From positions 838,623 through 902,622 of the forward strand of contig OZ244148.1 in assembly GCA_965216255.1 (NCBI GenBank): a stretch of DNA of 64,000 bases, given 5' to 3'. The notes beneath the pieces are model-generated. The model was not told where the DNA came from and searched no databases. It saw nothing but the letters and a program-made list of their open reading frames with translations. Below, piece after piece: positions 1-64,000 of this stretch. The stretch is from Rhodothermales bacterium. GTDB lineage: Bacteria; Bacteroidota; Rhodothermia; Rhodothermales; Bin80. Within the stretch, counting starts at the first letter, position 1. Each line of letters begins with the position of its first letter. A program made the position numbers and the translations under genes.

Positions 1-413
1 ACGTCAGATTCTTGAAGGAGCGGCGCGAGGCGGCTCAAGAAAGAATTGATGAGGCACGGGAAGCAATTCACAGAGAGCTGAAGCTAGCATCTGCTAACGC
101 CCAGCTTCAGTCATACAGCCTTGCCCCACTGCAGCGCCTTAGCCAACGTGTTTCCTCATCAACGAGCCTTGCCCATATAGCCCAGATTGAGGCAGAAGCC
201 GAGCCGTGCAAGTCCGCCGCCTTTGAACAAATCGCCGAATTCGTTCAAACTATTGACGGACCGAAGCCCAAGCCGCGGCGCGTAGTTCGTCCGGCTACGC
301 TTGTGAAATCGGAGTTGCTAGAATCGCAGGCAGACGTTGACGCATTTCTGGGAGTACTGCGTGATAGGCTCATGGACGCCATTGCGTGTAATGAGCGAAT
401 CGAAATCGGTTAG
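1..413 (+). CDS. brxC: BREX ATPase BrxC, C-terminal fragment (5' end outside window)
   Basis: Open frame runs in from the window edge. It ends ...RRVVRPATLVKSELLESQADVDAFLGVLRDRLMDAI..ERIEI, typical of the BrxC C-terminus, and lies 6 bp upstream of pglX. Confidence 0.75.
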   Translation, partial: VRFLKERREAAQERIDEAREAIHRELKLASANAQLQSYSLAPLQRLSQRVSSSTSLAHIAQIEAEAEPCKSAAFEQIAEFVQTIDGPKPKPRRVVRPATLVKSELLESQADVDAFLGVLRDRLMDAIACNERIEIG

Positions 414-419
414 CGATCC

Positions 420-3400
420 ATGAACCTAAGCAGGCTTAAGTCTTACGCCCAAAAGGCACGGCGAGATTTCATTAGGGCTGTAACGGAAAGGGCGGCCGAG
501 TACGGCCTCACGGAGGTAGGAGTAGAGCCGCTGGTTCTGCGCGGAGACATTGCCCTTATAGGTGACCGAAAGTTCCCCGGCACTATTGTGCAACCCCGTA
601 GGCAGCTAGAGGATCTCATCCAGCGCAAGGGGTTTGGCCCAGTGATAGAAGAATTGGCCTACACGTGGTTCAACCGGATAGTTGCCATTCGCTACATGGA
701 GTTGCACGATTTCCTGGGCCACGAGATGCGGGTCCTTAGCCATCCCGATGGCCAGGAACACCCAGAAATCCTACAACGCGCCCATGAAGTAAACCTGCCG
801 GGTCTCGACAGGAATGAGGTGGTCGAACTCAAACTTTGCGGAACCCGGGATGAAAAGCTTTACCGTCTATTAATTCTTGCGCAGTGCAACGCGCTGCACA
901 GAGCGATGCCGTTCCTATTCGATCCGATCGGAAGCGGGACCGAGCTGCTTCTCCCCCGTAACCTTCTGCGCAAGGATTCTTTGGTTTACCAATTGGTGCA
1001 CGCCATTGATGAAAGCGCCTGGAATGAAATTGAAATAGTCGGCTGGCTTTACCAGTTCTATATATCGGAACGAAAGGATGAAGTGATCGGAAAGGTCGTG
1101 GCGTCAGAGGACATTCCTGCCGCCACGCAGCTTTTCACACCCAACTGGATTGTCAAGTACCTGGTGCAGAATTCGCTTGGCGCGGCATGGCTGGCTACCT
1201 ATCCTGAGTCTGGCATCGCCGAGGTAATGGACTATTATATAGCACCAGCCGCGCAGGATGAAGACGTACGGGCAGCGCTTGCTTCGATTACGCCAGAGAC
1301 GCTTGAGCCTGAAGAGCTTGCACTCTTAGATCCGGCCGCTGGCTCCGGGCACATCCTTGTCGAGGCCTATGACCTATTTAAGGTCATATATCTGGAGCGT
1401 GGCTACAGAAGGCAGGAAATACCGCGACTGATTCTCGAGAAAAATCTGTTTGGGCTGGACATCGATCAACGAGCCGCCCAGCTTGCCAGTTTTGCGCTAA
1501 TGATGAAGGCCCAATCTGACGACGAGGAATTGCTTTCACGTGGTGTTACGCCCAACATAGTGGGATTTGTCAATGGAACCGGCCTTGACGTGGGGCACCT
1601 GAGTCAAGGCTTGCCACTCTCCGACTATGGACTTGTCCAGCACGATCTACTAGTGCTCAAGGAGCTGTTTCTGCACGCAACAACGTTCGGCTCGCTCATC
1701 CAGGTGCCCAAGGAACTGGCAGCCAAGCTGCCTTCACTACGACGGCTCTGCGAGGCAACTAGCCGCGATTCCTTTGTGTCGAATGCCCTTCGGCTGCTAG
1801 GTCATCTGGTTCGGCAGACAGAATTGCTTGCCCGGCGGTACGACGTAATCGCAGCCAATCCGCCGTATATGGCGAGCAAATACCATGGACGTCACCTAAG
1901 GCCATTCCTGAAAAAGCATTACAAGGGCTACGACAGGGATCTTTTTTCTGCATTCATAGACAGAAGTCTCGCACTAAGCAGACCGCACGGCCGGCTGGGT
2001 TTCATGTCTCCGTTTGTGTGGATGTTTATTTCTACGCACGAACATCTTCGTACGCGACTGATCGATTTGGAGACCTTAACGTCTCTGGTGCAGCTCGAAT
2101 ACTCTGGATTCGACGGCGCAACTGTGCCTATCTGTACCTTCATTCTATCGAAGGGACATATAGCCAGACACAAAGGCTGCTTCATCCGGCTTACGGACTT
2201 TCGAGGTTCTAAGAATCAAGGGCCGAAAACACTTGAAGCAATTCGTAATCGCGATTGTGGTTGGTTCTTTGAAGCCGTGCCAGACTCATTCCATACGATC
2301 CCTGGTAGCCCGATTGCATACTGGGTCAGCGAGAGATTTCGGGACGTATTTGCGATTGGCACGCCTCTGGGAGAGCTGGTGGAAGCCCGCCAAGGACTGG
2401 GTACCGCCAACAATGATCTCTTCTTGCGCCGCTGGTGGGAAGTGGATATCGAAAAATGCGGATTCGGCATGAGTAGCCGGGAAGAGGCACTGCAATCTGG
2501 CAAGAAATGGTTTCCATGCAACAAAGGGGGACCATTCAGAAAATGGTATGGTAATCAGGAATACTTGATAAACTGGCAACAGGACGGACGCGCCATTCGG
2601 GCCTTTGGAACGGAGGACGGTGGTCGGCCACGGTCGGTAGTGCGCAACCCGGATTACTATTTTAGAGAAGCTTTGACCTGGTCTCTCGTCACCTCTGGAC
2701 CGACATCGTTTCGGTTAATAGATAGGGGTAGCATACATGACACCGCTGGGCATTCAGCGTTTAGTTTTTCCATAGTAGCACGCTCTTTACTTGCAGGCTA
2801 TTGCAATACACCAATTGTGAAGCCCATTGTAGGCACACTGAATCCGACACTAAACTTTCAAATCGGTGACTTTGTCAAACTTCCGTTTATCCAAAATACG
2901 AATGACCAGCTTGCCCACGCCGTTATTCGAAATGTTGATGTACTTTCTAAGATCGCGCGTAGAGACTGGAATGCCTCCGAACATTCATGGGACTTCCAGT
3001 CTAATTCGATATTGGGCCCGTCGTCCAACCATCACTCCACCATTGAATCAAGTTACCATGTGTGGATCGCGGAGAACAAAGACACCGTAGCCGAAACAAA
3101 ACGCCTTGAAGAGGAAAACAACCGACTCTTCATTGAAACGTACGGCCTTACCGCTGAGCTCTCACCCGAGGTACCAATTGAGGAAATCACCCTTACGGTA
3201 AACCCCGCCTACAGATATCGAAGAGATAGAGGCCTGACCGAATCGGAGAGATGGGCCCGTTTCCGCCGGGACACTACGGCTGAGATTGTCTCCTACGCGG
3301 TCGGTTGCATGATGGGACGCTACAGCCTGGACGAGCCGGGCCTCGCATACACAAGAAGTGATGGCACGGGCTTCGACCCGCACCTGTATTCCAGTTTCCC

Positions 3401-4025
3401 GGCAGACGACGATGGCATAGTCCCGATAACAGACGACGCGTGGTTTGAAGATGACGCGGCAAATCGCTTCATCAAATTCGTTGCAACTGCGTGGGACCCG
3501 GCGCATCTGGAAGAAAATCTCTCCTTCGTGGCAAAAAGCTTGTCGTCTACAAGAGCCGATTCCAGCCGCGATACACTCCGGCGCTACTTCGCCACTGGTT
3601 TCTACAAGGACCATCTCGCGACCTATAAGAAGCGCCCGATCTACTGGCTCTTTACCTGCGGCAGAGGAAGAGCCTTCCAATGTCTTGTTTACCTGCACCG
3701 CTATAACGAAGGCACGCTGGCGCGCATGCGCACCGAGTACGTAATTCCGCTGCAGGGCTTGATCGCATCCCGGATTCACCAATTGGGGCAAGACGTGAAC
3801 GCCACTACAATCAGGGCGCGCCGCCGGAGGCTGGATAAGGAGCGAGAGAAACTGTCGAGACAACAGGAAGAGCTTCGGACCTTTGACGAGAAGCTCCGCT
3901 ACTTCGCCGACATGCGCATTCGGCTTGACCTGGATGACGGCGTGAAGGTCAATTACGGAAAGTTCGGCGATTTGCTGTCTGACGTGAAGAGCGTAACAGG
4001 CAAGCGGCCAGAATCATGGAAGTAG
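420..4025 (+). CDS. pglX: BREX-1 adenine-specific DNA methyltransferase PglX
   Basis: 1201 aa. IPAATQLFTPNWIVKYLVQNSLG, SAM motif LDPAAGSGH, catalytic NPPY, C-terminal DLDDGVKVNYGKFGDLL. Confidence 0.95.
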   Translation: MNLSRLKSYAQKARRDFIRAVTERAAEYGLTEVGVEPLVLRGDIALIGDRKFPGTIVQPRRQLEDLIQRKGFGPVIEELAYTWFNRIVAIRYMELHDFLGHEMRVLSHPDGQEHPEILQRAHEVNLPGLDRNEVVELKLCGTRDEKLYRLLILAQCNALHRAMPFLFDPIGSGTELLLPRNLLRKDSLVYQLVHAIDESAWNEIEIVGWLYQFYISERKDEVIGKVVASEDIPAATQLFTPNWIVKYLVQNSLGAAWLATYPESGIAEVMDYYIAPAAQDEDVRAALASITPETLEPEELALLDPAAGSGHILVEAYDLFKVIYLERGYRRQEIPRLILEKNLFGLDIDQRAAQLASFALMMKAQSDDEELLSRGVTPNIVGFVNGTGLDVGHLSQGLPLSDYGLVQHDLLVLKELFLHATTFGSLIQVPKELAAKLPSLRRLCEATSRDSFVSNALRLLGHLVRQTELLARRYDVIAANPPYMASKYHGRHLRPFLKKHYKGYDRDLFSAFIDRSLALSRPHGRLGFMSPFVWMFISTHEHLRTRLIDLETLTSLVQLEYSGFDGATVPICTFILSKGHIARHKGCFIRLTDFRGSKNQGPKTLEAIRNRDCGWFFEAVPDSFHTIPGSPIAYWVSERFRDVFAIGTPLGELVEARQGLGTANNDLFLRRWWEVDIEKCGFGMSSREEALQSGKKWFPCNKGGPFRKWYGNQEYLINWQQDGRAIRAFGTEDGGRPRSVVRNPDYYFREALTWSLVTSGPTSFRLIDRGSIHDTAGHSAFSFSIVARSLLAGYCNTPIVKPIVGTLNPTLNFQIGDFVKLPFIQNTNDQLAHAVIRNVDVLSKIARRDWNASEHSWDFQSNSILGPSSNHHSTIESSYHVWIAENKDTVAETKRLEEENNRLFIETYGLTAELSPEVPIEEITLTVNPAYRYRRDRGLTESERWARFRRDTTAEIVSYAVGCMMGRYSLDEPGLAYTRSDGTGFDPHLYSSFPADDDGIVPITDDAWFEDDAANRFIKFVATAWDPAHLEENLSFVAKSLSSTRADSSRDTLRRYFATGFYKDHLATYKKRPIYWLFTCGRGRAFQCLVYLHRYNEGTLARMRTEYVIPLQGLIASRIHQLGQDVNATTIRARRRRLDKEREKLSRQQEELRTFDEKLRYFADMRIRLDLDDGVKVNYGKFGDLLSDVKSVTGKRPESWK

Positions 4026-6610
4026 CGCAAATCGCCTCCGACCTGAGGCGGGTCTTCGAACGGGAGTGCTGCCGGATTGTCTTCTGGGATGACCCGGAGG
4101 CGGACTTTAAGGAAGCCTGGCCGGATTTGGCGCTTGAAGGCGTGCAGATCATTAACCTGTGCGACATAAGTGCCTTGGAAGTCAAAGTGCATCTAGAACT
4201 GGAAGACGCTGCTAGCAAGTACCTCCTGTATTCGGCAGCAGAAGTGTCACGACATAGCGAAGACTGGCTGCGGGACATAAGGCTGTACAGCCAGAGCTTT
4301 CGGGCCGATCGGGCATCCATGATCCTGCGCGACCTTGGTCTTAGCGGGCCGAATGTACGCGAGCATATCAAACGATGCTTCAAGTTCTGCGCCAGCAAGG
4401 ACCGTCGCGCAAGGCTGAAACATTTCGTCGAGAGCAGTGACACCGAGAGCGACCTGGACAGAAAGATGCTCGCGGTGGCCTGCAAATCCGACCGAGCAGA
4501 AGCTTTCAGCATCGTTCGCATGCTAATGCACTCGATGGCCTCAGTCGAAGGCCTGGACCTGGTAGGCGTGCCCCCGGCATGGGAGCAAATAGAGCGATTC
4601 GGGCTGGATTCTGCGTTCTGGGAATTAATGCGGCGGCATTTCGGGTATGCAGCGGAAGAGCCCCGGTTCGCGGACCTCGTCTCCCGCATGCTAGTCTCCG
4701 ACTTTGGCCATCACCTAACGGGTACGCTGCCGGTGGAGCTGCATGGCCTACAGCTTCCGCCATCCGGCACCCAGAATGCGGTTGTGTTTCTAGCCCAGTG
4801 GAGAGACAGAAGTAGCAAGGCAAGCAGCTATAACTGGTGGGCTGAACAAGTATGTGGCCTCTTGCAAATGAACGACCGCTTGCGAGGCTACGAATTAGAA
4901 GACGTCCTCGGCATCACCACATTCGCGGGCGTGGACACGTTTGTCGTCGAGGAATTAGTTCAGCGTCTGCGAGCCGGCTCTTCAGCCGACGCTGTTGAAC
5001 GCATTATCGACCACCGGCGGCCCTGCCACTGGGTGTCTTCCGACTCGGTGCCGGACGAGCGACGGAAAGCCCGCTCGTCCGTGTACGAGGCACTCGCGGC
5101 GGCAGCACACCTGCTCGAACTGCGACGCACATACGAAAGCGGATTTGAATCTGGAGATGCAACATCGCTGTACAAGCAGTACGAGACCGAGCTGTTCCGT
5201 TTCGATCAGTTGTACCGACACTTTTGCGTGCATGCCGATGTGGCGGCCGCACGTGGCATCGATCTGCTCAAGCCTCTCCGCACGGAGATCGAGCAGTGCT
5301 ACGCCAACTGGTATCTCACAAACATCGCCCTTGCATGGAACCAACATGTGGACACTTGTCTTCCCGAGAGATGGGAATGCGGCCGGGCGCCACATCAGTA
5401 CCGCTTCTTCTTAGACAACGTTCAACCGTGGCTACGCAGCAGTCCCAACCGGCGCGCGTTCGTCATTGTCAGCGATGCACTGCGCTACGAAGTGGCCGAA
5501 GAATTGATGCGCGCGTTGAATCTGGCGCCAAGCCTCAATGCCGAATTGACATCCCAACTTGGCGTACTGCCGTCCTACACGGCGCTCGGCATGGCAAGTC
5601 TGCTTCCACACCGCAAGCTTTCCTATACCGCCAACGGCGAGGTCTTGCTTGATGGCAAGCCGTCGGCTTCGCTGGTACAGCGAAGCGAAATCCTAGGCTG
5701 CGTGGACGGCTTGGCAATTAGAGCCGAAGAGCTTCTTGCGCTTGGTCGGGAGCCGGCACGAAAGCGCGTCTCCGATGTACGCATACTTTACGTCTATCAC
5801 AACGAAATAGACGCCACGGGCGATTCGGCAAATACCGAATCGCATGCATTCGAGGCCGCAGGACGTGCCATTGAGGATCTGGAAAGATTGGTCAAGTATC
5901 TCGTTAACACGCTGAATGCCAACTATGTGGTTATAACGGCCGATCACGGGTTTCTGTTTACGTATTCCGCGCCCGAGCTACCGGACAAGAGCAGGATCGA
6001 TCGTAGGCCTGACGGCACCGTGGTCGCAAAGAAGCGGTATCTCCTAGGACAGGACCTTCCCGAATTCGAGCATGCCTGGCGCGGTGAAACGAAGGTAACG
6101 GCAAGGGCGTCAGGTGGCATGAAGTTTTGGATTCCGAAAGGCAACAACCGCTTTCATTTTTCCGGGGGCGCACGCTTCGTCCACGGCGGTGCCATGCTGC
6201 AGGAAGTCGTGGTGCCGATCATCAAGGTGAGGCGGAAGGCAGGGAAAAAGAATGGAGGAAAGGCCCATAGGCAGGTCGAGGTGCAGGTCATGGGCACCCG
6301 GCACCGCATCACCACGCCCCGGCACCGCTTCAATCTGCTCCAGATGGAACCGGTCAACCAGAGCACGCGGGAAGTTACGCTCAAGATCGCCGTGTACGAG
6401 GAAGAGCAGCCCGTCACGGATATTCAGACTGTGACATTTTCCAGTACGTCCCGCAACATGGAAGAGCGCCAGAAATCCGTTGTCCTGACGCTCCGCGATC
6501 AGCCCTACAGCAAGCGCACCTCGTACCGACTGGTGCTTCGCAATGCGCTGACGGGAATAAGACACGAGATACCGGTAATTGTTGACCGAGCCTTTAGCGA
6601 TGACTTCTGA
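4016..6610 (+). CDS. pglZ: BREX-1 PglZ alkaline-phosphatase-fold protein
   Basis: 864 aa. IVSDALRYE, LPSYTALGMASLLP, TADHGF and FVHGGAMLQEVVVP motifs; overlaps the pglX stop. Confidence 0.93.
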   Translation: MEVAQIASDLRRVFERECCRIVFWDDPEADFKEAWPDLALEGVQIINLCDISALEVKVHLELEDAASKYLLYSAAEVSRHSEDWLRDIRLYSQSFRADRASMILRDLGLSGPNVREHIKRCFKFCASKDRRARLKHFVESSDTESDLDRKMLAVACKSDRAEAFSIVRMLMHSMASVEGLDLVGVPPAWEQIERFGLDSAFWELMRRHFGYAAEEPRFADLVSRMLVSDFGHHLTGTLPVELHGLQLPPSGTQNAVVFLAQWRDRSSKASSYNWWAEQVCGLLQMNDRLRGYELEDVLGITTFAGVDTFVVEELVQRLRAGSSADAVERIIDHRRPCHWVSSDSVPDERRKARSSVYEALAAAAHLLELRRTYESGFESGDATSLYKQYETELFRFDQLYRHFCVHADVAAARGIDLLKPLRTEIEQCYANWYLTNIALAWNQHVDTCLPERWECGRAPHQYRFFLDNVQPWLRSSPNRRAFVIVSDALRYEVAEELMRALNLAPSLNAELTSQLGVLPSYTALGMASLLPHRKLSYTANGEVLLDGKPSASLVQRSEILGCVDGLAIRAEELLALGREPARKRVSDVRILYVYHNEIDATGDSANTESHAFEAAGRAIEDLERLVKYLVNTLNANYVVITADHGFLFTYSAPELPDKSRIDRRPDGTVVAKKRYLLGQDLPEFEHAWRGETKVTARASGGMKFWIPKGNNRFHFSGGARFVHGGAMLQEVVVPIIKVRRKAGKKNGGKAHRQVEVQVMGTRHRITTPRHRFNLLQMEPVNQSTREVTLKIAVYEEEQPVTDIQTVTFSSTSRNMEERQKSVVLTLRDQPYSKRTSYRLVLRNALTGIRHEIPVIVDRAFSDDF

Positions 6611-8648
6611 CGTGGCCACCACTGATGCTGGCCTGGACCTACTCTTGAACGCGCATTTCCCGGGCCGCGTCGTTCGCAAAGACCTGACCAAGCTGGTAAA
6701 GGAAGGCGCAAACGTGCCGATCTATGTGCTGGAGTATCTCCTGGGCAGCTACTGCGCAACAGATGATACCACCCTGATAGAGGATGGCATTTCCGCAGTA
6801 AAGCGCATTCTGGCTGATAATTACGTGCGACCGGACGAAGCGGAAAAGATGAAGTCTGTGATCCGCGAGCGCGGCAGCCTTAGGGTAATTGACAAGGTGA
6901 CGGTCAAGCTGAACGAAAAGCGGGATGCATACGAGGCCCATCTCCTCAATCTTGGCACGAAGGGCATCGATGTGGGCGCCGCCACGGTCCGAAAGTACGA
7001 GAAATTGCTGGCAGGCGGGATCTGGTCGATCATCACCATGCGGTACTATTACGAATCCGGCCAAAAGGGATCGCCTTTTCTTATCGAGAAGCTCAAGCCC
7101 ATCCAGATGGCCAGTATGGACATGGATGAGTTGCTGGACGCCCGGGCGCAGTTTACCGAGTCCGCATGGATAGACGTACTGCTCCGCTCCAGCGGCTATG
7201 AGCCCACCCAGTTTGAGAATCGTGTAAAGTGGCACTTGCTCTGCCGACTCGTACCGCTTGTCGAGAACAACTTCAATGTTTGCGAACTGGGCCCTCGCGG
7301 CACGGGCAAGAGTCACATTTACAAGGAAGTCAGTCCCTACAGCATTCTGGTTTCGGGCGGACAGACCACCGTGGCTAATCTGTTTTACAACCTGTCCACG
7401 CGCCGGTTGGGGCTTGTCGGCGTATGGGACGTTGTTGCATTTGATGAAGTGGCCGGAATTCGATTCAAGGATCAGGGCGGCGTCCAGATCATGAAGGACT
7501 ATATGGCGTCAGGATCCTTTGCGCGGGGGCGTGACCAGATCAATGCCAATGCGTCCATGGTATTCATTGGCAACATCAATCAGCCAGTGGAAGAGCTGGT
7601 CAAGACCAGTCATCTGTTGGCACCCTTCCCGGAGGCCATGATTGACGCGGCATTCTTTGACCGCTTACATGCCTACATCCCGGGATGGGAAATCCCGAAA
7701 ATGCGTCCGGAATTCTTCACAAATCAATACGGACTCATAGTAGACTACTTGGCTGAGTTCTTGCGCGAGATGCGCAAACGCACGTTCGGCGATGCCATAA
7801 ATAAGTACTTCAGCCTGGGGCGGGACCTGAACCAGCGCGATACCATCGCCGTCAAGCATACGGTATCCGGCCTCCTGAAGCTGCTCTATCCGAACGAGAC
7901 CTACGACAAGGAGGCGGTTCGGCGCTGTCTGGAGTACGCCCTGGAAAGCCGACGAAGGGTGAAGGAGCAGCTCAAGAAGATTGGTGGCATGGAGTTCTAC
8001 GATGTCCACTTTTCGTACCTGGATTCAGAAACACTGGAGGAGCACCATGTTACCGTGCCCGAGCAGGGAAGCGGCGGGCTCATTCCTGAAGATCCCCTGG
8101 GGCCGGGCGTCCTGCACGTCGTGGCGCCCGGCACCGGCGGCCGCCCGGGCATCTACCGCTTGGAAACACAGATCACATCCGGCAATGGCAAACTCACCAT
8201 TACAGGCCTCGGACTAAGTGCACCGGCAAAGGAAGGCATCAAGGTAGGCTTCGATTTCTTCAAGGCAAATGCCACGTCTGTCAGCGCGGCGGCTAAGGCG
8301 AGTGAATTTAACTTTCACCTCCAGGTCGCCGACTTACTGAACACGGGCCCCTCACCTGGCCTCACACTTGCCACATTCCTCGGCCTGAGCTCGGGTCTTC
8401 TAGATAGGCCAGTTCGGTCGCAAATGGTGGTGCTCGGTTCCATGAGCATCGGGGGCACCATTACACGTGTCGACAGCTTGGCAGGATCACTGCAGGTTGC
8501 CGCGGACGCCGGAGCAAGCAAGGTGCTGCTGCCGATGGCCAGTGTCGGCGATCTTCCCACCGTTCCAGGAGAACTGTTCGCACGCTTTCAGACCAGTTTC
8601 TATTCGGATCCCAGAGATGCCGCGTTCAAGAGTCTTGGCAAGCGTTGA
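6600..8648 (+). CDS. brxL: BREX Lon-like protease/AAA+ protein BrxL
   Basis: VVRKDLTKLVKEGANVPIYVLEYLLG, Walker A GPRGTGKS, VAFDEVAG, C-terminal Lon-like domain. The ATG at 6600 overlaps the pglZ end. Confidence 0.93.
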   Translation: MTSDVATTDAGLDLLLNAHFPGRVVRKDLTKLVKEGANVPIYVLEYLLGSYCATDDTTLIEDGISAVKRILADNYVRPDEAEKMKSVIRERGSLRVIDKVTVKLNEKRDAYEAHLLNLGTKGIDVGAATVRKYEKLLAGGIWSIITMRYYYESGQKGSPFLIEKLKPIQMASMDMDELLDARAQFTESAWIDVLLRSSGYEPTQFENRVKWHLLCRLVPLVENNFNVCELGPRGTGKSHIYKEVSPYSILVSGGQTTVANLFYNLSTRRLGLVGVWDVVAFDEVAGIRFKDQGGVQIMKDYMASGSFARGRDQINANASMVFIGNINQPVEELVKTSHLLAPFPEAMIDAAFFDRLHAYIPGWEIPKMRPEFFTNQYGLIVDYLAEFLREMRKRTFGDAINKYFSLGRDLNQRDTIAVKHTVSGLLKLLYPNETYDKEAVRRCLEYALESRRRVKEQLKKIGGMEFYDVHFSYLDSETLEEHHVTVPEQGSGGLIPEDPLGPGVLHVVAPGTGGRPGIYRLETQITSGNGKLTITGLGLSAPAKEGIKVGFDFFKANATSVSAAAKASEFNFHLQVADLLNTGPSPGLTLATFLGLSSGLLDRPVRSQMVVLGSMSIGGTITRVDSLAGSLQVAADAGASKVLLPMASVGDLPTVPGELFARFQTSFYSDPRDAAFKSLGKR

Positions 8649-8944
8649 ATTTAAACTAATAATCGTGTCTTCTTACGATTCACATTGGCTGCTTTCAGAT
8701 TCACATGTGATCCCTCCAGAGCTGTGCGACCTCCTGCTATCAAGACTGCGATATAACACCGTAGAAAGAACTCAACGAGCTGAATGAGCCTTTGTCCGCT
8801 CCAATCCACGATGTATCACCGCCTGATCTATTGGCATCAGATACGACTCGAATGACCTGATTGCCCAATTATCATATTCAAAATCCCCTTCTTGACGCAC
8901 GGGAATTCAAGCTAGAGTTCACGACGACGGGAACCTGCCCACCA

Positions 8945-10423
8945 TCAGAACTTCCTGCTCCACGCGTCCGGCCAACGTTCCACCACCACCTTCGTCTGCG
9001 TGTAGAACTCAACCGCGTGCCGCCCCTGTGCGTGAAGCGTGCCATAAAAACTGTCCTTCCAGCCGCTGAAGGGAAAGAATGCCATGGGTGCGGCAACTCC
9101 AAGGTTGATCCCAATGTTGCCCGCATCTACCTCGTATCGAAACTGCCGGGCAGCTGCTCCGCTTCGGGTGAATAAGCAGGCCATGTTTCCGAACGGCTTC
9201 CTGTTAACCAGATCAATGGCCTCCTGAAGCGTTGACGTGTGCAGCAGGCCGAATACGGGGCCGAAGGCTTCCGTCCTGGCGAGCTCGCCGTCCACTTTAA
9301 GTCCATCCAAAAGCGTTGGAAAAACCCAGTTACCCTGGCCAAGGCCTTCGACCGACGCTCCACGGCCGTCCACGATGACGCGCGCCCCGTCCTTTTCGGC
9401 CGCCGCGACCAGCCCTTCTATCCGGCTCCTGCTTTCGCGCGTAATTACAGGCCCCATTTGCACGCCCTCCTCCAATCCGTATCCCACACGCCTGCTGGCG
9501 GCCGCTTCACGCATTGCCTCGGTAAAGGGCTCCCTGGCCTCTGCCACCGTGATGGCCAGCGAATTCGCGAGGCAGCGCTGCCCAGCACAGCCGTAGGCCG
9601 AGTCAGCTACAATCTTCGTGGTCATGTCCATGGCAGCATCCGGCAGTATAACAGCCGTATTCTTGGCGCCACCCTGGCACTGCGCGCGCTTGCCGTGGGC
9701 TGCCGCCTGCGCATACACATAGCGCGCCACCGGCGTGGAGCCCACAAAGCTTATGGCCCGGACAGCCTCGTGCTCAAGCAGGGCGTCTACGGTTGGCTTG
9801 CTACCGTGGAGCAACTGTACGACGCCATCCGGCAGTCCCGTTTGTGCAAGAAGTTCGACCAGACGGTGACTCGTCACCGGCACCTTTTCACTGGGCTTGA
9901 GAATAAAGCAGTTGCCGCACGCAATGGCATATGGCAGGAACCAGAGCGGTATCATGCCCGGGAAATTGAACGGTGTAATGGCCGCTACCACGCCCAGCGG
10001 CTGCCGAATCATATGCTCGTCAATGCCCCGTGCAATGTCTTCATTGTTATTGCCCTGCATCAGCATGGGGATGCCGCAGGCTACTTCAACGTTCTCGATG
10101 CCTCGTCTCAATTCGCCGCGACTTTCGGCAAGCGTCTTGCCACATTCTTCCGTTATCGTTCGGGCAAGACTGTCCAGATGCTCTTCCAGCAACCGCTTGT
10201 AGGCAAACAGAAATTGGATGCGTTCAGTCGCCGGCGTGCGGCGCCACGTTGCAAAGGCGCGGGATGCGGCCTGCGCCGCAGATGCTACCTCTTCTGCAGG
10301 TGACAGCGGCACGCGTGCCAGCATGGCGCCGGTGGCAGGGTTCGTCGCCTCAACAAAGCCGGATGCACGCGACTGCGTCCAGCTCCCGTTGATATAATTC
10401 GGCAGTATTGCAGCGTCAGTCAT
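8945..10423 (-). CDS. iolA: CoA-acylating methylmalonate/malonate-semialdehyde dehydrogenase
   Basis: ALDH motifs ITPFNFP, KPSE, SFVGST and catalytic GCAGQRC; located in an iol cluster. Confidence 0.88.
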
Positions 10424-10455
10424 GGGGGGGGGGCGTTTGGAGACGTTTCAATGCC

Positions 10456-11208
10456 TTAGGCGGCAGCCATCATTTCTAACACCTGTTCGCGGGTGATCTC
10501 ATCTTTGCGAAACGTGCCGAAGAGCCGTCCATGGCGCAGTATGGTAAATGTATCGGATGCCGGGTAGGCATGATGCACATTGTGGGTGATGAAGATAACA
10601 CCGACGCCGCGATTGCGGGCGGCGTCTATATCCTCCAGCACGGCAGCAGCCTCGGAGACGCCGAGCGCGGACGTGGGCTCATCTAAAATCAAGACGCGTG
10701 CGCCCAGATGCACGGCCCGCGCAATGGCGACAGACTGGCGCTCGCCGCCGGAGAGTGTGCCAACCGGCTGCGTGGTCGTGCGGAGCTTTATTCCGAGGCG
10801 GGCGAGTCCTTCACGGGTCATTCGGTCCGCTTCCCGGATATCGAGACGCCGTAGCGGCCCCCACCCCAGCTTCGGCTCCGCTCCGAGCACGAAGTTGCGG
10901 GCCACACTGAGATGCGGGATCATGGCCAGATCCTGGTACACGGTCGCGATGCCGTGGCGGATGGCGTCCCGCGGCGACCGGAAGACCACGGGGGCACCCT
11001 CCATCAGAATACCCCCGGCATCGGGGGCATAAAAGCCTGAAAGGCATTTTATCAGCGTGGACTTCCCGGCCCCATTGTCGCCCAGGAGTGCGGTTACTTC
11101 GCCGGCGCGCACCCCCATGTCAATGCCTTCCAGCGCCATCACGCGGCCGAAGTGCTTGGATAGCGACCTTATTTCCAGCAGGGGCTGCTCCATTTTGGCC
11201 TTGTTCAT
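10456..11208 (-). CDS. Sugar (inositol) ABC transporter ATP-binding protein
   Basis: Walker A GDNGAGKS, signature LSGGERQ, Walker B ILDEPT. Confidence 0.92.
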
Positions 11209-12230
11209 ATTCGCAGGGTCCGCTGACGCACCACGTGATTAACCAGGACGGCGGCAAGCAGCATGCTTCCCAGACACACCTGGAACCAGTCTGCGTCCAC
11301 ACCGGAGAACACGATCCCCTGGCGCACCATGCCAAATATAAGTGCACCGAATACGGCGCCGACGGCTGAGCCGTACCCCCCGGTAAGCAGCGTGCCTCCG
11401 ATTACCACGACGATGATGGCATGAAACTCTCGCAATTCACCACGCAGGACATCCGCCCCGCTAAATGCCACGGCCTGCATCACACCCACGAACGCTGCAG
11501 CCAAAGCCGTGGTCACAAAAAGCGTGACCTTCACGCGTCCCGTAGGAACACCGACGCTGCGTGCAGCCATGGCATCGCCCCCGGTACCGAAAGCCCAATT
11601 GCCAAAGGGAGTCCTCAGCAGCACCCAGGTGGCCAGCGCAGCCAGCGCCAGCCACCAAAGGATGGAAATCGGAAAGTCTACCCCTGCAACCGGAATTTCC
11701 CCGGCGAAAATATGCCGCGCAGCATCGTATCCGGCTGCATCCTGCAAACCGCCAAGCTGCGTCCTCCCCGTGATAAGACGCGTCCCTCCGATGGTTGCGC
11801 CGCGGAAGATAAAGAGGGTTGCCAGTGTCACAATGAAGGAGGGCAGACCCGTCCGGATGACCAGATAGCCATTGAATAATCCCGCAATCACCGCAAACAG
11901 GATCACGGCGAGAAGGGATGCCCAGAGATTCCACCCAAACTGTACGCATAGAACGGTTAGCAGCATGCTCGCGGCCCCGATGATGGAACCCACCGACAGA
12001 TCGAATTCCCCGGCTATCATGAGCAGCGCCACCGCAATGGCAATAATGCCCAGCTCCGCAGATACTTCCAGGTAGGTAGCCGTCCCTCGTAGCGTCAGGA
12101 AACCCGTGTCGCCGGCAACCGCCGCGAAAAAGACCCACACACCAGCGGCGCCGGCCACGGAAGCAAGCTCTGGCCGAGCCAGAATCCGTCGGAGAAAAAA
12201 AATACGTCGCAGGTGCTGGTACAGGATCAT
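11205..12230 (-). CDS. Sugar ABC transporter permease (RbsC-like)
   Basis: Multi-TM protein with [17 protein letters not shown] and [13 protein letters not shown] motifs. Confidence 0.92.
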
Positions 12231-12296
12231 GGGTTACGTAGGCAGCCCACACTACGGCCGCGTAAGGCGGTGGCTATCCCGTCACCGCTTGCCGCC

Positions 12297-13352
12297 TTAC
12301 CGCGTCCCCTGGCGCGAAAGCTCGCGAAGGCGAGCGACATTATCCGCCGTAATGAACCCCGGACCGGTGCGAATGACATCGTGCGCGAGGAGGTTTTCAT
12401 TGCGTCTGTACAGCGCGAGCAGCACGACAGGAAGATATCCCTGCATATACTGTTGCTGATCAATGGCAAAAAGCATGGCTCCGTCCTCAATGGCCTGCAA
12501 AATCTCTGGACTTGCATCAAAGGTAGCCAGGCGAATGCGGCCATCACGACCGGTTTCGCGCAGCGCACGCAGTGCAGGCATGGCACCGGTGGGGCCCAGG
12601 GTCAGCAAGCCGTCAACGAGGGGATCTGCTCCGAGGGCGGCCTCTATGCGATGCTGGCTTTCCGTCGGGTCGGCAAGCTCTACCGCCAGTATTTTCATTT
12701 CGCCCGCCGCAGCGCGCAGCGCGGCCCCGAAGCCGTCGCAACGACGATCCAGAGCGAGATTGCCCACTTCCTGGTTAACGCACAGTGCCCTCCGTACTCC
12801 GGCTGCAGCCATGCGCTCACCACCGCCGTAGCCCGCTTCGTATTCGGTTTGGCCCACATGCAACAGGCTTCCGAGACGCTCCGCGGCGCCACTACCGGAG
12901 TTGATGCTGATCATGGGGATGCCTGCCTCCCGTGCCGCGTGAAGCGATGGAGCAAGGGCATCCGCATCCGGGAGGCTGACCACCAATCCATCCGGCCTGG
13001 ACGCCACAGCCGCATCAATCAGTTGCGCCATCGTCACCATATCGAATGACTCCGGAGCCTGATATTCAATGCGCGCTCCAACCTCGCCGCCAGCCACATT
13101 GGCCCCATTTTGCACGACCGACCAAAACGGATCGGAAGCCTGCCCATGTGTTACGAAAACGAATCGAAGCCGGGGCGCTTCGAGTGCGGAATCACTAGGC
13201 CGGCATGCGGAAAGTCCGGCCAAATTCAGCGCGGCCCACAAGATTAGCACGGGGGCCCCAAGCCGCCCGTAATCCCAGCACGTGCCCGTCAAAGAGATCC
13301 TCCGCATAACAGCTCTTACGCCCCGCCGCATTGAAGCACACCCATCTGCCAT
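12297..13352 (-). CDS. Sugar ABC substrate-binding lipoprotein (probably inositol)
   Basis: Peripla_BP-type fold features ([28 protein letters not shown]), lipobox LSAC, iol context. True start may be downstream. Confidence 0.85.
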
Positions 13353-13567
13353 TTGTTATCTCGCTAGTTCCTGATTATCCTCTCGGGAGAGCAGCAAGCT
13401 GACCCGGACCAAGGCTGGCACAACCCACATCGGAGGTACGTTTCGATGATGACCGATCAGGCCGTAAAATACGCCGAAAAATTACGGTACCCGAACGCCT
13501 GGATATCCATGCTGTTGCCGCGCATGACGGCTGCATTCCATCGGTGCCCGGTCACCCATCCGAATGT

Positions 13568-15442
13568 CTACAAGAAATACCGTTCCTGCGAGCGGCTAGC
13601 CTCCCACGCCCTACGTGCGGCGTTCACCTTGGCCATTTTGCTTGTCTCGGCCACGGGCACGTCCCACCAGCTCTCATATCCCGGCACATCCTCATACCGG
13701 TCGGTCTCCACACAAATAACGGTCGTCTTGTTGACAGACCTGGAAGCCTTCAGTGCGCTGGCAACTTCCTCGTAGCCGGCGCACCGGATTACGTGGGCGC
13801 CCAGCGATTCCGCGTTGGCTGCCAGATCGACGGGCAGTGGTCGCACACGGGCCTCCCCGTCCCCCGGCAGGCAGCCTGCCTGCGGGTAGGCGTACCGCGT
13901 TCCAAAGCCGTCCTGGCCAAGAGATCTGCTCAATGCGCCGATGCTCTTGAAACCCTGGTTGTCCATCAATACGACCGTTAGCTTGTAGCCTTCCTGAATA
14001 GACGTCACGAGATCGGAAGAGAGCATGAGGTAACTGCCGTCCCCGACCAGGACATACACTTCCCTGTCCGGATCCGCCATCTTGATTCCCAGGCCTCCAG
14101 CTATTTCGTAGCCCATCGTACTGTATCCATACTCCATGTGATATTGCTTGGGATGCCGCGTCCGCCAAAGCTTGTGGAGATCTCCCGGCAGGCTGCCCGC
14201 TGCACACACCACGACCCCGTCCGCATCGCCCTGTTCGTTGACGATCCCAATGATTTCCCCCTGGCTTGGCAGCGGTGCATGGCGAATACCGTAGATGCGC
14301 TCAACCTCTCGGTCCCACTCCGCGCTGAGCTCCATGCAGTGCGTGCAATAGGCATCGTCAATCCTGTAGTCCCCTAGCTGCGCATTCAGCTCGTGCAGCG
14401 TGGCCCTGGCGTCGCCAACTAACGGCACGGCAGCATGTTTGTGCGCGTCGAAATCCGCCACGTTGATATTAATGAAGCGGACATCCGGATGTCGAAATTG
14501 TGTCTTGCTCGCGGTGGTAAAGTCGCTGTAGCGGGTTCCTATGCCGACAACGAGGTCGGCATCTCTTGCCACGCGGTTCGCCGCGAAGGTCCCCGTAACC
14601 CCTACGGCGCCGAGGCAGAGCGGGTCGTCGTAGCCCAGGCTACCCTTCCCGGCATGGGTTTCACAAACAGGGATGCCGCGGCGCAGCGCGAAGCGCCGCA
14701 GATCATCGGTCGCCTCGCTGTAGTGCACGCCGCCTCCTGCCACTATAAGCGGCCGGCGGCTCTGCCGAATCCATTCGGCCGCACGCGCCAGCGCTGCCGC
14801 ATCCGGCCGGCTACGCGCCACGTGCCAGGTTCGCTTTTCAAAAAGCGACTCGGGATAGTCATAGGCTTCCGTCTGCACATCCTGCGGCAGCGCCAGGGTC
14901 ACCGTGCCGGTATCCGCCGGGCTCGTGAGCACCCGCATCGCCTCCGGGAGCGCAGTGATGGCCTGGTCCGGCCGGTTAATGCGGTCCCAGTACCGACTCA
15001 CGGCACGAAAGCAGTCATTTACGGAAATATCCTGGGTGTGCTCGCTTTCGAGCTGCTGGAGTACGGGGGCAACATTGCGCCGTGCGAACAGATCACCCGG
15101 CAGAAGCAGCACGGGTAGCCGGTTAATGGTGGCCACGGCGGCGCCCGTGACCATATTCGTTGCTCCGGGCCCAATCGAAGAGGTACACACCAGGGTCTGC
15201 AGACGGTTCTTCATCTTTGCATAGGCTGCCGCCGCATGCACCATCGCCTGCTCATTGCGGCACTGGTAGTAGCGAAAATCGAGATGCTCCTGGAGCGCCT
15301 GCCCTATGCCGGCAACGTTGCCGTGTCCGAATATGCCGAAGCATCCTCCGAAGAACGGCTGCTCATGGCCGTCGCGCTCAACAAACTGGTTTTTCAGAAA
15401 CGCGATAATGGCCTGCGCCATCGTCATCCTTACCGTTGCCAT
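13568..15442 (-). CDS. iolD: 3D-(3,5/4)-trihydroxycyclohexane-1,2-dione acylhydrolase (decyclizing), ThDP-dependent
   Basis: GIFGHGNVAGIGQAL, SSIGPGATNMVT, EYGYSTMGYE, GDGSYLM and ESWWDVPVAE. Confidence 0.95.
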   Translation of the reverse strand: MATVRMTMAQAIIAFLKNQFVERDGHEQPFFGGCFGIFGHGNVAGIGQALQEHLDFRYYQCRNEQAMVHAAAAYAKMKNRLQTLVCTSSIGPGATNMVTGAAVATINRLPVLLLPGDLFARRNVAPVLQQLESEHTQDISVNDCFRAVSRYWDRINRPDQAITALPEAMRVLTSPADTGTVTLALPQDVQTEAYDYPESLFEKRTWHVARSRPDAAALARAAEWIRQSRRPLIVAGGGVHYSEATDDLRRFALRRGIPVCETHAGKGSLGYDDPLCLGAVGVTGTFAANRVARDADLVVGIGTRYSDFTTASKTQFRHPDVRFININVADFDAHKHAAVPLVGDARATLHELNAQLGDYRIDDAYCTHCMELSAEWDREVERIYGIRHAPLPSQGEIIGIVNEQGDADGVVVCAAGSLPGDLHKLWRTRHPKQYHMEYGYSTMGYEIAGGLGIKMADPDREVYVLVGDGSYLMLSSDLVTSIQEGYKLTVVLMDNQGFKSIGALSRSLGQDGFGTRYAYPQAGCLPGDGEARVRPLPVDLAANAESLGAHVIRCAGYEEVASALKASRSVNKTTVICVETDRYEDVPGYESWWDVPVAETSKMAKVNAARRAWEASRSQERYFL

Positions 15443-15460
15443 GGTATCCCCTTAATAGTG

Positions 15461-16471
15461 CTAGAGCCCACCCCTTGGCGCCACAAACCGCTCTACTTCC
15501 TCCATGGTGGGCATGAAGTTGGCGCACCCGTGGCGCGTAACCACGATGGCGCCGCACGCGTTTCCCAGGCGCGCAGCCGCATACCACGGCCATTCGTTCA
15601 CGTAGCCGTAGATAAAGCCTGCCGCAAAGGCGTCGCCGGCACCCAGAATATTATAGACTTCGACGGGGAACCCTGCAACATCAAGGCAGGCGCCGTCTTT
15701 CTGGTGGATGCAGGCGCCGCGCGCTCCCTGCTTTTCCACGAGCGCCGTGGAGCCCGCAGCAAGCAGCATGGCTATGGCCGCCGCCAGATCGCCGCTCACG
15801 CGGGCATCGGATACCTGCTGATGGGTGAGGCTTACCTTGGCGGCATCGTCCAGTGCTGCCGCCTTGATTTCGTCCTGCGTCCCGATGACAATGTCTACAA
15901 GAGGCAGGGCTGCACGGATCGCTATACCAAATGCACGCGGATCATGCCACTGATCCGGCCTGAAATCCAAGTCCAGAATGACGGGGACGCCCGCGGCGCG
16001 AGCAACTTCTGCCGCAAACAGGGTTGCGCTGCGGCTGGATTCCTTGCTCAGATTCGTACCCGCAAACTCGAACGCGCGGCTGTTTGCAATGGGCGTTCCC
16101 TGGACATCCTCTATGCTAAGCGCGTTGTCTGCGCAATGGTCGCGATAGTAGACCAGGGGGAAGCGGTCCGGGGGCTCAATACCGAGGATAACCGCGCTGG
16201 TCCTGCGACCCGGCTTGCGGGCTATGAAGCCGGTCTCTACACCCTCCCGCTCCAGGAATTGTGTTACAAAGTCTCCAACGGGATCCTCCCCGACGGCCGT
16301 CAGCAGTGCCGTTTGCAGCCCCAGCCGCTGGGCCCCGACGCTGATATTTGTCGGCGATCCCCCTACGTACGCGGCAAAGCTCTTGATGTCCGGAAAGGGC
16401 GCACCAACATCGTTGGCGTAGAGGTCGATGGAGGAGCGCCCCATCGTTATCAGATCAAACGTCGTTCGCAA
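15461..16471 (-). CDS. iolC: 5-dehydro-2-deoxygluconokinase (PfkB family)
   Basis: GRSSIDLY, VGGSPTNISVG, DLDFRPDQW and GAGDAF; directly upstream of iolD. Confidence 0.92.
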   Translation of the reverse strand: MRTTFDLITMGRSSIDLYANDVGAPFPDIKSFAAYVGGSPTNISVGAQRLGLQTALLTAVGEDPVGDFVTQFLEREGVETGFIARKPGRRTSAVILGIEPPDRFPLVYYRDHCADNALSIEDVQGTPIANSRAFEFAGTNLSKESSRSATLFAAEVARAAGVPVILDLDFRPDQWHDPRAFGIAIRAALPLVDIVIGTQDEIKAAALDDAAKVSLTHQQVSDARVSGDLAAAIAMLLAAGSTALVEKQGARGACIHQKDGACLDVAGFPVEVYNILGAGDAFAAGFIYGYVNEWPWYAAARLGNACGAIVVTRHGCANFMPTMEEVERFVAPRGGL

Positions 16472-16510
16472 TGTGCTAACTCAGTGGATTCAAGGATGCC
16501 GTGCAGACCG

Positions 16511-17212
16511 CTAGTCTCGCGTCTGGATAAAGAAGGTCAGCACGTACCAGAACAGCAGTGCTACCGAGGCAAATAGCTGCAGTGCGGCGCCGACATGCCG
16601 GTCCTGCGGAAAATGATTCATGACGTTCGAAGTGTCGTAGAGTATTGCGCCTCCGGCAAGCGCAATCATACCCACGGAAAAGAAAGTACCCAGATTGAAC
16701 CCGAATATCACCGAGGCCACAATCAGGACGATAGCCATAATGAAGCCCCAGCGCAGCGCCCCAGCCAGAAACGAGAAGTCACGCCTCATCACGTGCACGA
16801 CGCCGGTAAGGGCCGCGAAACCGAGGATGGTTACGGACGCGGCGCTTTCTATGGCCCCGGGCGCCACCGCCGTGGCCAGAAAGAGCAGCGGCACGAAGAT
16901 GATGGCCTCCGCAAGAACAAACGCTCCGAGCGCGGCATACTGCGCCCCCACGGACCGAGAACGTAGCGCAGTCTTGCTCGCGAACCAGCCGACCACCATG
17001 AACCCACCAAGGACCACCAGCCAGGATACGCCGAGTAGGACCCCGGCAATCTGTTCGGCAAGTCCGCTGGAGAAAAGCCACATCTCGAGGAGAACAAAAA
17101 GCAATATGGCACCCAGAAGGTGCATGTAGGTCCGCGTAATGAACGTGGCGCGGGTGCTGACATCCTGCCAGGCCACCGGCTCTTCACGCGTCATGTTATA
17201 GGACGGGCTCAT
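16511..17212 (-). CDS. Bax inhibitor-1/YccA family membrane protein
   Basis: About 7 TM segments; FITRTYMHL, ILYDTSNV and AALQLFASVALLFWYVL. Confidence 0.85.
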   Translation of the reverse strand: MSPSYNMTREEPVAWQDVSTRATFITRTYMHLLGAILLFVLLEMWLFSSGLAEQIAGVLLGVSWLVVLGGFMVVGWFASKTALRSRSVGAQYAALGAFVLAEAIIFVPLLFLATAVAPGAIESAASVTILGFAALTGVVHVMRRDFSFLAGALRWGFIMAIVLIVASVIFGFNLGTFFSVGMIALAGGAILYDTSNVMNHFPQDRHVGAALQLFASVALLFWYVLTFFIQTRD

Positions 17213-17251
17213 GCGTTGTAATTGGTGATATGTCGGAAGGACCGCGCGCCG

Positions 17252-18262
17252 TCACTCGACGGCAATCATCGCCTTGACTAGCCCCGGCGTCGTGGCCAGG
17301 GCGGCGAAGCGCCCCGGAAGCTCCTCCAACGCGTAGCGGTGGGTAATGAGTTTCGCCGCCTCCGGCATGCCTCTTTCAAGGCGCGCAAGAACATGCCGGA
17401 AGTCTTCGCTGCGACCGTTGCGGCTTGCGAGTACCGTTAATTCGCGGCGGTGAAAATCGGGGTCTGGAAACGCAAAGTCCCCGGGGATGATGCCCACGCA
17501 CACCATTCTGCCTCCAGGCCCCGTAAGGCGGTAGCTTTCTTGCATGCCTTGCTCGTTTCCCGTCGCATCCACTACCACGCGGGGCAAGTCGCCGCCAAAA
17601 TACGTGCGCAGTTGCCGCTCCAACGCGCGCCCTGGCGCCAAGACCCGGGCCTGCTCCAGTACTTTTCCGGCAGCCCGACGGCGATCAGCGCGGGCATCTA
17701 CCAGTGCCAGCGTGGCACCGATATCCCGGGCAAAGAACGCAGCGGCCAGCCCGATCGGGCCAAGCCCCGTGACCAGGGTGGGCTCCCCTTTTACCACCCG
17801 CGAGCGCACAATGGCATGCCGGCCCACAACCAGAGGCTCTACCAGGGCCAATATTTCGGCAGAGAGGACAGGACTCGGATATAGCTGGGTGGCCGGAACG
17901 GTAAAGAACGGGGCACAGCCGCCGTCGCGATGGATACCCAGCACCACGAGCTCTTCGCAGCAGTTGGTAAAGCCCCGCCGGCAGGCTGCACACCTCCTGC
18001 AACACAAGTACGGATCGACGGCGCAGAGCGTGCCTGCTGCCAGTGAATCCGCTTCCACAATCCGCACGGCCAGCTCATGCCCGAGGCGCCTCGGGTAGGT
18101 AAAAACTGGCTGCTGCCCCGCGAACGCGTGCAGGTCGCTGCCACAAATGCCGACGCACACCGAGGACACGAGGGCTTCGCCCACAAGTGGCACAGGCACC
18201 GTGTCTTTTCGCCAGACAAGTCGTCCCGGCGCCTCAAGCACAAGGGATTGCATGTCTGCCAT
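17252..18262 (-). CDS. Zinc-binding MDR-family alcohol/sugar-acid dehydrogenase
   Basis: GICGSDLH, GHE and CCRRCAACRRGFTNCC Zn cluster, GLGPIG. The start ATG overlaps the DAHP synthase stop (TGATG). Confidence 0.85.
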   Translation of the reverse strand: MADMQSLVLEAPGRLVWRKDTVPVPLVGEALVSSVCVGICGSDLHAFAGQQPVFTYPRRLGHELAVRIVEADSLAAGTLCAVDPYLCCRRCAACRRGFTNCCEELVVLGIHRDGGCAPFFTVPATQLYPSPVLSAEILALVEPLVVGRHAIVRSRVVKGEPTLVTGLGPIGLAAAFFARDIGATLALVDARADRRRAAGKVLEQARVLAPGRALERQLRTYFGGDLPRVVVDATGNEQGMQESYRLTGPGGRMVCVGIIPGDFAFPDPDFHRRELTVLASRNGRSEDFRHVLARLERGMPEAAKLITHRYALEELPGRFAALATTPGLVKAMIAVE

Positions 18263-19623
18263 CACACCTGCACGTCCATTTGCTGACACTTCTGTACAAT
18301 GCGCAGCGCCATCTCAAGCGACTGCTCCGCATTGAGCCGGGGATCAATGCGAGAATGGTAGGCCCGGTCCAGGTCGGCCTCGGCGATGCCACTGGCGCCG
18401 CCGAGGCATTCCGTCACGTCCTCTCCCGTTAGCTCAAAATGTACTCCGCCCAGCGCGGTCCCGGTGCGCGCATGTATGTCAAAAGCCAGTTCCAGCTCTG
18501 CAAGGATATTCTCAAAGCGGCGTGTCTTGCGTCCGTTTTCCGCGCGCTCCGTATTGCCATGCATAGGATCGCAGCACCAAAGCACGGCGCTCCCGGACGA
18601 CCTGACAGCCTGCGCCAGGCGCGGCAGGCTGCGCTCAATGTGCTGTGCTCCGAATCGGGTAATTAGCGTAAGTCGTCCCGGTTCATTGGCAGGATCCAAA
18701 ATTCGTATCAGCCTCCTCAACTCGCCGGGGTCCATGTCAGGTCCGACCTTTACGGCAATGGGATTGCGGATGCCGCGCATGTATTCCACGTGGGCTCCCG
18801 AATGAGATGCCGTCCGTTTGCCGATCCACGGAAAATGCGTGGACAGGTTGTAATGCCCGGCCCCGTGCCGCATGAAGCGGGTCAGAGCCTGTTCAAACGG
18901 AAGATGCAGCGCCTCATGACTGGTATAAAAATCCACCCGGCTCAGCCCGCTGATCGGCCCTTCCGCTACCGTATCTGCAAACTGCAGGGCGTCACGGACA
19001 GTGCGGACAATCGACTGATACTCGTGGATCAGCGGGGAGCGGGCCGCGAAATCCAAATTCCAATAGCCTACGTTTTGCAGGTCCGCGAATCCGCCGACGG
19101 AGAGCGCACGCACGTAGTTGAGTATCATCGCCGAACAGTGATAAGCCCTAAGAAGTCTCTTCGGATCCGGGCGGCGTGCCTGCTGTGTGAAGGCGTCTCC
19201 GTTTACGTTGTCGCCCCGATAGCTTGGAAGCGTAGTGGCACCACGTGTTTCGTCGGCCTCACTGCGCGGCTTGGCGTACTGCCCAGCGAAGCGTCCAACG
19301 CGTGCCACCGGTTTCCTGAGGCCGTAGATGAGAACAACGCTCATCTGCAGCAGGATCTTGAGGCGATTCTCTATGACATTTTCCCGGCAGTCTCCAAAAC
19401 TCTCTGCGCAGTCTCCACCTTGCAACAAAAACCTCTGGCCGACAGCGGCCTCGCCAAGCTGCACGCGCAGGGCCTCGATTTCCCAGGACGTAACGAGCGG
19501 CGGTAGCAGCCGGATTTCATCCAGCACCGCCCGCAGTGCAGCGGCTTCGGGGTATGCGATAGGCTGGACCACTTCCCTATCCTGCCACGACCCCGGGTGC
19601 CAATCCGGCCTTTGAATCTCCAT
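18262..19623 (-). CDS. Class II 3-deoxy-7-phosphoheptulonate (DAHP) synthase
   Basis: LLQGGDCAESF, RFAGQYAKPRS, SYRGDNVNG, CDPMHGNT and DPRLNAEQSLE. Confidence 0.93.
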   Translation of the reverse strand: MEIQRPDWHPGSWQDREVVQPIAYPEAAALRAVLDEIRLLPPLVTSWEIEALRVQLGEAAVGQRFLLQGGDCAESFGDCRENVIENRLKILLQMSVVLIYGLRKPVARVGRFAGQYAKPRSEADETRGATTLPSYRGDNVNGDAFTQQARRPDPKRLLRAYHCSAMILNYVRALSVGGFADLQNVGYWNLDFAARSPLIHEYQSIVRTVRDALQFADTVAEGPISGLSRVDFYTSHEALHLPFEQALTRFMRHGAGHYNLSTHFPWIGKRTASHSGAHVEYMRGIRNPIAVKVGPDMDPGELRRLIRILDPANEPGRLTLITRFGAQHIERSLPRLAQAVRSSGSAVLWCCDPMHGNTERAENGRKTRRFENILAELELAFDIHARTGTALGGVHFELTGEDVTECLGGASGIAEADLDRAYHSRIDPRLNAEQSLEMALRIVQKCQQMDVQV

Positions 19624-19764
19624 GCTGGATCATTCTTGCCAAGGGGCTGCATTACGCCAGGCCTGACGGGGCGTTTCTTCCGGGACCGTGATTATGCCTC
19701 GCTGCAGGCAACGAAACGCGAAGGCTTGCGTTGGACAATCGTCAAATGCTAATGCGTTGGAATC

Positions 19765-20670
19765 ATGCCTACCCGCGCTTATCTCGTGCTCCTGCCGCTT
19801 GTAGCCGCCGCTTGTGACAGCACTTCGGCAGAGACCGAGGAAGTCGGTCTTTATTCTGTGCACCTCGTCCTGTACGATCTAATGCCGCTGCCAGATGGCT
19901 ATCACTACGAGGGCTGGACGGCCAGTGCAGGCGGTGAGGAGTTTTCCACGGGCAAGTTTACCGCAGACCTCGACGGAAATATCTTGGACTTGGGTGGAAG
20001 CCCTGTTCTGGGAGGTAAATTCACCGGTTCCGTGGACCTGACCGAATCGGCGCAGTTTTTCATAACCATAGAGCCGGGAGGAGACGCAGACCATGCGCCG
20101 AGCAGAACACGGCTCGTAGCCGGCACATTTGCAGAGCTACGCGCCGACCTAACGGTCTTAGAAGGCATCCACGCATCCATTGGTGCGGCCACCGGCACTT
20201 TCATTCTGTCAACCCCGACGAATGGCCCAGACAGCAACGAAGACAGTGGCCTCTGGTTTATCAACATTACGGGGGGCATACCCGCGCGCGGCCTGATGGT
20301 CCCTTTTCCCCTAACGGGATGGAATTACCATGGATGGGTGTCCATTGACGGGATAACGGTCACCACCGGCCCCATCCTCGGACCCTCCACAGCCGATGGT
20401 GCGGCTCCCCATAGCGGCTCCCTGCCAGGATTTTCCTATCCCGGAGAGGACTTTCTGGAGAAAGCCCCGGATGGGCTGACATTCCCCACATCTGTAGGTG
20501 CTGCCCGGGTCTTCGTGTCGCTCGAGCCCGATCCTGATCCGAGTCCGGATCCGTCGTACTTGGTGCTCTTCGATGGCCGCGTGCCCGGCACGCCCCTCGT
20601 GGCCAACAATTACACGCTCGCAAATCAGGTAAGTACGTTTCCGAGCGGTCGGGTGCGGATCAGCGACTAG
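19765..20670 (+). CDS. Uncharacterised lipoprotein with an internal duplication
   Basis: Lipobox AAAC at Cys17; repeated GYHYEGW..STGKF / GWNYHGW..TTGPI units. Confidence 0.7.
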   Translation: MPTRAYLVLLPLVAAACDSTSAETEEVGLYSVHLVLYDLMPLPDGYHYEGWTASAGGEEFSTGKFTADLDGNILDLGGSPVLGGKFTGSVDLTESAQFFITIEPGGDADHAPSRTRLVAGTFAELRADLTVLEGIHASIGAATGTFILSTPTNGPDSNEDSGLWFINITGGIPARGLMVPFPLTGWNYHGWVSIDGITVTTGPILGPSTADGAAPHSGSLPGFSYPGEDFLEKAPDGLTFPTSVGAARVFVSLEPDPDPSPDPSYLVLFDGRVPGTPLVANNYTLANQVSTFPSGRVRISD

Positions 20671-21010
20671 CGTCGGGCCTCCGGGCACGGTTTTTTTTAC
20701 GGCTCCGCTCCCTCTGCTCGCGGACCTGCCGTTCAACAGCATCCAACGCTTCCAGCACCGGATGCGACACCGTGTCGGCTACGCGTACCGCAGCGACATT
20801 TCCCAACTTATGGTAGATAACGATCCGCACTCGATATTCCGTGTGCCGGTTGGTGCCGCCTACCGGGTTGACCGCCACACTCGCCCCCGAGATGCCGCGG
20901 TGACCACCGGCCAGCCTCTGTAGCCTATTCTCGACCTTGTTGCGGAGGAGGTCTGTAAACTCCTCGGTCTCGGTATGAAACTCGATGCCTATGTCCGTCC
21001 TGGTAACCAT
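20660..21010 (-). CDS. HPF/RaiA-family ribosome-associated protein
   Basis: 116 aa with an S30AE-like pattern (IEFHTE..LRNKVENRL..L..H..I..ASV...YRVRIVI...VLEALDAVERQV). Confidence 0.6.
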   Translation of the reverse strand: MVTRTDIGIEFHTETEEFTDLLRNKVENRLQRLAGGHRGISGASVAVNPVGGTNRHTEYRVRIVIYHKLGNVAAVRVADTVSHPVLEALDAVERQVREQRERSRKKNRARRPDASR

Positions 21011-21051
21011 TCTTTCTCCTCCTTGTTGTTTTCGCCGCTTAAGTTAAGTAC

Positions 21052-22560
<1,509 letters not shown>

Positions 22561-22782
22561 CTGGGGCAGGTGGTCAGATCCTAGCGCCCGGTGCCGGCGC
22601 CTTCGGGGCTTCTCCAGGAAGAATGGCCACAAGAATTACGGCTCGCCACATTGGTTCCGGAGACAAACGAACTTGATTTGATCCGCGTAGAGATTTGATA
22701 GCGCTAGACAATCCAGCATGCCGCTCTCACAAAGCGCGCCGGCTGGATCAAAATGCCCAAATCTGCGTGGAACCGGCCACTT

Positions 22783-22855
22783 GCCAATGTAGCTCAGTTG
22801 GTAGAGCAGCTCACTCGTAATGAGCAGGTCAGCGGTTCGAGTCCGCTCATTGGCT
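22783..22855 (+). tRNA. tRNA-Thr(CGT)
   Basis: Acceptor GCCAATG/CATTGGC, D-arm GCTC-AGTTGGTA-GAGC, anticodon stem GCTCA/TGAGC with loop CTCGTAA, T-arm AGCGG-TTCGAGT-CCGCT. CCA is not encoded. Confidence 0.97.
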
Positions 22856-23039
22856 CCTCCATTTACGGCCGATAAATAGCGCTGCACGGCCATGCCTGGC
22901 CTTACTTCTTTCCTAAGGCGGACGTGGCGGGCCGCTAGAGACCGTTTCGTCTGGTGTGGCCCCGACCATAATCCGCGCCGACGCGGCACCGGAGTTGAGC
23001 CACAAGGCCTTGGTGACGGCCGAGGCCACCCGCCTCCTA

Positions 23040-23683
23040 ACCAGCGGCTGAGAAAGATAATGGCTCGGTACCGCGTGGCGGTCAATACATCGGCGAGCCC
23101 GTCCTTGTTAAGATCAGCTACCGCCAGATCGATTCCGACGCCGCTGTGGTTGTTTATGAGTTCCGCTACATACTGCACCCTCTTACCATTGCGGACGAGC
23201 CGGAACCAGTAGATAACCGGAGGCCCGAAGGGGTCGGGATCCGATGGATTTCCCCCGAAATGCGCCCACCAGCGCTTCCCTGCTACGATGTCCTTTAAGC
23301 CGTCACCGTCGGCTAGCGCCAACGCGTGCAGCGCCGCGAACACCACACCCTCATTCGGATGCACGAAATCGTCCATGATCGTGTGCTGTTCGAACGAGAT
23401 ACTGCCGTCCGGTGCACGCTTTTGCTCAAACCAGGCAAGGCCGAAACCGTGCGCTTCGAGACTGGTGACGACATCATTCAATCCGTCACCGTTCACATCG
23501 TAGGCAAAGGTCCTGCCTCCACCGGGTCCGCCTTGCTGCGCTCCTCAGCGTCCTAAGGATTCCGCGTGGTAAATCCACGGCGGGCCGGTTAGGACCTCCG
23601 GTTGTTCCCACCAGCCGTAGGCCTGTATGATATCCATTCGAGAGTCGCCGCTGATGTGACCCGCTCCGAGACCGTGGGCAAAC
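23040..23683 (-). pseudogene. C-terminal half of a split FG-GAP/VCBS-repeat (plus DUF1080-like) gene
   Basis: Reads FAHGLGAGHISGDSRMDIIQAYGWWEQP..*..AYDVNGDGLNDVVTSLEAHGFGLAWFEQ..DLNKDGLADVL, with an in-frame TGA at 23545-23547. The 3' limit is approximate. Confidence 0.8.
23677..23683. repeat. Left target-site duplication GGCAAAC of the IS66-bounded block
   Basis: Identical to 40256-40262; abuts GTAAGCG. Confidence 0.85.
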
Positions 23684-24049
23684 GTAAGCGTCCGGTGAAG
23701 TACAGGTCAGCGGCAGCTACAGGTGTGCCGATGGGTACAGGACGGCTGGAAGGCGGAGAGCAGGTGGGCTTGCCGGATCCGGCACACTCGGTGCTTGGCA
23801 GCTATGCCGCCTTGTTTTTGTCAGCTTGCCGTGCCTTCTGCCAATGATGAGGCAAGAGGTCAGCTACGCGCCTGGCCGGATGCGTCGGGATGCGCTCGAA
23901 CACGTCCGTGAGCCACTCCTGGGGATTGACACCGTGTAGCTTGCACGTGCCAAGTAGTGCTTGTACGAAAATACTTTAAATCTTCAATAAACAATCGGTT
24001 ATATCTTGCAATTGGCGGTGAATCTGAGGGACGTATAGCCGATTTGGGC

Positions 24050-25453
24050 CGCCAATTAAAGTCCGAAGTGCAACAACTGTAGACAAGGTGGTATGCCCCT
24101 GAGTAGAGACAGAAGATAGCACAGGCAACGCGGAAAACGAGCTTCTTCGGAGGGCGGGCGGAGCCCGACCGGAGAAGAAGCTGCTTGCTGGCCGAAGAAA
24201 TTCGCGCTCCTTGACCTTTGAGGCAGCCAATGCCGACGGGCGAGCATGGCTCTTCCCCTGCGTGTAGGCACGCATGATGTCACCCGAACATGGTACAATG
24301 GTCTATGGGTCTTTCTGGCGACGACCCGACTCAGACCATGGACGCGGAGGCTGCCACGCCCTCTAGTGCAGGAAGGAAAACCTCCGCCGGCGTGCGGTAG
24401 GCCAAGCATCGGCGCGGACGGTTGTTCAATTGCGCTTGCACCCGCCTCACCGCTGCCGGTTCAACCGTGTGAAAGTTGGTTGCCTTCGGGAAGTACTCTC
24501 GCACCAGGCCGTTGGTGTGCTCGTTCAGACCACGCTCCCAGGAGTGGTATGGCCTCGCAAAGTAAAACGATGCGGAAAGCGCGCTGGCGATCTGCCGATG
24601 ATGAGCGAACTCCTTGCCATTGTCCGCCGTGATAGTAAGTACCCGGTCCTTTACCGGACTGAGACAACCTATGATCGCATGGCGGACCCCGATCGCAGCC
24701 TTTGACGCAACGTGCTCAAGAAACGTGAATTTCGAGGCGCGATCGACCATGGATACCAGTGCTCCCTGTTGTTTCGCCCCGATGATCGTATCAACCTCCC
24801 AGTCGCCTATCCGCGTCTTCTGCTCTACAATGGGATCACGTTCGCTGATGTCTACACGGTGCGGTATCAGGCCGCGCCCAGCACCGCTCTTGTTACGCCT
24901 GTTGTACCGCTTACCACGGCGACGCAGCAGCTTGTACAACGATCCGCCAGCCGCTCGGTCCACCCAGCTATGCCTGTAAATCCATGTGGTGCTTACCGAA
25001 ACGACACCATCACGACGAAGTCGACCCGAGACCTGCTCTGGACTCCAGTGCAGGGCGAGCTTCTCACGCACAAGAGACCACATCGCTTCAGTCATCTTCC
25101 GTGGACGCAACGATGCCTTCCTCCGCCGCCCGCTGGCCAAGCGGGTAGCCTGTTGATACCGGTAGCCCCTACCTCCGCTGTTGCGATGCAACTCCCGGCT
25201 GATCGTCGATGGCGAGCGACCCAACTGTCGCGCAATCTCGCGCAGCGAATCAGCTCGCTTCCTCAATGCGTGAATCTGGCACCTTTCCTCATAGGAAAGA
25301 TGATGATAGCCCGTCGCCATTTGATACCCTCCAATGATGTCTTAACGGAGCGTACCGGCATCATCTCGCTCACATGTAATCAGCGTGATGAATACGCGCT
25401 TGCTAGCGCGCTGTCATCCAAATCAAGTGTTGCACTTCGTTGTTAAATGGGCC
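24050..25453 (-). mobile_element. IS30-family element
   Basis: 26-bp imperfect IRs ending CGAAGTGCAACA; 3-bp TSD GGC at 24047-24049 and 25454-25456. Confidence 0.88.
24331..25320 (-). CDS. IS30-family transposase
   Basis: YHHLSYEER HTH, GRSPSTISREL, GDWEVDTIIG, TITADNGKEFA and PYHSWERGLNEHTNGLVREYFPK. Confidence 0.95.
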   Translation of the reverse strand: MATGYHHLSYEERCQIHALRKRADSLREIARQLGRSPSTISRELHRNSGGRGYRYQQATRLASGRRRKASLRPRKMTEAMWSLVREKLALHWSPEQVSGRLRRDGVVSVSTTWIYRHSWVDRAAGGSLYKLLRRRGKRYNRRNKSGAGRGLIPHRVDISERDPIVEQKTRIGDWEVDTIIGAKQQGALVSMVDRASKFTFLEHVASKAAIGVRHAIIGCLSPVKDRVLTITADNGKEFAHHRQIASALSASFYFARPYHSWERGLNEHTNGLVREYFPKATNFHTVEPAAVRRVQAQLNNRPRRCLAYRTPAEVFLPALEGVAASASMV

Positions 25454-25496
25454 GGCGTTTAAGAGCGCAAAACAGCTCACATTCGCCAGGGAAACC

Positions 25497-26930
25497 ATGC
25501 GCAAGATTGTCCCAGAGTGCCGTGCACTCGATAGTACGCCGATGGAGGAGATTGCCATAGACCCGAGAATGCGCGACGACATGAGTGCGGTGCTCAAGGG
25601 TCTGCAGTGCGTCTACTGCACGGCGGAATCTCGTGCGGCCTTGTTCACGATTCTGGAGGCGCACTTTCAGCCGGGTAAACGTAAAGATGTCGGACGCCCG
25701 GGCATGGATCTATGGCGCGTCATCGTGTTTGCGATAGTCAAGCAGTGCCTGGATCTGGACTACGATGCTTTGTTGTACCGGGCCAACAACGATCTCTTGC
25801 TGCGGGAGCTCTTGGGGCACGGAGACGCCGGGTTTGACGAGGTGAAGTACAGCAGACAGCGGCTGGTGGACAACGTGCAGCTTTTGACGCCGAAGCTGGT
25901 CCAGAAGGTGACCCAATTGATAGTGCAGACGGGGCACAAGGTGGCTGGAAAAAAGTCTGGGGCCGCGCTAGCCGGTCGCTGCGATTCCAGGGTGGTTAAG
26001 ACGCATGTGCACTATCCCACCGATGTGGGTCTGTGCTGGGATGCGGTTCGTGGTCTAATACGTGTGAGTGCACGCTCGGCTGCGGCATTCGCTCTTCCGG
26101 GCTGGCGCAAGCATGCGTATCGCACGCGGAAGGTATACCAGGCCTTCAGCCGGGTGCGGACGGCCCCGCGCTACCGGCAGAATCCGAAAGGAGTGCAGGC
26201 GTACTTGCGCCAGTGCACACAGACTGCAGCACGTGCCCGTACGCTGTTAAATGCCTTGGCCACGGCGCAGAAATCGGAGGCGGCGCGAGCGGATATCGCG
26301 TATTACTTGCACTATGTGGACTTGTTGGTGGATCAAATCCGGCGTCGCATCCTCTTGGGCAAGCAGATTCCACATGCGCGGAAAGTGTTTTCCATCCACA
26401 AGCCACATACGCGTTGGATCAGCAAAGGCAAGGCGGGCGTGCTGGTGGAGCTGGGCCTTCCGGTCGCACTGGTAGAAGATGAGCACCGGTTCATTTTGGC
26501 TTATCACATCCTGTGGGACACATCAGATGTAGAGGTGGCGGTACCGATCATTGACGCGGTGCAGGCGGCTTTTCCAGAGTTTAATGCGTGCAGTTTTGAC
26601 CGGGGCTTTCATAGCTTGAAGAATCGAGAAGCATTGGATGCTCGGCTGGCGCTCAATGCGCTTCCGAAGAAGGGCAAGCTTTCTCTGACGGAGCGTGCGC
26701 GGGAGCACGCGCCTGCGTTCAAGGCAGCGCGGCGGCAGCACCCGGCCGTCGAGTCGTGTCTGGCCAATTTCGGACTTCGGGGCGGTGCGCTGGTGCGGGA
26801 GAAGAGTCCGGAGAACTTCGCGCTGATGGTGAGCCTGTCGGTGTTGGCGGTCGACGTGCACCGGCTGGGTTGCCTGGTGCGCGCCCAGGAACGGGCACGA
26901 ATGAGGCGTCGGCGAAAGCGCGCGGCGTAG
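25497..26930 (+). CDS. ISNCY-family transposase
   Basis: GRPGMDLWRVIVF, RCDSRVVKTHVHYPTDVGL, VFSIHKPHTRWISKGKAG..VELG, SFDRGF and HPAVES. Confidence 0.85.
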   Translation: MRKIVPECRALDSTPMEEIAIDPRMRDDMSAVLKGLQCVYCTAESRAALFTILEAHFQPGKRKDVGRPGMDLWRVIVFAIVKQCLDLDYDALLYRANNDLLLRELLGHGDAGFDEVKYSRQRLVDNVQLLTPKLVQKVTQLIVQTGHKVAGKKSGAALAGRCDSRVVKTHVHYPTDVGLCWDAVRGLIRVSARSAAAFALPGWRKHAYRTRKVYQAFSRVRTAPRYRQNPKGVQAYLRQCTQTAARARTLLNALATAQKSEAARADIAYYLHYVDLLVDQIRRRILLGKQIPHARKVFSIHKPHTRWISKGKAGVLVELGLPVALVEDEHRFILAYHILWDTSDVEVAVPIIDAVQAAFPEFNACSFDRGFHSLKNREALDARLALNALPKKGKLSLTERAREHAPAFKAARRQHPAVESCLANFGLRGGALVREKSPENFALMVSLSVLAVDVHRLGCLVRAQERARMRRRRKRAA

Positions 26931-28485
26931 GCCCGCTACCACCTCGTAGAAAGGTCCCAATCGCAGTCCCCAAGGGACACGTATGCCCTCCCGATAGGAA
27001 CACAACGCCCTTCGAGTCGCAAACTGTCCGTGCGCGCACGCAAGAGACGCCAGCATGGCCGAAACACTCGAAGCGGACCGTCAACGAACTCAAAAAACAA
27101 CCGTGCCTGTGCATTCGAGGCCGAAAAAAGAGAGTATTCGGTCAATCACCAAGTAGCGAATAGACCACGGCTGCCCGCTGGGCCGCATCATGTGATCCCG
27201 CGAACAGGTAATTCTTGCGGCCGATAACCAACGGCCGCAGGGCATTTTCAATGAGGTTATTGTCCAGCTCCACGCGGCCCTCATCCAGGTATCGGGTCAG
27301 CCTTTTCCAAAGGCCGAGCGTATAGTTGATCGCCTGGCCCCAAGGACTCTTGGGCAACCCCCCGTTCGCCTCCAGCCAGGGCTTCAGCGCTTCCAGTACA
27401 GGCCGGGCCTCTTCCTGACGTACCTCGCGCCGACGATCCGCACTGGCTCCCTCCTCTCGCAGCCTGCGCTCTATGGCGTAGAGTCGCCTGATCTTTGTCA
27501 ACACGTGCTCGGCCTTCTCCGGTTCGTAGCTACGACAGTCGTAGAACTTGCGACGGGCATGCGCCATGCATCCGTAGACCGTCATAGACGGATGCGCATC
27601 GAAGACGTTGTAGGCCACATACCCGTCCGTCTGCAACGCTCCCGCATACCCACCCAAGAACGCCACCGGACCTGCACGGGCACGGCTCTTGCGATACTCC
27701 ATCACAAACAGCTTCTGCTCCGGAGTGTGGTACGCCCAGTAAAAACCCCGATGGGTCTTGCCCTTCTTCTTTCGATCCTGGACCTGGATACGTGTCTCAT
27801 CCGCCTGCAGATACCCGCTTAAGAGCGCCTCCTGCTTGAGTGCATCATACAGCGGCCCAAGGTGCCACGCTGACTGCGCTATCCAGCCTCCCAGCGTGGA
27901 CTTGGCAATTTCAATGCCTTCCCGCCGGAAACGCTGCTGCTGCCGGTACAGGGGCAAGTGGTCACAGTACTTGTTAACCACCACATCGGCCAACAATCCC
28001 GGTCCGGCCATGCCCTTGTCCACCAGCCGCGGAGGCAACTCGGCGATGATGACGCCGCTGTCCTCATCGGTCGGGTCCACATACTTGGGACGATGAATCT
28101 CGACCACCTTTATCATGCTGGGCACGCTCTCCAGGTACTGCGTCTTCTCCATGCCGATGCAAATGAGACCTGTCGTGTCCTCTTCAGGCTGGATTACGAT
28201 CGTCTCGCGGGGCAGGTGATCCGGCAGATCCTCGAAGTCCGGACGCCGCTTGGCCTTGCGCCGCTTCCGCTTCGGCTGATCCGTCTCGGGCTCGGGCGGC
28301 AGGGGCACCTCGACCTCCATGTCGTCAAACAAGAGGCCCTGCTGCGCCTCCGGCCCCAGTACATACCTTTCGCTCCTGGAGCCAAAGAGCAGGCGGAGGG
28401 CTTCAGCCAACTGTTTGTCCTTGCTCTCCAATTTCGCCTGCAGCCGGCTTATCTCTTCGCTCTGCTGATTGTTCTCCTCGGACAG

Positions 28486-30420
28486 GTAGAGTCGACGGGC
28501 GGCGCGTTACTCCCATTAGGAGCACGTTTCCGCCCGCCGCTCATCAAACCGGACGTGCAGAATTACCGCATCCGGCTTTCAGACAAGATCATGTTTTCGC
28601 CCACGGAAGGCCCTTGGTCGTTGGCTCAAGGCATATCAAGCCATACTTCTTGTATAGCTCTTCGTGTGGGAAGCGCGCCCACCCCCCCGGACTGAACCTT
28701 GTGCTTGCGACAGAGCCACTGGCGAATCCGCTTCTTCATGTGTGCATCTATGCCTGCATAGGCGGGATTGACTTGTCCAAGTCGGAAGTAGTTGGCCCAT
28801 CCGGTCGATAACCAGTTAAGGCGTGTTACCATCTCCTCTATGGACAGCAGTCCGTGCCTTGCCGCCGTTTGCTCACTGATCCTGCGGCATATGCTCTGGA
28901 CACTCTTCTTGCTCGGGCGAGTCCCTATATAGGATCCTCTGCCGCCCGGACGAAAGTTGCGCCCAATCCGGTACCCAAGGAACTCAAACGGTTCTTCGGG
29001 GCACCGGACGCATCGGGTCTTCCTTGCGTTGACCGGGAGTTTCAGCCGTTGCATTATGGTCTCCACCGCTTCCAGCATCGCTGTACCATCGGCCTTTCCG
29101 AGTACCACAAAATCATCGGCGTAGTTCACGATCGACGCTTGGAAGCGCCGGGCATAGCCCAGCAGCTTCCAGGCAAGGAGAAAACGGCGCATGTAGATGT
29201 TGCTCAGCAAGGGAGAGATTGGCGCGCCTTGCGGCGTACCCTTTCCTTCCTTCCGAGCCCGGTTCGTCAGGCGTTTGCCTGCCTTACCGTCATCTTCCAC
29301 TACCGGCATCACCAGCCATGACTTGATGAGTTCGAGCATCCGACCATCGCTGATACGACGCGCCAGAGACTTCATCATCTTGTCATGCGGTATCTCACCA
29401 AAGTAGTTCGACAGGTCTGCATCAACCACTTCCCGACAGCCCGTATTTACGAGCCTGTGGACGCGATTGACCGCTTCCTGTGCGCCACGTCCCTTCCGAT
29501 AGGCATATTGCTCCTCTTGTAAATCCGCTTCAAAGATCGGCCCCAGCACCAGCATTGCCGATGTCTGCGCGACCCTGTCACGAATACAGGGAATGCCTAA
29601 CGGTCGGAACTTGCCTGGCTGCTTCTTCGGGATCAGTACCTGACGTACCGCACGCGGTTTGTACGTACCCTCCCTTAGATCCCGCGCCAGTTCCCCCAAC
29701 CATCGATTTATGCCGTGCGCTTCAATGTCTCGAAACGTCTCTCCATCCACACCGGCACTGCCGCCGTTACGGCGTACTTGTTGCCAGGCTGCGAACAAGA
29801 AATCCTTCCTCCACACTTTGTCACACAATGCATGGAAGCGACGCTTGGGGTCTTCCTTCGCTTTGACATGTAATACGCGCTGGAGGTCCCGAACCGATTC
29901 TGATCCTGTTAGACCTGCGTCAGTAACCATTGCCTTTCCCCCTTTGCGTATTGCTCTTGAATGAGGGTCCCTTTCCTCGACGAGCATTACCCCGCGTCAC
30001 AGGTACTACGGACCCATCCGCCACCCTGACGGCCCAATCTGTCCCTTGCGGGAAATCGGTTGGCTTACGTGTGCCTCCGGCAGGGCTTCCCGTGTTGCTA
30101 CTTTTCCCATCTTGCATGCATGCCAGTGCCACTACCCCGGCGGAAGTAATCTGGTGCTTGTGTCGTTCTCTTCCCAGACTACCGGCGGCCTTCCCCTTAC
30201 CAACGGAGGGTCGGCTTCCGCATTGCATGTTTCGAGGCCTGCTCGGCATTCACTACGCGTTCCGGCCTGCATGCTCGCTGAATCGCCTAAGCGACCCTTT
30301 ACCAAAGTGCTTCAGCTCATGTTGTTACCTCCATAAACCGCTTTGGCCGCTACTAGCTGGAGCGACAGTTACTAGGTGGGATTCGCACCCACTAGGGAAA
30401 AGCGCCTTATCACGGCGCAC
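28486..30420 (-). ncRNA. Group II intron (1935 nt), same sense as tnpC
   Basis: 5' end GTGCG at 30420. Domain V GAAAGCCGGATGCGGTAATTCTGCACGTCCGGTTTGATGAG; 3' end ...CGACTCTAC. Removal restores the tnpC frame ...QQNAS|LSEE.... Confidence 0.95.
28626..29930 (-). CDS. ltrA: Group II intron reverse transcriptase/maturase (no En domain); apparent +1 frameshift near the C-terminus
   Basis: GGSAGVDG, IPKKQPGKFRPLGIPCIRDRVAQ, GTPQGAPISPLLSNIY, YADD and FLGY motifs. Confidence 0.93.
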   Translation of the reverse strand: MVTDAGLTGSESVRDLQRVLHVKAKEDPKRRFHALCDKVWRKDFLFAAWQQVRRNGGSAGVDGETFRDIEAHGINRWLGELARDLREGTYKPRAVRQVLIPKKQPGKFRPLGIPCIRDRVAQTSAMLVLGPIFEADLQEEQYAYRKGRGAQEAVNRVHRLVNTGCREVVDADLSNYFGEIPHDKMMKSLARRISDGRMLELIKSWLVMPVVEDDGKAGKRLTNRARKEGKGTPQGAPISPLLSNIYMRRFLLAWKLLGYARRFQASIVNYADDFVVLGKADGTAMLEAVETIMQRLKLPVNARKTRCVRCPEEPFEFLGYRIGRNFRPGGRGSYIGTRPSKKSVQSICRRISEQTAARHGLLSIEEMVTRLNWLSTGWANYFRLGQVNPAYAGIDAHMKKRIRQWLCRKHKVQSGGVGALPTRRAIQEVWLDMP

Positions 30421-30573
30421 GCTGGCGTTCTGCTGAAGCACCGCGGCAAGCTGCGCACGGAAGGTCTCAACATCCGCAGAAGAGAGGGAGGAATGTGCTT
30501 CGGGCTGCATGACTGTTCAACAACGCCTGCACATGTATTGTTCCCCGTTTCCACATACTATCTATCCCGATTT

Positions 30574-30909
30574 TCAGCTCTTAACCGCATACCGGCGCCG
30601 GTATTTTACGGACTTCAGCGACACTCCCTCCAGTAACATCACCATCTGCGTCCACGTCGGCATATCCTCTTTCGGCAGCTCAAACGTACCCGCTTCAAGC
30701 CTTTTGTAAAACAAGGCGAAGCCGTTTCGGTCCCACGAAAGCGCCTTCAGATGGCTCCGCCTCCTGTTGACGAACACAAAGACGTCCCCCGACATGGGAT
30801 CCCGCTTCATGCCGCTTTTCACCAAGGCGCACAGACCGTCAAAGCTCTTGCGCATGTCGGCCGGCGGCCGGTAAAAGAAATACCGGTGCGAAGGCCCCAG
30901 TCCGATCAT
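30574..30909 (-). CDS. tnpB: IS66 accessory protein TnpB
   Basis: DMRKSFDGL, GDVFVFVNRRR and WDRNGFALFYKRLEAGTF. Confidence 0.93.
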   Translation of the reverse strand: MIGLGPSHRYFFYRPPADMRKSFDGLCALVKSGMKRDPMSGDVFVFVNRRRSHLKALSWDRNGFALFYKRLEAGTFELPKEDMPTWTQMVMLLEGVSLKSVKYRRRYAVKS

Positions 30910-31205
30910 GACTGCACCAGCTGCGCCAGGTACGAGGCAGATACCGGCGCCAAGAGGCGCACGCGTATCCCGCCCGGGTACATGATCTCCACTTGCGCCT
31001 CTTCACCTGCCGTGGGTCTGCCAATCTCCACAAAGGCGCCGCTGTCCACTGCCGCAGCCTCCAGGCGATACTTCCGACGCCAGTAAAACAGCTGCCCATA
31101 CGAGATGCCGCGCTCGGCACAGAACGCTGCAGCGGTCTGGCTGCTTTCTTCATACTGTTCCATGAGCGGAAATATTTCTTCCGCCGTACGTCTGGGCTGT
31201 CTCAT
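30906..31205 (-). CDS. tnpA: IS66 accessory protein TnpA
   Basis: HTH FCAERGISYGQLFYWRRK and VEIMYPGGIRVR; ATGA overlap with tnpB. Confidence 0.88.
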   Translation of the reverse strand: MRQPRRTAEEIFPLMEQYEESSQTAAAFCAERGISYGQLFYWRRKYRLEAAAVDSGAFVEIGRPTAGEEAQVEIMYPGGIRVRLLAPVSASYLAQLVQS

Positions 31206-31612
31206 GCCATCCAGGCTTTGAGTCCTCGGGTCTATGAGTAATCTCCCGAGAAATCGTCACCTTATCCAGATGGGTTTCACCGCACGCTTACGATTTACCG
31301 TCCCGGTAACAAGGTCGCCTTACATGTAAGCACCCAGCCATTTCGCGAAGCGAAACCAGGGCGAATGCCCGTGAGGCGCGGCGAAAGGCCTTTGTCTTGT
31401 TTGCTGGTACCTGGTACTACCTGGTACCCATTCTCCCAAGTGACAGCAAGCGCGGCAAGAGTGCGATCACGCACAAATCCACATACGTCGGGCGGCGAGT
31501 GATACGTAGTCCGAATAAACCGGCGAGAGCACCCTCGCGAAGGCTCATTCAGGGTATCACACAAGTCTACAACCGACGCACCCCGCTGGCAGCGTTTGCA
31601 CTTTCGCTCGGC

Positions 31613-32206
31613 CTATATTGACTCAAGAGGCGTTGGTACTGACGGCGGATTCCATGACGGTGCCCGGCCATTGACAAGAAACCGGCCGATCCACGACACC
31701 CAACCGGCCGCATTGTAAAACTTGATACGTACTTCCTTAGGCGAGAATTGCGCCTCATCTGCGATCTGACTGCTGTGGGCCAATGCGTTCCTCTCCGCGA
31801 CAAGTGCCATAAAATCGAGGGAGGCACTTAACACATCTCCGTTTTCCTCGCTAGCCTCTTGAACTCTATCCCGGAAGTCCGTACCGAACTTCCTCAAGAA
31901 ACTGTTGACCTTGCCAGATTTCCAATCAAACAGCGTGTGGAATCTTCGATCAAGAACTCCCGCTCTTACGAACAATACAAGCGTCTCTTCACTAGAGGCT
32001 CTGTTCGCGAAGTCCAGCAAAGCACACACGGTCCGGCGCTCAAGCCAGTTCCCCGCCGCAAGAACCATCGCCTTCGCGAAAGCTGATCGTGTGCTGACTA
32101 AGATCGTAGCGTCGCACCCAGACATGTACTGTTCCAAGTCGACGAGGTTGTCCCACAAACGTTCGACGTACGATTCCGCTGGCTCGGGAGGCGCCTGCAT
32201 ATGCAC
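31613..32206 (-). CDS. HEPN-domain protein (RiboL-PSP/MAE_28990-like), putative RNase effector
   Basis: Rx4H motif RNALAH in a helical protein with AKAMVLAAGNWLE and RRFHTLFDW; starts immediately after the DUF262 gene stop. Confidence 0.75.
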   Translation of the reverse strand: MHMQAPPEPAESYVERLWDNLVDLEQYMSGCDATILVSTRSAFAKAMVLAAGNWLERRTVCALLDFANRASSEETLVLFVRAGVLDRRFHTLFDWKSGKVNSFLRKFGTDFRDRVQEASEENGDVLSASLDFMALVAERNALAHSSQIADEAQFSPKEVRIKFYNAAGWVSWIGRFLVNGRAPSWNPPSVPTPLESI

Positions 32207-33400
32207 TTATCTCCTGGACAGGACACTCTTCGCACTGCGAAGTCTGGCCTTGACTTTGTCCGGCTTGGTCGTACCTTCCTTCAACGCCTCTCGAAACGCT
32301 GGGTCTTGGTCAATAGCAGAAATGTCCTCAGCACGCAATGGCTTGACAGCCGCGGAGCCGTCAGCGAGTCGCGGCCGCAGTGCTTCCGCGAACACAACCT
32401 CGAAGAGGGGCACATTGAATCGGGAACGACCTTTCACCATGAAGACATCATCTGGCAAATCCGAACAGGCTTCCAAAAAATCAGAAAAGAGGCACTTCAC
32501 CTTATCGATCATATCAGGGCCGAAGTTGCGCTTGCAGTTTCCGGAAAACCGATTGAGAAACTTCACCATTGAGGGCCGATACTCATTGAGCCAGAGCAAA
32601 AGCGCGAATGAGCGGAGAAGAATTTCTACGTCCTTGAAGCGAACGTCAGGTTCTGGCCGGGGTAGCAGGCGGCGCCAACATGACCGCATGTTCAGCTTGA
32701 GCAGTAAGTCCAAGAACTCGGAGTTGTACAGACTCATCCTCAGTTCTTGAGCCGACAGATTTAAGCCCCCCGAGTTCAAACGGTTGAAAATTTCAAACAT
32801 CGAAGAGTGATCGTCTGTTGGCCTAACCTGCTTGATCACGACATTCCGTACGGTCCGAAGGTCCAGGGTTCGTTTCTCCTCCCCTAGTGTCGCGTACTTT
32901 TTCCCGTGGAACGGGCTTTGCGCGTTCGGTTCTCCGCCTAGTCCCTTTAGTGACAGCCGGAAATCAGAGAATAGGTCATCATTCTCGAGTATCGATTCAG
33001 CAAGTGAGCCACTTTCGTCGAACAGAGCCCTGATCTTGGCGCGCGCATTGCGATTTGGGAAACGCCCCTTAACAAAGTAATAGAGCGTCATGAGTCTCTG
33101 CTGACCATCAATCAGTAGTAGGGGATCTTTGTTGTGCTGGTAGAGAAACACTTGGGGAACGGGCAATCCGAGAAGTAGGGACTCAATTAGACGTGAGGAT
33201 CGAGCTAGATCCCAGACGAAGTTTCTCTGGAATCCAGGTATGCGAATAGAACCTGCGTCGATGAACGAGACGATGACAGCGACGTTGAAATCGTTAGGGA
33301 CTGCCGTGATGTCGTATTCGGGAATATAGCTGTCAGGCGCTGGTTCCTCCCCGTGGTCGCGCCATTCCTCTTCCGTGATTTCAGGATTTCTGCCAGCCAT
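32207..33400 (-). CDS. DUF262 (ParB-like/GmrSD N-terminal) domain protein
   Basis: IPGFQRNFVW, LIESLLLGLPVP, IDGQQRL and FNRLNSGG motifs. Confidence 0.9.
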   Translation of the reverse strand: MAGRNPEITEEEWRDHGEEPAPDSYIPEYDITAVPNDFNVAVIVSFIDAGSIRIPGFQRNFVWDLARSSRLIESLLLGLPVPQVFLYQHNKDPLLLIDGQQRLMTLYYFVKGRFPNRNARAKIRALFDESGSLAESILENDDLFSDFRLSLKGLGGEPNAQSPFHGKKYATLGEEKRTLDLRTVRNVVIKQVRPTDDHSSMFEIFNRLNSGGLNLSAQELRMSLYNSEFLDLLLKLNMRSCWRRLLPRPEPDVRFKDVEILLRSFALLLWLNEYRPSMVKFLNRFSGNCKRNFGPDMIDKVKCLFSDFLEACSDLPDDVFMVKGRSRFNVPLFEVVFAEALRPRLADGSAAVKPLRAEDISAIDQDPAFREALKEGTTKPDKVKARLRSAKSVLSRR

Positions 33401-33749
33401 CCCGAGGGTAGGTTTGTGAGAGCCGAAAGATAGTTACAGTATCTACCAGAAGCGAGTGTCGAGTGTTCCTGCAAGGGGGATGGCCGTGACGGTTGTTGCA
33501 GGCATGGATTGTGGGTTCTCGGTGAGCGCAACATACTGCCTCGTTTGGGAAAGGGGTGGATGGGCGTGCGGCGTGGGGCGCCGATCCCATCCACCCCTAC
33601 TCTTACTCCGCCGACAATAAACACCCCGACGACGACAACGACCTGCTTTCCGTCGTGCCCGCTGAATGGGCTGCGGGACGTGATAATAGGTTACGCCTGA
33701 ACGCAAGCCGATCTTGGCGCCACACCACCGTCTGCTAACTGGCCGGCAG

Positions 33750-34085
33750 TCACCGTCGATTCCGAAACCAGAGAAGGGTTCTCCTGATCACATACGTGAA
33801 CCAGAAAATGTAAAATAGGAAACTCAGGATTACCGTTAAAGCCACGTGCCAATCTTCTGTGTACAAGTAGTCGGCGAAGGATACCAGTAGCATGGGACCT
33901 ATGGTCAGCAGCAGAAACAGGACGATCCGCCAAGCTATCCCAATGGCAGCTGACACGCTCTGTGTTGGTGTTTCGGGCCTGTTCCCGGGTCTCTGTTTCC
34001 GGGAGGTTGGTGCGCCTTCGTCGTTTCCTTCAATAAGTCGCCATCTGGCGTCTTTGATATCCGGATTGCGCATGGGACGAGTCAT
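33750..34085 (-). CDS. Small 2-TM hypothetical membrane protein
   Basis: 111 aa from MTRPM with two clear hydrophobic segments (IGIAWRIVLFLLLTIGPMLLVSF; VALTVILSFLFYIFWFTYVI). Confidence 0.5.
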   Translation of the reverse strand: MTRPMRNPDIKDARWRLIEGNDEGAPTSRKQRPGNRPETPTQSVSAAIGIAWRIVLFLLLTIGPMLLVSFADYLYTEDWHVALTVILSFLFYIFWFTYVIRRTLLWFRNRR

Positions 34086-34607
34086 GGTCACATGATATGG
34101 CAGGCCTGTTAGACAGGTGACGAAACGCAAGGTTCTGCGTTACATAAGCGCTCATTATGTGAGAAACTGTCATATCTTGGGTCTGTAGAATGCCGCGGCG
34201 TATCTTTGTGGAGTACCCATCAATCGCCCTAGACGGGCATATCCGGACTACATCGTATGACAGATCCAACAGAATCCAACGTACACTCACTCCTTACCCG
34301 TGAGGAGGCACTCAGCACTCTGGATGATCTGGTGCGCAGCTCCGCCCGGCGCATGCTTCAGGCAGCGCTCGAGCGGGAAGCCGACGACTACGTGAAGGCC
34401 CATGCACACCTGCGGAATGAGAACGGCCACCGAATGGTCAAACGCAATGGCCACCATCCGCAGAGAGAAATCCTCACGGGTGCGGGCCCGCTAGCGATCC
34501 AGCGGCCCCATATCCGTAACCCTCGAACAGATCTTATAGTAGGACTGCTCCGGCTGGGCGAGCTACATTAGCTCGTTCACCACATTCACCCAAACCGGAA
34601 CAGCCTC

Positions 34608-35747
34608 ATGCAAAGATACACTCCAACATTCACTTCGGCCTCCTCGCTGGTTGTCGGCATGGACGTGCACAAGAAGACCATTGCGCTTTGCGTGTACGAC
34701 GACAGCACGGGCGAGGTAATTGACGAGCGGCAGTTGCCGCACGACATGCCGAGAATCCGCAAGTATGTGCAGAAGTTACAGAGGCGCTACGGCGAGGTTC
34801 GTTGCTGCTACGAAGCGTCGTCCTGCGGATTCGGCCTGCAGCGTGCGCTGCAGGTGCAGGGCGTGCACTGCGACGTGATCGCCCCCTCATCCATTCCGCG
34901 TCGACCGGGCGAGCGTATCAAGACTGATCGACGGGATGCGATGAAGCTGGCCACGTTGTATGCCAAAGGGCTGCTGACGCCGGTGTGCGTACCGGAAGAG
35001 GAGCAGGAAGCAGCCCGGTCCCTTTTGCGCTGCCGCGCTGACTTGGTGGAGTCTATCACGCGCACCAAGCAGCGGATCCTGTCTTTCATTCAGACCCGGG
35101 GCTTTCGGTACACCGGTGCCACAAACTGGACGAAGGCCCATTGGAAGTGGATTCGTGCCTTGCCGGCAAGGGCGGTGGACCAGGTCACGCTGCAGACGTA
35201 TCTGCACAAGCTGACGTATCTGGAGCAGGAAGTGCACAGACTGGAACAGCAACTGGCAGAGGAGGCCGAAAAGGACCGCTACAGAGAGCCCGTGGGGGTG
35301 CTGATGGCCTTCCGGGGCATAGGCTTTGTGACGGCCATGACGCTGGTGTGCGAATTGGGAGACATCCGTCGCTTCGCGCATCCGCGGCAGTTAATGGCGT
35401 ATCTCGGCCTGGTGCCGAGCGAGTACAGCTCGGGCGATCACACGCAGCGCGGCTCCATCACAAAGACGGGCAACACGCATGTTCGCAAGGCGCTGGTGTC
35501 AACGGCATGGAAGTATGCAGCCCAACCGCGGTGCAGTAAAGTGCTACGCGAACGGCAGCAGGGCGTCTCGGCCGAGGTCGTTCTACTGGCATGGAAGGCC
35601 CAGTGCCGGCTGTACAAGAGATTCCGCAAACTGAGTCAGACGAAGTCGCGATGCGTGGCCAACACGGCGGTGGCGCGTGAACTGGCGGGCTTTCTCTGGG
35701 AGGCGTTGCGTATGCACACGGGCTCGCCGTTGCCGAAGGCCGCCTGA
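34608..35747 (+). CDS. IS110/IS1111 DEDD recombinase (transposase)
   Basis: RuvC-like GMDVHK, CYEAS, KTDRRDA; Tnp domain RRFAHPRQLMAYLGLVPSEYSSG and GSITKTGN. Confidence 0.95.
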   Translation: MQRYTPTFTSASSLVVGMDVHKKTIALCVYDDSTGEVIDERQLPHDMPRIRKYVQKLQRRYGEVRCCYEASSCGFGLQRALQVQGVHCDVIAPSSIPRRPGERIKTDRRDAMKLATLYAKGLLTPVCVPEEEQEAARSLLRCRADLVESITRTKQRILSFIQTRGFRYTGATNWTKAHWKWIRALPARAVDQVTLQTYLHKLTYLEQEVHRLEQQLAEEAEKDRYREPVGVLMAFRGIGFVTAMTLVCELGDIRRFAHPRQLMAYLGLVPSEYSSGDHTQRGSITKTGNTHVRKALVSTAWKYAAQPRCSKVLRERQQGVSAEVVLLAWKAQCRLYKRFRKLSQTKSRCVANTAVARELAGFLWEALRMHTGSPLPKAA

Positions 35748-36018
35748 CTCGTATCTTGTAACCAAAGAGAAATGGCCTATGGAGAAGTGATCGGGCACGG
35801 TAAGGAGAACCCACGATATGCCCTTGCGATAGCCAGCTCTCTTGCTGGTGAGTGCGCGTCAACAGATAGTGGCAGCTCCCGTCGAAACCGAAATCATGCG
35901 TTATGGTCCTTCGGGGCTTAGCACGCGAATACCAGATTGATTAGCCGTCGAAGCCGCCCGGTCGCTTCTCCAGAGGTCAAGCCAAACACTCTTCATGTAA
36001 TCTTCACTTGACATAGTA
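35748..36018 (+). ncRNA. Predicted bridge RNA/seekRNA of the IS1111-type element
   Basis: Contains TATGCCCT (reverse complement of target AGGGCATA), AACAG (target left plus core) and ATACCAGAT (donor circle junction), with intervening hairpins. Transcript limits are unknown. Confidence 0.7.
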
Positions 36019-36343
36019 TCCTACTATACCAGGGCATACCTTCACCAGCGCCATACTGCCGCGCTATATGCGCCGCAGTCCGTCGATAGATGCACTCATT
36101 CCGGCTTTGTACCTGCGGGGAGTTTCGACCAACGACTTTCCTATGGCCCTGGAGGCCATACTCGGGCCGCAAGCTGGCAACCTATCGCCATCGTCGATCA
36201 GCCGACTCAAGGGGGCTTGGCTAGAGGAATACCGGCAATGGAACAAGCGGGACTTGACGGGCAAGCGGTATGTTTACCTCTGGGCTGACGGGCTGTACTT
36301 CAATGTCCGCATGGGAAACGAGCGCCCGTGTCTGCTGGTTATT

Positions 36344-37781
36344 CGGAAGTTCCCCCCAAAATCAAGGCGATACAGAGTGTTCTGCAGGTATTAATCTCGG
36401 CGTAAGTAGTGTATGAATAAGCAGTTGCAGATAAGTCCTGCGCCACATTCGTCCGTAATAGGTCCAAATTATGATTCCCATGTAATTGACTCTGTCTTCA
36501 TCCAGTCTTCACAGTTATTCCGGACTCATAGTTGACGTTATAACACCTATTTACCCATCTTTATATCTGCGGCTATTCCTAGATCATCTTTCTAATAAAG
36601 TACCCATGTATGTCGCCACCGTCCCCAACCGCGGTGCCCGCCCCACCTACCTCATCCGCCAAGGCAAACGCCATGGCCGCAAAGTCGTCAAAACCACCCT
36701 CGCCAATATCTCCAAACTCCCCGATGATATCATCGACTACATCCGCATCCTCCTGCGCGGGGGCATCGCCGTCGATAACCCACAGTACGCCTTCCAACAC
36801 TCCTTCCGCTTCACCAAAGGTATCCCCCATGGAAACGTCGCCGCCGTACTCGGCTGCCTCCGTGACCTGAAGCTCCACAGCATCATCGCAACCAAAGATT
36901 CCAAACAGCGACGCCTCGCCATCGCCCTTATCGCTGCCCGTATCCTTGATCCCAAAAGCAAACTCGCCACCAGCGCAGCCCTGCACCCGGACACCGCCAC
37001 CCATTCGCTCGGTACCGAACTCGGTCTCGAAAACATTGACGAGGACACCTCTACCAGACCATGGATTGGCTGCTGAAGCGCAAAAGCACCATCGAAGAGC
37101 GCCTCGCTCGCCAGCACCTCGAGGAGGGCTCTCTCGTCCTTTGCGATGTTACCTCCACTTACGTCGAAGGCGAAGCCCTCGAGCTGGCCGAGTATGGCTA
37201 CTCCCGGGACAAGAAAAAGGGCAAGAAACAGATCGTCTTCGGCCTACTCACCGGCAAAGACGGCTGCCCCGTGGCCGTGGAAGTCTTTGCAGGCAATACG
37301 GCCGATCCCAACACGCTGGCTCCGCAGATTGCCAAGATCCAGCAACAATTCGGCCTCCGGCGCATCGTGCTCGTAGGAGACCGCGGCCTGCTTACCGAGG
37401 CCCGCATACGCAAAGAGGTCAAACCCGCCAGGACTGGATATCCGCCCTCAGGAAGAGCGGCATCCGCAAAATAGTGGAAACGGAAGCCCTGCAACTGTCC
37501 CTGTTCGACGAACAAGGCTTCGCGGAGATCACCACCGCCGTCTACCCGGGGGAGCGGATCGTCCTGTGCCGCAACCCGCTACGGGCCAGGGCGTCGGCGT
37601 ATAACCGCGAAAGACGGCTGGCAAAGACCGAAGAGGCGCTGGAGAAGATCGTAGTGGCCACCCGGCGCGAGGTAATCCCCTGCGTAGCATGAAGGCGATC
37701 AGCTTTCGTGTAGGGAAGGTCATCGGCAAGTGGAAGATGGAAAAGCATTTTGATCTGGATATTAAGGAAGGCTTCTTTAGC
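36344..37781 (+). pseudogene. IS1634-family element remnant (transposase from 36606, at least 3 frameshifts, truncated by IS66)
   Basis: MYVATVPNRGARPTYLIRQGKR..TLANISKLP, LCDVTSTYVEG, YGYSRDKKKGKKQIVFGLL, VGDRGLLT and ERIVLCRNP. The left boundary is approximate. Confidence 0.85.
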
Positions 37782-37867
37782 GTAAGCGTGCGGTGAAACC
37801 CATCTGGATAAGGTGACGATTTCTCGGGAGATTACTCATAGCCCCGAGGACTCAAAGCCTGGATGGC

Positions 37868-38167
37868 ATGAGACAGCCCAGACGTACGGCGGAAGAAATG
37901 TTTCCGCTGGTGGAACAGTATGAAGAAAGCAGCCAGACCGCTGCAGCGTTCTGTGCCGAGCGCGGCATCTCGTATGGGCAGCTGTTTTACTGGCGTCGGA
38001 AGTATCGCCTGGAGGCTGCGGCAGTGGACAGCGGCGCCTTTGTGGAGATTGGCAGACCCACGGCAGGTGAAGAGGCGCAAGTGGAGATCATGTACCCGGG
38101 CGGGATACGCGTGCGCCTCTTGGCGCCGGTATCTGCCTCGTACCTGGCGCAGCTGGTGCAGTCATGA
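37868..38167 (+). CDS. tnpA: IS66 TnpA
   Basis: Near-identical to 30906-31205. Confidence 0.88.
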   Translation: MRQPRRTAEEMFPLVEQYEESSQTAAAFCAERGISYGQLFYWRRKYRLEAAAVDSGAFVEIGRPTAGEEAQVEIMYPGGIRVRLLAPVSASYLAQLVQS

Positions 38168-38511
38168 TCGGACTGGGGCCTTCGCACCGGTATTTCTTTT
38201 ACCGGCCGCCGGCCGACATGCGCAAGAGCTTTGACGGTCTGTGCGCCTTGGTGAAAAGCGGCATGAAGCGGGATCCCATGTCGGGGGACGTCTTTGTGTT
38301 CGTCAACAGGAGGCGGAGCCATCTGAAGGCGCTTTCGTGGGACCGAAACGGCTTCGCCTTGTTTTACAAAAGGCTTGAAGCGGGTACGTTTGAGCTGCCG
38401 AAAGAGGATATGCCGACGTGGACGCAGATGGTGATGTTACTGGAGGGAGTGTCGCTGAAGTCCGTAAAATACCGGCGCCGGTATGCGGTTAAGAGCCGGG
38501 AATCGGGATAA
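38164..38511 (+). CDS. tnpB: IS66 TnpB
   Basis: DMRKSFDGL motif. Confidence 0.93.
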   Translation: MIGLGPSHRYFFYRPPADMRKSFDGLCALVKSGMKRDPMSGDVFVFVNRRRSHLKALSWDRNGFALFYKRLEAGTFELPKEDMPTWTQMVMLLEGVSLKSVKYRRRYAVKSRESG

Positions 38512-38562
38512 ATAGTATGTGGAAACGTGGAACAATGCATGTGCAGACGTTGTTGAACAATC

Positions 38563-40137
38563 ATGCAGCCCGAAGCACATTCCTCCCTCTCTTCTGCGGA
38601 TGTTGAGACCTTCCCTGCGCAGCTTGCCGCGGTGCTTCAGCAGAACGCAAGCCAGTCCGAGGTAATCAATCAGCTGAGCGAGGAGATAAGCCGGCTGCAG
38701 GCGAAATTGGAGAGCAAGGACAAACAGCTGGCTGAAGCCCTCCGCCTGCTCTTTGGCTCCAGGAGCGAAAGGTATGTACTGGGGCCGGAGGCGCAGCAGG
38801 GCCTCTTGTTTGACGACATGGAGGTCGAGGTGCCCCTGCCGCCCGAGCCCGAGACGGATCAGCCGAAGCGGAAGCGGCGCAAGGCCAAGCGGCGTCCGGA
38901 CTTCGAGGATCTGCCGGATCACCTGCCCCGCGAGACGATCGTAATCCAGCCTGAAGAGGACACGACAGGTCTCATTTGCATCGGCATGGAGAAGACGCAG
39001 TACTTGGAGATCGTGCCCAGCATGATAAAGGTGGTCGAGATTCATCGCCCCAAGTACGTGGACCCGACCGATGAGGACAGCGGCGTCATCATCGCCGAGT
39101 TGCCTCCGCGGCTGGTGGACAAGGGCATGGCCGGACCGGGATTGTTGGCCGATGTGGTGGTTAACAAGTACTGTGACCACTTGCCCCTGTACCGGCAGCA
39201 GCAGCGTTTCCGGCGGGAAGGCATTGAAATTGCCCAGTCCACGCTGGGAGGCTGGATAGCGCAGTCGGCATGGCACCTTGGGCCGCTGTATGATGCACTC
39301 AAGCAGGAGGCGCTCTTAAGCGGGTATCTGCAGGCGGATGAGACGCGTATCCAGGTCCAGGATCGAAAGAAGAAGGGCAAGACCCATCGGGGTTTTTACT
39401 GGGCGTACCACACTCTGGAGCAGAAGCTGTTTGTGATGGAGTATCGCAAGAGCCGTGCCCGTGCAGGTCCGGTGGCGTTCTTGGGTGGGTATGCGGGAGC
39501 GTTGCAGACGGACGGGTATGTGGCCTACAACGTCTTCGAAGCGCATCCGTCTATGACGGTCTACGGATGCATGGCGCATGCTCGTCGCAAGTTCTACGAC
39601 TGTCGTAGCTACGAACCGGAGAAGGCCGAGCACGTGTTGACAAAGATCAGCCGACTCTACGCCATAGAGCGCAGGCTACAAGAGGAGGGTGCCAGTGCGG
39701 AACGTCGGCGCGAGGTACGTCAGGAAGAGGCCCGGCCTGTACTGGAAACGCTGAAGCCCTGGCTGGAGGCGAACGGGGGATTGCCCAAGAGCCCTTGGGG
39801 CCAGGCGACCAACTATACGCTCGGCCTTTGGAAAAGGCTGACCCGATACCTGGATGAGGGCCGCGTGGAGCTGGACAATAACCTCATTGAAAATGCCCTG
39901 CGGCCGTTGGTTATCGGCCGCAAGAATTACCTGTTCGCGGGATCACATGATGCGGCCCAGCGGGCAGCCGTGGTCTATTCGCTACTTGGCACGTGCAAGC
40001 TACACGGTGTTAATCCCCAGGAGTGGCTCACGGACGTGTTCGAGCGCATCCCGACGCATCCGGCCAGGCGCGTAGCTGACCTCTTGCCTCATCATTGGCA
40101 GAAGGCACGACAAGCTGACAAACACAAGGCGGCATAG
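38563..40137 (+). CDS. tnpC: IS66 TnpC DDE transposase, intact
   Basis: N-terminal coiled coil, LFGSRSER, KYCDHLPLYRQ, LQADET, LQTDGY, CMAHARRKF and DNNLIENALRPLVIGRKNYLFAGS. Confidence 0.96.
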   Translation: MQPEAHSSLSSADVETFPAQLAAVLQQNASQSEVINQLSEEISRLQAKLESKDKQLAEALRLLFGSRSERYVLGPEAQQGLLFDDMEVEVPLPPEPETDQPKRKRRKAKRRPDFEDLPDHLPRETIVIQPEEDTTGLICIGMEKTQYLEIVPSMIKVVEIHRPKYVDPTDEDSGVIIAELPPRLVDKGMAGPGLLADVVVNKYCDHLPLYRQQQRFRREGIEIAQSTLGGWIAQSAWHLGPLYDALKQEALLSGYLQADETRIQVQDRKKKGKTHRGFYWAYHTLEQKLFVMEYRKSRARAGPVAFLGGYAGALQTDGYVAYNVFEAHPSMTVYGCMAHARRKFYDCRSYEPEKAEHVLTKISRLYAIERRLQEEGASAERRREVRQEEARPVLETLKPWLEANGGLPKSPWGQATNYTLGLWKRLTRYLDEGRVELDNNLIENALRPLVIGRKNYLFAGSHDAAQRAAVVYSLLGTCKLHGVNPQEWLTDVFERIPTHPARRVADLLPHHWQKARQADKHKAA

Positions 40138-40255
40138 CTGCCAAGCGCCGAGTGTGCCGGATCCGGCAAGCCCACCTGCTCTCCGCCTTCCAGCCGTCCT
40201 GTACCCATCGGCACACCTGTAGCTGCCGCTGACCTGTACTTCACCGGACGCTTAC

Positions 40256-40262
40256 GGCAAAC
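40256..40262. repeat. Right target-site duplication GGCAAAC
   Basis: Identical to 23677-23683. Confidence 0.85.
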
Positions 40263-41380
40263 ATCGCCCCCCAAGGCCCCATCTCCGTAACCGCGTGAAA
40301 CATCCACTCCTTCGTCGGATTCGTCCCAGGATTCGCGTAGCCCCCATACCCACCGTCACCGTAGATATACTCCTCTATGCCATCGCCGTCGATGTCCTCC
40401 AGAAAGGCGGTCTTGTTGTTGACCGAGGGAATGACCATATACCGGGTCCAGCGACGCACCTCCCGGCCAGGGTTGATAAAGAGGAAGCCGGGGCGTCCTG
40501 GCTCGCCCGTATTCAAAAGGTCCGGATACCCGTCTCCCGTGACATCGCCTGCAGAGGATTGCAACGGATCGGGTTACGAGTCGGCCGAGAATGTGCGCGG
40601 CACAAAGATCTCCTGGCGCGCTACGAAGTTAGGTCCCAGGAAAATGTTCGGCCCCGCAATGACGTCCAAGTTGCCATCCAGACTCACGTCAGCCGCCGTC
40701 ACGGCTTCGCTGTAGAACATGGCCTCCAGCTGCTGCTTTCGGAACCGGAGTGCGGTTTCTTCCAGCGGTAGGGCATTCTTGCGATCCATCGGTTTGATTC
40801 CTATCTCCCGGAAGTGAATTTTCGTCCCGGGAGTCCCCTCAACAAACAGGCCAACCTCTCCGTTGTCTCTTGGCGCCACAGACCCTACACCCGCCTCCGG
40901 CGTCCCTGCTCCGTTGGGTCTCCAGCGGAGTGAGTTACCCACCATCTGGACCTAGACACGATTCCACCTTCCATTGACGTCCAGCGGCGTCAGATCGCGC
41001 CGGGCACCTATCTGGGCCGCCAAGAGCATGCCAAGGCCAGGGAATTCGCTTCGAAAATCCATCATTTCGGCAGGATAGGCAGAGGGGCTACTCTCAAGTC
41101 TTTCCCGTTCGGCGTCGTTATCCTCCGCACCAAGGGCAATCCTGTATGCCCCGGTCTCCTGTTCTCCGAATGAATACAGGACGCCGACCGCTTGTGCTGT
41201 GGAAGCAATTCCACAAAGCAGGATTCCAGGCCTGCAAGCCCCGCTGCACCGAAACGTTGCCGCAAGCGCCAAATCCTGATAATTGCCATCCACCAGCAGC
41301 AGGGCATTCCCGCCGGGACCGACCGTGCCGACGTAGGCGCGTTCGACAAGATTTAACCGAACTTTGGAAAGATCAGAAAT
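40256..41380 (-). pseudogene. N-terminal part of the split DUF1080-like/FG-GAP gene (5' end missing)
   Basis: One frame with in-frame stops at 40952 (TAG) and 40574 (TAA). FG-GAP motifs ADVSLDGNLDVIAGP, GDVTGDGYPDLL and EDIDGDGIEE; ends GPWGAMFA at the IS66 end. Confidence 0.75.
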
Positions 41381-41390
41381 GTAGCCACGT

Positions 41391-43556
41391 CTACAGTTGG
41401 GCTAGCGCCCACTCTGCCGCACGGCGCACCACATCCCGGGGAGAGACCACTGTCAGTGCGTCCCTAAGAAAGGCCTGCGTACTACCAACTGGGATGTTTC
41501 CCAGCGCCCGGAGCGCCTCGGCCTTAACCACATAGCTATCATCCTCTATGAAACGCTCCTTGAAATAGTCCGTTAGGCTGGCTTCCTTGAGCGCACCAAG
41601 CGACCGAAGTGCTTCGGCGCGTACATCCGAGTCTGCGTCAAGGCTTCTTTCCTTGAAAAAGGACGCAAGGGCAGCATTTTCCAATCGACCAAGCTGCCGT
41701 ATGCACGCCTCCCGTACATGCCAGAATACATCCTGCTCCGCCGACCGCCGAAGTTCGCTCACAACGTTGGCATCCTCCATTCGTTTGCCAAGCTGCTCGG
41801 CCGCCCAGCTGCGCCCAATAACGTCGTCGTGCGTGAGCTGATACATCAGGTCCTTCGTAGACTTCTCGAATGTCCACTCCTTGACGAGGTGATTGCCGGC
41901 ATCAAAGCGCACTAGAAGCGGAGCGTCCATATCCTCAAAATCAAACACTGCGGCGGCCTCCTCTATCCATATTGTCTCCACACGGTCTTCCGTTGCGGTC
42001 ACGATCCGCAGTGCAACAGGCATTCGAAATACCGGAACCCCCGCAGTCGTGTCCTGAACCTGGCGGACCGATAGGCGCAGGCTGCGGTCGCTGCCATTCC
42101 ACTCCTGTGCGATGTCAAGCACCGGGTGGCCGGGGCTGAATACCCATTGCTCGAAAAACCAGTCCAGATTCTGCCCGGTGGATTCCTTTATGGCCTTGGC
42201 AAAATCATGCGTATCGACAGGTTCGAAGGCATGCTTGTCGAGGAAGTAGGAAATTGCACGCAAGAAAGGCGCCTCCCCCATGACGGCTCGCAGCATCCCA
42301 AGCACAACTGCCCCTTTCTGATAGGTATGCCGATCAAAATTATCGTTTGGAACCTGCCACCTGTCAAATACGATGGGGCGCATATAGCGGGTTTGTGCCT
42401 CCTGCAAATAAGCATCCTTCTTGGCTAGCATATTGACGGCGCCTTCCTCCTCTCCATGGGCATGCCGCGCCCACAGGTACTCGCTGTAGGTGGCGAAACT
42501 CTCGCTCATCCATGTCTGCGGCCAGTCCCGATAGGAAACCAGGTTCCCCCACCACTGGTGCGCCGCCTCGTGCGCCACCAACCAATCACTCGGAAAATCC
42601 TGCTCAGCTGCCGCGTTATGAATCGTGGATTGGCCCAGCACCGTTGCCGTCGTACTCTCGGCTCCACCCCCTATGCCTGGTATCGTAATCTGGTCGTACT
42701 TTACCCACGGATATGGATACCCATATACGCTGCCAAGAAAGGAAACTATCTCGGGGGTCCGCTCAAAGGAGCGCATGGCATTGTCCACATCCTTGGGATA
42801 GACCCAGTAATTGATGGGCAGAGAGCCGAGTGAATCATGGAGCACTGCATACGGTCCGGCCACGGCAACATACAGGTACGTCGGATGCGGCAATTCCTGT
42901 AACCAGTGGTACGTATGCGTGCCGTCTTCGTGATCCGTTACCGACACCAGCCTTCCGTTCGAAAGAGCCTTATATGCAGATTGGACCGTAAGGAGCGTCT
43001 CGTTCGTGGCCCTGTCGTTCGGATGATCGTAGCAGGGCATCCAATGGCGCGCTCCTCGCGGAAACGACAGCGTATTGATGAGCTCGGGATTCCACTCGGT
43101 CTCCTCCTTGAAATCGATTCCCAGATCGTAGTCAGCAGACATTCCATAGGCTTCGGAATCAATGTCAACATTATCGGCGTGGTAGGCTACCGTAAAAATG
43201 AGGGTATCCCCGTAGCCATAAGCGCTCGGAAATTCAACGGCTAGCGTGCCCGGCTGCTGATCAAAGGCCAGTGCCGCTCCCGCCGCGTCCGTCACACCGT
43301 CAACGACGAATGTTTCGGCATCCAACACCGCATGCCGAAAGCCGTCGTGAAGCGGAGTAAGCCCAATGGTATTGGTTCCCCGAAACGAACGGGTCTTCTC
43401 ATTGAACGTGAGATGCACCCGGTAGTGCAAGGCATCGTATGTACGAGCCCGCTCGGCCCGCTTGGGCCGGGCATACGGATCTGTTTCCTGAGCCTGTAGC
43501 AGGCCGGGCGACTGAAGTAGCAGCGCCAACGTCAAGAAGCCAAATAGCGGTTTCAT
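41391..43556 (-). CDS. M1 family aminopeptidase with C-terminal HEAT repeats, secreted
   Basis: Signal peptide, GGAES (GAMEN-like), HEAAHQWWG (HEXXH), ESFATY and TYQKGA. Confidence 0.92.
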   Translation of the reverse strand: MKPLFGFLTLALLLQSPGLLQAQETDPYARPKRAERARTYDALHYRVHLTFNEKTRSFRGTNTIGLTPLHDGFRHAVLDAETFVVDGVTDAAGAALAFDQQPGTLAVEFPSAYGYGDTLIFTVAYHADNVDIDSEAYGMSADYDLGIDFKEETEWNPELINTLSFPRGARHWMPCYDHPNDRATNETLLTVQSAYKALSNGRLVSVTDHEDGTHTYHWLQELPHPTYLYVAVAGPYAVLHDSLGSLPINYWVYPKDVDNAMRSFERTPEIVSFLGSVYGYPYPWVKYDQITIPGIGGGAESTTATVLGQSTIHNAAAEQDFPSDWLVAHEAAHQWWGNLVSYRDWPQTWMSESFATYSEYLWARHAHGEEEGAVNMLAKKDAYLQEAQTRYMRPIVFDRWQVPNDNFDRHTYQKGAVVLGMLRAVMGEAPFLRAISYFLDKHAFEPVDTHDFAKAIKESTGQNLDWFFEQWVFSPGHPVLDIAQEWNGSDRSLRLSVRQVQDTTAGVPVFRMPVALRIVTATEDRVETIWIEEAAAVFDFEDMDAPLLVRFDAGNHLVKEWTFEKSTKDLMYQLTHDDVIGRSWAAEQLGKRMEDANVVSELRRSAEQDVFWHVREACIRQLGRLENAALASFFKERSLDADSDVRAEALRSLGALKEASLTDYFKERFIEDDSYVVKAEALRALGNIPVGSTQAFLRDALTVVSPRDVVRRAAEWALAQL

Positions 43557-43622
43557 CCTCGTGCGGGGTAGCGTACAAGCTCTTCACTGCGTATCCTTCA
43601 ACGCACTTTCTACATTCGGCTG

Positions 43623-44675
43623 ATGAGTTCGTTCTCCATACCCGAGGCCGTGACCGGTTGGCGCCCCCCTTCGGACTGGCCCACCTTTGTCGCTATTGAT
43701 GCCCACACCGAGGGCGAGCCGCTGCGCATCATCATTGGTGGATATCCGGAACTGGAAGGACCTACCATTCTGGACCGAAGACGCCAGGCCGCCTCCCGGT
43801 ACGACGAGCTACGCACGGCGCTGATGTGGGAACCGCGGGGACACGCAGATATGTACGGCTGCCTTATTGTACCGCCGGTCTCCCCGGAGGCAGACTTCGG
43901 CGTGCTGTTTCTGCACAATGAAGGCTACAGCACGATGTGCGGCCACGCCATCATTGCCGTGACGAAAGTAGCGCTTGAGACCGGATTGCTGCCAGGAGTA
44001 CCGCCTACAACGTGTGTACGTATCGATACCCCTGCGGGCCTGATCACGGCCTTCGCCGAACACGAAAACGGTACCGTACGCAATGTCAGGTTTCGCAACG
44101 TGCCTTCCTTCGTTCATAGTCTGGACCGCTGGGTGGATGTGCCTAGTCTCGGCCGAATTGCCTACGACATTGCGTTTGGCGGAGCATTCTACGCCTACGT
44201 GCGCGCAGAGGACGCAGGCGTGCGGTGCAGTCCAGAGCACCATGCGCTGCTTATTGAGCGAGGCATGGCCATAAAGCGGGCCATTACGGCCGGTGGCGAG
44301 ATCCGGCATCCTTTCGAGGCGGATCTTGGTTTTCTCTACGGCACCATCTTCATTGGAGAGCCGGAGGGGTCAGGCGCCCACAGCAGAAACGTATGCGTTT
44401 TTGCGGAAGGCGAAGTGGACCGCAGCCCCACAGGTACCGGTGTTAGCGGCCGAGTCGCACTGCACTATGCGCGTGGCGAAATAGACCTGGGCGAGCGGCT
44501 GGTGATCGAGAGTATCATAGGAAGCCGGTTTACCGTGCGTGCAGTCGAAGAGACCTCCTTCGGAACGTACCGCGCCATCATACCCGAGGTGGAAGGATGT
44601 GCCTACATCACGGGGCGCAACATGTTCTGCCTAGACCCTGCCGATCCGCTTCGGCACGGCTTTATCCTTCGCTGA
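43623..44675 (+). CDS. Proline racemase-family protein, predicted trans-3-hydroxy-L-proline dehydratase
   Basis: IDAHTEGEP, MCGH and DRSPTGTG, giving a Cys/Thr catalytic pair instead of Cys/Cys. Confidence 0.8.
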   Translation: MSSFSIPEAVTGWRPPSDWPTFVAIDAHTEGEPLRIIIGGYPELEGPTILDRRRQAASRYDELRTALMWEPRGHADMYGCLIVPPVSPEADFGVLFLHNEGYSTMCGHAIIAVTKVALETGLLPGVPPTTCVRIDTPAGLITAFAEHENGTVRNVRFRNVPSFVHSLDRWVDVPSLGRIAYDIAFGGAFYAYVRAEDAGVRCSPEHHALLIERGMAIKRAITAGGEIRHPFEADLGFLYGTIFIGEPEGSGAHSRNVCVFAEGEVDRSPTGTGVSGRVALHYARGEIDLGERLVIESIIGSRFTVRAVEETSFGTYRAIIPEVEGCAYITGRNMFCLDPADPLRHGFILR

Positions 44676-44688
44676 CGTTCGACCTACC

Positions 44689-45672
44689 ATGCCTTCCATT
44701 CGAGTGCTGTCCCGAGAGGTGGTGCAAAGAGCAGTCTCCATGAAGGAGGCCATTTACCTCATGCGTGATGCTTTTTCTTCCCTGTCCGCTGGAGACGTCA
44801 CTGTACCTATCCGTACTGGCGTGGCAATGCCGGAACACGAAGCACGTGCGCTGTTCATGCCCGTCTACGCTCCACGGGACGCCCGCCTGGGCCTTAAAGT
44901 AGTGGTGCTGAATCCCGGAAATCCCGGGCGCGGCCTCCCCTTCATTCACGCGCTGGTCATGGTGAGCGACGCCGCAAGTGGACGCCCCCTGGCTATCATG
45001 GACGGGGAATACCTTACGGCCCTGCGAACCGGGGCAGGTTCCGGACTGGCTACGCAGCTTCTTGCGCGCGAGGACGCAGAAGTTGCGGCCATATTCGGAG
45101 CAGGCGTGCAATCGCGCACGCAGCTTGAAGCGGTTTGCGCGGTGCGCCGCGTGCGCAAGGCTTACGTGTTTGGTCGCAGCAGAATGAACGCGGAGAACTT
45201 TGCCCGCGAAATGGCCGCGCGCCTGGACCTTGATATCGAACTGGCGCAGAGCCCGGAATGCCTGCGGGAGGCCGACATCGTATGTACCGCCACAACCTCG
45301 CTCAGCCCCGTGTTTGATGCCGAGCATCTAAAGGCTGGCTGCCATATCAATGGGGTGGGCTCCTACCGAGCGGACATGACCGAGATTCCACACGGCGCCG
45401 TCTTAAGAGCAAAGGTCGTTGTGGATCAGCGACAGGCCTGCCTTGCCGAGGCCGGCGACATAGTGGTGCCCATCCGGAAGGGGCTTATATCGGAGCATCA
45501 CATCCACGCCGAGCTCGGTGAAGTAATTTCCGGTGAAAAGTGCGGTCGCACCTCGACGGAGGAAATCACCTTGTTCAAGTCCGTTGGCAATGCCGTGCAG
45601 GACCTGGCCGTAGCCCAGCATCTGGCGGCGTTGGCAAAAGAGCAGGATCTGGGCGTGAGGGTCGAGCTATAG
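44689..45672 (+). CDS. Ornithine cyclodeaminase/mu-crystallin family, predicted delta1-pyrroline-2-carboxylate reductase
   Basis: [23 protein letters not shown] and [10 protein letters not shown]; 13 bp downstream of the dehydratase. Confidence 0.8.
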
Positions 45673-45685
45673 CCAAAGGTGTTAC

Positions 45686-45943
45686 CTACGCACCCTCCAT
45701 TGCCTCTATGGACACCAGCGTTACGGCAATCCCCCACATGCGGGCGGACATGACGCCTTCCCGGACCCGAGCCTCAAAGTGGACGCGGAGTCCCTCTTGC
45801 TGAAAGGCCGCGTCAAGGCGCCCCGGATCATAGCGAGCCCCGTCGTCCGCACAAATACCGTAAAATTTGTCGGCTAGCTCCACGAAGGTGATGCTACCCG
45901 CGCCCCTGACCATTCCTTCTGTCTCCCGGTTGGCTGGCGGCAT
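45686..45943 (-). CDS. Small hypothetical beta-rich protein
   Basis: [36 protein letters not shown] pattern; fills the gap downstream of mnmA. Confidence 0.5.
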
Positions 45944-46007
45944 GAGCGGTATGGTCTCTGGTGCGCCGCGCGGCGCCGTCGTCACAAGGTCCGCGAAGCC
46001 GTGCGGG

Positions 46008-47144
46008 CTACCTGCTGGTGGATGCAGACACCCCGTCCTCCACGTGGTGGATCCATCCGCCTGCCAGCACATCGGCACCTTCATACAAGACCACCGACTG
46101 TCCCGGCGCGATGGCCCGTCGGCTTTCAACGAAGGAAACGGTGATTTCGTCGTCCAGGGTCTGGGACACCAAACAAGGAGCACCGGCGTCTCTGTAGCGA
46201 ATCCTGCCCGTTGCAGGGCGCTCTTCCCGCATGGCGGGGTACTTGATCAGGTTTATGCCCCGAGCGGTGAGGGTCTGCTGCAAGAGCTCCTCCCGCGGGC
46301 CAATCGTGACGGTGTTGGTCGCAGGATCTATCGCCGTCACGTACACCGCGTGCCCAAGCGAGAGGTTCAGGCCATGCCGCTGCCCAATCGTGTAGAAGGG
46401 ATAGCCGGCATGCCGGCCGACGACCGTGCCGTCGGAAAGCTCAAAACGCCCGCCTTCAACCCTGGCTTCCAGGCCATCCACGCGCTCGCGGAGAAACCGC
46501 CTGTAATCGTTGTCAGGTATAAAGCATATTTCGTAGGAGTCCGGCTTTGCGGCTACCCTGTCGAGCCCGAATTCTTCCGCCATGCGGCGGATTTCGGGCT
46601 TGGAATAGCTGCCCAGCGGGAATGTGGTGCGCGCCAGGTGTTCCTGCGGCAGGCCCCAGAGCGCATAGCTCTGGTCCTTATTGGCGTCCAGTCCGCAGGA
46701 TAAAATATACCGGCCCGAGTCCCGGTCATGCCGCACGCACGCGTAATGCCCCGTCGCGATCCTCTCGCAGCCCAGATCATCCGCGCGCTTCAGGAGTGCG
46801 GCCCACTTTATATGTGTGTTGCACAGCACACACGGATTTGGTGTCCTTCCGGAGATGTATTCCTGCGTAAATCGCTCAATCACCCAGTCTCCAAACTCCT
46901 CCCGGATGTCTACCACGAAATGGGTAAACCCATACTTCAAGGCAACCGAGCGCGCATCATTCATGGAGTCGAGCGTGCAGCACCCGACCTCCTTTCCCGT
47001 AGGCCTTCCGCTGCCCGTATAGTCCCATGTCTTCATCGTAAGGCCTACGACCTCGTAACCCTGCCGGCTGAGCATGACGGCCGCCACCGAGGAGTCAACC
47101 CCTCCGCTCATTGCTACAAGAATTCTGCCGTTCATGCCATGCAC
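46008..47144 (-). CDS. mnmA: tRNA 2-thiouridine(34) synthase MnmA
   Basis: SGGVDSS, PNPCVLCN, ATGHY, KDQSY and FYTIGQR. Confidence 0.96.
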   Translation of the reverse strand: MHGMNGRILVAMSGGVDSSVAAVMLSRQGYEVVGLTMKTWDYTGSGRPTGKEVGCCTLDSMNDARSVALKYGFTHFVVDIREEFGDWVIERFTQEYISGRTPNPCVLCNTHIKWAALLKRADDLGCERIATGHYACVRHDRDSGRYILSCGLDANKDQSYALWGLPQEHLARTTFPLGSYSKPEIRRMAEEFGLDRVAAKPDSYEICFIPDNDYRRFLRERVDGLEARVEGGRFELSDGTVVGRHAGYPFYTIGQRHGLNLSLGHAVYVTAIDPATNTVTIGPREELLQQTLTARGINLIKYPAMREERPATGRIRYRDAGAPCLVSQTLDDEITVSFVESRRAIAPGQSVVLYEGADVLAGGWIHHVEDGVSASTSR

Positions 47145-47183
47145 AGTGTCGTGGCGCCGCCAGCTTCAAGGGCCCAACCAATG

Positions 47184-47996
47184 CTAGAAAACATGTTTTG
47201 AGTATCCTCCGTCAACCGGGATGGCGGCACCCGTCACAAAAGCTGCCTGGCGGCTCGCCAGGAAGGTCACTACGGCCGCAAATTCCTCCGGCGTGGCGAT
47301 GCGGCGCAGCGCGGCACTCCTGGCCCAGCCAGCCTCGATCTCCTGGGCGGTCTTGCCGGTTCTGGCCATCAGGTCATCCACAAGGTGCCGCAACCGCTCC
47401 GTACGCGTGAAGCCCGGAAGCACCGTATTGACCGTAATACCCAGGGGGCCTACTTCCTCGGACAGGGTTTTGGCGAAGCCCTGGACACCTGCCCTGGCCG
47501 TATTGGAAAGGTACAACGTGCCAATGGGCTGCTTGGCCGCAATGGATGTTACCATGATGATGCGCGCAAGGCCGTCCTGCGACGACGCCCGCTTCAACTG
47601 CGGCAGCGCGTGCCGGCATAGATTGATTGTGCTGACAAGATTGAGTTCCAGTCCCGCCCGCCACGCCGAGGCATCAAAGTCGTCCACCATGCCCGTGGGA
47701 GGCCCTCCCGCATTGGTCACCAGAATGTGAAGTGCACCGAATGCACTGGCAACCTCTGATAACGCCGCGGCGATCTGCTCCTCTTTTGTGACGTCACACG
47801 CATAGGCAAGCACATTTTTCTGGGCAACGCCTGCCTGCCCGGCAACAAGCTGCGCAGCCGCCTCGATTCGTCCGCTGTCACGTGAGCAAATGGCTACGCG
47901 GCAACCTTCCCGGGCCATGGCCACGGCGGCCGCGAAGCCGAGACCGCTACTGGCTCCAGCTACAAACGCCACCTTGTCTTCAAGGCCTAAATCCAT
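47184..47996 (-). CDS. SDR family oxidoreductase
   Basis: GASSGLG, NAGG, SNTAR (atypical YxxxK) and VNTVLPG. Confidence 0.88.
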   Translation of the reverse strand: MDLGLEDKVAFVAGASSGLGFAAAVAMAREGCRVAICSRDSGRIEAAAQLVAGQAGVAQKNVLAYACDVTKEEQIAAALSEVASAFGALHILVTNAGGPPTGMVDDFDASAWRAGLELNLVSTINLCRHALPQLKRASSQDGLARIIMVTSIAAKQPIGTLYLSNTARAGVQGFAKTLSEEVGPLGITVNTVLPGFTRTERLRHLVDDLMARTGKTAQEIEAGWARSAALRRIATPEEFAAVVTFLASRQAAFVTGAAIPVDGGYSKHVF

Positions 47997-48159
47997 CCGT
48001 CCAATGTCTTGGCCTAACTCGCTGCCGGCACTTCCAGGGTGCTACCGGGCAGCACCAGTCCGCGTACCCGAAGCACAGCAGACAAAATTGTGCTTGCATT
48101 ATCCTCTCGCATAACGCATGTTCCCTTTGTTAGAGCAGACCACATCTACCAACAAAGAG

Positions 48160-48558
48160 ATGCCACACGCTAACACGGTGAACCGCTCTGTTGTGCGGAC
48201 CAAGCAAGCGCCGGCCGCAATCGGCCCCTACAGCCAAGGCATTCTGGTAGAGCCTACCCTCTTCTGCTCTGGGCAGATCGCTCTTGAGCCCAAATCAGCG
48301 TGCCTGATCTCCGGAGGCATCACAGAGGAGACCGAGCAGGTGCTGGAAAACATCAGCGCCATTTTGGGTGCCGCGGGCATGGACTTTGCCCACATCGTGC
48401 AGTGCCGGGTATACCTTACCAGTATGGACGATTTCGCCCAGTTCAACGACGTATATGCCCGCTATTTCAGCAACGCGCCGCCGGCTCGCGAGACCATCCA
48501 GGTAAGTGGGCTACCCCGCGGTGCGCGGGTAGAGATATCCTGCACTGCCGTGCGTTAG
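48160..48558 (+). CDS. RidA/YjgF family reactive intermediate deaminase
   Basis: APAAIGPYSQ, LFCSGQI, PPAR and LPRGARVEI. Confidence 0.92.
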   Translation: MPHANTVNRSVVRTKQAPAAIGPYSQGILVEPTLFCSGQIALEPKSACLISGGITEETEQVLENISAILGAAGMDFAHIVQCRVYLTSMDDFAQFNDVYARYFSNAPPARETIQVSGLPRGARVEISCTAVR

Positions 48559-49082
48559 GCTGCCAGCACGGCATGGACGGGCACACCGCTGGGCAGTCGG
48601 CGGCGCCCGGCCAGAGACGTGATTTCCAGCAAGAAGGACAAACCCACGACCTGGGCACCGCTACGCCCGACAAGTTCGCAGCTTGCTGCCGCCGTCCCGC
48701 CTGTTGCAAGTACGTCGTCGTGTATGAGAACACGATCCGCAGGAGTAAGGGCATCCGTATGCATTTCCATGGTGTCGGAGCCGTACTCCAGGGCGTAGGT
48801 CACACTGAAGGTATCAAAGGGAAGTTTGCCCTCTTTGCGCAAGGGAATAAATCCCGCTCCCAGGCAACGCGCCAACGCCCCGCCTAGCATGAATCCCCGG
48901 GCCTCGATCCCCACGACCCTGGTTACGCGGCCATGTGCCCAGGGTGCTTGCAGCGCCAACATGGCCGTCTCCAGGCGAAGTGGATCCCTCAGGATGGGTG
49001 TAATGTCCTGAAACAGGATTCCCGGCTTTGGGAAATCCGATACCGTCCGCAGGCTCTGCGCCAACTCCTTTAACGGGTCCAT
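48555..49082 (-). CDS. apt: Adenine phosphoribosyltransferase
   Basis: DFPKPGILFQDIT, GIEARGF, LEYG and HDDVLATGGT. Confidence 0.95.
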   Translation of the reverse strand: MDPLKELAQSLRTVSDFPKPGILFQDITPILRDPLRLETAMLALQAPWAHGRVTRVVGIEARGFMLGGALARCLGAGFIPLRKEGKLPFDTFSVTYALEYGSDTMEMHTDALTPADRVLIHDDVLATGGTAAASCELVGRSGAQVVGLSFLLEITSLAGRRRLPSGVPVHAVLAA

Positions 49083-49119
49083 GTACTTGCTGTACTGATG
49101 GGCACCGAAATATAGCGCC

Positions 49120-49737
49120 TTACCAGTCGTACTTCGACTCTACCCCAAGGAGCTCGTTCAGACGACGCCGTATAATCTCTTCCCGGAGCTGCTGGCGTTC
49201 GCTGTGCACGCGCTCTGCCTCCACCAATTCTTCCCGCAATTCGGCAATCCTTTCTTCCTCTAGTTGTTGCTTGAGTGCGAATATTTCGTCCAGCTTGTCA
49301 CGCAGGTCAGATTCCAAACGCTCCTTCTTGTCGCCGTCGGCGCGGCGTGCCGCCTGAGAAAGGGACCGTGCTTCACTCTCAAGTTTGGCCAGTCCGGAGC
49401 GCCGCAAAGCGTCGGCCTGCCCTTTCATCGCCAAGTGCTCGACGTCAAAGACCAGTTCATCGACCAGTTCCCGACCAAAGTCGTAACGCCCGGTGCCCTT
49501 CAGTCGGCGGCGTTTGATCGAGCCATCATCAATTTCTTCCAACCAATAACTCAGCTTGCCATCCTTGTCCACTTCGGTAATTACATGGACGCGGTCACCA
49601 TCTTCTGCCAGAACCACCACCGTCTTCTCCGAGGATTTCACCACCAACGTGTCGGCAGGCTCCTCCTGTGCAGCCGCTGGTGACGCGGCCAAGAAAGCCG
49701 GTACTGCAATGCATAGAAACGTGTGCTTTAACTTCAT
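49120..49737 (-). CDS. Secreted hypothetical protein with a C-terminal helical domain
   Basis: Signal peptide; C-terminus LDEIFALKQQ..IIRRRLNELLG; last gene of the ECF cassette. Confidence 0.75.
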   Translation of the reverse strand: MKLKHTFLCIAVPAFLAASPAAAQEEPADTLVVKSSEKTVVVLAEDGDRVHVITEVDKDGKLSYWLEEIDDGSIKRRRLKGTGRYDFGRELVDELVFDVEHLAMKGQADALRRSGLAKLESEARSLSQAARRADGDKKERLESDLRDKLDEIFALKQQLEEERIAELREELVEAERVHSERQQLREEIIRRRLNELLGVESKYDW

Positions 49738-49749
49738 GGGTGTGTCGCG

Positions 49750-50601
49750 CTATTGTGATTCAGACAGTATCTGGCGAAGACGAGCCTCAATGATTCGTTC
49801 CCGCTGCTGTTCCCGCTGGCCCATGCGCAGGCGCAGGGCACTGAGTTCATCCTCAAGTTGGGCAACTTCGCGCCGCCGGTTCTCCTGGATCAATCTAAAG
49901 CTTTGCTCCAGCAGCGCCCGCAACTGCTGTAGCCGCATGTTTCTTTCATCCCCCTCCTGAAGGCTCCTTATTTCAAAGGCAAGCTGTATGGTCTCCTGCT
50001 CAGCATCTGATTCTTCGATAAGGCGCACATAAAGCTCACGATTGCCTGCCTGCACATCCTGGAAATAGCGCTCAACCATCGCCGAGTAGCGTTGCTGTGC
50101 CTCCTGGAAGGCTGCCTGCCATACGGCCATGGCTTCCTGCCATTCCTGCATGGATGCCTCTTGCAACTCAGCAACTTCGAAGGGCGACGCCGGATCTCCG
50201 CCCTGAACACTGGCAATTTCCTGGCGAATACCGGCGATCCGTTCATCCAATTTGACACGCTGCTCTTGCAACTTCGCGCTCTGCCTCTCGAGCTTGGCAT
50301 GGTGTTTTTCTAGCTCGGTATCGTTGGCAGGCCTAAAGCGCTGATTCGTAACGACGAAGAGCCTGCCGTTTTGCCCAAAATAGCCGACACCCCCGTCGGC
50401 GATGCTGATATCCACGCTTATATCATGCACGTCCAACCCTACCGGCCATTGCTCTTTGGGCAATACGTCCCCGTTTACGCGAACCACACCATTGCGTATA
50501 ACCAGCCTTGTGCGCTGTGCCTCCACGGACGGTGGCGCAGAGCACAACACGCATATTACTACCCAAAACACGCGCCAAGTAATTCGTCGCTGACTATTCA
50601 T
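49750..50601 (-). CDS. Secreted coiled-coil hypothetical protein
   Basis: Signal peptide; C-terminus LEQSFRLIQE..IIEARLRQIL, similar to the downstream gene. Confidence 0.75.
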   Translation of the reverse strand: MNSQRRITWRVFWVVICVLCSAPPSVEAQRTRLVIRNGVVRVNGDVLPKEQWPVGLDVHDISVDISIADGGVGYFGQNGRLFVVTNQRFRPANDTELEKHHAKLERQSAKLQEQRVKLDERIAGIRQEIASVQGGDPASPFEVAELQEASMQEWQEAMAVWQAAFQEAQQRYSAMVERYFQDVQAGNRELYVRLIEESDAEQETIQLAFEIRSLQEGDERNMRLQQLRALLEQSFRLIQENRRREVAQLEDELSALRLRMGQREQQRERIIEARLRQILSESQ

Positions 50602-50602
50602 A

Positions 50603-51109
50603 TTACCTTGAGCTTGCCGTTTCTAAGCCGTCCCTGGTGCTGGCAGCCGACAGGGAATCAAGAGACAGGACATCCTTGTCGTCCCATAGCGCAACATCGC
50701 TGCGCGCACTCAAGGCACTGATACGGCTGTGAATGTCGATTAGACTACTCGCCTCATCCCATGACAGATCTTCCTGTATCGCACTGTCAGTAAGTTGCTG
50801 TTGCTGTTCGGATTCATGTAGGACCTTGAGTACGATCACGCTGATAGTCACAGCCGCAGCCATTGCCGCAGCGTAGGTGGCTATGCGGCGCACCTTGCGG
50901 CGAGGCCGCCGGGAAGCCATGCGCGCAATGCGGTCCACAACGCGCACATCCGGCTTGGTGACAGGCCGGAGTCGCTCCAGCATACGCTTCGTTTCTCCGA
51001 GGGCAAGGTACTCGGCCTTGGTTTGCTCGTCCTCGAGAATACACTCAAGCTCGTCCGCACTGAGGATTTCACCATAGAGGTGCTGTATAAGCCGTAACCG
51101 CTTGTCCAT
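50603..51109 (-). CDS. Putative membrane-anchored anti-sigma factor
   Basis: Immediately after the ECF sigma gene; N-terminal HLYGE..LE segment and a single TM (IATYAAAMAAAVTISVIVL). Confidence 0.6.
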   Translation of the reverse strand: MDKRLRLIQHLYGEILSADELECILEDEQTKAEYLALGETKRMLERLRPVTKPDVRVVDRIARMASRRPRRKVRRIATYAAAMAAAVTISVIVLKVLHESEQQQQLTDSAIQEDLSWDEASSLIDIHSRISALSARSDVALWDDKDVLSLDSLSAASTRDGLETASSR

Positions 51110-51123
51110 ATTGCGCTGGTTTG

Positions 51124-51735
51124 TTATAGCAGGGCCGCCATTTCAGCGGGTCTCTTTTTTTTTACATCCGACCGGAGATTCGTCATCCGTCGCAGGTTTA
51201 ACAGCGCGTAGCGCATGCGCCCAAGTGCCGTATTTATCGACACGTCGGTAAGTTCGGCAATTTCACGAAACGTCAACTCTGAGTCCTGCCTGAGGAGCAG
51301 CACTTCACGCTGCTCCGTGGGCAATCGATCAATGCACTGAGTCAGCCAAACCCTCCGCTCTTTGGCAGCAAGGACTTCATCCGGGGCCGGTGCATCCGTG
51401 CTTAGCCTGTCCCAGAAACCGTCCGAACCGGCAACATCGTGCCATTTGCTGCGGCTTCGAAAATGGTCCAGCGTTGCATTGCGTGCAATCCGCATGACCC
51501 AGGCCAGGAAGCGGCCCTGCTGCGCGTACGAGCCGCGCCTCCGCTGCAGGGCATCCAGGACGCGCACGAACGTGTCCTGAAACAGGTCATCGGCCAGATC
51601 ACGGTCCCGCACCATACCCAGAAGGTAGCCGTATACGGGTTCCTGGTGCCGCTCCACAAGCCGCCGAAATGCTGCGTGGTCGCCCCGGTCAAGGTACTGC
51701 TGCACAAGTTGATCGTCCGGAGGCTGCATAGCCAT
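51124..51735 (-). CDS. ECF RNA polymerase sigma factor
   Basis: DDLFQDTF region 2, WVMRIARN..LDHFR and region 4 LTFREIAELTDVSINTALGRMRYAL. Confidence 0.93.
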   Translation of the reverse strand: MAMQPPDDQLVQQYLDRGDHAAFRRLVERHQEPVYGYLLGMVRDRDLADDLFQDTFVRVLDALQRRRGSYAQQGRFLAWVMRIARNATLDHFRSRSKWHDVAGSDGFWDRLSTDAPAPDEVLAAKERRVWLTQCIDRLPTEQREVLLLRQDSELTFREIAELTDVSINTALGRMRYALLNLRRMTNLRSDVKKKRPAEMAALL

Positions 51736-52078
51736 AGCTTGGCAATTTGGGAGCGGAAGAAGAACGCTTGGACCCATGAATTATTGTCTAGGAGCCTGTC
51801 GGACTATATGAAAACTGAATTAAATCAATCGTGACTAAGGGCTTTTTCAGTCCTAAAGGAGCTGATATTGGCTCGGAAAGTCCTTCTACAGGGTGATTCA
51901 GGATGCTTGGTAGTCTGGATTCCGGCAATACGGGCTCAATTCAGCCCCACATCTGTGAAAGCCCGACAGGCTCCTAGAGCCGGTCATACTAGCAAGGGGA
52001 ATTATAAAGAATAGTGAACCATGCATGTGATCATGCTGTATCAAGTACCCGATCAAACGGACAGGATCATGCCGAAAG

Positions 52079-53016
52079 ATGAACGTTGGAACTGCACCGG
52101 GCCGATACAGCCGTGAGGGTATCACGCTGATTCAACTCGCGCAGAAATTTCCAAGCGAAGAGGCCGCGCAAAAGTGGTTTGAGTTGGTAATGTGGCCGGA
52201 CGGCCCTACGTGTCCGCGCTGCGACGGACAGAACGTCTATGAGGGTACGCACAAGACGATGCCGTATCGTTGCCGCCCATGCAAGCGGTTCTTCAGCGTC
52301 CGCATCGGAACGCTGTTGGCCGCTTCTAACGTGCCCTTGTTGAAATGGGTATACGCCGTCTACATCGAAATGACGAGCCTGAAAGGCGTATCCAGCATGA
52401 AGTTGCACCGCGAACCTAGGTGTAAGCCAACCGACGGCGTGGTTCATGTTACAACGCATCCGCGAAGCGTTCCGGTTGGACGAACTACCAAAGTTTGAGG
52501 GCCCGATTGAAGTGTACGAGTCTTATTTCGGTGGACTTGAGCGCAACAAGCACGCGCACAAGAGAGCCAATCTGGGACGTGGGACAGTAGGCAAAACAGC
52601 CGTAGTAGGCGCTCGTGACCGCGCCACCGGCAACGTAGCGGCCAAGGTAGTGCAGCAAACGGACGGGTCTACGCTCAAGGGATTCGTGAGCGACGCTACC
52701 GCTGACGGCGCGAAGGTCTACACGGACGATGCACGTGCCTGCAAGGGGACTGCCTAACCACGAATCAGTAAAGTACTCCGTATCCGAGTACGTCAACGGA
52801 CAGGCTCACACAAACGGCGTGGAATCGTTCTGGGCCGTCCTGAAACGTGCTTATCATGGCGTGTATCACCAACTATCGCCTAAGCACCTGCAGCGCTATG
52901 TGAACCAGTTCGCCGGTAAGCACAACGTTCGGCACATGGACACCATCGACCAGATGGGACATGTGGCGGCGGCTATGGTCGACAAGCGGTTGTTGTGGCG
53001 CGAATTGACGGCGTAG
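52079..53016 (+). pseudogene. IS1595-family transposase, inactivated
   Basis: Zn ribbon CPRC..CRPC, GVSSMKLHR, KTAVVG, YTDD, HTNGVESFW and KHLQRYVNQF. +1 frameshifts near 52415 and 52745; catalytic EVDE reads EVYE. Confidence 0.9.
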
Positions 53017-53300
53017 ACGGATGCCGTTACGCAAGGAGGTTTTGTCAAGTGTCTCGTATACGGGAAAGTTGCAACCGCAATCCCGTATATTCACGTAACC
53101 AACCGCAACAAAGGTTGTTTGAGGCTATGTCCCGATCGGATGATCTCTAGGCTGGAATCAAGACGCGGTTCATGGAGCCACGTAAAGGGCGCGGCGCGAC
53201 GTGCGTAGATGATGGCATTGACTCGGATGTGACGAAGTCGTGAACTCTGATTCGTTCGCACGCCCCGTCATCGGAACTCTAGCAGCTGATTGCTGATTCC

Positions 53301-53633
53301 GTGGACGTTAGCTACTCCAATAACGACATTCGCCGGTTAGTATGTAGCGAGAGTCTCTTGAAGAAGGACTTCAATGTCCAAGTTGCCAAGAAGGTGGTGA
53401 GGTATGTAGCCATGCTGAAATCAGCACAGAGCTTGTCAGACCTTTCGCGCCAAGGCCGTTTCCATAAGCTCAATCATGATCTGAAAGACATGTTTTCGTT
53501 GAGTGTTGGGGGTGGGGTCCGTTTGATCTTCGAGCCAGACCACGATCCAATACCACGATAGCCTGACGGAGGGATTGACCGCAAGAGCGTAACGCGTGCT
53601 AGGATCGTGAAGACAGGCGACTACCATGATTGA
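53301..53633 (+). pseudogene. higB: HigB/RelE-family (killer-protein type) toxin with an in-frame amber stop at 53559-53561
   Basis: GRFHKL..D....FSLSV....RLIFEP, then *PDGGIDRKSVTRARIVKTGDYHD* in the same frame, overlapping the higA ATG. Confidence 0.75.
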
Positions 53634-54261
53634 GCTGCCATTCATAGCTGACTGGGCCGTGCGTCCTGGGGAAGTGTTGGAACTAATCATGGAAGACGAC
53701 GGCCTAACGATTCAGCAAGTGGCTGACTCAATGGACGTTAGCGATTCCGTTGTCGAACATTTGATATCGTCCGAAGAAGCGATCGTGGATCCGCCGTTAG
53801 CTGACAAGTTAGAGGTAGCAACAGGGTTCCCATCCCAATGTTGGATCAATCTTGAAAACCAGTATAGAATCGACGCAGCCAGACTAGTTTCCAAGAGAAT
53901 TGGGCTCTTTGACAACTTGGATTCATTTGTTCAAGCGGAAGGGAAATCAGCTGAATTCTTTAAGAGGGCCGCCATTGGAAGTCTAAAGCTACATGGGGAC
54001 AATGATCGTGTTCGCATGGCCGAGATATTAGCTAATGTGAAGGAGTACGTAATAATGATGGAAATCCGCGACGACAATTTGCACGTCGAGATCAGGTTCG
54101 GGCGATTCGGTGAGGCGTATGTGATTATGGGGCCAACGGTCGCTAAGCATGTAATGTCCATGACTCCTAAGAGAACCGAGAGAAAGCCAAAGACTAAGCC
54201 CGTAGACTTAACGCCAGCAATTATGGAAGCTGAGACAACCTACGCGTTTGTTTCGGTCTAG
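53626..54261 (+). CDS. higA: HigA-like HTH antitoxin with an unrecognised C-terminal extension
   Basis: RPGEVLE..MEDDGLTIQQVAD..LA.KLE..TGFPSQCWINLENQY; the last ~115 aa lack HEXXH. Confidence 0.7.
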   Translation: MIELPFIADWAVRPGEVLELIMEDDGLTIQQVADSMDVSDSVVEHLISSEEAIVDPPLADKLEVATGFPSQCWINLENQYRIDAARLVSKRIGLFDNLDSFVQAEGKSAEFFKRAAIGSLKLHGDNDRVRMAEILANVKEYVIMMEIRDDNLHVEIRFGRFGEAYVIMGPTVAKHVMSMTPKRTERKPKTKPVDLTPAIMEAETTYAFVSV

Positions 54262-54356
54262 CCCGTTAGGACTGTCGAGGCGCGGCACGTACAAGACCGG
54301 ATGAGGCTATTTGTCTCTCGATGGCGTTACCCGTCCACTCAGCGTATTCTATCCTA

Positions 54357-54887
54357 ATGGACAAAACGCGTATCCGCGCCGCGTTGGATTTCGCCCTAAC
54401 GGCCGTCACGGCATCTGCCGCCGGGATTACGATTCGGGAATCCGTCTCGGAGAGCGGAATCATGGGATCGGTCACATTACCGCCAGCCGCGTACGTGCTA
54501 GCATCCGTATTCTTGTGTTCGTTTCTGGCCTACCGTATCTGGATACCCGTAAGTGGATACGTTCGCAAACGAAAACCGTCAACGAGATTTCGTGCGTTGT
54601 ACTCGGAGCTTCAAGACGAGTGGCACAAAATCAAATTTGACCAACAAGACCGGGGATCCTCCGCCGGTCGCAACCCAGGCGATATCTACCAAGACCGTGT
54701 GTCGTTGACACGTGATTTGCTGTCATTGGGCATAGATGCGCCGCGGGATCCGGACGAAACGGTATGGTGCAATTTCGTCATTCATATTTCGACGCTTAGC
54801 AAAGCCGGAGATATCGCAAGTGCACGTAGCTCGCCCGGCGTACCGTCGTTGCTCGATATGCCGCAGGAATCGGACGACGGTTGCTAA
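54357..54887 (+). CDS. Hypothetical membrane protein (IS passenger)
   Basis: Hydrophobic N-terminal segments followed by a soluble domain; family not recognised. Confidence 0.55.
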   Translation: MDKTRIRAALDFALTAVTASAAGITIRESVSESGIMGSVTLPPAAYVLASVFLCSFLAYRIWIPVSGYVRKRKPSTRFRALYSELQDEWHKIKFDQQDRGSSAGRNPGDIYQDRVSLTRDLLSLGIDAPRDPDETVWCNFVIHISTLSKAGDIASARSSPGVPSLLDMPQESDDGC

Positions 54888-54902
54888 CGCGAGTCACTTC
54901 CG

Positions 54903-55349
54903 TTAGTATGAATGGTTATTCGTACTCCGAGACCGCAACCGTGGCGGTTTGGTCGGACGGATCGTAATCGCATACGTACGCCATGCGCCGAATCCGTTCT
55001 GGAATCGTATCTCCGAACCACCGTACGTGATCGTCCCGGTCACTTGATTCAGCCACCGCATCTGCGTCAATCGGCGTTCTTCGAATCCGGCAATCCATTC
55101 GTGTGCGAATCTCGCTTGGTCTTCATTGAGCGGCGAACACACGATACGGGGGCGCGATCGGTGACGATTGCCCCAACACGTTAGATCGCGTCGGCATTCT
55201 GCGTCAGAAGGCCCAGATGACGTTGAATCGAACTCCGATACAATCCAGGTGACAGCGGCACACGCCGCTACGACGCCTATAATCATTGCCGCAATCGCGA
55301 GACAACCGGTTTTGCGTTCTGTTTTAGTCGGCGGTTTTGGGTCGCTCAT
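54903..55349 (-). pseudogene. Single-TM hypothetical protein with a probable C-terminal frameshift
   Basis: ...ITYGGSEIRFQNGFGAW, then the protein-like tail YVCDYDPSDQTATVAVSEYE lies in another frame (ORF 54916-55098). Confidence 0.5.
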
Positions 55350-55700
55350 GTGTGATGCAAACGAAGTACACGGGTGCCGGGCCGTGAATCCGTTAGCTCA
55401 CAAAGTATTCGCGTTCGGACGAACGCCAGACGAAATGCCCTGCCTATTCGCCGACGCGGATGATCAGTCCACGTTCGAATCGGCTATCGTATTCGGCAGG
55501 TAACCCGACGTGGGCCGAAGCTTTGCTGCCAACGGATTTGACGACAATGTGCGGATTGTGAAGATTTGATGCAACTGCCCATTCGCACGCACGATTGAAC
55601 CTTACGCGACCGGGTCGCATAATGGATACGTGCCATACACTAATGTCTGATCATGTGTTCGAACAATCGGACAAAACACGAAGACAACCGCAACGAAGCC

Positions 55701-56117
55701 ATGGCGGCTTCCGGGGAAGAACGGATTCTCGCCAAGCTCGGACAGATTGAATCACGGATCGAAGAGCGTTTCGCCAAAATCGACCAACGGTTGGATGGTA
55801 TCGATCAACGGCTGGACAGCGAACTCAAAAAGATTAACGTCCGGATGGACGGTATCGACCAACAGTTGGACAAGCTAGATGCCAAGATGGACAAATCGCA
55901 CCGAATGTTGGCTGCGATATCGTTACGCGTATCCGACCACAAAGAACGGATCACGAAATTGGAGATGGCCGCACGAGACATGATGACAACGAGAAGACAC
56001 GGGACCGCGCCGAGAAACGATCGGACGTTACGGATTGGACGAAGCGTCCGGCCGCGAATCCGCGTTACGGCGGCAAGACGCCGGAAGAAGTCGTGCGGCG
56101 CATTCTACGCCCTATGA
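55701..56117 (+). CDS. Small heptad-repeat coiled-coil protein (IS passenger)
   Basis: IDQRLDG-IDQRLDS...MDGIDQQLDKLD; 21-bp DNA tandem repeat. Confidence 0.55.
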   Translation: MAASGEERILAKLGQIESRIEERFAKIDQRLDGIDQRLDSELKKINVRMDGIDQQLDKLDAKMDKSHRMLAAISLRVSDHKERITKLEMAARDMMTTRRHGTAPRNDRTLRIGRSVRPRIRVTAARRRKKSCGAFYAL

Positions 56118-56188
56118 TCCAATAGGAAATACGAGAGCTTAAATCCCGATGCCGCAAAAAGGCGTAAACAGTGGACGTTCACTATTCT

Positions 56189-57541
56189 TTATAAGTCCCC
56201 TAGCAAGTCCAGCGCCTCGCGCAAAAGATCAACACCCAGAATTTCCATGCCGTCGACCGTGAGGCCGCTCTGCAAATTGGTTCGCGGCACCACGGCCCGC
56301 TCGAACCCGAGCCTGGCGGCCTCCCGGAGCCGGGTATCCAGCTTGCTTACGCTGCGCACCTCGCCCCCCAATCCTACCTCACCGATCGCCACGCCGCAGG
56401 CATCGGCGGGCACGTCCCGCAAAGACGAACTCAGAGCCAAGGCCACCGCCAGATCGGAGGCCGGTTCGTCCAGCCGAACGCCGCCAGCCACGTTGAGAAA
56501 GACATCGTGGCCGGCAAAACCCAGGCCCTCCCGCCTTTCGAGGACAGCCAGCAGCAGCTGCAATCGCCGCAGATCAAATCCGCTCGTAGTGCGCTGCGAC
56601 GTTCCGTACGACGAGTCCGTAACCAGGGCCTGCACTTCAACCAGAACTGGCCGGGTACCCTCCATCGTGCAGGCGACGCTGGAACCGCTGCAACCGCGCC
56701 GGCGCTCTGCCAGAAAAATCTCACTTGGATTGGCGACCTCCGACAGGCCACTGCCCGTCATCTCGAATACGCCGATTTCGTTCGTGGAACCAAACCGGTT
56801 CTTGACCGCCCGCAGAATGCGGAAGCCGTGATGGCGATCGCCTTCGAAGTACAAAACCGTGTCGACAAGATGCTCCAGGAGGCGCGGACCTGCGATAGAG
56901 CCTGAGCGCGTGACGTGGCCTACTAGGAAGGTAGCCGCATCCAGCTCCCGCGCAAGGCGCAAGAGCGACGCGGCACTTTCCCGGATCTGGCTGACGCTCC
57001 CGGGCGCACTTTCCACGTCCGGCCGGTAAACCGTCTGCACCGAATCTACAATAATCACGTCCGGAGCTGCTTCTGCTGCGGCCTCCTGGATGGCCACCAC
57101 ATTGGTTTCTGCAAATAGGAGCACGTTGTTTGTGGCGCACCCCATGCGAGTGGCCCTCAGTTTCACCTGCCGGGCTGATTCCTCGCCCGTGACGTAGAGC
57201 ACGCGCAGCGGGGCCAGATAACGACCAAGCTCTGTCATCAGTGTGCTTTTTCCGATGCCGGGCTCTCCGGCCACGAGTGTCGTGGAGCCACGCATGATGC
57301 CACCGCCCATGAGCCGATCCAGTTCGCCCACACCGGTGGCAATGCGCGGCTCATCCGCCAGCTCCACCGCATCCATGGGACAGGGTAGGCCAACCCTGAT
57401 GCCGGTCCGTTGAGGCGCCGCGCTCGCTTCTTCCAGCAACGACTCCCACGTGCCGCATCCCGAGCAGCGACCTAGCCATTTGGGCGTCGCAAAGCCGCAT
57501 TCCTGACAAACGTAACGGGTTCTATTCTTTCCCATGGACAT
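56189..57541 (-). CDS. radA: DNA repair protein RadA/Sms
   Basis: Zn finger CQECG..CSGC, Walker A GEPGIGKS, KNRFG motif, Lon-like C-terminus. The last 3 codons and the stop come from the IS1595 IR. Confidence 0.96.
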   Translation of the reverse strand: MSMGKNRTRYVCQECGFATPKWLGRCSGCGTWESLLEEASAAPQRTGIRVGLPCPMDAVELADEPRIATGVGELDRLMGGGIMRGSTTLVAGEPGIGKSTLMTELGRYLAPLRVLYVTGEESARQVKLRATRMGCATNNVLLFAETNVVAIQEAAAEAAPDVIIVDSVQTVYRPDVESAPGSVSQIRESAASLLRLARELDAATFLVGHVTRSGSIAGPRLLEHLVDTVLYFEGDRHHGFRILRAVKNRFGSTNEIGVFEMTGSGLSEVANPSEIFLAERRRGCSGSSVACTMEGTRPVLVEVQALVTDSSYGTSQRTTSGFDLRRLQLLLAVLERREGLGFAGHDVFLNVAGGVRLDEPASDLAVALALSSSLRDVPADACGVAIGEVGLGGEVRSVSKLDTRLREAARLGFERAVVPRTNLQSGLTVDGMEILGVDLLREALDLLGDL

Positions 57542-57656
57542 GCCGGTAGCTCGCAGGCAACCTACGTCTTAGAATATGACACCAGTCTGTCACAGCCTGG
57601 ATTTCAGAAACATACAAGATGCACATTCATTAACTGCGCTTTTCCCGCCATCCCAT

Positions 57657-58427
57657 ATGCGAATGTTGGCCCTGCCCCAGCTGCACCTTACGCAGCCGCT
57701 TTTCAGTCTTGGTCGCTTCGCTCTTCTGTTGTCCAAGGCTTTCAGCTCGCTGGGACACTTTGGGCTTTATCGCCGAAATCTGTTCATTCAGATGGTGCGC
57801 ATCGGGATTGAATCGCTCCCGATTGTGGCCCTTGCCGCTGCCTTCTCCGGTGCCGTAACAACGGTACAGACGGCCTACCAAATCGTTAACCCCCTGATCC
57901 CGCCCGCCATCATCGGGGCGGTGGTAGTGCCCTCACTGGTGCTGGAACTGGGCGCCGTAGTGACAGCCTTTATTCTGGCCGGGCGTGTCGGGGCTCGCAT
58001 TGCGGCGGAACTCGGGACCATGCGCGTGACAGAACAGATTGATGCGCTGGAAGCCATGGGTCTAAATGCTGTCGCGTACCTGATTGTGCCCCGCGTGGTG
58101 GCCGGTATCATCATGTTCCCGGTCCTGTACATCGGGGCCGTAGTAGTGGGAATTTGCGGTGGGCTTGCGGCGGCCGACCTGACCGGGGTCGTTCCCGTCG
58201 GCGAATTCATAGAGGGTGCTCGTGAGCATTTCTTGCCTTTCGGCCCATACTTCGGACTCATCAAATCGCTCGTATTCGGCTTCGTGATCACGTCCATCTC
58301 CTGCTACATGGGATATTTTACGAGTGGCGGCGCCGAGGGCGTGGGACGCAGCACCACGTCCGCAGCGGTAACGAGCTGCGTGTACATACTCCTGGCAGAC
58401 CTAGTCCTGGCCATAGTGTTACTCTAG
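57657..58427 (+). CDS. mlaE: MlaE-family ABC permease
   Basis: IGIESLPIV, LAGRVGARIAAELGTMRVTEQIDALE and GGAEGVGRSTT. Start uncertain. Confidence 0.92.
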   Translation: MRMLALPQLHLTQPLFSLGRFALLLSKAFSSLGHFGLYRRNLFIQMVRIGIESLPIVALAAAFSGAVTTVQTAYQIVNPLIPPAIIGAVVVPSLVLELGAVVTAFILAGRVGARIAAELGTMRVTEQIDALEAMGLNAVAYLIVPRVVAGIIMFPVLYIGAVVVGICGGLAAADLTGVVPVGEFIEGAREHFLPFGPYFGLIKSLVFGFVITSISCYMGYFTSGGAEGVGRSTTSAAVTSCVYILLADLVLAIVLL

Positions 58428-58446
58428 CGCCGGTCGCCCCAGCTAA

Positions 58447-59199
58447 ATGATCAGGATCGAACACGTCTACAAGTCCTTCGACAACCACCCGGTGCTGCAG
58501 GATGTATCGCTTACCGTAGAGGAAGGCGAGACATTGGCCATCATAGGCCGTAGTGGCTCGGGCAAGAGTGTGCTCATGAAACACATCATCGGGCTCCTCA
58601 CCCCAGACCGGGGCCGGATTCTGGTGGACGGTATCGACATAAGCCTGATCACGTATGGCGAACTTCGGCGCGTGCGGCGCCAATTCGGGGTGCTGTTCCA
58701 GGGAGGGGCTCTGTTCGATTCCATGGATGCCTTTGACAACGTGGCATTCCCCCTCCGGACCTTTACGGACAAGAGCTCGGCCGAAATTCGCCATGAAGTC
58801 GAGCAATGCCTCGAAGTCGTCCAGCTTCCGGATGTCGGAAGGAAGCGGCCTTCCGAGCTGTCAGGGGGCATGCGCAAACGCGTAGCGCTGGCAAGGGCCA
58901 TTGCGCTGCGCCCACGCTACATCATCTATGACGAGCCAACCAGCGGCCTGGACCCGCAAACCTCTACCACCATCAACGACCTGATCCGCGGCCTGGCTAA
59001 CCAACTGGACATTACCAGCGTTGTAATTACACACGACATGCACTCTGTGCTCAGCATTGCCAACCGTGTGGCGTTCCTCCATGCCTCCCGCCTGCATTGG
59101 GTTGGATCGATAGGTGAGCTGCACCAGAGCGACAACGCAACCCTGCGAGCTTTTGTTAAGGCCAATGAGTACCGCATTGGCGAGCCCGCGCATTCCTGA
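58447..59199 (+). CDS. mlaF: MlaF-family ABC ATPase
   Basis: GRSGSGKS, LFQGGALFDS, LSGGMRKRVALARA and YDEPTSGLDP. Confidence 0.92.
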   Translation: MIRIEHVYKSFDNHPVLQDVSLTVEEGETLAIIGRSGSGKSVLMKHIIGLLTPDRGRILVDGIDISLITYGELRRVRRQFGVLFQGGALFDSMDAFDNVAFPLRTFTDKSSAEIRHEVEQCLEVVQLPDVGRKRPSELSGGMRKRVALARAIALRPRYIIYDEPTSGLDPQTSTTINDLIRGLANQLDITSVVITHDMHSVLSIANRVAFLHASRLHWVGSIGELHQSDNATLRAFVKANEYRIGEPAHS

Positions 59200-59211
59200 A
59201 GCATCAAACCT

Positions 59212-60126
59212 GTGAAATACGCCAACGAAGTTAAGGTAGGTCTTGTTATCGTCATCGCCGCGGTTGCCTTTTACGTAGGGACCCAGTTCTTTCGCGACCT
59301 GCCGATATTCTCCCGCAACGCCCAATACGGCACCATTGTACCCAGTGCAGCAGGACTTGTATCCGGCAATTCCGTGCTCGTTAACGGTGTCACGGTCGGT
59401 TCCGTAGACGGCGTGCAAGTTGTCGAGGGCGGCGCCAAGGTTGACTTCAACATGCGCCGTGGAATACCCCTCACGCACGGCACGAGCGTCGCCATCGAAG
59501 GATTTGGGGCCCTCGGCGACCTTCGCCTCGAAATAACGCTGGGACCGGCCGAGAGCGAACTCCACAGGGAGGGAGATACCATTCCCAATGCCGGTAACAA
59601 GATCGTGGACGAAGTCGCCGGTGGCTTGCCGGAAACGTTTGAGCGCGTCAATGCGCTTGTCGCAAGCTCGGACGGCGCCGTGGTCGCTGCGCGCGGCTTG
59701 ATGACGGACCCAACCAGCGACCTGCTTCTTGCCCTTAAGTCTGTAGGTGCAACCGCAGAGAGCCTCACCAGCCTGCTGGAGGAGCAGCGCAGCCACATCC
59801 GCAGCGTGCTCGCCGGATTCGATTCGCTCTCTCACTCCATGAATGCGCTGGTGCAGGACTCGCTGGCCGTCACGGTAACCAGACTGAACAGTGTTCTGGG
59901 TGACCTGGAAGATAGTCTGGCGTCCCTGGCCGGCGCCGCAGATGCCGTTAGTACTGTGCTCGGCATGATGGCAACAGGAGAAGGTACGCTCGGACGGCTG
60001 ATGCAGGACGACGCTCTCTACGTCGAGCTGCGCAGTGCGGTCTCTTCCATGAACAGCCTCCTCGAGGATTTCCAGGCGGATCCCAGGAAATACTTAAGGG
60101 AAATGAGACTGGTCGATATTTTCTAA
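59212..60126 (+). CDS. mlaD: MlaD/MCE-family protein
   Basis: N-terminal anchor EVKVGLV, MCE domain GLVSGNSVLVNGVTVGSV and GTLGRLMQDDALY. Confidence 0.88.
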   Translation: MKYANEVKVGLVIVIAAVAFYVGTQFFRDLPIFSRNAQYGTIVPSAAGLVSGNSVLVNGVTVGSVDGVQVVEGGAKVDFNMRRGIPLTHGTSVAIEGFGALGDLRLEITLGPAESELHREGDTIPNAGNKIVDEVAGGLPETFERVNALVASSDGAVVAARGLMTDPTSDLLLALKSVGATAESLTSLLEEQRSHIRSVLAGFDSLSHSMNALVQDSLAVTVTRLNSVLGDLEDSLASLAGAADAVSTVLGMMATGEGTLGRLMQDDALYVELRSAVSSMNSLLEDFQADPRKYLREMRLVDIF

Positions 60127-60137
60127 GGGATCCATCT

Positions 60138-60716
60138 ATGTGGCACCTGCCGCATTTCCCTGCCATGCCGACCTACGACGAAGCTCGAGACCTATTGCAC
60201 GAATGGACCGAATCGGAGAGCCTGCGGCGCCACGCCCACGCCGTGGAAGCGGCTATGGAGCACTATGCCGAGATTCTTGGCGAAGACGTTGCGCTCTGGC
60301 GCATTACGGGGTTGCTGCATGACATGGACTACGAAAAATACCCGGAGCAGCATCCGTACCGGGGAGCCAAAGAGCTGCGCGAGCGCGGCTTTCCTGCCGA
60401 GGTCATAGAGGCCATCCTCGGTCATGCGGACTATACAGGCGTCGTGCGCACGACGCTCCTGTCGAAGGCGTTGTTCGCGGTGGACGAGCTCGCCGGCTTC
60501 ATCACCGCCGTGGCCTACGTGCGACCCACGCGGCTGGTTGGCATGAAGGTGAAGTCCGTGCGCAAAAAGCTCCGGGACCGGGCATTTGCCGCCGCCGTCA
60601 GTCGCACCGACATCGAACAGGGCGCCGCAGAGCTTGGGATCGAATTGGGCGAACACATATCCAACGTCATTGTTGGCATGCAGGCGCGTGCTGCCCGCCT
60701 TGGCCTGGACGCGTAG
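60138..60716 (+). CDS. HD-domain (HDIG-type) phosphohydrolase
   Basis: LRRHAHAVE, GLLHDMDYE, ILGH and LFAVDELAG. Confidence 0.88.
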   Translation: MWHLPHFPAMPTYDEARDLLHEWTESESLRRHAHAVEAAMEHYAEILGEDVALWRITGLLHDMDYEKYPEQHPYRGAKELRERGFPAEVIEAILGHADYTGVVRTTLLSKALFAVDELAGFITAVAYVRPTRLVGMKVKSVRKKLRDRAFAAAVSRTDIEQGAAELGIELGEHISNVIVGMQARAARLGLDA

Positions 60717-60739
60717 CCCGGCCCCCTATCCGCCAGTTC

Positions 60740-61909
60740 ATGGCCAGAGACCCAGAGCAACCCTCCCATTCGAATTCTTCCGGGAGCGAGGCCGCCCTTC
60801 CTTTTTCGCCAAGCCCTAAGCGTGACCTGCGCTCACTGCTGCGCACGTACATCAACCGGCATTGGCCGAAAGAGGCGCTGGAACAAGAGCATCGCCTCGG
60901 GCCTGGGCCGAGTCCTGCGCCGACGGCCATGCGCCTCCTTCGCCTCGTGCCCTGGGGCCTGGGGCTGCTCTTTCTTTTCTCGTTTGTCTGGGACTTCAAC
61001 GACATGCACATAGAGCCTTTTGGCCACAGGCTTGTGCTGGACGGACTGCTTCTTACCATCTCCGTTAGCGGGCTTATCGGGTTTTTTACCAATTGGCTGG
61101 CGATCACGATGCTATTTCATCCGCGGCGGCGCCGGCCCATCCTTGGGCAAGGCGTTATTCCGGCACAGCGGGACCGCGTCATTCTGCGATTGGCAACAGC
61201 GGTCAGCGACCAGCTTATCAATGAGCAGACTATCAAGGAGCAGATCGAGAGCAGCGGCGTCGTCCCCAGGTACCGCGCTATCGTCCTCTCCGTCACTCAC
61301 AATGTCTTGACAGATCCCGAATTCCGCACAGAAATAAAGGCGGTCGCGGGTGAATACGTGGAAGGAATTCTGGGCTCAGAGCTGGTGCGCGGAAGAATCG
61401 TCGATCTGACCCTGCAAAAGCTTGAAGAGTTTTCGCAGTCGGGCCTTGGAGGACTCGCATTGAAGGCGTATCGCCTCTTTCAGGAGGACAAACTCAGGCG
61501 GCTTGTCGAGAACGCTGTGCAGGACCTGCCACGCTCCGTCGACGTCATGCTAGACCAGATTGACGAGCTGCTGGATGATCTGCCCGAAAGACTCGCGGAG
61601 CGATCAGCGGACATGGAAGAGTGGGCCACCAAGGCGATTCTCGGCTTTGTCCGCTCACTCGACATCTACGCCATGATTGTGGATAACATGCAGCGGTACG
61701 ACGAATATCAACTAGAAGCACTAATCAAGAATTCGTCCAATGACCAATTGAACTACATCAAGTACCTGGGAGGCGCAATCGGCACGGTGGGCGGTCTGGT
61801 GATATTCGACAAGTGGGTTGCTATCCCCATGCTCGCCGTGCTGATTGCGGGGCTTGTCCTGCTCGATTTCATGGTTTATCGCCTGCTCACCCCGGCCGCG
61901 GAGGCGTAA
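60740..61909 (+). CDS. DUF445 family membrane protein
   Basis: GLIGFFTNWLAITMLFHP, GVIPAQR and QLNYIKYLGGAIG. Confidence 0.88.
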   Translation: MARDPEQPSHSNSSGSEAALPFSPSPKRDLRSLLRTYINRHWPKEALEQEHRLGPGPSPAPTAMRLLRLVPWGLGLLFLFSFVWDFNDMHIEPFGHRLVLDGLLLTISVSGLIGFFTNWLAITMLFHPRRRRPILGQGVIPAQRDRVILRLATAVSDQLINEQTIKEQIESSGVVPRYRAIVLSVTHNVLTDPEFRTEIKAVAGEYVEGILGSELVRGRIVDLTLQKLEEFSQSGLGGLALKAYRLFQEDKLRRLVENAVQDLPRSVDVMLDQIDELLDDLPERLAERSADMEEWATKAILGFVRSLDIYAMIVDNMQRYDEYQLEALIKNSSNDQLNYIKYLGGAIGTVGGLVIFDKWVAIPMLAVLIAGLVLLDFMVYRLLTPAAEA

Positions 61910-62883
61910 GACGCGCCGGGCTCCGGCGCACTGCAAAGCACGTCCAGTACTTCGCCCTGCGATTCGGCCCCAGAAAGGCGCATGCGCAACTGGCTTGCGC
62001 ATCGGAAACCCTTGAAGTAGCCCCCGTACATACGCCGCATCTCGCGTACTCCCTTGCGCTCACCCAGCCACTGACACTTCATCCGCAGGTGTTCACATAC
62101 CACCGCCAGACGCTCCTGCCAGGACGGAGGCGGTGGAATCTGGCCGGTAGCCATGTAGGCCTTGGCGTCCCGGAAGATCCATGGATTGCCGATGGCGCCC
62201 CGACCAATCATGACCGCATCCACGCCCGTAGTTTCGAACATGCGTGCAATGGCCACCGGCGAGGTGGCATCCCCGTTGCCTAGAAGCGGCATGGTGCACA
62301 GACCATCCTCCTTTATGCGCCTGAGATAGTCCCAGCGGGCATCGCCCCGGTACATCTGCTTGCGTGTACGGGCATGCACAGCGAGCGCCTGGACACCACA
62401 CTCTTCCAGCATTTGCGCGACCCGCACTATCTCGATGCTCTCATCATCCCAGCCCAGGCGCGTTTTTACCGTAACCGGACGGGTGGCCACTTCCATTACC
62501 GCCCGCGTTATGGCCATCATCTTGGGCAAGTTGCGCAAAATGCCAGCGCCGCCATCCTTGCATACGACCTTTCTTACGGGACAGCCAAAATTGATGTCAA
62601 TGATGTCTGGCTCCCTGGCATCCACCATCTTGGCGGCGTCGCGGACCTGGCAGAGATTGCCACCAAATATCTGAATGCCCACAGGGCGCTCTTCTTCCGA
62701 GATATCGAGCTTCATGACGGAATCCGCCGCCTCATGAACAAGCCCGCCGGAAGAAATGAATTCCGTATAGACGACATCAGCGCCGTAGCGTTTGCAAAGC
62801 AAGCGGAACGGCGGGTCGGTTACATCTTCCATTGGTGCCAGCAATAGCGGCTTCGGCCCAAGGTCGATTGCACCTATCTTCAT
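61876..62883 (-). CDS. dusB: tRNA-dihydrouridine synthase
   Basis: LAPMEDVTD, DINFGCP, TVKTRLG, VHART and MIGRGAIGNPW. Confidence 0.93.
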   Translation of the reverse strand: MKIGAIDLGPKPLLLAPMEDVTDPPFRLLCKRYGADVVYTEFISSGGLVHEAADSVMKLDISEEERPVGIQIFGGNLCQVRDAAKMVDAREPDIIDINFGCPVRKVVCKDGGAGILRNLPKMMAITRAVMEVATRPVTVKTRLGWDDESIEIVRVAQMLEECGVQALAVHARTRKQMYRGDARWDYLRRIKEDGLCTMPLLGNGDATSPVAIARMFETTGVDAVMIGRGAIGNPWIFRDAKAYMATGQIPPPPSWQERLAVVCEHLRMKCQWLGERKGVREMRRMYGGYFKGFRCASQLRMRLSGAESQGEVLDVLCSAPEPGASYASAAGVSRR

Positions 62884-63000
62884 GGTACCAAGTAATTTGT
62901 GCCGCCCAACGCGCAGCCGGAAGGCACTGTTCCGGCAGGCGCATAACATTTGGCCGTCCCTTCGTATACTCAAGAGTCGATCCTTATTGCTGCCACCACC

Positions 63001-63264
63001 ATGCGAAGATTCTATTACGTCCTGCTACTCGCCTTCGCCGCGCCGTTCGTCTCGGGATGCGGAAGGAACCTCCTGGAAATGGCCACCGAATCCACGAGCC
63101 TGGGTTGCTTTGGGCTCATCATCCTCATACTCGATGTTATAGCCCTGATTGAGGTATTCGGCAGTGACCGAAACATTTCAGCCAAGGTACTCTGGGGCCT
63201 GTTTATCTTCCTTTGCCCCGTAGTTGGGGTCGTGGGCTACTATCTCTTCGGGCGCGGCCAATAG
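63001..63264 (+). CDS. Small lipoprotein with a PLDc_N-like membrane hairpin
   Basis: Lipobox VSGC; LDVIALIEV..KVLWGLFIFLCPVVGVVGYYLFGR. Confidence 0.7.
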   Translation: MRRFYYVLLLAFAAPFVSGCGRNLLEMATESTSLGCFGLIILILDVIALIEVFGSDRNISAKVLWGLFIFLCPVVGVVGYYLFGRGQ

Positions 63265-63270
63265 GACGAG

Positions 63271-64000
63271 ATGCGCTTAGGGATCCCGCTCCTTATTGCC
63301 CTGCTGGCCCCGGGCAGGTGCGACAAACCTCCCGAGACCCTGGCCCCGACCGTCGTGCTTGTATCGCTCGACGGATTCCGGGCGGACTATTTGGAACGGT
63401 TTGCGCCGCCTACGCTGCAGCGCTTGGCCGCACAAGGCGTGCGGGCCGACTTCCTCCGCGTAAGCTTCCCTTCCAAGACCTTCCCCAGCCACTATACCCT
63501 GGTGACAGGACTCTACCCCGCGCACCACGGCATAGTGAGCAATGCCATGTACGACCCCGCTACTAGCGAATCCTTCGGACTCTCGGACCGGGATGCCGTA
63601 ACGGATGCCCGTTGGTGGGGTGGGGAACCGATCTGGGTGACTCTGAGGAACGCAAAGAAGGTCGCGGCACCGTTCTTCTGGCCTGGGTCCGAGGCGCCGA
63701 TCGGAGGTAGGCTGCCGCGGTACTCCAAGCCATTTGCTTCAGACGTTCCTGCGGGCGAACGCATCGACTGGATCGTGGAGGCTCTGGCAGCGCCTGCCGC
63801 AGAGCGTCCCGTGTTCCTGACGTTGTATCTCTCCGACGTGGACGGCGCCGGCCACCGCCACGGACCGGATTCGGAAGAACTAGCGCGCGCCGTAGGGCGC
63901 GTCGACAGCCTGGTGCAGGTGCTGGCTGAGCGCCTGCGAGACTTCGGGTACGCAGACGCCGTGAACCTCATCATCACGAGCGACCACGGCATGGCCTCTA
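63271..64000 (+). CDS. Ectonucleotide pyrophosphatase/phosphodiesterase (NPP) family protein, 3'-partial
   Basis: Not in the ORF track because it has no stop. Reads MRLGIPLL..VVLVSLDGFRADY..FPSKTFPSHYTLVTGLYPAHHGIVSN..WWGGEPIW..SDHGM. Confidence 0.9.
   Translation, partial: MRLGIPLLIALLAPGRCDKPPETLAPTVVLVSLDGFRADYLERFAPPTLQRLAAQGVRADFLRVSFPSKTFPSHYTLVTGLYPAHHGIVSNAMYDPATSESFGLSDRDAVTDARWWGGEPIWVTLRNAKKVAAPFFWPGSEAPIGGRLPRYSKPFASDVPAGERIDWIVEALAAPAAERPVFLTLYLSDVDGAGHRHGPDSEELARAVGRVDSLVQVLAERLRDFGYADAVNLIITSDHGMAS

What the first reader, a model, noticed from the sequence alone, without database searches (positions are those of the whole stretch)
51989..56207. 4.2 kb IS1595 transporter element with five passenger genes and a dead transposase
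Near-perfect 23-bp IRs and an 8-bp TSD enclose the transposase and about 3.1 kb of cargo: a HigBA-like pair, a membrane protein, a single-TM protein and a coiled-coil protein. Passenger-carrying IS1595 derivatives are known, but this cargo set is not one I recognise. The transposase has two +1 frameshifts and a D-to-Y change at the first catalytic Asp, while the ends are intact, so it could still move in trans.
Basis: partly seen in the sequence, partly recalled or inferred. Interest (0 to 1): 0.65.

Follow-up and report, generated by a model that had tools for sequence, protein, structure and literature searches.

The report
Dead cargo-carrying IS1595 insertion sequence
This is a real but long-dead 4.2 kb "transporter" insertion sequence of the IS1595 family, stuck at the last codon of the radA gene of a Rhodothermales-like bacterium. 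Its transposase, its toxin gene and several other genes are decaying, so it is an ordinary new member of a known kind of mobile element.

Summary
Two 23-bp inverted repeats (22/23 matching) and an 8-bp duplication CTAGCAAG bracket 4,203 bp. Inside are an IS1595-type transposase broken by two 1-nt insertions and a Tyr in place of the first catalytic Asp.

The element sits in the last codon of radA. Two relatives have radA directly followed by the ECF sigma gene, with no IS and no cargo.

A sibling strain about 2% diverged carries the same insertion at the same site, with three more ISs nested in the dead transposase gene. Synonymous divergence of the cargo equals that of host genes (0.033 vs 0.034), so the insertion predates the strain split. 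Cargo pN/pS is 0.56 against 0.21 for host genes, which means near-neutral decay.

The HigB-like toxin was knocked out independently in each lineage. Two of the five "passengers" are doubtful ORFs.

About 20 relatives, mostly from sponge metagenomes, are 2-5.5 kb cargo carriers, mainly of restriction-modification and toxin-antitoxin genes. One is an intact 5.5 kb sister in the sibling strain with an IR identical to this one.

Movement in trans is conceivable, but nothing shows it. Verdict: new member of a known kind, modest interest.

The parts
51989..51996 (.). Left copy of the 8-bp target-site duplication CTAGCAAG
   Evidence: Removing the element and one copy restores a RadA tail ...LDLLV*, of the same length as relatives' ...LDLLL* and ...LDVLL*.
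51997..52019 (+). IR-L, GGGAATTATAAAGAATAGTGAAC
   Evidence: It is 23/23 identical to IR-R of the intact sister element in L087 and unchanged in sibling strain L085.
52079..53016 (+). IS1595-family transposase pseudogene (stitched 311 aa). It has 1-nt insertions near 52414-52418 and 52745-52752, and Tyr146 (TAC 52515-52517) in place of the first catalytic Asp.
   Evidence: The first frameshift is absent in L085, which reads CAC CGA GAC CTA GGT = HRDLG. The second frameshift and Y146 are shared by both lineages.
53301..53632 (+). HigB/RelE-like toxin pseudogene (110 codons), with a TAG nonsense codon at 53559-53561 replacing Leu
   Evidence: Pfam PF05015 scores 26.4 bits against a cut-off of 27. 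The read-through ends ...DYHD* and overlaps the HigA ATG. The codon is TTG in the sibling strain and Leu in the intact L084 orthologue. The sibling strain instead has a 13-bp tandem duplication after 53538.
53626..54261 (+). HigA-like antitoxin: an HTH domain (residues ~12-86) plus a 125-aa C-terminal extension of unknown fold. The ORF is intact.
   Evidence: TIGR02607 gives E 2.3e-8, at 33.7 bits below the 47.7 cut-off. PDB HigA 2icp matches at E 7e-4. Only 4 full-length relatives were found. pN/pS is 0.49.
54321..54887 (+). 188-aa protein with two hydrophobic segments and a conserved C-terminal domain. It belongs to a small uncharacterised family. The ORF is intact in both lineages.
   Evidence: Exhaustive HMMER found 14 relatives; alignment A4. 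One relative lies among defence-type genes in L086. pN/pS is 0.61.
54903..55349 (-). 148-aa ORF with an N-terminal hydrophobic segment. Doubtful or decayed gene.
   Evidence: No family hits. The sibling strain has +G after 55224 and a Cys71-to-stop change.
55430..55558 (+). Clade-associated non-coding motif (core 55481-55514), found upstream of the right-end accessory genes in sister elements
   Evidence: It is multi-copy in the metagenomes, in 10-17 contigs per run with unrelated flanks. Copies occur in L061 and twice, inverted, in L087. There is no Rfam match and no stable fold.
55653..56117 (+). 154-codon coiled-coil ORF. Only about 55653-55985 looks like real coding sequence; the Arg-rich tail is an out-of-frame read of the small ORF.
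   Evidence: There are 0 synonymous and 5 non-synonymous differences to the sibling strain. It shows no homology to the TM-coiled-coil protein of sister elements.
55991..56167 (+). Remnant of the clade-conserved small ORF, with the motif P-A-x-N-P-R-Y-x-G-K-T-P-E-E-V-V-R. The start codon is lost (GAG where the sister has ATG) and there is a TAG at 56123-56125.
   Evidence: The TAG is CAG in X3, X4, X6 and L085. In intact relatives its stop lies 0-11 nt from IR-R.
56177..56199 (-). IR-R, with one mismatch to IR-L
56200..56207 (.). Right copy of the target-site duplication CTAGCAAG
56189..57541 (-). radA, the host gene hit in its last codon. It now ends ...LLGDL* using a stop codon inside IR-R.
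   Evidence: pN/pS is 0.03.

Best explanation
This is a single-copy, fixed and decaying transporter insertion sequence (tIS) of the IS1595 family.

Inferred history. A zinc-ribbon/DDE transposase once recognised the 23-bp terminal repeats. It inserted the whole unit, duplicating 8 bp, into the last codon of radA in a Rhodothermales-like bacterium. This separated radA from the downstream ECF sigma gene.

Layout. The unit follows the plan of its clade: IRL - tnp - cargo slot - conserved upstream motif - accessory gene(s) - small basic ORF - IRR. Here the slot holds a HigBA-like toxin-antitoxin pair and a small membrane protein. The TA pair probably acted as an addiction module that helped the insertion persist (inferred).

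Decay. The transposase was already dead (Asp146 to Tyr plus one frameshift) in the common ancestor of two strains now about 3% apart at synonymous sites. Since then each lineage has added its own damage:
- Window lineage: a second transposase frameshift, a TAG in the toxin, and a TAG in the small ORF.
- Sibling lineage: a 2-bp insertion in tnp, a 13-bp duplication in the toxin, a frameshift and a nonsense codon in the 148-aa ORF, and three nested ISs in tnp.

The element now behaves as nearly neutral DNA. Its ends are intact and match those of an intact sister element, so trans-mobilisation is possible but undemonstrated.
For: - Ends, TSD and domains.
- Catalytic Asp to Tyr and frameshift positions.
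- Empty orthologous loci, with MlaE-radA-sigma and gaps of 151 and 63 bp, and no tblastn hit to tnp or cargo.
- The RadA tail is restored by removing the element.
- Same insertion, same IRs and same TSD in the sibling strain (L085; runs X4 and X6), at 98.2% identity, with nested IS256-like/IS3-like and IS630-like insertions.
- pS is 0.033 for cargo and 0.034 for host genes. pN/pS is 0.56 against 0.21 (Fisher p = 0.0014). Cargo is not distinguishable from neutral (p = 0.07).
- Independent toxin knock-outs.
- Clade architecture and cargo of about 20 sister elements (methylases, BglII/EcoRV/NotI-type nucleases, type I M+S, YafQ, SocA).
- Intact sister element with TSD CAATCAAA and an identical IR.
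- tIS are a recognised class in the IS1595 family: 10.1101/2021.05.26.445724, PMC5704250. Family definition: PMC8101967.
Against: - No second copy of this element with the same cargo was found, so joint movement of cargo and ends rests on the IR/TSD geometry and on analogy with sisters.
- The substitution counts are small (53 changes in cargo), so weak purifying selection on HigA or the 188-aa gene cannot be excluded.
- The HigB and HigA assignments fall below the curated family cut-offs. The intact L084 toxin orthologue gets no Pfam hit.
- The host taxon is inferred only from RadA relatives at 61-76% identity.
Confidence: 0.85

Rival explanations
1. The element is a non-autonomous but still mobile tIS. 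The intact sister transposase in the same genome (P0004/P0261 type) recognises the identical IRs and moves it in trans.
For: - The IRs are intact in both lineages.
- IR-R of the sister element in L087 is 23/23 identical to this IR-L, and its transposase is intact and has a TSD.
- P0004, in the same 90% cluster, lies on a contig of 5,408,441 bp, the same length as the contig carrying the window's own HigA.
Against: - There is only one IR pair in the window.
- In runs X1 and X2 one contig of uniform depth joins the cargo to radA.
- The site is the same in both lineages after about 3% synonymous divergence.
- No empty-site joint appeared in 8 runs.
- In the sibling strain the element has grown to about 8.2 kb through nested ISs.
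- Many DDE transposases act preferentially in cis (general knowledge; not tested here).
Confidence: 0.1
2. The cargo did not arrive with the IS. A plain IS (tnp + motif + small ORF) inserted at radA, and the HigBA/membrane-protein block (about 53017-55430) was inserted into it later at this locus.
For: - The cargo lies exactly between tnp and the conserved motif, the same slot that varies among sisters. L061 is a 2.08-kb form without extra cargo.
- The HigBA pair exists elsewhere without any IS1595 element (L082-L084).
Against: - pS of the cargo equals that of the flanks, and both lineages share the cargo, so any such event also predates the strain split.
- No repeats or second TSD bracket the block.
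- Sisters with different cargo in the same slot have their own TSDs at other sites, which shows that loaded elements do transpose.
Confidence: 0.1
3. Part of the relic has been domesticated: HigA and/or the 188-aa membrane protein are kept for a host function such as regulation, anti-addiction or defence.
For: - Both ORFs are uninterrupted in both lineages, while the neighbouring ORFs are broken.
- Orphan HigA next to a degraded toxin recurs in L082 and L083.
- A relative of the 188-aa protein lies among defence-type genes.
Against: - pN/pS is 0.49 and 0.61 on 11 and 16 changes. That is well above the host value of 0.21 and not distinguishable from neutral.
- No family or structure match gives either a function.
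Confidence: 0.15

Closest known systems
IS1595-family transporter ISs (tIS), e.g. tISCpe8 and MTnSag1, and the 'ISNwi1 + passenger' group of ISfinder
   Same: One Zn-ribbon/DDE IS1595-type transposase, ~23-25-bp terminal IRs, an 8-bp TSD, and non-transposition genes inside the IRs (PMC5704250; 10.1101/2021.05.26.445724). The IR start GGGAATTAT fits the ISNwi1-group consensus ggnnatTAT, and 4.2 kb falls in that group's 1.75-4.75 kb range. Both figures are recalled from ISfinder and were not checked here.
   Different: The cargo is a TA pair and a small membrane protein rather than lincosamide resistance and mobilisation genes. The transposase is only 75% identical to its closest intact relative. 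This copy is a pseudogenised fossil. The clade also carries a conserved small ORF next to IR-R; I recall no description of such an ORF, but I could not check ISfinder.
Toxin-antitoxin pairs carried inside Tn3-family transposons (PMC7157771)
   Same: A type II TA module sits inside a transposon next to the transposition genes, plausibly stabilising the element.
   Different: The transposon family and mechanism differ. Here the TA pair occupies a variable cargo slot that holds restriction-modification genes in sister elements. The toxin is inactivated.
HigBA type II toxin-antitoxin systems
   Same: The toxin comes first, and the stop and start overlap. The HigA-type HTH matches TIGR02607 (E 2.3e-8) and PDB HigA 2icp (E 7e-4). 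The toxin has a sub-threshold PF05015 hit and a ...DYH tail.
   Different: Both proteins score below the curated cut-offs. The antitoxin has a 125-aa C-terminal extension of unknown fold, seen in only 4 relatives. The toxin carries a nonsense codon.
Erosion of chromosomal TA systems (PMC13617665) and generic IS pseudogenisation
   Same: The toxin is lost first and independently in two lineages, and an orphan antitoxin remains.
   Different: None in principle; this is a textbook instance.

Membership tests
IS1595 family | Transposase with an N-terminal zinc-ribbon domain (Zn_ribbon_IS1595) | tested here: met
   PF12760 scores 38.4 bits against a cut-off of 25.4 and 36.4 bits on the stitched protein. 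Feature as stated in PMC8101967.
IS1595 family | C-terminal DDE_Tnp_IS1595 catalytic domain | tested here: met
   PF12762 scores 112.8 bits on the stitched protein. There are 7,994 relatives with E <= 1e-20, the best at 75% identity.
IS1595 family | Terminal inverted repeats flanked by an 8-bp target duplication | tested here: met
   The IRs match at 22/23 and the TSD is CTAGCAAG. The site is empty in relatives.
IS1595 family | Intact catalytic triad and open reading frame (autonomy) | tested here: not met
   Asp146 is replaced by Tyr and there are two 1-nt insertions. It is a member by descent but not an active copy.
ISNwi1 subgroup of IS1595 | IR consensus ggnnatTAT, 8-bp DR and a DDE-K type motif (criteria recalled from ISfinder / Siguier et al. 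2009) | tested here: inconclusive
   The IR begins GGGAATTAT. The third acidic residue is E248, with K255 seven residues later. The criteria could not be verified in the held library, and no ISfinder reference sequences were available for a tree.
Transporter IS (tIS) | IS-like unit (one transposase, IRs, TSD) that encloses passenger genes | tested here: met
   3.16 kb of non-transposase DNA lies between tnp and IR-R. Definition.
Transporter IS (tIS) | Cargo demonstrably moves with the ends (same unit at more than one site) | tested here: not met
   Only one copy and one site were found. Loaded sister elements with their own TSD, such as L087, show the clade does this.
HigBA type II TA | HigA-family HTH antitoxin at the curated threshold | tested here: not met
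   TIGR02607 scores 33.7 bits, below the 47.7 cut-off, although E is 2.3e-8. PDB HigA hits have E 7e-4 to 0.06. There is real similarity, but it is sub-threshold.
HigBA type II TA | RelE/HigB-fold toxin at the curated threshold | tested here: inconclusive
   PF05015 scores 26.4 bits against 27. The L084 orthologue has no hit, and there is no PDB sequence hit. The AF2 model has pLDDT 56 and is unusable.
HigBA type II TA | Toxin upstream of the antitoxin, with coupled (overlapping) genes | tested here: met
   The read-through toxin stops at TGA 53630-53632 and the antitoxin ATG is at 53626-53628. L084 has the same arrangement.

The most novel reading that the evidence does not exclude
The clade this fossil belongs to may have an undescribed conserved right-end module with three parts:
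- an ~80-130-nt motif;
- a ~55-aa basic protein (P-x-N-P-[RFY]-Y-x-G-x-T-P-x-x-V, ending in a Lys/Arg-rich tail) whose stop codon abuts IR-R;
- often a ~200-aa TM/coiled-coil protein.

Under this reading the module acts as a transposition accessory or regulator. It also marks the slot, between tnp and the motif, where restriction-modification and toxin-antitoxin cargo is captured. That would make these elements a dedicated shuttle for addiction and defence genes in sponge-associated bacteria.
Probability: 0.3. Interest if true: 0.5.

Novelty: new member of a known kind. Interest (0 to 1): 0.3.

Why it matters
By itself this is a routine annotation result: a dead tIS at the 3' end of radA.

It is still a clean natural record of how a loaded IS dies. 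The transposase went first. The toxin was then lost twice independently, the rest drifted neutrally, and further ISs nested in the corpse.

The wider clade is more useful. About 20 elements of 2-5.5 kb share IRs of the form GGG(A/G)ATTATAAA, a variable cargo slot filled mostly with restriction-modification and TA genes, and a conserved small ORF at the right end. This gives a concrete set for asking how IS1595-type elements capture cargo, and whether the small protein controls transposition.

Tried and rejected
- IR scan of representative genomes. An exact 18-mer of the IR gave 16 single hits in AT-rich genomes, none next to an IS1595 transposase.
- Exact-protein look-ups of window proteins (HigA, sigma factor) and of P0004 found nothing on record.
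- Second transposase remnant. I suspected a second, inverted remnant under the 148-aa ORF, because colinear tblastn hits had E 0.01-0.1. An HMM built from 120 relatives scores about 0 bits there, so I rejected the idea.
- The 55435-55514 motif as a transposase C-terminal tail or a tRNA-like/structured RNA. There is no significant peptide match, no Rfam hit and z-scores of -0.15 to -0.75. Rejected; it is a clade-associated upstream sequence of unknown role.
- The coiled-coil ORF as a relative of the TM-coiled-coil protein of sister elements: no similarity.
- Structure models. The HigA model is confident only in the HTH (C-terminal domain pLDDT below 50). The truncated HigB model has pLDDT 56. 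I ran no fold search because the matches would be meaningless.
- PDB sequence searches for the 188-aa protein and for HigB found nothing.
- PADLOC gave no credible defence-family hit for any cargo protein.
- The ISNwi1 subgroup table is not in the held literature.

Full report

Yes. The region holds one long inverted repeat. IR-L is 51997-52019 (GGGAATTATAAAGAATAGTGAAC) and IR-R is 56177-56199, with one mismatch. These are the only two matches in the 64-kb window at up to 3 mismatches, against 0 expected by shuffling. Each end is abutted by CTAGCAAG, at 51989-51996 and 56200-56207. G+C is 0.47-0.58 inside and 0.60-0.65 in the flanks.

**2. The transposase**

Three consecutive frames (52079-52414, 52416-52748, 52741-53016) carry Pfam Zn_ribbon_IS1595 and DDE_Tnp_IS1595. 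The stitched 311-aa protein scores 112.8 bits for the DDE domain. It has thousands of relatives, the closest intact one at 75% identity.

In an alignment with 12 relatives the window has Tyr146 (TAC 52515-52517) where all others have Asp, in the motif VEV-D-E. It also has Cys222 for a near-invariant Tyr and Thr169 for Pro.

Contigs of related transposases in public runs lack one base at 52414-52418 and one at 52745-52752. Both frameshifts are therefore 1-nt insertions in the window.

**3. Where it sits**

The minus-strand gene 56189-57541 is radA. Its stop codon lies inside IR-R, and the protein ends ...LLGDL*. Removing the element and one TSD copy gives ...LDLLV*. That has the same length as the RadA tails of the two nearest relatives with a different sequence...LDLLL* and ...LDVLL*.

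In those relatives (RadA 73% and 76% identical) the order is MlaE - radA - ECF sigma, with 151 and 63 bp between radA and the sigma gene. tblastn finds neither the transposase nor any cargo there.

Named RadA relatives are Rhodothermaceae, Rhodothermales and Bacteroidota MAGs at 61-67% identity. The host is therefore an unnamed Rhodothermales-like bacterium. This is an inference.

**4. A sibling strain shows that the element is an old fossil**

Public runs X1 and X2 hold the window sequence almost identically. Runs X4 and X6, from another study, hold a diverged copy.

The same variant was retrieved as locus L085. It is 98.2% identical to window 50180-64000 and carries the same IRs and TSD at the same site. 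It also has:
- a 2,750-bp IS256-like insertion with a nested IS3-like element and a 9-bp TSD GCGCAAAAG;
- a 1,217-bp IS630-like insertion at a TA.

Both lie inside the dead transposase gene.

Lineage-specific damage is as follows.
- L085 reads CAC CGA GAC CTA GGT (HRDLG, the family consensus) where the window has its first frameshift. That frameshift is therefore specific to the window lineage.
- The second frameshift and Tyr146 are shared by both lineages.
- L085 has an extra AC after 52939.

No contig in 8 runs joins 51996 to 56200, so there is no sign of an empty site. In X1 and X2 a single 22-kb contig of uniform depth links the cargo to radA, which indicates a single copy.

**5. Selection**

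I compared the window with L085 by the Nei-Gojobori method.

| Set | Synonymous changes | Non-synonymous changes | pS | pN/pS |
|---|---|---|---|---|
| radA | 12 | 1 | 0.033 | 0.03 |
| Nine host genes pooled | 66.5 | 41.5 | 0.034 | 0.21 |
| Five cargo ORFs pooled | 18.5 | 34.5 | 0.033 | 0.56 |

Cargo differs from host genes (Fisher p = 0.0014) and is not distinguishable from neutral (p = 0.07). Equal pS means the element was already present in the common ancestor. The high ratio means little or no constraint since then.

**6. The 'five passenger genes'**

(a) *HigB-like.* The ORF 53301-53561 stops at TAG 53559-53561. Reading through gives 110 codons ending ...KTGDYHD*, whose TGA overlaps the ATG of the next gene. 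The codon is TTG in the sibling strain and Leu in the intact orthologue in L084 (...IPRLPDGG...). The sibling strain instead carries a 13-bp tandem duplication after 53538 that shifts the frame. The toxin was therefore inactivated twice, independently. Family support is weak: PF05015 scores 26.4 bits against a cut-off of 27, the L084 orthologue gets no hit, and there is no PDB sequence hit.

(b) *HigA-like* (53626-54261, 211 aa). The N-terminal HTH matches TIGR02607 (E 2.3e-8, below the cut-off) and solved HigA structures (2icp, E 7e-4). The 125-aa C-terminal extension has unknown fold (AF2 pLDDT below 50). Only four full-length relatives exist among 5.8 billion proteins. Three of their loci were read and none has an IS1595 transposase or the other cargo. 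L082 and L083 keep only a toxin remnant, while L084 has an intact partner. The pair is therefore an independent module.

(c) *188-aa protein* (54321-54887). It has two hydrophobic segments and a conserved C-terminal domain. An exhaustive search found 14 relatives. One lies among MqsA, DUF499, DUF1156 and AAA_15 genes. The ORF is intact in both lineages.

(d) *148-aa ORF* (54903-55349, minus strand). No family hits. It is frameshifted and nonsense-mutated in the sibling strain. Doubtful gene.

(e) *Coiled-coil ORF* (55653-56117). Only low-complexity coiled-coil hits. It shows 0 synonymous and 5 non-synonymous changes. Its Arg-rich tail overlaps, out of frame, a conserved small ORF.

**7.

Frame 2 of 55991-56167 encodes ...EKRSDVTDWTKRPAANPRYGGKTPEEVVRRILRPMIQ*EIRELKSRCRKKA*.

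Close relatives have an intact 52-69-aa ORF of the same sequence type. Its stop lies 0-11 nt from IR-R in L017, L041, L061 and L087. L055 also has the ORF, but its IR-R was not located. More distant relatives have a weaker match on the opposite strand just after tnp.

In the window the start codon is gone (GAG where L087 has ATG). A TAG at 56123 interrupts the ORF, where other lineages have CAG.

Upstream lies a ~130-nt motif (55430-55558, core 55481-55514). It is multi-copy in these metagenomes with unrelated flanks. It recurs downstream of tnp in L061 and as two inverted copies upstream of the two accessory genes in L087. It matches no Rfam family and has no unusual fold.

L041, L055, L061 and L087 also share a ~200-aa TM/coiled-coil protein that the window lacks. 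L061 is the minimal form at 2.08 kb: IRL - tnp - motif - TM/CC gene - small ORF - IRR.

**8. Sister elements**

A metagenome scan with the stitched transposase returned 64 loci. Many are from accessions MKWU and LXNI, which are marine sponge metagenomes (PMC5099237, PMC5649159).

About 20 of these loci have IRs of the type GGG(A/G)ATTATAAA... spanning 2.0-4.05 kb, so cargo is the rule in this clade. The cargo includes:
- N6_N4 methylases, often fused to HNH;
- BglII-, EcoRV- and NotI-type nucleases;
- a D12 methylase;
- type I M+S subunits;
- YafQ toxin and SocA/Panacea antitoxin;
- an SNase-type nuclease.

The sister with the closest transposase among those retrieved (L017, 75%) is 2.8 kb, with a methylase-like protein carrying an NPPW motif and a 216-aa partner.

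In the same assembly as L085, locus L087 holds an intact sister of 5,474 bp. Its IRL is GGGAATTATAAAGCATAGTGAAAC. Its IRR is GGGAATTATAAAGAATAGTGAACG, identical to the window's IR-L over 23 nt. It has a perfect 8-bp TSD CAATCAAA and an uninterrupted 325-aa transposase, 73% identical to the dead one.

A protein of the same 90% cluster (P0004) lies on a 5,408,441-bp contig. That is the same length as the contig carrying the window's own HigA. The window's genome therefore very probably has this sister too. This is an inference.

**9. Interpretation**

[quoted passage not shown] Known examples are tISCpe8 and MTnSag1 (PMC5704250). The family features are given in PMC8101967.

The IR start GGGAATTAT and the size fit the 'ISNwi1 + passenger' group as I recall it from ISfinder. 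I could not verify this.

The copy is dead, single, fixed and decaying. The TA cargo fits the addiction/defence theme of its sisters and of TA pairs in Tn3-family transposons (PMC7157771).

Trans-mobilisation by the sister transposase is mechanistically plausible, but no data here support it.

**10. Verdict**

This is a new member of a known kind, with interest about 0.3. The most novel thread is the conserved right-end module of the clade, which deserves an ISfinder check and a simple transposition assay.

Noticed in passing
window 55991-56167 (+); L017 10526-10683; L041 4681-4848; L055 4946-5125 and 497-252 (-); L061 11812-11991; L087 13160-13369: A conserved ~55-aa basic ORF with the motif P-x-N-P-[RFY]-Y-x-G-x-T-P-x-x-V. 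In the relatives with a defined IR-R (L017, L041, L061, L087) its stop lies 0-11 nt from IR-R. In more distant relatives a weaker match lies on the opposite strand just after tnp. No Pfam family matches. It is broken in the window.
   Followed up: yes
window 55430-55558 (core 55481-55514); L061 ~11040-11080; L087 12587-12700 (-) and 13031-13119 (+): A short conserved non-coding motif, present in 10-17 contigs per metagenome run with unrelated flanks. In sister elements it lies upstream of the right-end accessory genes. It has no Rfam match and no stable structure. A promoter or regulatory role is only a guess.
   Followed up: partly
L085 (sibling strain), equivalent to window 52165-52174 and 52416-52419: The dead transposase gene has been hit by three further ISs: an IS256-like element with a 9-bp TSD GCGCAAAAG and a nested IS3-like element, and an IS630-like element at a TA. 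This suggests the genome is rich in ISs.
   Followed up: yes
L087 7929-13402: An intact 5.47-kb sister tIS with TSD CAATCAAA, a nested IS4/IS5-like transposase gene, and divergently arranged accessory genes each preceded by a copy of the motif.
   Followed up: yes
L041 3961-4605, L055 4342-4923, L061 11198-11827, L087 11639-12268 (-): A ~200-aa protein family (TM helix, short coiled coil, and a conserved C-terminal domain ending ...ELRD.LL) is shared by four sister elements just upstream of the small ORF. No Pfam family matches. The window has no copy.
   Followed up: partly
L017 2442-5984 and 13355 onward: Next to the 2.8-kb sister element lie a 1,180-aa protein combining Prok-E2_A, ThiF, Prok-JAB and Patatin domains, and a Type ISP restriction enzyme. 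The neighbourhood looks like a defence island.
   Followed up: no
L086 1746-12519: The closest relative of the 188-aa cargo protein sits among MqsA antitoxin, DUF499, DUF1156 and AAA_15 genes, which are typical defence-island content.
   Followed up: partly
window 30255-30394 (-): Rfam match to group II intron domains D1-D4 (RF02003, 80.5 bits), so another mobile element lies elsewhere in the window.
   Followed up: no
window 51787-51805 and 51960-51978: A 19-nt inverted repeat (95% matching) in the radA-sigma intergenic region just left of the element. Contigs of runs X1 and X2 break at both arms, and the 190-nt piece between them has about twice the flanking depth.
   Followed up: no
window 53283-53318 vs 53713-53748: A 36-nt direct repeat (75% matching). 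The first codons of the toxin ORF (QLIADSVDVSYS) resemble the HTH of HigA (QQVADSMDVSDS). This may be chance or a small internal duplication.
   Followed up: no
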